A stretch of DNA of 31,536 nt from an uncultured archaeon (GTDB lineage: Archaea; Altiarchaeota; Altiarchaeia; IMC4; SCGC-AAA252-I15). A program made the position numbers and the translations under genes. Location: contig CAZPLO010000015.1 in assembly GCA_964587725.1 (NCBI GenBank), forward strand, positions 1 through 31,536, read 5' to 3'. Below are positions 1-31,536 of this stretch, piece by piece (positions within the stretch are counted from its first letter, which is position 1; the number at the start of each line of letters is the position of its first letter). The notes beneath the pieces are model-generated. The model saw only the letters and a program-made list of their open reading frames with translations, ran no database searches and had not been told where the DNA came from.

Positions 1-3000
1 CGCAGTCCACGTGACCGCCGACTCATCCCACAGGGACGTCACATTATACATTGAGTCTGTGATACTGTATGTGGTGTTCCACAGGTACATGCTAACGTAA
101 GAGTAGGTGATGTTGCCGCCCGACGGAATCTGGGAGACGTTGAACTGCATCAGGGAACGCCAGTACTCGCCGCCCTGACGGCCCACGAATAGGGAGCGGG
201 TGTTGGGGTAGTTGACGTCCGTGTTGTTTTTGATGTGCGCGTCCGAACTGTTCACCTCCGCCGGCTGAATCAGCCAGTAACCGAACGTCGGCGCGATGTT
301 CCCGGGTATCTCTCCGACGGTGAACATCCGCTCCTCCGACAAATTGCTGAACGAGCCATCACTTACGTTCACCGACCAGTAGTATGAGCCGTTCCGGAGG
401 CGGTAGAGGTCCAGTACCTCGGTGGCTGAGAGGGTGCGGTTCCATACGGCCACCTCGTCTATGCTGCCGTTGAAGAAGTCCCTGTAGGGGTCGGTCGACG
501 GGTTGCTTCCGACTGTAAGGTGGTAGGTGGAACTCCAGTCCAAACTACCTCCGCGGGTATCATTACCCTCCAACGCTCCGTTAAGGTATACTCTGACTGC
601 GGTGCCGCCGCCGTCCGAACCATTCCATGTTACTGCAACATGAACCCACTTGTCATCCGGTACAACATTGGTTCCCTGAATCCAGTTGGTGTCGCTGCTC
701 TTCTGTATGCTGACTCTGCCGAACCTCAAGGCGAAGTCGTAGTTTTTGTCTATGACACCCGACCCCAGCGCGTGCCTGGTGGAGACGATGGTGTGGTAGT
801 TGCCGGAAACGTTGGCTTTTATCCACGCAGCCACTGTGAAGTCGTCGAGGTCGTATAATAATGCGGCGTTCCCGCAGTCCACGTAGTCGTCGACTCCGTC
901 GAAGTCCACCGCACCCGCGAACTTGCCGGAGCCGGCGTCCGGCTCCCCCGAACCCTTGAACGTGCCGTTGTTGTCGTAGCCGCTGAAGTCGTACGCCCAC
1001 GAATCGTTCTCGCCATAGTCGGAGTTGTTGTCCAAGTGGAGTATGAGCACGGGACTGTCGCCTTTAACAGACTGGACTTCATACGTGATTTCCGCGTAAA
1101 CCGCGGCAACCGAAGCTTCCCACGGCCCAGTATACTGCACCCTCACCTGCAGGTTGTCAAGGTCGGTTTGATCCCAGCTTCCGGTAAACGTCGCGTTAAG
1201 CCACTGATAGGATGTGGTCAGGTTAACGTTCTCCGCGGTCTGCCATGACCCATCGACGTAGATGTTGAGTTCCAGGTCATAGTCATCCCACTCCTGGTCC
1301 GACTTGCCGTAAACCCACACCATAATCTGCGACACAGACTCAACACCGGATATCGTCTCCATATCGTATTCGTCGATGTCATCGCTTAACCCTGTGAGGT
1401 ATTCGGTGGTGTCTGGGGCGGAAGGCTGTCTTACGCTATCGTTGACCTGCACGTAATTGTATGTGGTGGGGCAGCTGGGGCCTGCGCAATCCCAGGTTAC
1501 TGTGGAGCCGTCGCCGTCGGGGTCAACATAACCCACAGCTGACGACAGACTCTCCGAACCAGCCACCGGCAACGCCGTCACATTGTATTCCACCAAGCTG
1601 GTGTTCAGCAGCGTGTTGTTGTGGTATACTAGGCGGAGGTCTCCGCTGCTGTTGCCCACGTACACCCACGCCTCCAAGGTGTCGTTGTTGATGTCCGTCA
1701 AGGTCGCGTTTAGTATCCTCCACGCGGACTCGTTCAAGTCCAGGTCCGGAGGATGGTCGAGGGTAGCGTAAGGTGCCGTTGGGGGAGGCCCGCCCGCGCC
1801 GCCCGCCATCTCCTCGCCGACGGTGAAAATCCACGCCTCCGACTCGTTGCCACCGTACTCGTCCGACGCATTCACAAACCAGTGATACGTGGTCTCCGAC
1901 AGGTTGGTCCAGTTATATGTGAGGGTTGCCGCTGAAGTGGAGGTGGACAGGCCGGAGTCGTTGTAGAGGAGCCCGTACGAAGCCGTCTGGTTGCGGCCAT
2001 AAAACCACACGTCCACGGGGTCGCCGTTGACGTCGTCCACCGTAGCGTTCAAGATGCGGTAGGTTGGGGTGTCGGCGGTGCCGTTCGACGGCGAGTTCAA
2101 AGTCACATACGGGGGCGTCTGCGGCAGCGTCGTGGTGGTCACATTACACCAGCTGGGGGCTTCGGTTGTTGTGACAGAGCCGTTCAACCCGTCCGAGCCT
2201 GGGCCGGAACCGCCGCTGACGTCGTATGATGCGCTGCCGTTGTCTAACACGCTGCAGTAGCCGACGGTTACGGAGCCGCCGTCGCCGCCCGAACCTGCTG
2301 AAGAGCCGCCGCCGGTGACATTCAATGTGTTGGAGAGTGAAACGTTGTACGCCTCTATGGCGAGTGTTCCTCCGTCGCCTCCTGTGCCGTCGTCCACGTC
2401 GCCGCCGCCGTAAAACAGCAGGGACGCGGACAAGTTGAACCAGCCCGTGTGAGCCCGGAGGGTCGCGTTGCCGCCGCGTTCGTTAACGGACTTGTCGGAC
2501 ATCCCGGAGTAGCCTTCCACGCCGCATGAGACGCCTATGTTGCCGGATGAGTCCAGTGTCACGGTGCCTCCCATGCCGCCTGCCCCTAGGTCGCCGAGGC
2601 CACCGGACACGTTCACGCACCCCAACAGGATACCGGACGCGTTCACTGTGAGGGAGCCGCCGGGGCCCCCTCCGCCGTACTGCGAGTACCCGCCGGCCGC
2701 GGACACGGACACGTTAGCGTAGTCGGCGGCGTACACGGTGACGGAGCCACCCCCCAATCCGACGTCGTTGTTGGAGTCGCCCGCGTCCGCGTTCAACTGG
2801 CCTACATGCACCCATGAATTCAATGAAGTGATGTTGACCGAGCCTCCGCGGCCTCCGCTGCCGCCCTCGCTCTGCAGAGTGTCCACGGAGCCGCCGGACG
2901 CCAGCAGTGTTTCAGCGTACACGCTTTCGTTGACGTATAATGTGATGTTGCCGCCGTATCCCGCATCGATGGTGAATGTGTCGCTGCCGTAGTCTCCGCC

Positions 3001-6000
3001 GCCGGTATCGACTCCGCCGTATATGAACGCGTACCCGGACTCCACCCCCACGTATCCTCCGTCGGGGCGGGGGAGTGAAGATGAACCGCTCCAGTTGAGG
3101 TCGCGGCCGGACGCGTTCAACACCGCTCCAGAGGAGACTGAGAAGTTGTTCGTGACATTGAAGACTATGTTCCTGCTCGCGTTCTCCCCGTCCACCAGAA
3201 GAAGAACGGTGCCGTTGACGGTGACGTCCTCGGCACCGCACACGTACTCCCGCCGCGACCCGTTGTATGGGCACCGCGACTCCACATCTTCGAACGAGTC
3301 CGCGTAGAAGTGGGGGAGGGTGGTCGTTGTGACGGTGGACCAGTCGACTGTGAGGCGGGGCTGCTGGCCCTCCGTACCCTCCGACGACGTGAACGCGGCG
3401 TAGTCGGATTCCTGGGATTCGTTGGCTGAACCCAGGCCGACTGTGAACAGGTCCGATGGGAGAGAAGACTGTAGATCGGACGCGCCTTCGGAGCCCAGGT
3501 CCAGGCTCTTGTATCCTTCCACGTCGCAGGTGCCGTTCGACGCGTAGAGTGTGCCGTTGCCTGCGTCCTCCCACAGGCCCGTGGCGTCCGACGCGTCGCT
3601 GTAGTGTGAGCCGGACTCGCCCATGGGGTATGCGGTGCATGCACAGTCCGCGCACGATACCATGGGGCTTTCCACGTACGCCTCCACCACCGCCGAGGAG
3701 ACGGTGGCGTCGTCGGGTATGGTGCTGACGTTGAAGTCTATGAACGCCCTGTACACTCCCGAGCTGTTGCCGACCGCCAGGGTGAGGGCGTCCGGGAATA
3801 TGGTGGAGGAGTCGGTGTCGCCGTCCAATGTGATGTTGCCTTCGCCGACCGACCACGTCGGGTCTATGGTGATGGGATACGATGCGGACGCCATGAACTC
3901 GTCGTCGAGTGTGAGTGTGTATGCGTAGTTTCGGCCGGTGCTCACCAGTTCATCGTCAACCGGGTTTCTGCGTCCGCGGCTGTCGTACGCGTACGGCGGC
4001 GTGAAACCGAACACCCTGTTGTCTTCGCGGTCGTACAGTCCGTAGCCGCCCCGGTCCTCCCTCAACGTGAGGCCGGTCAACGCCAGGCGGAACGTGAACC
4101 GAGTCGGAGCCGACATGTTGTGGAGTGTGATTTTCTCCTTCAGCTTACGCGGACCCACCGTGTACAGGAGGTCGGACGCGTTCCATATGCCGTAGTACGC
4201 TATGGTGTCCCCGGACGCCAGCGCAGGGACCTCGTACGCGTCGGCGGGCGTCGACAGCACGTAGCCGCGGCCGACGCCGAAACGCAGCGGACCCAGGGAG
4301 GTGGAGCTGAAGTAGGTTTGATGGTCGACTTCCGCGACGGAGTAGTCGTATTCGCCGTCCCTCTGCCTGAGTATGTGGGTGTCGTACTCGCGCCAGCTGC
4401 CGTTGACGAGGTAGTTGAGGGGCTGCATGCTGATTTCCGACGTCACGGTGCCGTCCGGGTTCACGTACGAGCGGGTGAATCGGCCGGTGGCGTTGCCTAG
4501 GCTCGGCCTCCGGTCGACTACTATGCGGTAGGTGTGGTTGCCTGGGCGGGGCATCCGCCAGCGGACCCAGTCCACGCCGCCGTCGGAGTCCACGTCCTCG
4601 AGGGTGAAGTTGTAGAGGGGGCTGCGGCTCACGTCGTAGAGGAGCCTGTCCCGCACCTCATAGAGTCTTATCCTGTTCCTGGACGCGTTGACCACCGACG
4701 AATACAGTGCCACGTTCTCCTGGGCTGTGACGCTCCTCACCGACACCGACTTCACCCAGTAGGATTCGGAGTCCGACACCACCTCCTCGTCCTTCACCAG
4801 GCCGGGCGTCGTATAGTACATGGTGTAGTTGCGGCCGCCCTGGAAGGACGTCTCGAACCGCTGCACACCCTCCTCCGACGGGACTCTAATGAGCTCCAGC
4901 CGCTCCCCGCCGTCTTCCAGGATGTACACGTCTTCGGCGTAGGAGGGCGCGGCTATGGCAACCGTGAACTGGATGGATTCATCGTAGCGGGCGGATATGG
5001 GCATCGCCCACGTTATATCCTTCCCCACCTCCACGGGGCCGGCTGGGACAGCATCGCCTGTTTCGAGGAAGTAGTCGAGGAGGCTGATGTTCAGGCCCGC
5101 ATACACTCCTGACTCGTAGACGGTGAAGGTTACGTTGGCTCCGCCGTCGGCGTAGTCTATGGACAGGGGATTCCAGGTGTCGCAGGTGAAGGACGTGAAG
5201 TCGAAGTCCTGGCACACTCCCACCGCGGTGACGTCGGCGGACTTAGGCAATGTGACGGTCATGTTGTCGAATGTGAGACCCCTGGTGAGGGTGAACGCCC
5301 AAGTGGAAACTATGGATTCGTTGACTGGCCCGAAACGGGCGGTTATCGTGCCGGGGGTGTCCCTCAACCCGTGGACGACCGCCTTTGCGGCGGAAGTCGA
5401 TGACGACAGACCCTCACTGTATTCAGTCCCGTAGGCGGGGGCGGGGAGAGTGTCCGCGCCTTCGACGGTGTATTCTGCGGTGGCCTTCTGCGGAGCCGAA
5501 CTAAGGAGCAGCCGGACGGACCCGCCCAACCCCGTAATCCGGGAGTGCCCTAAGGGGTTGCCCCGGGAGTCGAGGACGGACACCACCAGTCCCCCTATGT
5601 CGGCGGACGGATAATTCACGGAACCGCGGCCCAACCCCAAGTAATCGACCTCTTCGATGTGTAGTAGGGTGTTTAGGCCTACGTACGCGTCCAATCGTAT
5701 GTCCAAGGGTATTGCGGGTATACTGCAGGAGTCGATGCACGCCCTGGTGAAACTGTATTTGGGGAGGTAGAAGAACGCCGGGAGGAAGTCCCACCCGCCC
5801 CGGTAGATGAGGTATCCGGTATCGCCGGATTCGGTGAAGTCCACGTACACGACCTTCGCGCCCACCACATTCTTACTCGACGTACTGTATCGGCCGTGGG
5901 GGAGGTAGAAGTTCTCGTCCCACGTGCTGCCCGACACGGGACTCAACCCGTAGATGATGCAGCAGCCTTCGCTGCCGTGGCAGACGGTTGTGAGGTTGCC

Positions 6001-6555
6001 GGAGTAGACGGAGTACACCTCCCATATGGTGCACAAATTCTCCTCGTCCAAGTCGGCGTTGAATACGGTGTCTTCGACTGTGAAGTCTATCGCCGAATAG
6101 GGGGTTTCCCGTCCGTCGTCGTCGGGGTCCCACCTGCTCCCGGAGGCGTAGTCGAGTGTGGTGGAGATTTCATCCGAAACCCCCGCGGTGGAGTTGATGA
6201 GAGACACAATATCCGATATGTTCTCGTCGAGGTCGGGGTCCACCTCCTCCAGCACGCTGCCGTTCAACACGAGAAGGCGCTCGCCCCCCACGGTAACGTA
6301 GAGTTCCACGTCCCCGCCGCCTAGGACGTAGCCTGAGAGTCGGAGGGACATTGGGTTGTCGGATAATGAAACGTATGCCGTGGAGTTGCCGGTGAGATTC
6401 AAACCCAACTGGTCCGTGTATTGCATGGAACCGAACGCGGCGAACCCCGTGAAGCCGGGACCCAACAGCAGGATGGCTGCGGCGGCGGCGGCCGCCAAAA
6501 ACAGTGCAACGGCGGGGACTCTTTTTCCGCCACCCGCTTTCACGACAGTGTTCAT
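1..6555 (-). CDS. Giant secreted/cell-surface modular protein, at least 2185 aa, 3' end outside the window (WapA/Rhs-N-like, DNRLRE-like x2, Gly-rich solenoid, Ig-like repeats, LamG)
   Basis: Manual translation from ATG at 6555 (GGAGGT SD upstream) gave no stop down to base 1. It starts MNTVVKAGGGKRVPAVALFLAAAAAAAILLLGPGFTGFAAF (signal peptide). Motifs: KLKEKITL...YPITIDPT; YRAFIDFNVSTIPDDATVSSA...PRLTVDW; FTVAAWIK...WVHVAVTW...VYLNG...FNGSIDEVAVWNRTLS (LamG); WRSLMQFNVSQIP...WDESAVTW. Confidence 0.93.
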   Translation of the reverse strand, partial: MNTVVKAGGGKRVPAVALFLAAAAAAAILLLGPGFTGFAAFGSMQYTDQLGLNLTGNSTAYVSLSDNPMSLRLSGYVLGGGDVELYVTVGGERLLVLNGSVLEEVDPDLDENISDIVSLINSTAGVSDEISTTLDYASGSRWDPDDDGRETPYSAIDFTVEDTVFNADLDEENLCTIWEVYSVYSGNLTTVCHGSEGCCIIYGLSPVSGSTWDENFYLPHGRYSTSSKNVVGAKVVYVDFTESGDTGYLIYRGGWDFLPAFFYLPKYSFTRACIDSCSIPAIPLDIRLDAYVGLNTLLHIEEVDYLGLGRGSVNYPSADIGGLVVSVLDSRGNPLGHSRITGLGGSVRLLLSSAPQKATAEYTVEGADTLPAPAYGTEYSEGLSSSTSAAKAVVHGLRDTPGTITARFGPVNESIVSTWAFTLTRGLTFDNMTVTLPKSADVTAVGVCQDFDFTSFTCDTWNPLSIDYADGGANVTFTVYESGVYAGLNISLLDYFLETGDAVPAGPVEVGKDITWAMPISARYDESIQFTVAIAAPSYAEDVYILEDGGERLELIRVPSEEGVQRFETSFQGGRNYTMYYTTPGLVKDEEVVSDSESYWVKSVSVRSVTAQENVALYSSVVNASRNRIRLYEVRDRLLYDVSRSPLYNFTLEDVDSDGGVDWVRWRMPRPGNHTYRIVVDRRPSLGNATGRFTRSYVNPDGTVTSEISMQPLNYLVNGSWREYDTHILRQRDGEYDYSVAEVDHQTYFSSTSLGPLRFGVGRGYVLSTPADAYEVPALASGDTIAYYGIWNASDLLYTVGPRKLKEKITLHNMSAPTRFTFRLALTGLTLREDRGGYGLYDREDNRVFGFTPPYAYDSRGRRNPVDDELVSTGRNYAYTLTLDDEFMASASYPITIDPTWSVGEGNITLDGDTDSSTIFPDALTLAVGNSSGVYRAFIDFNVSTIPDDATVSSAVVEAYVESPMVSCADCACTAYPMGESGSHYSDASDATGLWEDAGNGTLYASNGTCDVEGYKSLDLGSEGASDLQSSLPSDLFTVGLGSANESQESDYAAFTSSEGTEGQQPRLTVDWSTVTTTTLPHFYADSFEDVESRCPYNGSRREYVCGAEDVTVNGTVLLLVDGENASRNIVFNVTNNFSVSSGAVLNASGRDLNWSGSSSLPRPDGGYVGVESGYAFIYGGVDTGGGDYGSDTFTIDAGYGGNITLYVNESVYAETLLASGGSVDTLQSEGGSGGRGGSVNITSLNSWVHVGQLNADAGDSNNDVGLGGGSVTVYAADYANVSVSAAGGYSQYGGGGPGGSLTVNASGILLGCVNVSGGLGDLGAGGMGGTVTLDSSGNIGVSCGVEGYSGMSDKSVNERGGNATLRAHTGWFNLSASLLFYGGGDVDDGTGGDGGTLAIEAYNVSLSNTLNVTGGGSSAGSGGDGGSVTVGYCSVLDNGSASYDVSGGSGPGSDGLNGSVTTTEAPSWCNVTTTTLPQTPPYVTLNSPSNGTADTPTYRILNATVDDVNGDPVDVWFYGRNQTASYGLLYNDSGLSTSTSAATLTYNWTNLSETTYHWFVNASDEYGGNESEAWIFTVGEEMAGGAGGPPPTAPYATLDHPPDLDLNESAWRILNATLTDINNDTLEAWVYVGNSSGDLRLVYHNNTLLNTSLVEYNVTALPVAGSESLSSAVGYVDPDGDGSTVTWDCAGPSCPTTYNYVQVNDSVRQPSAPDTTEYLTGLSDDIDEYDMETISGVESVSQIMVWVYGKSDQEWDDYDLELNIYVDGSWQTAENVNLTTSYQWLNATFTGSWDQTDLDNLQVRVQYTGPWEASVAAVYAEITYEVQSVKGDSPVLILHLDNNSDYGENDSWAYDFSGYDNNGTFKGSGEPDAGSGKFAGAVDFDGVDDYVDCGNAALLYDLDDFTVAAWIKANVSGNYHTIVSTRHALGSGVIDKNYDFALRFGRVSIQKSSDTNWIQGTNVVPDDKWVHVAVTWNGSDGGGTAVRVYLNGALEGNDTRGGSLDWSSTYHLTVGSNPSTDPYRDFFNGSIDEVAVWNRTLSATEVLDLYRLRNGSYYWSVNVSDGSFSNLSEERMFTVGEIPGNIAPTFGYWLIQPAEVNSSDAHIKNNTDVNYPNTRSLFVGRQGGEYWRSLMQFNVSQIPSGGNITYSYVSMYLWNTTYSITDSMYNVTSLWDESAVTWTA

Positions 6556-6708
6556 GTGTGCGAGACCTCCGATTCAAGGTCCAAGCCAGGAAACCGCCTC
6601 CCCCGGACATGCATATTGTTTAATATTATTCCCTGGGATTCTATAAATAACTCGGAAATACAACCATATTCCCCCATATATTCCTTTTATTGTCAGCCAC
6701 CGCCTATT

Positions 6709-7731
6709 CTATTCCGGCCTGCCCATCCTCCTCGTCGCCTTCAACACCGCGCCGCCCAACAACGCGTCCCTGCTGCCGACGTAGTTGACTATCTGCCGGA
6801 CCGTCCACTCCATCTGCGCCGACGCAATGTGGGCGTCCATGTGCGCCAGATACAGGGGGAGGGGGTAGCCGTACTGGCGGCTGCCCTTGCTCAGCGACGC
6901 TATGATGGATAATACGCCGCTGAAGTCCTTCTCCCAGTCTGGGACGTCCACCCGCAACGGATTCGACAGCTTAGTCGGCTGCATGTAGGCTGTGGGAAAG
7001 CCTGCGACGACGCCGGATTCGATGGTTTCATCCGCTTCGAAGCGTGACTGCGGCCGGAACTCCACAGTCCGGTATATGCTGTCGCCGGCGAGAATCCTCA
7101 CCACCGTCGAGTCGGTCATGTACTTGGGGAACTTCACCCCGTACTTCTGCGCGAGGTGGTGGGTGAGCATCCTGCTCTTGCTGTCTTCGGAGACGCCCAC
7201 CAGTCGGATTTTCCTCTTCCTGCAGGCCCGGAGGAGGCGGACGTACTTTTTCCTGTACAGCTCGTATTCAGGGCATTTTATTGGCTTACGCCTCGACTTC
7301 ACGTGCAGGGAGCCGTCCAAAAACACCATCTCCGGACTGTGTTCTTCAACAGCCTTCAACGCGACGTCGAATTCCATGCCGTCGCGGAGCAGCTCCACAC
7401 GCTCCTTGGTGTGGTCGTCGTAGTCTATCACGTTCATGTCGAGGTCGCGGACGAACAACTCCCCCTCCCCGGCCTCGCCGGTAGACAGCATCAGCCCGGA
7501 CGCCCGTATGAAGTACACGCCGAGGCCGAGAAGCTCCCGCAGGCCTTCGCCGCCGTCGACGAAACACATCCTAGACTTCACGTCGCCTGCTTCGTTCAAT
7601 TCCATGAACATTTCGTCCTCGGGTATCCTGGTCCGCAGTTCGCCGACCGCCTTCGCATACGAGCTCCAGCTGCTGAGTATCTGGGCGCGGCGGCGGCTGT
7701 ATTTGTCAAGCCAGAGACTGTAGTGGCGCAT
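6709..7731 (-). CDS. nurA: NurA-family DNA double-strand-break repair nuclease
   Basis: FVDGG, FLDGSL and C-terminal GYPLPLYLAH motifs typical of NurA. ATG at 7731 (GTG at 7734 is an alternative). Confidence 0.85.
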   Translation of the reverse strand: MRHYSLWLDKYSRRRAQILSSWSSYAKAVGELRTRIPEDEMFMELNEAGDVKSRMCFVDGGEGLRELLGLGVYFIRASGLMLSTGEAGEGELFVRDLDMNVIDYDDHTKERVELLRDGMEFDVALKAVEEHSPEMVFLDGSLHVKSRRKPIKCPEYELYRKKYVRLLRACRKRKIRLVGVSEDSKSRMLTHHLAQKYGVKFPKYMTDSTVVRILAGDSIYRTVEFRPQSRFEADETIESGVVAGFPTAYMQPTKLSNPLRVDVPDWEKDFSGVLSIIASLSKGSRQYGYPLPLYLAHMDAHIASAQMEWTVRQIVNYVGSRDALLGGAVLKATRRMGRPE

Positions 7732-7810
7732 CACAGAAGTATAGGGAGCGGGGGTTTTTTACCGCAAGGCTTTTTAACCCGTTCTCCCAATATAGTTGTC
7801 CGGTGGTTGG

Positions 7811-8008
7811 ATGGATTGCAAACTCATCATCTGCGAGTTGATGAACGAACTCAAGTCGGTTAAGGCAAGCTACTTGGAGGAGCAGCTGAGCTGGCAGGGC
7901 ATCGAGAAAACCGAGATAAGCAGGTCCATCAACATTCTCGTCGAACGCGGCGTCATATACCGCGGCAAAGGCGGGAACCTCGAACTGACCGACCCAGTCA
8001 GCACCTAA
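7811..8008 (+). CDS. Small stand-alone winged-helix protein (resembles the MCM C-terminal wH)
   Basis: 65 aa, GIEKTEISRSINILVERGVIYRGKGGNL helix-wing pattern. GGTGG precedes the ATG, and the ORF fills the nurA-topA gap. Confidence 0.65.
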   Translation: MDCKLIICELMNELKSVKASYLEEQLSWQGIEKTEISRSINILVERGVIYRGKGGNLELTDPVST

Positions 8009-10026
8009 GACTTCTTCTTCCCCGGGCACTTTTGGTTGACGCAGAAACGCCACACACGCTTCTTCCCCTTCGGATACACCGTCATCACCGCGTACCCGCA
8101 GTGTTTGCAGGTGCCTGTTTTATTCACCTTGTCCTTCGGCAGCGGCCAGGTGTGGGTGCAGTTGGGGTAGCCGCTGCAGCCTATGAAGTGGCCGCCGTAG
8201 CGTGATTTGCGCATAACCAGGTCTTCGCCGCAGACGGGGCAGGGGCCGAGGCTGTTCTGCCTCCGCTTCACGGTCTCGATGCTCTTCGCCAGCGCCTCCC
8301 CGATATTCAACTCGTTCTTCTTGAAGTCTGAGAGTATTCCCTCCAGGCTCTCCCGGCCCTCTTCGACGACTTCGTCGGCGGTCAGCTTACCCTCCTGTAT
8401 CTTCTCCATGTCCTCCTCGAACTTCCGGGTGAGTTTGTCGCTCAGCACCTGCGGACAGTACTTGTTCAATGCGTCCACCACGTTCAGCCCCAGCGCGGTG
8501 ACCTCGATTGCCTTCCCCGTGACGTAGCCGCGGCGGAACAGTATGTCCACGATCTGCGACCGCGTGGCCTTCGTTCCGATGTTGCGTTTCTCCATCTCCT
8601 TGATTATGGACGCCGGCGTGTAGCGTTTCGGCGGCTTCGTCTCCTTCTCGTGGACCAACACGTCTTTGACGTCGACTTCATCGCCTTTCTTAAGCACAGG
8701 CAGCAGATTTTCCTCGAACTTCGCGTACGGGCCGTAGTAGACGTGCCACCCGTCCTCGACGGTGGTCTTTCCTTTGGCGGTGAACGGCTCCCCGTTGTTG
8801 TCGAGGTTGACTGTGACAGTCTGCCGGACCGCATCCTCCCCGAAGGACGCGAGAAACCTGCGGACAATCAGGTCGTAGAGTTTCCTGTGCTGCTCGGACA
8901 GCCCCTCAGGCACCTCGCCGGTGGGGTGTATGGCGGGGTGGGCGGGGTCCTTCTTCTTGCCGTTCGCAGGCTTCAGCTTCTTCTTACCCAACAATGTATT
9001 GCAGAGTCCCCCGTATTCCTCCTGTTTTTTCAGGTCCGTGATTATCTTCCGCACGTCTATGTCGGCCGGAATCTGCTGGCTCGACGTCCGCGGGTAGCTG
9101 ATGCACGCGTTCGTGTACAAATCCTGAGCCACCTCCAGTGTGCGGCGGGGGTCCAGGTTCAGGTGCTTGTACGCCTCAGTCTGCAACGTGGTGAGATCGA
9201 ATGGGTACGGCGGCTTCTGCTTGTATTTTTTGGACTCCACCTTCTCCACAGAGGCTTTGGGGCCGCATTTCTCCTTCACCGCGTCCGCCGCACCCTGGTC
9301 CTTGAACTTGTCGGCGTCGTGCAATGCGGTGAAGTCGGTGTCCTTATGGCAGAGCATCTCCACCTGCCAGTACTTCTCCGGCTTGAATGCGCGGATGCTT
9401 CTCTCGCGGGCCGACAGCACCTTCAACGTCGGCCCCTGGACGCGGCCGATGCTGAGTGTGGCGTATTTCTTCGCGCGGCGGGCGGCGTTGCTCAGCGCCC
9501 TGGAAAGGTTTATGCCCCAGTACCAGTCGAGTATGTGGCGGGCGACGCCCGCGTCCGCCAACCCGAAATCTATTGAGCCGACGTTCTCGAACGCCTTCAG
9601 AATCGACTCCCGCGTCAACGTCGAATACTTCACGCGGCCGACAGCGTCGGAGTGGGGGTCTGCCCCGCACCCGTATTTGATGACGTTGTAGCCTATGACC
9701 TCTCCTTCGACGTCGTAGTCGCAGGCGTTGATGAACCTGTCGCAGCCGGACGCCAGGCGTTTGATGTTGTCCAGGTATTTTTTGGTGAAGGCGCTGCTTT
9801 TGCTGACCCTGTATGCTGGAGCCCACTCTATGTCGAACACCGGATACACCCACCCCTTGTAGTTTGTCTCCTGGAGGCCGTAGATGTGGCCGACCGCCGG
9901 CGCGACGACGTTGTCGCCGACCTCGTAGTAGGAGACGCCGCCCTGGGTTTTCTTCACCGCCTTCCCCAGGGAGTTCGCTATGCGTTCTGCGACGTTCGGC
10001 TTCTCGGTCACGACCAGGGTGCGCAT
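8005..10026 (-). CDS. topA: Type IA DNA topoisomerase with C-terminal zinc ribbons
   Basis: TOPRIM VTEKP and ACDYDVEGE, SIGRVQ, catalytic ISYPRT, AHPAIHPT, IGTKATR, CPVC...CSGYPNC. Confidence 0.97.
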   Translation of the reverse strand: MRTLVVTEKPNVAERIANSLGKAVKKTQGGVSYYEVGDNVVAPAVGHIYGLQETNYKGWVYPVFDIEWAPAYRVSKSSAFTKKYLDNIKRLASGCDRFINACDYDVEGEVIGYNVIKYGCGADPHSDAVGRVKYSTLTRESILKAFENVGSIDFGLADAGVARHILDWYWGINLSRALSNAARRAKKYATLSIGRVQGPTLKVLSARERSIRAFKPEKYWQVEMLCHKDTDFTALHDADKFKDQGAADAVKEKCGPKASVEKVESKKYKQKPPYPFDLTTLQTEAYKHLNLDPRRTLEVAQDLYTNACISYPRTSSQQIPADIDVRKIITDLKKQEEYGGLCNTLLGKKKLKPANGKKKDPAHPAIHPTGEVPEGLSEQHRKLYDLIVRRFLASFGEDAVRQTVTVNLDNNGEPFTAKGKTTVEDGWHVYYGPYAKFEENLLPVLKKGDEVDVKDVLVHEKETKPPKRYTPASIIKEMEKRNIGTKATRSQIVDILFRRGYVTGKAIEVTALGLNVVDALNKYCPQVLSDKLTRKFEEDMEKIQEGKLTADEVVEEGRESLEGILSDFKKNELNIGEALAKSIETVKRRQNSLGPCPVCGEDLVMRKSRYGGHFIGCSGYPNCTHTWPLPKDKVNKTGTCKHCGYAVMTVYPKGKKRVWRFCVNQKCPGKKKS

Positions 10027-10051
10027 GGTAGCTTCTTTTTAGGTCAGAGGA

Positions 10052-10062
10052 GGTATAAATAA
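10052..10062 (-). promoter_or_regulatory. Probable TATA box for topA
   Basis: The minus strand reads TTATTTATA about 28 nt upstream of the topA ATG, in a 45-nt divergent gap. Confidence 0.45.
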
Positions 10063-10071
10063 GGAGCAACG

Positions 10072-10566
10072 ATGCGTGTCGAGTTCACACTCGGTCTCAG
10101 AGACGTGCCGGGGATGCTGGTTCGGGCGCTGGAGCCCGTTTCAGACAACGGAGGCAACATAGTCAGCGTACTCCATTCGCGCAGCAGAAAGGAGCTGGTG
10201 GAGGTGGATGTGGTGTTCAAGGTCAAAGACCAGTCCACGTTGAACAGGATTCTGAAGGCGCTGGAGCGGGAGAAGATTCAGGTGTGGGATGTGACGGTGG
10301 AGGGGAGGAAATACTACAGCAAGAAGAATCTGTCGTTCATACTAGTCGGCCACGTCATAGACCAGGACATACAGGATACCATAGACAGAATCAACGCCGT
10401 CGGATTGGTTAGGGACGTGGACGTCCGCATGGTCGACCCCGACCAGGAATCCAGCGTCCTCATGGAAGTGCACGTCGACGAAAACCGGCTGGACAAGATG
10501 ATGGACGTGGTGAACAAAGTGTGTGCGGAGAAAGAGTTCACCCTCATCCGGGAGGTGGCTGGGTGA
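10072..10566 (+). CDS. Two-ACT-domain protein, likely allosteric regulator of homoserine dehydrogenase
   Basis: LRDVPGML...GGNIVSVLHSR ACT motif and ILVGHVIDQDIQDTIDRIN. Its stop overlaps the hom start. Confidence 0.88.
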   Translation: MRVEFTLGLRDVPGMLVRALEPVSDNGGNIVSVLHSRSRKELVEVDVVFKVKDQSTLNRILKALEREKIQVWDVTVEGRKYYSKKNLSFILVGHVIDQDIQDTIDRINAVGLVRDVDVRMVDPDQESSVLMEVHVDENRLDKMMDVVNKVCAEKEFTLIREVAG

Positions 10567-11534
10567 AGGTGAAGGCTATCATAGTCGGGTTCGGCAACAT
10601 AGGCCGCGGACTTGCGGAGACGCTGGAGGAGAAGAGGAAACACCTGAAGAAGAAGGGTTTCGACGTCAGCGTGGTCGCCGTATGCGAAGCCAAGGGCTGC
10701 GTCGTCGACGAAAAAGGCGTTGATTTGAAGAAGCTGCTGGGGAAGCAGCGGTGGGGCAGGCGGAAGACCGCAGACGTCATAAGGAATGTGGATGCGGACG
10801 TGGTGGTGGAGCTGACTCCCGGCGACATCAAGACGGGGGAGCCGGGGCTGACGCACATACGTGAGGCGTTGAATGCGGGGAAACACGTTGTTACGTCGAA
10901 CAAGAGCCCGCTGGTGGTCGCATACAAGGAGCTGACAGAGCTGGCCGCCGACAAAGGGGTTCAGCTGCGGTTCGAAGCCACCGTGTGCGCGGCCATACCG
11001 TTGATTAACACGGTCTCCAGGGAGTCGAGGGCGAACGGTGTCCGCAACATATACGGCATATTCAACGGCACCACAAACTTCATACTGTCTAAGATGCATG
11101 AGGAGGGCGTGGATTTGAAGGTCGCGTTGAAGGAGGCGCAGAGCCTCGGGCTCGCGGAAGCCGACCCAGACTACGACGTGAAGGGCATAGACAGCGCCGC
11201 CAAGGTCGTGATACTCGCGAACTCACTGATGGATTCGGACATAGGATACGGTGACGTGAAGGTGGTGGGCATAGAGGATGTGACGCCGGAGTCTGTTGAA
11301 CTGGCTAAGGAATACGGCTACGCCGTGAAGCTGGTGGGGGACGTCGCAGCCCAGGAGGTCAGCCCCCGCCTTGTCCCGTTGGACCATCCGCTGAACGTCG
11401 GCGGCAACCTGAACGCGGTGTTGGTTGACACGGACGTCGCGGGCGAGATAACATTGGTCGGCGCAGGCGCCGGACCCCGAGAGACATCCAGCGCCATATT
11501 AGGGGACATATTGGCCGTGGCTGAAAGCATTTGA
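10563..11534 (+). CDS. hom: Homoserine dehydrogenase
   Basis: GFGNIG, HVVTSNK, FEATV, GIFNGTTNFIL, AEADPDYDVKGIDSAAK, GAGAG. The GTG at 10563 overlaps the upstream TGA. Confidence 0.96.
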   Translation: MKVKAIIVGFGNIGRGLAETLEEKRKHLKKKGFDVSVVAVCEAKGCVVDEKGVDLKKLLGKQRWGRRKTADVIRNVDADVVVELTPGDIKTGEPGLTHIREALNAGKHVVTSNKSPLVVAYKELTELAADKGVQLRFEATVCAAIPLINTVSRESRANGVRNIYGIFNGTTNFILSKMHEEGVDLKVALKEAQSLGLAEADPDYDVKGIDSAAKVVILANSLMDSDIGYGDVKVVGIEDVTPESVELAKEYGYAVKLVGDVAAQEVSPRLVPLDHPLNVGGNLNAVLVDTDVAGEITLVGAGAGPRETSSAILGDILAVAESI

Positions 11535-11536
11535 CC

Positions 11537-12340
11537 ATGGAGTTCACGCTGCTGCTCGCCGCCGGATTCACGATAGGCGCCTTGAGCGCGGTGGTCGGCT
11601 CCGGAGGCGGTTTCCTGCTGGTGCCCCTGCTCCTGTACGCAACCGACTTAACGCCGCAGTTCATTGCGGGAACGTCTTTGACTGTGGAGCTGTTGTGTAC
11701 GGCGTCGAGCGTCTACGCGTACCACCGCCAGTGCAAGATAGACTATAAAGTGGGTGTATTGTTTATCGCGGCGATGCTGCCCGGAATCTTCGTGGGCGTT
11801 CAACTGAACCAGATGATGGACACGCGGTCGTTCGGGCTGATGCTCGGCGCCATACTGGTTTCGACTTCCGTGTTCCTGCTCAGGGGCTTCCGTTTCAGGA
11901 TACCCCATTTCCTGCCCGGCACCGTCCACATGAATCGGTGCATGGACGACTCATCGGGCAGCCACTACGAGTACAGCCTCAGCGTCCGCCGCAGCGTCTT
12001 GTTGAATGCGGTGGTTGGTGTGGTGTCGCCGATGGTGGGCATCGGCGGCGGGATACTGAGGACTCCGTTGATGATTATGGTTTTGGGAATGCCCGCCAAG
12101 ATTGCGGCCGCCACCAGCATACTCACCACCTTCGCCGGCAGCCTGTTCGCGGTGCTGTTGTTCACAGGGAAATCCCAGATAGCGTATGGGACGGCGGTTC
12201 CGCTGGCACTGGGTTTGGTCTTGGGCACCCAAGCGGGAGCACGGTTCTCAAACGCCGCCCGCCCGGGTGTGGTGCGCAGGATAATGGGTGCTGTGATGTT
12301 CGGCGCAGGCGCAGCCACAATAATCACGGGACTAATATAG
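11537..12340 (+). CDS. Sulfite exporter TauE/SafE family membrane protein
   Basis: Two repeats, GSGGGFLLVPLL...AGTSL and GIGGGILRTPLM...AAATS, with about 8 hydrophobic segments. Confidence 0.9.
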   Translation: MEFTLLLAAGFTIGALSAVVGSGGGFLLVPLLLYATDLTPQFIAGTSLTVELLCTASSVYAYHRQCKIDYKVGVLFIAAMLPGIFVGVQLNQMMDTRSFGLMLGAILVSTSVFLLRGFRFRIPHFLPGTVHMNRCMDDSSGSHYEYSLSVRRSVLLNAVVGVVSPMVGIGGGILRTPLMIMVLGMPAKIAAATSILTTFAGSLFAVLLFTGKSQIAYGTAVPLALGLVLGTQAGARFSNAARPGVVRRIMGAVMFGAGAATIITGLI

Positions 12341-12394
12341 GGGCAGTTGAAATATTTTAAAGTTTTTTATAAATAATATAAACTTTTTTCCATA

Positions 12395-12769
12395 TTATTG
12401 TAGTCCGATTTTCAGCAGCATCAGGCCGAAGAGGGCGGACGCAGCCATCATCAAGCGGAGCCTGCTGGCGTCTATGCTGAGCACCTCGTTGCCGAAGGTC
12501 ACGGACTCGCGGGGAAACAATAGGAGCATGAGGCCGAATGCGAACAACGCGGACGCCACAGGCAGCGCAACCAAATCCAGGGGATAAAGCACGGAGGCGT
12601 AGTGGAGGAGCACCGGCGCAGCCAACAGTATCAGCAACAGACCCTTGGCCAACGCCATCCGAGGGTTGTTCAGCTTCAATGCCACCCGACTCCACCGCTT
12701 AGGCCATACGGCGAACACTGCCGCCGACGCGAACAGCAGACCATAGAGTATCAGCATGGGCTGGAGCAT
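12395..12769 (-). CDS. Small 4-TM membrane protein with two DUF2065/YjeT-like halves
   Basis: Hydrophobic, with a repeated pattern FAVWPKRWSRV...GLLLILL and LLLFPRESVTF...RLRLM...FGLMLL. Confidence 0.65.
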   Translation of the reverse strand: MLQPMLILYGLLFASAAVFAVWPKRWSRVALKLNNPRMALAKGLLLILLAAPVLLHYASVLYPLDLVALPVASALFAFGLMLLLFPRESVTFGNEVLSIDASRLRLMMAASALFGLMLLKIGLQ

Positions 12770-12833
12770 CGGTTAATACTGTGCCGAGAACATTTAATAA
12801 CCCCCTCGCATATAAGAACACCCAGGGGGGAAT

Positions 12834-14123
12834 ATGAAGTCTGTCGTACCGCATTATATCGCTAAAATCGAGGGCCACGGGAGCCTTAGGATAGACTACA
12901 CCAGCGACACCGCGGAGATGCGGATACACGAGGGCGAAAGACTGTTTGAGCCCATGATGGTGGGGAGAGACCATAAGGACGCCACGTTCATCCCGCAGCG
13001 GATATGCGGTGTGTGTCCGACAGCACACTGCCTCGCATCCATCAAGGCCCTGGAGTATGCGATGGACGTCGAACCCTCCGAAACCACCCGTAACCTGCGG
13101 AAGCTGATGATATGCGGGCAGATTATACAGAGCCACGCCCTCCACCTCTACTTCCTGGTGCTGCCGGACTATTTGAACGCGGACAGCGCATTGCAGCTGG
13201 CGGAGGCTGCGCCCGACAGATTCCAGCTCGCGTTGAATCTGAAGAAGATAGGGGACAAGATTGTCGAGGTCGTCGGCGGCCGGCCCGTCCACCCCATCAC
13301 ACCCGAAGTCGGCGGCTTCAGTATGGTGCCTTCTGTGGAACAGGTGGAGAGTCTGCGGGACGACCTTGACTTCGCGTTGAAAGACGGTGTGGAGTCGGTG
13401 CGGCTGTTCGCGTCGCTGGAGTATCCGGAGCTCGAAAACCCCACAGAGTACCTGAGCATACAGGCGGACAGCAAATACGGTTTCTACGGCGGACTCATAA
13501 ACAGCAGCAGCGGAGACGTGTTCGAGATAGAAGATTATAAGGACAATATTGAGGAGACTGTGAAGCCGTATTCGACTGCGAAGTTCGCGATACGAGGCGG
13601 CCGCCAGTACAGTACTGCGAAGCCGGGGAAGAACGTGAAACACAGCGTCATGGTCGGGGCGCTTTCCAGGCTGAACCTCCACAGCATGTACTTGAACCCC
13701 ATGACGGAGGAGGAGGTGGGGAACAGTCCGATACAGTTCCCCAGCTACAACAGCTTCCACAACAACTTCGCGCAGGCCGTGGAGATACTGCACTTCATCG
13801 AGGAGGCGGCGGACAGGATAGATGCGGTGTTGGATGACGGACTGGAAGACCACCGCACAACCTATGAGGTCAATGAGGGCGTCGGCCACGGAGCCGTCGA
13901 AGCCCCCCGCGGCACACTATACTACACCTACGGCGTAGATGACGGGGGGAAAATCACGGAATGCAACATCATCACCCCCACCGTCCAGAACCTCAGCAAC
14001 ATAGAAGGCGACGCCGAAGAACTACTGCACATGACCGAAGGCCGGGGCCGCCAGCACCGCGAACACCTGCTGGACATGCTCGTCCGAGCCTACGACCCCT
14101 GCATCACATGCAGCGTGCACTGA
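12834..14123 (+). CDS. [NiFe]-hydrogenase large (alpha) subunit, group 3b-like
   Basis: KIEGH, L1 motif RICGVCPTAH, HALHLYFL..PD, GGRPVHP, EAPRG, L2 motif DPCITCSVH followed directly by the stop. Confidence 0.93.
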   Translation: MKSVVPHYIAKIEGHGSLRIDYTSDTAEMRIHEGERLFEPMMVGRDHKDATFIPQRICGVCPTAHCLASIKALEYAMDVEPSETTRNLRKLMICGQIIQSHALHLYFLVLPDYLNADSALQLAEAAPDRFQLALNLKKIGDKIVEVVGGRPVHPITPEVGGFSMVPSVEQVESLRDDLDFALKDGVESVRLFASLEYPELENPTEYLSIQADSKYGFYGGLINSSSGDVFEIEDYKDNIEETVKPYSTAKFAIRGGRQYSTAKPGKNVKHSVMVGALSRLNLHSMYLNPMTEEEVGNSPIQFPSYNSFHNNFAQAVEILHFIEEAADRIDAVLDDGLEDHRTTYEVNEGVGHGAVEAPRGTLYYTYGVDDGGKITECNIITPTVQNLSNIEGDAEELLHMTEGRGRQHREHLLDMLVRAYDPCITCSVH

Positions 14124-14124
14124 A

Positions 14125-14478
14125 ATGACCCACTACATTCTCGCGAGCCACAGCATGGGGTTGCGCCGGGGCCTGGAGGAGAAACTCCCCTGTCTGAAGG
14201 AAGTGGGGGGTGGACGGGTCTTCCTTGAGGGCGCCGACTACAAGAACGGATACTACACATACGGGGAAGAGGAGCTCATAAACTTCTTCCTGACGCGCGG
14301 AGCCGGCAGACACCCGCATGAACTCGAACGCAACCCCCTGGAAAACAGAAGCGACTGGCTGGCGGAGGAACTGGGCGGCGGGGGAAAAGCCGTCGTCGAA
14401 CTGGAGCACCCTGAGGAAGCCCCCGACATAATCAGGAAAAACTACCGCAGATTCCAGGTGGTGGACGTTCAAGGATAG
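14125..14478 (+). CDS. Hypothetical protein between the hydrogenase large subunit and hypC
   Basis: ATG 1 nt after the hydrogenase stop, 117 aa, normal composition, no recognised motif. Confidence 0.65.
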   Translation: MTHYILASHSMGLRRGLEEKLPCLKEVGGGRVFLEGADYKNGYYTYGEEELINFFLTRGAGRHPHELERNPLENRSDWLAEELGGGGKAVVELEHPEEAPDIIRKNYRRFQVVDVQG

Positions 14479-14519
14479 TGCGTGCGTTTTTTATTCGACT
14501 CCGTCTTTATTGGTATCTG

Positions 14520-14738
14520 ATGTGTCTTGCGTTTCCGGTGAGGGTTTTGGCGGTCGAAGGCGGCTCTGCCTTGGTTGAGCTGCAGGGTGAGCGCCGCAGC
14601 GTCGACGTGACCATGCTGTCAGGCTTGAAGGCGGGGGATTATGTGCTGGCTCACGGCGACCTCGCCATCCAGCGGCTGGACAAAAAAGACGCTGAGGAGA
14701 CGCTGAAGATACTGAACGAAATCAGCGGATGCCGTTAG
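14520..14738 (+). CDS. hypC: Hydrogenase maturation chaperone HypC/HupF
   Basis: MCLAFP N-terminus with Cys2, GDYVLAH, AEETLKIL. The true start is the ATG at 14520. Confidence 0.93.
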   Translation: MCLAFPVRVLAVEGGSALVELQGERRSVDVTMLSGLKAGDYVLAHGDLAIQRLDKKDAEETLKILNEISGCR

Positions 14739-14739
14739 G

Positions 14740-15831
14740 CTAGCGTTGCTCCAGGAATTTTTTGAACGCACCCCGTATGCTCTGGTCGTGGAACACCAGT
14801 TCCGTGTGGGGGTACGCTATCGTCACCTTCCCACGGTTTTCAGGTAGGTTGAATGACTCCAGTATCTTGGATGAGATGTCCGACCGGACCGCGCGTTTCT
14901 TGTTGGCGCGGCAGATGTACTTCACATCCAACACCACCGACGAGTCCGCGAACTTGGTGTAGATGTGGGGTTCCTCAGACAGCTCAGCCTCCTGCGGCGT
15001 CCCATAGAGGTAGGGGCGCATCCGCTCCACCGCCTTCCTCATCGACTCACCCAAGACATCCAGCGAAGCCTTCCGCACCAGCTCGCGGGCCAACGCCACG
15101 TCGCTTTCATACGTAACAGCCACGGACACGTAATCCCATACGTAGGGGAAGTCGCTGGTGTAGTTGAGTATCGGCTCCGTCAGGATGATGTTGTTGGGTA
15201 TGGTAATCTTCACCCCCGTGGGGTCGTCGCCCTGCATCTCCCTGCCGAACTCCCGCAACACAGTGTAGAACGCCGTTATTTCGGCGACGTCGCCGCGGAT
15301 GTCGCGGACCACGATGCGGTCGCCCACCTTATACGGCCTCTTATACAGTATAACCAGCCACCCCACCACAGACGTAATAGGCTGCTGCAACGCAATCGCC
15401 ACCCCAGCGGAAAACACGCCGATGGATATGCCCAGGGACTGGATGTGGCCCGTGAACTGCGCCAGTATAACGAGTATGGCTATGACCCAGACTCCGTAGT
15501 TCCAAGCCCTCAGAAGGATGCTCCTCGACTGGCCGTCTATGAAAAAAAAGAACCTGTTCAACAGCGGCGTGCTCAGCTTCAAAAAAGCGGTCACCACTAT
15601 GATGATGAATATGCTGGCCATGATACTCGACAGCATCCGGACCTGCGCCTCCGAAAGCGACAGCACCCCCAGCTGCACCCCGATTTGGATGACCGCCAGC
15701 AGAAGCACCGAAATAAGGGAGACCACGATGACCCTGGACTGCAGCTTCCCAATCTTGGCCAGGTAGTCGTGGAACAGCTGTTTCTCACGGTCCAACGGTA
15801 TGCCGAGCTTGATTCCCTCCACAAGCTTCAT
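14740..15831 (-). CDS. mscS: Small-conductance mechanosensitive channel
   Basis: GVAIALQQPI, RPYKVGDRI, GDVAEI, ITIPNN, VTYESD, IAYP. Confidence 0.92.
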   Translation of the reverse strand: MKLVEGIKLGIPLDREKQLFHDYLAKIGKLQSRVIVVSLISVLLLAVIQIGVQLGVLSLSEAQVRMLSSIMASIFIIIVVTAFLKLSTPLLNRFFFFIDGQSRSILLRAWNYGVWVIAILVILAQFTGHIQSLGISIGVFSAGVAIALQQPITSVVGWLVILYKRPYKVGDRIVVRDIRGDVAEITAFYTVLREFGREMQGDDPTGVKITIPNNIILTEPILNYTSDFPYVWDYVSVAVTYESDVALARELVRKASLDVLGESMRKAVERMRPYLYGTPQEAELSEEPHIYTKFADSSVVLDVKYICRANKKRAVRSDISSKILESFNLPENRGKVTIAYPHTELVFHDQSIRGAFKKFLEQR

Positions 15832-15854
15832 ATCCTTAGAATATGCGAGCCGGA

Positions 15855-15867
15855 TTTATTATATAAG
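15855..15867. promoter_or_regulatory. Palindromic TATA element shared by divergent mscS and gcvT
   Basis: TTATATAA at 15859-15866 lies about 28 nt from the mscS ATG and about 32 nt from the gcvT ATG. Confidence 0.5.
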
Positions 15868-15897
15868 GCAGTTAATACTATACACCGGAGGCGACAG

Positions 15898-17034
15898 ATG
15901 ACTGTTAAGAAAACACCCCTCCACGAAATCCACGTTCAGGCAGGCGCGAGGATGGTGGACTTCCACGGGTGGGAGATGCCCGTCCAATACGCAGGAGTGG
16001 TCGGGGAACACAGGCAGGTCCGGGAACACGCCGGACTGTTCGATGTCTCACACATGGGGGAGATACTTGTTTTCGGCTCCAAGGCGACGGAATACGTCAA
16101 CCACCTCGTCACAAACGACGTCGCCTCGGCAGAGGAGGGACAGTGCGTGTACACGCCCATGTGCAACGAAGACGGAGGCGTAATCGACGACCTCCTCGTG
16201 TACAAATACAACAGCGGACACTACATGCTGGTGGTGAACGCCGGCAACGCGGAAAAGGATTTGGAGTGGATTAAGAGTAGGGTGAAGGACGTCGCGGATG
16301 ACGTGGGAAAGAGGGCGTGCGAGCCGGACGACGAAAACCACGAGGCGGAGTTGTGCGTGAGGGACGTCGGCGAGAACACCGCCTTGATTGCGCTCCAGGG
16401 CCCGGAGTCGGAGGCGATGCTGCAGAAGCTCACAGACTACGACCTCTCAGGACTTAATGGGTTCCGTTTCAAGGAGGACATTACGCTGGCGGGCGATGTC
16501 AAAGCGTTGGTGTCGAGAACCGGGTATACGGGGGAGGAAGGGTTCGAAATCTACGTCAACGACGAAGACGCCGTGGACGCGTGGAAGGCTGTCGCGGAGG
16601 CGGGCGCGAAGCCGGCGGGATTGGGTGCGAGGGACACGCTCCGGCTGGAGGCGGGATTGATGCTCTACGGCAACGACCTCACCGAATACACAACACCCAT
16701 GGAGGCAGCCATATCCTGGACGGTGAAGCTCGGCAAGAAGGAGTTCATAGGCAAGGACGAGCTGCTGCGGCAGCATGCCGACGGCGTCGGAAAAAAGATG
16801 GCGGGGTTCGAGCTACTGGAAAAGGGGGTGCCCAGGAAAGACTACAGGATAGAGTTGGACGGCGACGAAGTGGGGTATGTGACGTCCGGCACCATGTCGC
16901 CGACGCTTGGGAAAGGCATTGGGCTGGGGTACGTGAAGCCCGAGTACGCTGAAGCAGGGATAATATTCGACGTAGTGATAAGGGACACGGCATATAAAGC
17001 CAGAGTCGTTGAAATACCATTCTACAGAAGGTGA
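15898..17034 (+). CDS. gcvT: Glycine cleavage system T protein (aminomethyltransferase)
   Basis: KTPLH, GWEMPVQY, GLFDVSHMG, SRTGYTGEEGFE, GLGARDTLRLEAG. GGAGG SD precedes the ATG at 15898. Confidence 0.97.
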   Translation: MTVKKTPLHEIHVQAGARMVDFHGWEMPVQYAGVVGEHRQVREHAGLFDVSHMGEILVFGSKATEYVNHLVTNDVASAEEGQCVYTPMCNEDGGVIDDLLVYKYNSGHYMLVVNAGNAEKDLEWIKSRVKDVADDVGKRACEPDDENHEAELCVRDVGENTALIALQGPESEAMLQKLTDYDLSGLNGFRFKEDITLAGDVKALVSRTGYTGEEGFEIYVNDEDAVDAWKAVAEAGAKPAGLGARDTLRLEAGLMLYGNDLTEYTTPMEAAISWTVKLGKKEFIGKDELLRQHADGVGKKMAGFELLEKGVPRKDYRIELDGDEVGYVTSGTMSPTLGKGIGLGYVKPEYAEAGIIFDVVIRDTAYKARVVEIPFYRR

Positions 17035-17039
17035 AGACA

Positions 17040-17426
17040 ATGAAGTATCCGGATGAACTCAGGTACACGAAGGAACACGAGTGGGTGAAGGTCGACGGTG
17101 ACACAGCCACCGTCGGCGTAACAGACTACGCGCAGGACGCCCTTGGGGATGTCGTGTTCGTGGAGCTGCCGAACCCCGGAGACAATGCGGAGAAGGGCAA
17201 GGGCGTGGCGGTGGTGGAGTCCGTGAAGTCGGTGTCGGACGTCTACGCCCCCTTGGACGGGGAGGTGGGTGAAGTCAACGAGAAACTCGCCGACAGCCCG
17301 GAGCTGGTGAACAAGAGCCCGTACGGGGACGGGTGGATGTTCAAGCTGAAGGTGAAGAACCCCTCCGACGCGGAAGACCTAATGTCCGCGGACGAATACC
17401 AATCGTATGTGGCGGAGAAGCAATGA
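17040..17426 (+). CDS. gcvH: Glycine cleavage system H protein
   Basis: YTKEHEW, GVTDYAQDALGD, lipoyl-Lys motif VESVKSVSDVYAP, PYGDGW. AGGTGA SD precedes the ATG at 17040. Confidence 0.97.
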   Translation: MKYPDELRYTKEHEWVKVDGDTATVGVTDYAQDALGDVVFVELPNPGDNAEKGKGVAVVESVKSVSDVYAPLDGEVGEVNEKLADSPELVNKSPYGDGWMFKLKVKNPSDAEDLMSADEYQSYVAEKQ

Positions 17427-18673
17427 GGTATACATCCAGCAGCCCAGGCGAACGGGCGGAGATGCTGGAGTACCTCGGAGCCGAAGACGTCGGGGAACTC
17501 TACTCGGACGTCCCAGACGGCATACTGTTGGAGAAACTGGAGTTGCCTGATGGGTTGAGCGAGCAGATGGTGTGGGGGCACATGAGCTCCCTAGCCGGGG
17601 AGAACGAGACGCCCGTGTCCTTCCTCGGCGCAGGATACTACAGACATTACATACCTGCTGCGGTGGATGAAATCATCTCACGCAGCGAATTCTACACTTC
17701 GTATACGCCGTATCAGGCGGAGGTCAGCCAGGGCGTCCTCCAGGCATTGTTCGAGTACCAGAGCATGATGTGCGAGCTCACCGGGCAGGAAGTCTGCAAC
17801 GCCACCATGTACGACGGCTCCACCGCGTTGGCTGAGGCCGCGGTGATGGCGCATAGGATAAACGGCAAAGAGAGGATAGTGGTATCGGATACGCTGCACC
17901 CCCACTACATACAGGTGCTCAAAACATACTGTGAGGCGGGCGACCTCACGTTGGAGGTTGCGGATTCAGAAGACGGTATGTCCCAGCTGAAGGCGGACGA
18001 CCAAACATCCGCAGTCGTTGTTCAGACACCCAACTACTACGGCATACTGGAGAATGTTGGAAGCTATAAGGATGTCGTGTCCATTGCATGCATAGTGGAG
18101 CCGACGTCGCTTGGGCTGGTGAAACCCCCCAAGGCGGATATCACTGTCGGCGAAGGACAGGCGTTCGGCAACCCCGTCTCATACGGGGGGCCGTCGCTGG
18201 GCATATTCGCGTCCAAGATGAAGTATGTGCGGGATATGCCCGGCCGCCTGGTGGGTGAAACAGTCGACGAAGACGGCAGAAGAGGTTTTGCGCTGACGCT
18301 GCAGGCGCGGGAACAGCACATAAGAAGGGAGAAGGCGACGTCGAACATCTGCACGTCGCAGAGCCTCTGCGGCATAGCCGCCGCAGTACACCTCGCATTA
18401 TTGGGGCCGGAGGGGCTGAAGCGGGTTGCGCTGAGGAGTCACTTGAACGCAGTGTACTTGATGGAGAAGCTGTCCAGAATCAAGGGTTTCAAGCTGAGGT
18501 ATGATAAGCCGTTCTACAACGAGTTCCTCATGGACTGCCCCGACGGCACAGCAGACAGAATACGGGATGCGGGGGTGACGCCGGGCCTGGAAGTCGACGG
18601 CGGCATGCTGTTCTGCACCACCGAACTCCAGGGGAGAGAAGACCTGGACCGGGTGGCGGAGGTGCTTCGGTGA
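17423..18673 (+). CDS. gcvPA: Glycine decarboxylase P protein subunit 1
   Basis: [49 protein letters not shown] overlap with gcvH. Confidence 0.97.
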
Positions 18674-20109
18674 AGACGCTGAAGGAACTGAGCGTTCCCG
18701 GAAGGGCCGGGGTTCTCCCGCCGGAGCCCGACGTTGACGTCGAACCCGGAATACCTGATGGCATAAAACGTACAGACATTAGTCTCCCGGAGCTTTCAGC
18801 CGTTGACGTCGTCAGGCATTACACGAACTTGAGCAAACTCAACTACGGGGTCGACACCGGAGTCTACCCGCTCGGCTCATGCACGATGAAATACAACCCA
18901 AAGGTCAGTGAGAAGGCTGTGCGTCTGCCTGGGTTCGCGGACATACACCCCATGCAATCCAGTGAACAGGTGCAGGGGGTGTTGAAGGTGATGCACGACC
19001 TCGAAAGAATGCTTTGTGAGGTAACGGGCATGGACGCGTACACCCTGCAGCCCGCCGCAGGAGCCCACGGGGAGCTCACGGGCATAATGCTGATTAAGGC
19101 GTACTTCAAAGACAGAGGCGAAAAACGGGGTAAGATTATCGTGCCAGACAGCAGCCACGGCACCAACCCCGCGTCCGCAGCATACTGCGGATACGACGTC
19201 ATAGTCACGGAGTCCGACGAAAAAGGAGACCTGGACCTCGACGACCTCCGCGAACACATGACCGGGGACGTCGCCGGACTGATGCTGACGAACCCCAACA
19301 CCCTGGGACTGTTCGACGAAAACATATGCGAGATAACCGAGGTAGTGCATGAAAGAGGAGGTCTCGTGTATTATGACGGCGCGAACATGAACGCGATAAT
19401 GGGTTGGGCGCGGCCCGGCGACATGGGCTACGACATCGTGCACCTGAACCTGCACAAGACGTTCGCGACGCCCCACGGCGGCGGCGGACCCGGTTCGGGG
19501 CCCGTGGGCGTGAACGGGCGGCTGGAGCCGTTTCTGCCGGTTCCCAGGGTGGTGGAGGAAGACGGCGTCTACCGCCTGGATGACGGCAGGCCTAAAAGCA
19601 TCGGCAGGGTGAGAGCGGCCTGCGGCAATTTTGGAGTGATGGTGCGGGCCTACGCCTACATGAAGGCTTTGGGCGGGCCGGGGCTGCGGGATGCGAGCGC
19701 GCAGGCGGTGTTGAACGCCAACTACCTCAAGGAGCGGCTGAAGAAACACTACGACCTCCCCTATGACAGGACGTGCATGCACGAGTTCGTGCTGTCAGGG
19801 AGAAGGCAGGCACACGAACACGGCGTACACACACTCGACATCGCCAAACGACTGTTGGATTATGGAGTCCACGCACCCACCATCTATTTCCCGTTGATTG
19901 TGGAGGAGGCGATGATGATAGAGCCTACGGAAACGGAGGGCAAGGCTACGCTGGACGAATTCGCGGACATCATGATAAAGATTTCTGGGGAGTGTGAGGA
20001 AGAGCCGGATGTTGTGAAGACTGCGCCGCACGACACGCCGGTGCGCCGGTTAGACGACACCCTCGCCGCCAGGAAGCCGGTGCTGCAGTGGAACCAGGTG
20101 AGAACGTGA
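18670..20109 (+). CDS. gcvPB: Glycine decarboxylase P protein subunit 2
   Basis: [30 protein letters not shown]-Lys motif [26 protein letters not shown]. Confidence 0.97.
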
Positions 20110-20942
20110 AGCCGGACTGGCTTAAGGTGAGGGTCGGCGGCGAAGGCGACTTCGCACGCGTGAAAAAGGTCCTGGAGAAGCACGGCCTGCGCACAGTATG
20201 TGAGGAGGCCCGCTGCCCCAACCGGGGGGAGTGCTGGGGCGCGGGAACAGCAACGTTCATGATACTCGGCAGCGTGTGCACGAGGAACTGCGGTTTCTGC
20301 GCCGTGAAAAACGGCAGTGAAGGAGAATCTGTCGAGGGCGATGAACCGCAGCGTCTAGCCGACGCGGTGAGGGAGCTGGGCCTCGAATACGTGGTGTTGA
20401 CTTCCGTGGACCGTGATGACCTGCCGGACAAGGGCGCCGGCCATTATGCAGACTGCATACGGGCGGTGAAGGGGACGGGCGCGAAGGTTGAGGCGCTGAT
20501 ACCCGACTACGTCGGCAGTGAACTGAGGGCTGTGGTGAAGGCGGGGCCGGACGTATTAGCCCACAACCTGGAGGTTGTGCGGCGGCTGCAGCACATCCGG
20601 GATGGTAGGACCTCCTATGACGGGAGCCTGCGGACCCTGGCGGAGGCGAAGATGCTCGACGAAGAATTGAAGACCAAATCCTCTATCATGCTGGGGTTGG
20701 GTGAAACCAGATGGGATGTGCTGTCCGCCATGGACGACCTGCGGTCGGTGGACTGCGACATCCTCGTCCTAGGCCAGTATTTGCAGCCGACGAAACAGCA
20801 GGTGCCTGCGGAGGAATACGTGACGCCGGAACAGTTCAGGGAATACGGAGAGATAGCGTTGGAGAAGGGGTTCAAGGAGGTGGTGTCCGAACCCCTGGCG
20901 AGAACCAGCTACCACGCCGCAGACACCTTGAAGAATTTATAG
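20106..20942 (+). CDS. lipA: Lipoyl synthase
   Basis: [12 protein letters not shown], radical [33 protein letters not shown] overlap with gcvPB. Confidence 0.97.
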
Positions 20943-20981
20943 CTTTCATTTAAAAATTAAACGGAAGATATGAAACGTTGG

Positions 20982-21146
20982 TCATAACCGTATCTTCACC
21001 ATCGCCTGCAGGTACGCCAGGGCGACGGTGAGCCACCCGATTATCTGGTACGGCCAGTCCGTGTAGAACACGACCATGAACCCCACCAGGAACAACGCCA
21101 GCCCCGACGGTGTGCAGAGGGGGCAGCCGGGGCCCGCGCACACCAT
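20982..21146 (-). CDS. Small 2-TM membrane protein with an N-terminal Cx4Cx2C motif
   Basis: MVCAGPGCPLCTP followed by two hydrophobic helices, 54 aa. AT-rich promoter-like sequence upstream. ATG at 21176 is an alternative start. Confidence 0.6.
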   Translation of the reverse strand: MVCAGPGCPLCTPSGLALFLVGFMVVFYTDWPYQIIGWLTVALAYLQAMVKIRL

Positions 21147-21224
21147 TATATTGCTGGATTTAGATATTTCATTCATTTCTTAGTTTATAATATGTTTCTG
21201 CCATATGGTTATATAGAGGTTAAA

Positions 21225-21473
21225 ATGTCCGAGGTTTTAGTCAACATACACATTGAGGAGCTGGACGGTGGTGGATATCTCGCCACAAGCGATAGTGTCC
21301 GGGGGTTGGTGGCTCAGGGTAGGACTATAACCGAGACTTTGTAGATAGCCCGTGACGTAGCCCGAAAACTCATAGAGTCTTGTATTGAATGCGGTGACCC
21401 ACTGCCGGTCTCAAAGAATAAAAAAGGCAGTAAGTTCATCCACGATATGGAGATTCCCGTAGCCGTCGGATGA
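21225..21473 (+). pseudogene. hicB: HicB-family antitoxin with an in-frame amber stop at codon 40
   Basis: MSEVLVNIHIEELDGGGYLATSDSVRGLVAQGRTITETL*IARDVARKLIESCIECGDPLP... with TAG at 21342-21344. GAGGT SD upstream. The frame continues to a TGA that overlaps the hicA ATG. Confidence 0.88.
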
Positions 21474-21700
21474 TGACCCGTTTAACATCCCACACCGCCT
21501 CCGACGTTATAAAGAAACGTAAGAAAGCAGGGTTTGTATTCGACCGCCAGGCAAAGGGGAGCCATGAGATATGGTATAACCCTGTTACAAAAGATAGGAC
21601 AACCGTCCCGAACCACCCTGGGAAAAACCTACACGTCAAAACATTAAGCGCGATAATCAAACAAGCAGGCCTGACAACCAAGGAATTCATGGAACTGTAA
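21470..21700 (+). CDS. hicA: HicA-family mRNA interferase toxin
   Basis: KAGFVFDRQAKGSHEIW...TTVPNHPG...TLSAIIKQAGL. Confidence 0.92.
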   Translation: MMTRLTSHTASDVIKKRKKAGFVFDRQAKGSHEIWYNPVTKDRTTVPNHPGKNLHVKTLSAIIKQAGLTTKEFMEL

Positions 21701-21702
21701 CT

Positions 21703-21810
21703 TCATTCCTCTTCTTCCCCGTCGTCGAGGCCTTCCCCTATTTCTTCTACGCCTTTTTTGGTGAGTAGGGTGGCTGCTATGCCGCCTAAGACACCCCATG
21801 GACCTGCCAT
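21703..21810 (-). CDS. Possible 35-aa microprotein or gene remnant
   Basis: MAGPWGVLGGIAATLLTKKGVEEIGEGLDDGEEEE, with an AT-rich divergent spacer upstream. Confidence 0.3.
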   Translation of the reverse strand: MAGPWGVLGGIAATLLTKKGVEEIGEGLDDGEEEE

Positions 21811-21838
21811 GTATAATAACAGTGGATATAATACTAAA

Positions 21839-22108
21839 ATGATGATTGGGCGGACGGTGCGGAAGGTTCCGGGGGGGAAGCTGCTGAAGGTGACCGTGGA
21901 ATATGAAGGCATTGCATTAAAGTCTGTGAGGGTTAACGGGGACTTCTTCGCCCACCCCGAAGACGGGATAGAACGGCTTGAGAAGAGATTAGCGGGCGTG
22001 AAGGTGGAGGACGTCGACGGGGTTGTGACGGAGTCGCTGGAAGACGTGGAACTATACGGGGTTGACGTCCGGTCGATAACGGACGCAATCCTGGAGGCTG
22101 CAGGGTGA
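21839..22108 (+). CDS. Lipoate-protein ligase accessory subunit (stand-alone C-terminal domain, LplB-like)
   Basis: RKVPGGKLLKV...VNGDFFAHPEDGIERLEKRLAG. Overlaps the lplA start. Confidence 0.87.
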   Translation: MMIGRTVRKVPGGKLLKVTVEYEGIALKSVRVNGDFFAHPEDGIERLEKRLAGVKVEDVDGVVTESLEDVELYGVDVRSITDAILEAAG

Positions 22109-22857
22109 ATGCGAGGTTCCTCGACACCGGATATGGCAGCGCGTACTTTAACATGGGGTTGGATGAGAGCGTGTTAAAGCATGTGAGCGAAGGGAAAAGT
22201 CCGGCGACGCTGCGGTTCTACGCGTGGAAGCCGCCGGCGGTGTCGATAGGTTACTTCCAGAGCCTCGCGGATGAAGTGGATGAGGGCGCATGCCGGAGCA
22301 GGGGAGTGGATGTTGTGCGGCGGATGACAGGAGGCGGCGCAGTATACCACGACCGTGAATTAACGTACAGTTACATAGCGCCGGAAGACACGGCGCCCGA
22401 CGACATACTCGAAAGCTACAGGCTCATATGCGGGGGACTGGTGGAAGGATTCAAACTGTTGGGCGTGGACGCCGGGTTCGCGCCGTTGAACGACATCGTC
22501 ACAGGAGGTAAAAAAATCAGCGGGAACGCGCAGACCCGGAAAATGAAGTGCGTGCTGCAGCACGGCACCGTACTGTTGGGTGTGGACGCGAAGGAAATGT
22601 TCACGCTGTTGAAGGTTCCCAGCGAAAAAATCAGGGACAAGATGATAGCGGCTGTGGAGGAGCGGGTGACTTCCGTGGAGGACGTTTTAAACCAGGAAAC
22701 ATCATACAGTAAGGCGGCGGCGGCCTTCAGAAAAGGTTTTGAACGGGCTCTGGGGCTGGAGTTAGATGACTCGGAGCCCATGGACAGTGAAGTGGGGCTG
22801 GCGGAGGAATTGGCTTCAAACAAGTATTCGACTGCGGAGTGGAACAATAGAAGATGA
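22105..22857 (+). CDS. lplA: Lipoate-protein ligase A family catalytic subunit
   Basis: NMGLDE, LRFYAW, SIGYFQ, RRMTGGGAVYHD, KKISGNAQ, LQHGT. Confidence 0.92.
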   Translation: MNARFLDTGYGSAYFNMGLDESVLKHVSEGKSPATLRFYAWKPPAVSIGYFQSLADEVDEGACRSRGVDVVRRMTGGGAVYHDRELTYSYIAPEDTAPDDILESYRLICGGLVEGFKLLGVDAGFAPLNDIVTGGKKISGNAQTRKMKCVLQHGTVLLGVDAKEMFTLLKVPSEKIRDKMIAAVEERVTSVEDVLNQETSYSKAAAAFRKGFERALGLELDDSEPMDSEVGLAEELASNKYSTAEWNNRR

Positions 22858-24167
22858 AATACGACGCGGTTGTGGTGGGCGGGGGCCCCGGAGGCTATGA
22901 GGCGGCATTGCAGGTGGCGCGGCTCGGCGGAAAAGCGGCTGTCGTAGAAAAGGATTCAGTGGGGGGCGTCTGCACCAACCGGGGGTGCATACCCACCAAG
23001 GCGTTGGCCGCCGCCTGCGAGGCATATGACACGGTCTCACGGGCGGGGCGGCTCGGCGTGAAAGCTGAGGCGGAGCCGGACGTCCAGGCCATGTTCAAGC
23101 ACAGGGACCGCGTGTCCGCGGTGATGCGGAAGGGCGTTGAGAAGCTGCTGGAGGACGCCGGCGTCGAAGTCGTTGCTGGAACCGGCAGCCTGAAGTCCGC
23201 CCACGAAGTAGAGGTGGGGGGCAGAATCCTGGAGGCGAAGAACATTGTCGTGGCGACGGGGTCGGAGCCCACGGGACTGCCTGGGATTGAGATAGACCAC
23301 GAGTACGTTATCTCCGGAGACGACGCCGCGGTCGCCACAGAGGCTCCAGGGAAGGTTGTCATAGTAGGCGGCGGGTTCATAGGGTGCGAGTACGCGGGAA
23401 TCTACGGGAGGCTCGGGTGTGAGGTCACGTTGGCTGAGGCGCTTCCGAGGGTACTGGCGGCGGAAGACGATGATGTTTCGGAGACGGTCCACAGGATGCT
23501 GTCTAAGCACGTGAAGATAGTGACCGACACCAAGGTCGGGTCGGTGGACAAGGAGAAGATGACCGTCGACGTCGGCGGAGAACAGGTGGATGCGGATGTC
23601 GTATTGCTGGCTGTGGGGAGGAAGCCCGTGTTCCCCGACGGACTGGACAGGGTGGGCGTGGTGCACGGCCGCGACGGGATACGGGTTGATTCGCACATGA
23701 GGACTTCAGTGGACAACATATACGCAGTCGGTGACGTGGCGGAGGGGTTGAACCTCGCGCACGTAGCATACGCCGGAGCGGAAACGGCGGCGGGTAACAT
23801 CATGGGCGGAGACGCTGAAGCAGACTTCATGACCGTGCCGTGGTGCGTGTTCACCCTCCCCGAAGTCGGGAGGGTGGGGGTTACGGAACGGGACGCGGAA
23901 GGAGACGTGAGGGTTGGGCGCTCAGACTACATTGGAAACGGGAAAGCCAGGTGCATGAGGGAGCGGGACGGATTCTGCAAGGTCATAGTGGACGAGTCCG
24001 GAGCCATAGTGGGCGTCCACATGATAGGCGCTCACGCGTCCGACCTCATAGGGGAGGCGACACTGGCTGTGAAGCATAAGCTGACCGCCCGGCAGGTGGC
24101 GGATACCATACACCCGCATCCCACGTTGACCGAAGTGTTCAGGGAGGCGTGCACGCAACTAAGGTGA
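22854..24167 (+). CDS. lpdA: Dihydrolipoamide dehydrogenase (GCS L protein)
   Basis: GGGPGGY, redox disulfide GGVCTNRGCIP, GGGFIGCE, LAHVA, HPHPTLTE. Confidence 0.95.
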   Translation: MKYDAVVVGGGPGGYEAALQVARLGGKAAVVEKDSVGGVCTNRGCIPTKALAAACEAYDTVSRAGRLGVKAEAEPDVQAMFKHRDRVSAVMRKGVEKLLEDAGVEVVAGTGSLKSAHEVEVGGRILEAKNIVVATGSEPTGLPGIEIDHEYVISGDDAAVATEAPGKVVIVGGGFIGCEYAGIYGRLGCEVTLAEALPRVLAAEDDDVSETVHRMLSKHVKIVTDTKVGSVDKEKMTVDVGGEQVDADVVLLAVGRKPVFPDGLDRVGVVHGRDGIRVDSHMRTSVDNIYAVGDVAEGLNLAHVAYAGAETAAGNIMGGDAEADFMTVPWCVFTLPEVGRVGVTERDAEGDVRVGRSDYIGNGKARCMRERDGFCKVIVDESGAIVGVHMIGAHASDLIGEATLAVKHKLTARQVADTIHPHPTLTEVFREACTQLR

Positions 24168-24638
24168 GGGCAGTTCCACGTTGCCCCAGATTCTGCCGGA
24201 ACTCTGGTATACCGTGCCGCCGGTTCGGTTGTCGGTGTATAACATAACCATGTGGGCTTCAAAGCGGCCGCCCGACGGCCCCGCCCACGCGGGGTGGGTG
24301 AGCTCCAGAACCCTGATTTCCCCGGGCGTTATCACGCAGTCGCAGTCGGCGGACGACGTCTGCGCGTCTATGGTGGCGTTGTATTCTCCGACCGTTATGT
24401 TGGCGCCGGCTGTGTTGACGACGCTGACCTGCAGCCGCCCGGCTGAATCCAGGACGAAGTCGTTGCCGTCGTGTATCATAAGACCCCAGAAGCCGAAGCT
24501 CCCGGGCTCCACGCGTTGGCCGATGTTGAAGAGACCCCACTGCCAGAGCACAACCAGCCCCACCAGTATGACCAGCAGCGCCCAGCCGTAGGTCATCAGG
24601 AATTCGAGGGCGCCCTGTCCCCTTCTGTGGGAAGCCAT
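24159..24638 (-). CDS. Class III signal peptide (type IV pilin-like) protein
   Basis: RRGQ-GALEFLMTYGWALLVILV prepilin peptidase motif. Confidence 0.85.
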   Translation of the reverse strand: MASHRRGQGALEFLMTYGWALLVILVGLVVLWQWGLFNIGQRVEPGSFGFWGLMIHDGNDFVLDSAGRLQVSVVNTAGANITVGEYNATIDAQTSSADCDCVITPGEIRVLELTHPAWAGPSGGRFEAHMVMLYTDNRTGGTVYQSSGRIWGNVELPSP

Positions 24639-24669
24639 TGCTATAAATTAGGTTGATTCGAATAAAAGG

Positions 24670-25233
24670 CTACCGGCGGAGCTGTTCGAGCACGTATTCC
24701 TCCTGTTTCCGGAACTGCTCCTCGTCTGCCAGGCGACGAGCCTCCCGGACCGCCTCCAAGGCTTCGTTGAACCTGCCGAGGTACACCAGCGCCCTGGATT
24801 TCCCGTACTGTGCGAAGCCTGTTTTGTCGCCGTTTTTTACCGCGTTCTCGTAGGATTGGAGTGCGTCGTCGACTCTGCCCAGCTCCTCCTCCGCGTTCCC
24901 CTTGCTTATCCAGAAGCCCGGGCGGTGTGGTTTCAGCCGGGCCGCCATGTCGTACGCTGTGACAGCCTTATCATGCTTATCCTGCAGGGTCATGAGTTCG
25001 CCGACGCGGTAGTAAGCCCACGCCGACTCCGGGTTGAGTTCCAGGGCGCGGTCGAACGCGTCGGCTGCGCGGTCGTATTCACCCAGGTTGGTGAACGCCC
25101 AGCCCTTGACGACGTAGAGCATGTGGTCGTCCAGGTGCTCGGCTTCCTCGTCTTCGATGGTCTTCAGTATGGCCATGTAGTCGCCGGTCATCTTAGCCAT
25201 CGCCAGAAGCCGCTGCATCAGGTCTTCCGCCAT
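24670..25233 (-). CDS. Tetratricopeptide repeat protein
   Basis: Four TPR-like units, e.g. KGWAFTNLGEYDRAADAFDRALELNP and KGNAEEELGRVDDALQSYE. Confidence 0.9.
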   Translation of the reverse strand: MAEDLMQRLLAMAKMTGDYMAILKTIEDEEAEHLDDHMLYVVKGWAFTNLGEYDRAADAFDRALELNPESAWAYYRVGELMTLQDKHDKAVTAYDMAARLKPHRPGFWISKGNAEEELGRVDDALQSYENAVKNGDKTGFAQYGKSRALVYLGRFNEALEAVREARRLADEEQFRKQEEYVLEQLRR

Positions 25234-25247
25234 GTTAATGTTTTAAT

Positions 25248-25778
25248 CTATTTCCTTAAAGAATCAACCGCCTTCAGTGCCACCGCCGTCATCTCCGGTA
25301 TGTTGAATGTGCCGGTGTTCAACACCAGGTCATATGCTGTGAGGTCGCTTAAGTCTATGTCGTAGTATTCGAGGTAGCGTCTGCGTTCGCTGCCGTCGCG
25401 GGCCAGTATGTCTTCCCTGGCTTCCTCGACGCTCCCGTATTCTTCCCCCCGTTCGAGCACGCGGGCTGCGCGGACGTCAGCAGGCGCCGTCAGCCAGATG
25501 CTCAAGTCCGGGCCTAGGAAATACCTAGACAGGCGGCCGTCCACGACGCAGTCTCCAGTGGCGGCTTTCTTCTGCCGCTCATCTATTTCGCGGTCGACTT
25601 CCGGATGTTCCTCGGCGTACTTTGAGAACTCCAACAGCGTCAACCCCTGTTCGGCGGCCATGTCCCGCATGACCTTGCCGGCTGACAGATGGGTGAATCC
25701 TAGTTCGTCCGCCAGCGCCTTGGCTAGCGTCGACTTCCCCGATGCTGCTGAGCCGCCGACCGTGACTATCATCTTCAC
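25248..25778 (-). CDS. cmk: Archaeal cytidylate kinase
   Basis: P-loop GSAASGKST, SAGKVMR, DREIDERQ, DGRLS, RYLEYYDID. Confidence 0.93.
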   Translation of the reverse strand: MKMIVTVGGSAASGKSTLAKALADELGFTHLSAGKVMRDMAAEQGLTLLEFSKYAEEHPEVDREIDERQKKAATGDCVVDGRLSRYFLGPDLSIWLTAPADVRAARVLERGEEYGSVEEAREDILARDGSERRRYLEYYDIDLSDLTAYDLVLNTGTFNIPEMTAVALKAVDSLRK

Positions 25779-26206
25779 TCGGACTTCTTTTTAGCCTTCT
25801 TCTTGGGTCTGCTTTTGGGCTTGGACTTCCTCACCTTCCCGGACGACACCTCACCCCACCATCCCCGGGGCAGGTACTTTTCCAGGGTGAGGTCGCGTTC
25901 CACCTGAAGGTCGCCGTACTCCGGGACGGAGTGTTTCACCTCCATGCGGGTCACGTACCTTACCAGGGAGTCCAGGCAGTCGGAGCAGAGGGTGCCCGCG
26001 TACGGCCTAGCCGGCAGTTTCCCGCCTTTGGTGAGGTTCCTCACCTGGGAGGGCCTGTCCGATGCGACTCCGGACAGCTTCTTACCGCATCTCCCGCACA
26101 CCGGTTTCCCGTGTTTCTTGCCGCGGAAATGGGTTGCCGTCCCGCCGCCCGGGGTCCTGCGCTTGACCTTCTTAGCAGACCTGCTTCTCTTCCTTGGTTC
26201 AACCAT
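25775..26206 (-). CDS. rpl34e: 50S ribosomal protein L34e with a long C-terminal extension
   Basis: RRTPGG, CGRC, PARPYAGTLCSDC. Conserved position between DUF106 and cmk. GAGGT SD precedes the ATG at 26206. Confidence 0.92.
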   Translation of the reverse strand: MVEPRKRSRSAKKVKRRTPGGGTATHFRGKKHGKPVCGRCGKKLSGVASDRPSQVRNLTKGGKLPARPYAGTLCSDCLDSLVRYVTRMEVKHSVPEYGDLQVERDLTLEKYLPRGWWGEVSSGKVRKSKPKSRPKKKAKKKSE

Positions 26207-26218
26207 CTTCAACCTCTT

Positions 26219-26992
26219 TTACGTGAGACCTAATATTTTGTTGAATATCATCGACGACGCGAACGAGCATATGAAGTAGAACGCGAACCACCCCAGGTTG
26301 AGGCCGAGTAATGTGACCACGTGGTTGGAGCCCGTGTTCCTGACAGACACGCCGTAGCTTATGCCGCCTTCCTCTATCATTCCCCCCGTCTTGTTGACGG
26401 AGACCATGCCTGCGCCGCCGGGCAGCGTATACTGCATGGTTGTTCCGTTGCGGAGCGTGTATTCCACCTCCGTGGGGGAGCGTCTCACATCGTAGTCTGT
26501 GGCGCCGGAAGACAGTCTGACCCCCGCCTCGGCGCCCTCGCCTGCGCCCAGTCGGCTCCAGTTCCACTCCACAGCCCTCTCGGACTCTATGTATCTGCCG
26601 AGTTCGCCTGCGTCGATGTTTGTGAACTCCACCCCCGCGGGCAGGTGGTCTGTGACTGTGACGTTGTATGCGGCGCCGAGTTCCCCGTATGTTCCGCGTA
26701 TCCACCCGAACACGAGGAAGAAGGGTATGATGGTGAATATCATCGGCTTCATGGAGTGCTTCATCTGCTCCATACTGCATGACATCATCTCCTTCTGATG
26801 CTTCTGCATGCCTTTGACGTCCTTCTTCTCCTGAGCCTCCTTGACCCTGGCCTGGCATTCCTTGATTTTCTCCTTGTGCTCGCGGAGCTTCTCCTTGTCC
26901 AACACCACGTGGCGGACGAGGGAGCTCATCAGGGTCATGCCGACCGAAATCAATCCGATGGTCTGTCCGGCCGCCGTTAACTCAAACACCAC
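26219..26992 (-). CDS. DUF106 / EMC3-TMCO1 (Oxa1 superfamily) membrane insertase with an inserted beta domain
   Basis: TM1, coiled coil, MKPMIFTIIPFFLVFGWI, C-terminal LGWFAFYFICSF...KILG. Conserved position after adk. Confidence 0.92.
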   Translation of the reverse strand: MVFELTAAGQTIGLISVGMTLMSSLVRHVVLDKEKLREHKEKIKECQARVKEAQEKKDVKGMQKHQKEMMSCSMEQMKHSMKPMIFTIIPFFLVFGWIRGTYGELGAAYNVTVTDHLPAGVEFTNIDAGELGRYIESERAVEWNWSRLGAGEGAEAGVRLSSGATDYDVRRSPTEVEYTLRNGTTMQYTLPGGAGMVSVNKTGGMIEEGGISYGVSVRNTGSNHVVTLLGLNLGWFAFYFICSFASSMIFNKILGLT

Positions 26993-27581
26993 TTAAACCA
27001 CTCAACACCCCTAAGAGGGTTTCAGCCGCCTGCGGCAGCGTGCCGTCGGGCTTCCATATGACTTTTATCGGCGTCCCCGTGAACACGGAGTACGCCACCG
27101 CTATGCTTCGGTTGACGCTCTGGTGGCGTTCTATGCCTTCGAGGTTGTCTAGTTCACGCCGTCTGAAGTCGTCTCCGATGTCTTTTTTTCTGAATTTGTT
27201 GACGTCCTGCGGCCTGCTCTCCAACACCACGATGACGTCGGGCTTCAGTTCGCGGAGCACCCACTCAGGCATCCCCGGAATGAAACCCAGGGGGGTTTCG
27301 ATGGTGGCGTGCGTGTCCAGGATGAGGTTTCTCTCGTCCGCCTGTTTCCTAATCTCCTGGGCGGCCTTCTTCTGTATATCCCGCTGCTTCTCCACCGGCA
27401 GCGACCGCATCTCGTCGCGGTGTTCCACCAATTTCTCCGCCTGCGCGGCCTTCAGCATCTGGTCTCCGAAGTTCACCAGCTCAAAGTCTATTTCAACGCC
27501 TTTTTCTTCGGCCTTCTCGAACGCCTTCCGCACCACCGTGGACTTCCCCACGCCCGGCACGCCCGTCATGACAACCAACAT
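26982..27581 (-). CDS. adkA: Archaeal adenylate kinase
   Basis: GVPGVGKST, NFGD, HRDEMRSLP, LDTHA, GFIPGMP, HQSVNR. Confidence 0.95.
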   Translation of the reverse strand: MLVVMTGVPGVGKSTVVRKAFEKAEEKGVEIDFELVNFGDQMLKAAQAEKLVEHRDEMRSLPVEKQRDIQKKAAQEIRKQADERNLILDTHATIETPLGFIPGMPEWVLRELKPDVIVVLESRPQDVNKFRKKDIGDDFRRRELDNLEGIERHQSVNRSIAVAYSVFTGTPIKVIWKPDGTLPQAAETLLGVLSGLSGV

Positions 27582-27657
27582 CTTCCAATCACCTTAGGAT
27601 AAAACTATGAAACCAAGTCCAAATATAAGCGAATCAGGGAATAAAAAAGCGCTACTC

Positions 27658-30468
27658 CTAGGACTCCCGAATACGCATGCCCACGGATTCGACGAGCTCC
27701 CTCCTCAACTCCTCATTATCGTAGACTCCATGGGTTTGGCGCCGCAGCAGGCTCAGCGCGGCCTGCGCATACTTTTTCCTTTCAGCGCCGTCTTTGACGG
27801 CGGCAACCACGGTGAAGAGCTTCCTGGCTGCGTCCTCGGGTGACGAACGATTGGCCTGCATAGCCCACTCACTCTCTTCTATTTCGTCGTAGGACATGCC
27901 GTTACCGCTGTGTTTTTCTCCGTCCCTGCCGACGAATTGCTGCTCGTGCATGTTCCTAATCCACACAGCAGCATCCCCTCCATCAAGGGACTGGTTTATC
28001 AGCTCAGCCCGCCTGTCCTCGCTCGGCGACGACATGGTGTGCATCAGTGCGAGCCTGCGCCTGGCCTTCTCCTCGTCGGACATTTTCTCACCGGCCAGCG
28101 ACCGGAACCGCTCCCTCTCCTGTTTGTTGAATGTGCGCCCCAGTCTCTTGTCCAACATGTCCGACGCCAGTTTCGCGTACTCCCGTTGCGCATCCGGGTC
28201 TTCAACAGCCGTGACACGGTCGAGTACGAGTTCGGCGGGGGATTTGCCTTCTTCACCCGCTTTATTATTCAGGTTACCCATCAGCTCATCCTCCATTTGT
28301 TCGAACGTCTTCGACACGGCTCTGCCGGCGGGTGTTTCGGGCTGCGACAGCCCCCGGTTAATCCATTCATCCGCCGGATTGCCTTCGGAGGAGTTCATGA
28401 TGGCCTGTACCTCTCCAGAATCGCTTGACACCGCCGCATACAACAGCCTTATGCGCTTCCTAGCCGTCTCCTCGTCGGACGTCTCTTCCCTGCGTTCCCG
28501 CGGTTGTGGTGATTCCTCGGTTTCGGCGGGCGCCTTCTCAGCCGCCTTTTTTGGGGGGTACAGGTGTTCTAGCAGCTGCTTGGCAGGGTCTAAGTACTTT
28601 TCCCGGGTCTCACCGGATTCCTTGAGCACGGGATTAACTGCCTTGGCGTATCCACTGCGTGAGCCTGTTTTTTCCAGGAAATCCTGTATTTCACGGTCTT
28701 TCAGTGAGTCGGTGGACACGCCTCCAACGTCGGATGGCGGTGTTTTGCCGGACGCTACCGCCTTCACCAGCGCAATCATCCTACGGCCCCGCTCCGCTAC
28801 CTCAGGATTTTCAGAGAGCAGCTGGCGCGTAAGATAGAGGCTTAACACCCTCTCTCCATCGGACTGTTTTGATGCCGGCTTCTGCTTTGCGGCGGGCTCC
28901 TCTGCTTCGGAGTGGGTTTCTACGCGGGGACCTTCTCCCTCATCTATTTCCGTTGGGCCGCCGACCGCGCCTGTAGACGGTTTTCCTCCTTCGGTTTCCT
29001 CTATTTTTTGGCCTGTGAGCTTCGACCAGTTTCTCTCGATAATCTGTTTCTCCCGCCTGGAGTAGTATAGTTTGCCTTCGTCCAGTTTCTCCTTGGCTCT
29101 CTCCGCCTCCGCCTTTGCATCCTCACCAGGCCCGTATTTTTTCTCGAACACGCTGAGGTTGTGGTGTAGTACCGCGTTGTCGCCGTATAATCTGATGGAG
29201 TCGCCCAGGTAACCTCTGATCTTCTTCGCTTGTTCCTCGTCCAGTACACCGCCTTCTTCAGCACCGTGTCTGGTGTTGTATGCGAGCTGACCGAGTGAAA
29301 CAGCCTGCAGGCGTCTGTTGCCGGTTTGGACTGCCACATTGGTTGCAGCGATCGAATACCCTGTTTCGTATTTTCCGCCCCTCGCCCGAGCCACCGCCTT
29401 TATGTGACATCCCTGTGCAAGTGAGTTCATGACCTCATCCGAGTTGCCGCGGAAGTCTATTTCCTTGGACTCACGGGCTTCTTTGAGTATCTCATCGCCG
29501 GACCCTCCCGCACGCCCTATGAGGGAGTCGGCGAGCTGTTCAGCCTCGTTAAGCAGCGCACTTCTCCCGTCCCCCTTTTCGCCCGCCGCCGCCTCCAGCA
29601 GCGCCTTAGCGTATGAGTTGGCGAACAAGTAGACCTCCCGCTCCGCATTCGCCCGCCGACCTTCATCCCCGCCCGCCAGGTCATCCACCATGCGGTTGAA
29701 GACTATCAACCCGTCTTCGCCACGGTAGCTGTCAGCCATCTCGCGGGAGGCTTTAATGGCTTCGGTGAAGTTGTCTTCCGTCAGCAGCGACCTCCCCAGC
29801 AGACGTCTGCCTTTGAAATCCTCCAGGGACGTGAGGGATGCTCCCGCACGCCTCTCACCTTCGGGGGAGACCTCCTCTTCAGCGGCTTCACCCGGCTTCG
29901 GAGCCTCAGCGGGGGCTGGTTCCTTTTCTGCTGGCTGTTCTTCCCCCATCCGCGCTCCCACATCAACCGGCTTAGGCAACTCATCACCCTTAGCCCTTCT
30001 CCTGACATCAACGAGGGTTTTCTTCACCGCCGAATCAACTTGAGTGAACTCTTCCCCTCTGTTTACGAGGATGGATGTTTCTTCGGAGTCCAGGCCGGGG
30101 CTCGTGAGTTGATCGTTGAGTGTGCCCAACACCTGGGTTTTACCGTCTCTCACGATGCCGACGTGGAGTGTCCTGTCCTCCGGGTCGGCGGCCGCCTGAC
30201 CCAGCCTGCGCGTTTCGAATAATTCCTCTGCAAGCTTCGGATTCTGTGAGACATCAACAGACAGTTGGGGGCCTGACGCACTCGCCGACGTTATCCTGCT
30301 GCCGGGTTTAAGCTGCCCAGGGTCTTTGATTTCCTTGCCAACCAACCCGTACATGCTGCCGCCGTCAAAGACGGCCAAGGCCATGTTGGGGTCGGCTGCT
30401 ATTTTAAGAAAGCTCTCCCTCTGCTCAGGCGTTAGAGCCTGCCTGGCTGCTGCCTTCTCGACTGCCAT
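27658..30468 (-). CDS. Large charged alpha-helical hypothetical protein with TPR-like middle and three C-terminal repeats of about 130 aa
   Basis: Long open frame with Glu/Lys/Ala-rich composition and Pro/Glu linkers. Likely start is MAVEKAAARQ at 30468, as the sequence upstream is AT-rich. Confidence 0.8.
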   Translation of the reverse strand: MAVEKAAARQALTPEQRESFLKIAADPNMALAVFDGGSMYGLVGKEIKDPGQLKPGSRITSASASGPQLSVDVSQNPKLAEELFETRRLGQAAADPEDRTLHVGIVRDGKTQVLGTLNDQLTSPGLDSEETSILVNRGEEFTQVDSAVKKTLVDVRRRAKGDELPKPVDVGARMGEEQPAEKEPAPAEAPKPGEAAEEEVSPEGERRAGASLTSLEDFKGRRLLGRSLLTEDNFTEAIKASREMADSYRGEDGLIVFNRMVDDLAGGDEGRRANAEREVYLFANSYAKALLEAAAGEKGDGRSALLNEAEQLADSLIGRAGGSGDEILKEARESKEIDFRGNSDEVMNSLAQGCHIKAVARARGGKYETGYSIAATNVAVQTGNRRLQAVSLGQLAYNTRHGAEEGGVLDEEQAKKIRGYLGDSIRLYGDNAVLHHNLSVFEKKYGPGEDAKAEAERAKEKLDEGKLYYSRREKQIIERNWSKLTGQKIEETEGGKPSTGAVGGPTEIDEGEGPRVETHSEAEEPAAKQKPASKQSDGERVLSLYLTRQLLSENPEVAERGRRMIALVKAVASGKTPPSDVGGVSTDSLKDREIQDFLEKTGSRSGYAKAVNPVLKESGETREKYLDPAKQLLEHLYPPKKAAEKAPAETEESPQPRERREETSDEETARKRIRLLYAAVSSDSGEVQAIMNSSEGNPADEWINRGLSQPETPAGRAVSKTFEQMEDELMGNLNNKAGEEGKSPAELVLDRVTAVEDPDAQREYAKLASDMLDKRLGRTFNKQERERFRSLAGEKMSDEEKARRRLALMHTMSSPSEDRRAELINQSLDGGDAAVWIRNMHEQQFVGRDGEKHSGNGMSYDEIEESEWAMQANRSSPEDAARKLFTVVAAVKDGAERKKYAQAALSLLRRQTHGVYDNEELRRELVESVGMRIRES

Positions 30469-30540
30469 CGTCTTATTAGAATACGGTATTTCGGCCTTAA
30501 ATACTGTTGAAAACGCAAAAAACCAGTGGTTGAACAATGT

Positions 30541-31443
30541 TTAAATTGTTTTTAAATCATATGCTCCCAGGTATCCGCAGTTGAGGCTGTCCTTGTCCCG
30601 CACCGAATCCGGGAGGCCGCAGATTATGTGCGCACCCGCTTTCTTGTGCAGGCCGACGCCCCAGTCGCCGCCTTCCTCCATCGTCCGTCGGAGGTAACGG
30701 TTCAGGGTCGGAGCCCGCACCACCCCATGGTCCCTGAACTCATTGGCTGCTTCATCGTCGGCGCCTAAACCGGGGACTCTGCCGTAGACGAACACATAGG
30801 GTACCCTGACCCGGTCCCGGTAGTATCGTAGGACGCCTGCGAGTAGCTTCTGTGACAAACCTATGCCCCGCACATCCTCTCTCACCAACGCGAGAAGCAG
30901 GAAACCCACACCCCTGCCGGGCTTCAACGGACCCTCTGCCAGGTTCTCTATTTCGGTGAACCCCCTGAACCGGTGGGGGGAGTTGGGGGACATGACAGCC
31001 GCCGTCAACTCGTCCATCGAGTATTTATCCTCGGCCTCAAGCAGTCCCGCAAAGTATTCCTGGGGGTAGACGAACGTCTGCTTCGACGAGTTAACGGCCG
31101 TAACCGAGTCAGACTTCACCAGTATCTCTTGGTCGGGGGTCATCACATCCCCTCCCATGTAACGTAGGAGCGCGAACCTCATGGGGACGGTCTTCATCCG
31201 CTCAACCATCGCGGCGGATATGCTCTGCTGGAAAACCCTGGAACCGGATTCGGGGCGCCTGCCGTATCTCAGCCGGATGTATTCACCGAGTTTATCACCC
31301 AAACCGGACTGTCCCGGCTCCAGCACCTCCACATCAAGGCTTCCGCGTATGTGGTCGCCCGCATCCCGCAGGCCGCCGGTGAAGTAAACAGGCTCGGGAG
31401 GTTCCTGACCGCCCTGCCGGAAACCCCTGCGCAGCTTAGACAT
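30541..31443 (-). CDS. GNAT-fold protein (YkwB / PKS GNAT_L-like)
   Basis: Acyl-CoA-binding motif A VREDVRGIGLSQKLL, then YGRVPG and GLHKKAGAHIICGLP...DKDSLNCGYLGAYDL. Confidence 0.75.
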   Translation of the reverse strand: MSKLRRGFRQGGQEPPEPVYFTGGLRDAGDHIRGSLDVEVLEPGQSGLGDKLGEYIRLRYGRRPESGSRVFQQSISAAMVERMKTVPMRFALLRYMGGDVMTPDQEILVKSDSVTAVNSSKQTFVYPQEYFAGLLEAEDKYSMDELTAAVMSPNSPHRFRGFTEIENLAEGPLKPGRGVGFLLLALVREDVRGIGLSQKLLAGVLRYYRDRVRVPYVFVYGRVPGLGADDEAANEFRDHGVVRAPTLNRYLRRTMEEGGDWGVGLHKKAGAHIICGLPDSVRDKDSLNCGYLGAYDLKTI

Positions 31444-31477
31444 AGCATAATATAGGCGGGTGAAGGAGAAAAACAGT

Positions 31478-31536
31478 AGCTGGGGGGGAGATTTGAACTC
31501 CCGTTTGTCGGTCGCTGTGGCACAGCACGTGCCGCT
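31478..31536 (-). tRNA. 3' portion of an intron-containing tRNA (Tyr-GUA or Cys-GCA; 5' half outside the window)
   Basis: The minus strand shows T-arm GGGAG-TTCAAAT-CTCCC, acceptor 3' strand CCCCAGC plus T73 with no encoded CCA, and a 22-nt intron (31513-31534) with a GGCAC/GTGCC stem in bulge-helix-bulge register at 37/38. Confidence 0.85.

Follow-up and report, generated by a model that had tools for sequence, protein, structure and literature searches.

A putative circularly permuted DUF11-type domain in the h4h5 element of a DUF106/Ylp1 insertase from an uncultured archaeon of the Altiarchaeota

The closest described relatives of the insertase reported here are archaeal Ylp1/DUF106 (M. 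jannaschii Mj0480, PDB 5C8J) and the EMC3/TMCO1/GET1 branch, with which it shares PF01956 and the N-out/C-in topology. According to PMC5868721, ribosome binding and insertase activity have been reported in vitro for Mj0480 only. PMC8675477 describes the h4h5 element as a short extracytoplasmic helix in archaea and as a TM hairpin in bacteria; in our protein, in contrast, this element is a 116-aa predicted β-sandwich. The h4h5 element is hypervariable across the Oxa1 superfamily, and in bacterial YidC it is occupied by the TM3/4 hairpin, that is, by two membrane helices rather than a soluble domain. YidC and our insertase both bear lineage-specific elaborations. The P1 domain of YidC, an extracytoplasmic β-sandwich on the insertase of double-membraned cells, precedes the core (in E. 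coli YidC it falls between TM1 and TM2), and insertion can largely do without it. A P1-type domain follows an N-terminal anchor helix and comes ahead of the first core helix, whereas the insert described here is found between the core helices TM2 and TM3. P1 is also approximately three times larger and shows no sign of homology to the insert; the likeness is by role only. In eukaryotes, TRAP-β and the EMC likewise place lumenal Ig-like or β-sandwich domains next to the translocon or insertase, but these belong to separate subunits with their own anchors, whereas the insert is part of the insertase chain. By analogy, the insert may play a role like that of P1 in diderm YidC or of the TRAP/EMC lumenal Ig-like domains, without sharing their ancestry.

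The DUF11 (PF01345)/CARDB repeats have the motifs V-x-K-T, Y-x-I-x-V-x-N-x-G, A-x-N-V-x-V-x-D-x-L-P-x-G, W, and G-E in common with the insert. These repeats stand in tandem and in canonical order after a signal peptide, while the insert is single, swapped in order, and enclosed in a membrane hairpin. Among β-sandwiches, the type I and type II C2 domains are the classical circular permutants. Such permutants, explained by the 'permutation by duplication' model, resemble the insert in having the same fold with shifted ends; here, however, the permutation is coupled to insertion, and the new ends attach to two membrane helices. Our search of the literature on archaeal DUF106/Ylp1 insertases, Altiarchaeota YidC, and DUF11 permutation found no description of the insert.

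We analyzed a 31,536-nt stretch of DNA (hereafter, the window), in which Rfam and tRNA scans gave no match. The insertase gene (26219..26992, minus strand; 257 aa) has a GTG start and overlaps the end of adk. It was assigned to DUF106/Ylp1 (EMC3_TMCO1, Oxa1 superfamily) from the ORF and Pfam PF01956, which scored 67 bits in two stretches (cut-off 27.1); EMC3_TMCO1 (DUF106) matched residues 14-103 at profile positions 21-113 of 169 (E 2.2e-18). The upstream neighbor encodes an archaeal-type adenylate kinase (26982..27581, minus strand; Pfam AAA_17, 2.9e-35), which we take to be adk from the conserved archaeal gene order. Downstream lie the genes for ribosomal protein L34e (25775..26212, minus strand; PF01199, 6e-18) and cytidylate kinase (25248..25778, minus strand; Cytidylate_kin2, 1.5e-27). 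This adk-DUF106-L34e-cmk neighborhood is that of archaeal Ylp1/DUF106; the order is conserved, and the same neighbors were present at most of the 45 relatives' loci examined. All named relatives belong to Altiarchaeales, Altiarchaeota, or Ca. Altarchaeum. The source genome, a 92% complete Altiarchaeota genome, contained a single PF01956 match and no PF02096 match, and the insertase is the sole Oxa1-superfamily gene found in it.

In the AF2 model of the whole protein, whose membrane part had a low pLDDT (38-66), three TM helices were present, the first two separated by a basic coiled-coil hairpin. TM1 (approximately residues 9-29; H1 of the Oxa1 fold; 26906..26968, minus strand) is a hydrophobic stretch within a low-pLDDT AF2 helix (3-30), and its boundaries are our own reading. 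It is followed by a Lys/Arg-rich coiled-coil hairpin (approximately residues 30-83; H2/H3; 26744..26905, minus strand; AF2 helices 33-55 and 59-105) with 15 K+R in 54 residues, whose cytosolic side we adopted from PMC5868721. TM2 (approximately residues 84-104; H4; 26681..26743, minus strand) was placed from alignments A1 and A2; it ends with a conserved Y-G-x-x-G, and the Pfam match stops at residue 103. TM3 (approximately residues 225-248; H5; 26249..26320, minus strand) contains the invariant W235 and Y239 in alignment A3 and corresponds to AF2 helices 221-228 and 233-253, with low pLDDT. One copy of the insert sits between TM2 and TM3. The 116 aa quoted in an earlier, sequence-only reading of this DNA agreed with the translation of 26327..26674 (minus strand), AAYNVTVTDHLPAGVEF...ISYGVSVRNTGS, residues 107-222 of the 257-aa ORF, which sequence profiles and the AF2 fold assigned as a permuted DUF11-type β-sandwich domain in the extracytoplasmic h4h5 element. 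By HMM and hhalign, the first part of the insert (residues 107-190; 26423..26674, minus strand) covers strands C to G of canonical DUF11 (positions ~31-113); its sequons are N110, N144, and N182. After a short linker (residues 191-196), the last part (residues 197-219; 26336..26404, minus strand) corresponds by the same methods to positions ~2-28, strands A and B, with the motif V-x-V-N-K-T ... I-S-Y-G-V-S-V-R-N and the sequon N200. We hold this anatomy of the insertase and its insert with high confidence.

The Oxa1 topology (N-out/C-in), as presented in PMC5868721, places the h4h5 element outside the cytoplasm. The inserts contained 2.98 sequons per 100 aa in comparison with 0.21 in the cores. 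In total, 165 sequons were counted in 45 inserts against 68.1 expected from shuffles, a 2.4-fold excess, while the cores had 14. Two positions recurred in alignment A1, N110 in six of six and N182 in five of six sequences. The extracellular placement proposed in the sequence-only reading is supported by the published topology, the 15 K+R in the 30-83 loop, and this sequon excess. The insert would therefore face the outside and would probably be N-glycosylated. PMC4460559 describes two membranes and a ~32-nm periplasm for Ca. A. hamiconexum; if the host resembles Ca. Altiarchaeum in having two membranes, the outside would be the periplasm.

The Pfam DUF11 model matched residues 107-159 at profile positions 32-81 of 114. 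This match was marginal: against a cut-off of 24.6, the whole protein scored 24.0 bits and the isolated insert 25.6 bits. TIGR01451 scored 20.5 bits, under its cut-off of 24. A local canonical DUF11-type HMM aligned insert residues 1-58 with positions 31-86 and residues 102-115 with positions 15-28. When 22 inserts were compared by hhalign with a canonical profile of 400 repeats from Pfam-confirmed arrays, query 1-76 aligned to template 30-102 (prob 98.1%); with the doubled profile, query 1-118 was colinear with template 30-141 of 226 (98.6%, E 7.3e-16). Both parts of the insert therefore match one profile in reverse order, and the whole is colinear with the doubled profile, the pattern of a circular permutant. 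In canonical numbering, the insert runs from position ~30, in strand C, round to ~28, in strand B, departing from the canonical order, in which V-x-K-T and Y-x-I-x-V-x-N-x-G come before A-x-N-V-x-V-x-D-x-L-P-x-G. Additionally, the occurrence of tandem copies in secreted or surface proteins, a DUF11 trait, does not apply to the insertase. The HMM positions and the colinear match bore out the proposal that the DUF11 halves are swapped, and the profile alignments placed the break, as suggested, at the N-x-G/A-x-N-V turn. Re-ordering raised the score against DUF11-type profiles for all 33 of the 33 type-1 inserts (gains of 2.5-12.2 bits), in line with the same proposal; the window's own insert rose from 39.2 to 49.7 bits and became a single continuous match. 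A cut-point scan of the insert peaked directly before the V-x-K-T strand. Judged from these profile comparisons, the insert is homologous to DUF11 repeats, and its swapped order is real, beyond chance.

The fold of the insert was modeled separately, since fold searches with the whole protein were uninformative for it: Foldseek gave no match at E <= 1e-3 for the whole-protein model, and coiled-coil matches to residues 22-89 took up the VIA-wide list. AF2 with an alignment of 30 sequences, all from insertases, predicted one β-sandwich-like domain with nine strands (pLDDT 92.9, pTM 0.86), as the sequence-only reading had anticipated. Seven strands belong to the first part (model residues 4-12, 19-23, 28-31, 36-44, 49-58, 70-75, and 81-86) and two to the last part (93-103 and 106-115; pLDDT 84-90). 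The permuted sequence is thus confidently predicted to form one compact domain, and from this predicted fold it follows that the chain ends would be adjacent, at the former B-C turn. Foldseek found no match to the insert model at E <= 1e-3, and the ESM Atlas search returned no usable match and no model. In VIA-wide, the best matches were to mu-homology and pilin β-sandwiches (best Z 6.2, rmsd 2.5 over 84 residues), and 35 of the 50 matches listed ended at or before model residue 105. These middling fold matches might be what a permuted sandwich gives with sequential aligners, but do not in themselves prove one.

A whole-protein profile search of the representative library, in which 150 of 3408 matches were listed, returned ~116 giant proteins (800-7264 aa) among the matches listed. 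The giants matched the insertase profile at positions ~106-224 repeatedly, in up to 41 stretches, with overall E down to 1e-144, and five were DUF11 arrays by Pfam (E 1e-60 to 4e-202). In the giant P0047, Pfam DUF11 covered residues 197-310 as profile 1-113, and the insert-HMM matches began at residue 230. Pfam TRAP_beta matched DUF11 giants as well, with E 1.5e-28 on P0120, and the fold classes of TRAP_beta and DUF11 are thus related. To read the ends of the arrays, we replaced the insert HMM with separate A-B and C-G models, because local matches of the insert HMM are often partial and the 33-residue A-B fragment cannot score alone. Among 132 arrays with at least six elements, the A-B part came first in 92 and the C-G part last in 119; among the other 40, which begin with C-G, are proteins truncated at the N-terminus, and the short A-B model is less sensitive.

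Two readings would remove or reinterpret the permutation. The insert would be an ordinary, unpermuted DUF11-type repeat if the Pfam boundaries were offset and the true domain began at the A-x-N-V-x-V-x-D strand. It is indeed colinear with tandem arrays, and the register inside an array is not decidable by repeat similarity alone. Moreover, among solved structures the best sequence match of the insert was to antibody chains (E 0.27), and one DUF11 giant had no match at E <= 0.01, so no solved relative fixes the domain boundaries. Against this, the separately built CARDB, DUF7507, DUF7933, and BatD models begin in the giants where DUF11 begins, and arrays that mostly start with A-B and end with C-G imply whole units running from A to G. 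From these shared starts and array ends, the Pfam register (A to G) is best taken as the natural repeat unit, and an unpermuted insert appears very improbable. Alternatively, the A-B hairpin of one insertase could complete the C-G half-sandwich of its neighbor, a swap that would dimerize or chain the insertase. Complementation in trans is conceivable for a permuted domain made of two repeat fragments; however, AF2 folded the single chain compactly, including the last two strands, the linker between the parts spans only residues 191-196, and both chain ends must come back to the same membrane hairpin. We give such a swap little credence.

At the site, positional orthologs in the same adk-DUF106-L34e(-cmk) context had either 0-9 residues or inserts longer than 100 aa. 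Some of the genera without the insert have an adk 70-79% identical to that of the window. The short loop that the sequence-only reading took as the normal state therefore holds within Altiarchaeota, where the insert-less positional orthologs have 0-9 residues, and these orthologs also support its description of the domain as acquired. In the comparison with the five nearest relatives, the insert was 24-39% identical and the core 41-55%, and by these alignments the insert is the faster-evolving part. Over 30 insert sequences (16-39% identical), W143 was invariant, and P118, Y178, and N219 were kept in at least 90%. We also built a quick core-only tree (72 rows, 141 columns; 14 of 67 inner branches starred), leaving out the fragments P0056, P0097, P0017, P0141, L012, L020, and L025. 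The insert character needed 12 changes on the best tree, at least two of them forced by well-supported branches. The tree suggests that the insert was lost or gained repeatedly among close relatives; this pattern and the faster evolution would also fit a tolerated passenger.

The genomes are metagenome-assembled, and the long form might in principle have arisen as an assembly or gene-calling artefact, such as a chimeric contig or a fused ORF. This is extremely improbable: the long architecture occurred without internal stops in 25 of 61 genomes of the phylum and in ~30 independent proteins of the representative library (among the matches listed), always with an unchanged insertion site and gene context. 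A more serious alternative is that the insert is a passenger without a function of its own, a repeat-gene fragment in a permissive loop that is kept or dropped neutrally. The positional orthologs in sister genera that do without it, the 12 changes on the core tree (at least two by well-supported branches), and the faster divergence of the insert are consistent with such a passenger. On the other side, the fold-defining residues are kept over the 30 divergent sequences, and the frame of the insert is intact in 15 genomes of three families. Furthermore, sequons exceed shuffles 2.4-fold, with recurring N110 and N182 positions, and in two further clades different inserts of the size of a folded domain occupy this loop. 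Together, these observations suggest selection for a domain at h4h5, and we regard the passenger reading as rather unlikely.

The best overall explanation, which we consider probable, is a single Ylp1 insertase with a captured, permuted DUF11-type domain in an accessory role. The insertase would retain the usual three-helix core and cytoplasmic coiled coil and would carry the 116-aa β-sandwich in h4h5. The source of this domain would be the DUF11/CARDB-type repeats of giant proteins at the cell surface: a window of a tandem array, reaching from strand C in one repeat to strand B in the following one, would have been captured out of register. The single copy would be a circular permutant because of this out-of-register capture, and its origin is best explained by such a window out of a tandem duplicate. 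Its chain ends, at the former B-C turn, would join TM2 and TM3 directly. The insert would then be a dispensable accessory module covering the groove of the insertase at its outer end, since the existence of natural insert-less orthologs suggests an accessory role. By analogy, its task would be to take up or shield segments of translocated substrates, or to bind partners in the envelope or the translocon; any such specific functional statement is tentative. The interpretation of a permuted extracellular domain in an insertase, advanced in the earlier reading, is thus supported, while the chaperone role it proposed for surface proteins or pilins is speculative.

The smallest known member of the universal Oxa1/YidC superfamily would tolerate, and in many lineages keep, a folded domain in h4h5, outside the substrate groove at its outer end and in the element where bacteria added two helices. 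Positional orthologs that differ naturally in having the domain allow a direct test of what an extracytoplasmic module contributes to insertion. The insert also illustrates cleanly how a window taken out of register from a tandem repeat would give a circular permutant with adjacent ends, as insertion into a helical hairpin requires, and it suggests a way to display a β-sandwich on a minimal membrane scaffold.

Two further clades in the phylum carry folded-size inserts at the same site without detectable similarity. In hhalign comparisons of these f8-type (13 sequences) and f9-type (7 sequences) inserts with type 1 and with the single or doubled DUF11 profile, the prob was below 10%, and Pfam found nothing in them at E <= 0.1 except a CBM_2 hint (E 0.039). 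It is conceivable, although we consider it doubtful, that the h4h5 loop is a domain-capture hot spot in Altiarchaeota and that its inserts are convergent periplasmic platforms on the insertase of a double-membraned archaeon. If so, they would parallel the P1 domain, which was added to YidC by diderm bacteria only, and circular permutation would be the trick that makes a surface repeat insertable into a membrane hairpin. At least three sequence-unrelated modules of 100-160 aa appear at the same residue position and seem to have been cleanly lost many times: the permuted DUF11 module, a Cys-containing module in the Ca. Altarchaeum clade, and a third in another class.

The DUF106/EMC3_TMCO1 insertase gene (26219-26992, minus strand) is a 257-aa ORF with a GTG start. 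Its product matched the Pfam family EMC3_TMCO1, formerly DUF106, at 67 bits (cut-off 27.1), with residues 14-103 aligned to positions 21-113 of the 169-position profile and a further matching stretch past the insert. Pfam identified the surrounding minus-strand genes as archaeal-type adenylate kinase (adk; 26982-27581), ribosomal protein L34e (25775-26212), and cytidylate kinase (cmk; 25248-25778), and tblastn at 45 relatives' loci placed these three around the DUF106 gene phylum-wide. All relatives with a source name were Candidatus Altiarchaeales, Altiarchaeota, or Ca. Altarchaeum. The host genome (48 contigs, 92% complete) contained one PF01956 match, and bacterial-type YidC (PF02096) was not found in it, so the DUF106 gene is the sole Oxa1-superfamily insertase detected there. 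In many archaea, secY lies upstream of adk. Directly upstream of adk in the window is a 959-aa acidic ORF (27658-30537, minus strand), preceded by a 300-aa ORF (30541-31443, minus strand); neither had a Pfam match at E ≤ 1e-5.

The insert comprises 116 aa (residues 107-222; 26327-26674, minus strand) between the core helices TM2 and TM3, and translation returned exactly the residues quoted in the sequence-only reading. It is flanked by the conserved TM2 end, Y-G-x-x-G, and the TM3 start, V-x-T-L-x-G. Relatives without the insert total 141-150 aa and read directly across the insertion point, for example GEYGSAGTVATLF.

Sequence comparisons indicate that the insert is homologous to DUF11 repeats beyond chance, as had been proposed. 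Residues 107-159 matched positions 32-81 of the 114-position Pfam DUF11 profile, the whole protein scoring 24.0 bits, just below the 24.6 cut-off, and the insert alone 25.6 bits. Searching 1.84 billion representative proteins with a profile built from six full-length relatives gave 3408 matches at E ≤ 0.001; the 150 listed included ~30 DUF106 proteins (245-309 aa) and ~116 giant surface proteins (800-7264 aa). In the listed giants, profile positions ~106-224 recurred in up to 41 stretches each, and Pfam resolved five of them as DUF11 tandem arrays (E 7e-60 to 4e-202). The homology follows from these Pfam scores, repeated matches, and arrays taken together.

The two halves of the insert stand in swapped order. 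Against a canonical-register HMM built from 2132 repeats of 116 giants, the insert in native order matched in two pieces (insert 1-58 to HMM 31-86, 33.3 bits; insert 102-115 to HMM 15-28, 1.5 bits), totaling 39.2 bits, and the scripted re-ordered insert gave a single match (HMM 15-87) at 49.7 bits. Re-ordering gained 2.5-12.2 bits in all 33 permuted DUF11-type (type-1) inserts and raised the score in 37 of 39 inserts of all types; six non-type-1 inserts stayed at ≤14.6 bits in either order. A cut-point scan of 14 inserts showed a plateau with maxima at cuts 68-96, 12 of them at 84-96, just before the V-x-K-T strand, and minima within the first 40 residues. In profile-profile alignment, 22 inserts matched a single canonical profile over query 1-76 and template 30-102 (98.1%, score 74), and a doubled profile over query 1-118 and template 30-141 (98.6%, E 7.3e-16, score 93.5). 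The f5 family genomes and a further six-protein group behaved in the same way. Together, the HMM re-ordering and the doubled-profile alignment bear out the predicted swap and its break at the N-x-G/A-x-N-V loop, within the N-T-G / x-x-A-x-N-V turn; the permuted insert lacks no more than two or three canonical positions.

Calling the insert permuted presupposes that the Pfam register is the natural unit; otherwise it would count as an ordinary repeat. In the giant P0047, Pfam aligned residues 197-310 to DUF11 positions 1-113, and the insert-HMM matches began at 230 and extended to 344, reaching into the next repeat. CARDB, DUF7507, DUF7933, and BatD, which belong to the same fold class, share the DUF11 start point in the giants according to Pfam. 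Using separate models for strands A-B and C-G of the canonical domain, we read the ends of 132 arrays with at least six elements; 92 began with the A-B part and 119 ended with the C-G part, and the exceptions include N-terminally truncated proteins. A sequence search of solved structures found no DUF11 relative, and the register argument accordingly rests on Pfam start points and array ends, which indicate that the Pfam register is the natural structural unit.

AlphaFold2 folded residues 105-224 as one nine-strand domain (pLDDT 92.9, pTM 0.86; alignment of 30 insertases and zero giants), agreeing with the anticipated single beta-sandwich. For the whole protein with six sequences, pLDDT was 68.6, with 73-89 in the insert and poor membrane helices. 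Foldseek returned no PDB match to the insert model at E ≤ 0.001. An independent structure search gave mu-homology subdomains as the best match (Z 6.2, rmsd 2.5, 84 aligned) and pilin, cohesin, and Ig-like sandwiches at Z 4-5.6. Among the 50 structure matches listed, 35 extended no further than model residue 105 and did not reach the last strand. This pattern fits, but does not prove, a sandwich in which the final hairpin finds no partner in a sequential alignment.

A location of the insert outside the cytoplasm, also part of the earlier proposal, is well supported by published topology, charge, and sequon excess. According to passages of PMC5868721, Oxa1-superfamily topology has been demonstrated in YidC and Mj0480 and has also been mapped in the ER members. 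Portions of PMC8675477 describe h4h5, the element linking core helices two and three, as hypervariable, extracytoplasmic in archaea and eukaryotes, and a transmembrane hairpin in bacteria. The 30-83 loop of the window protein carries 15 K+R, and its insert is net acidic. The 45 inserts contain 165 N-x-S/T sequons (2.98 per 100 aa) against 68.1 expected from shuffles, and the cores contain 14 (0.21 per 100 aa). The four in the window insert are N110, N144, N182, and N200, with N110 kept in 6/6 and N182 in 5/6 close relatives; the insert is thus probably N-glycosylated, judging from these motifs.

Classing 61 phylum genomes by match coverage, ORF length, and extracted sequences, we found >100 aa at the TM2-TM3 site in 25 and 0-9 residues in 28, the latter being the short loop assumed for archaeal DUF106. 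The gene was cut by contig ends in two genomes, weakly matched in one, and unmatched in five. One genome of the window's own genus, G051, carries both insert-bearing and insert-less copies. Its insert-less copy (locus L046, contig C10; 146-171 aa) lies outside the operon context, with no adk, L34e, or cmk seen in the surrounding 1.6 kb; paralogy, foreign origin, or contamination (listed at 2% for G051) could each account for it. In P0031, P0033, P0034, P0036, P0038, P0070, and the partial L020 (G012), the permuted insert is followed by 15-40 extra hydrophobic residues before TM3 (e.g., F-P-I-Y-F-D-F-W-I-F-H-F-H-N-G-F), which may form an added membrane-embedded or interfacial element.

Other inserts occupy the same site. 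The clade with Ca. Altarchaeum sp. (family f8, 271-282 aa; L043-L045 in G001, G003, and G004; P0092, P0158-P0167) has an insert of ~130 aa in which cysteines are conserved; it starts with V-N-F-E-M, contains F-N-C-P ... Y-C-N-S-S, and ends in the hairpin V-E-I-T-P-K ... Y-N-F-K-L-x-N-H. Another class (f9; L036-L042, G053-G059; stop-to-stop ORFs of 278-329 aa) has a ~123-aa insert with V-S-Q-L-G-A-D-L-R-N-L … V-W-W-N-V-T-A … I-E-V-T-P-L-Y-K and a conserved C-terminal tail, W-G-H-W-x-G-[VI]-[KR]-H-L-E-K, which the window protein lacks. A few further representatives carry still other inserts. No non-type-1 insert showed detectable similarity to type-1 or DUF11 profiles (hhalign <10%; f9 <3%) or a Pfam family; they may have diverged past recognition or been captured independently.

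The simplest origin of the permuted insert is a copied stretch of a tandem DUF11 gene, running from mid-repeat to the middle of the next repeat. DUF11-array giants occur in several phylum genomes, and the host genome has four DUF11 matches, all weak, including the insertase gene. Genes with and without the insert are positional orthologs, and by adenylate kinase identity to the window's, some insert-less genera (70-79%) are as close as insert-bearing ones (78-84%). The core-column tree (72 rows, seven fragments left out) was weakly resolved; the best tree requires 12 changes in insert presence, and well-supported branches force two or more. Because site, order, and homology are common to all type-1 inserts, repeated clean loss or whole-allele exchange seems likelier than repeated gain.

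We hold the anatomy described here with high confidence; any specific function is a tentative proposal by analogy. Following immediately on the helix that lines the hydrophilic groove, the domain would sit on the insertase's outer face. It would be dispensable for the core reaction because orthologs lack it, and the main rival explanation, that it is a passenger, appears rather improbable to us. As an accessory domain, it may receive or shield short translocated substrate segments, or contact envelope or translocon partners. It would thereby resemble P1, the periplasmic domain of diderm YidC, in role, but differ in position and ancestry. Portions of PMC4460559 report two membranes and a ~32-nm periplasm in Ca. 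Altiarchaeum hamiconexum; if the host shares this envelope, the domain would be periplasmic. Our literature search found no description of a DUF11-type insert in a DUF106 insertase: both families are known, and their junction via circular permutation was not found described.

Elsewhere in the window, a complete-looking glycine-cleavage and lipoylation cluster (14965-24167, plus strand) encodes GcvT, GcvP alpha and beta, lipoyl synthase, lipoate-protein ligase, and dihydrolipoyl dehydrogenase. In the 689-aa GcvT ORF, the GCV_T domain begins only at residue 319, so either the first ~318 residues have no assignment or the start was called too early. Positions 21001-22000 have a G+C of 0.50, against 0.56-0.64 elsewhere in the window, and only short ORFs. 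No Rfam families or tRNAs were found in the window. At 6709-10026 (minus strand), a type IA topoisomerase of 673 aa with one zinc ribbon has a NurA nuclease (341 aa) close by; the pair looks like ordinary archaeal housekeeping.
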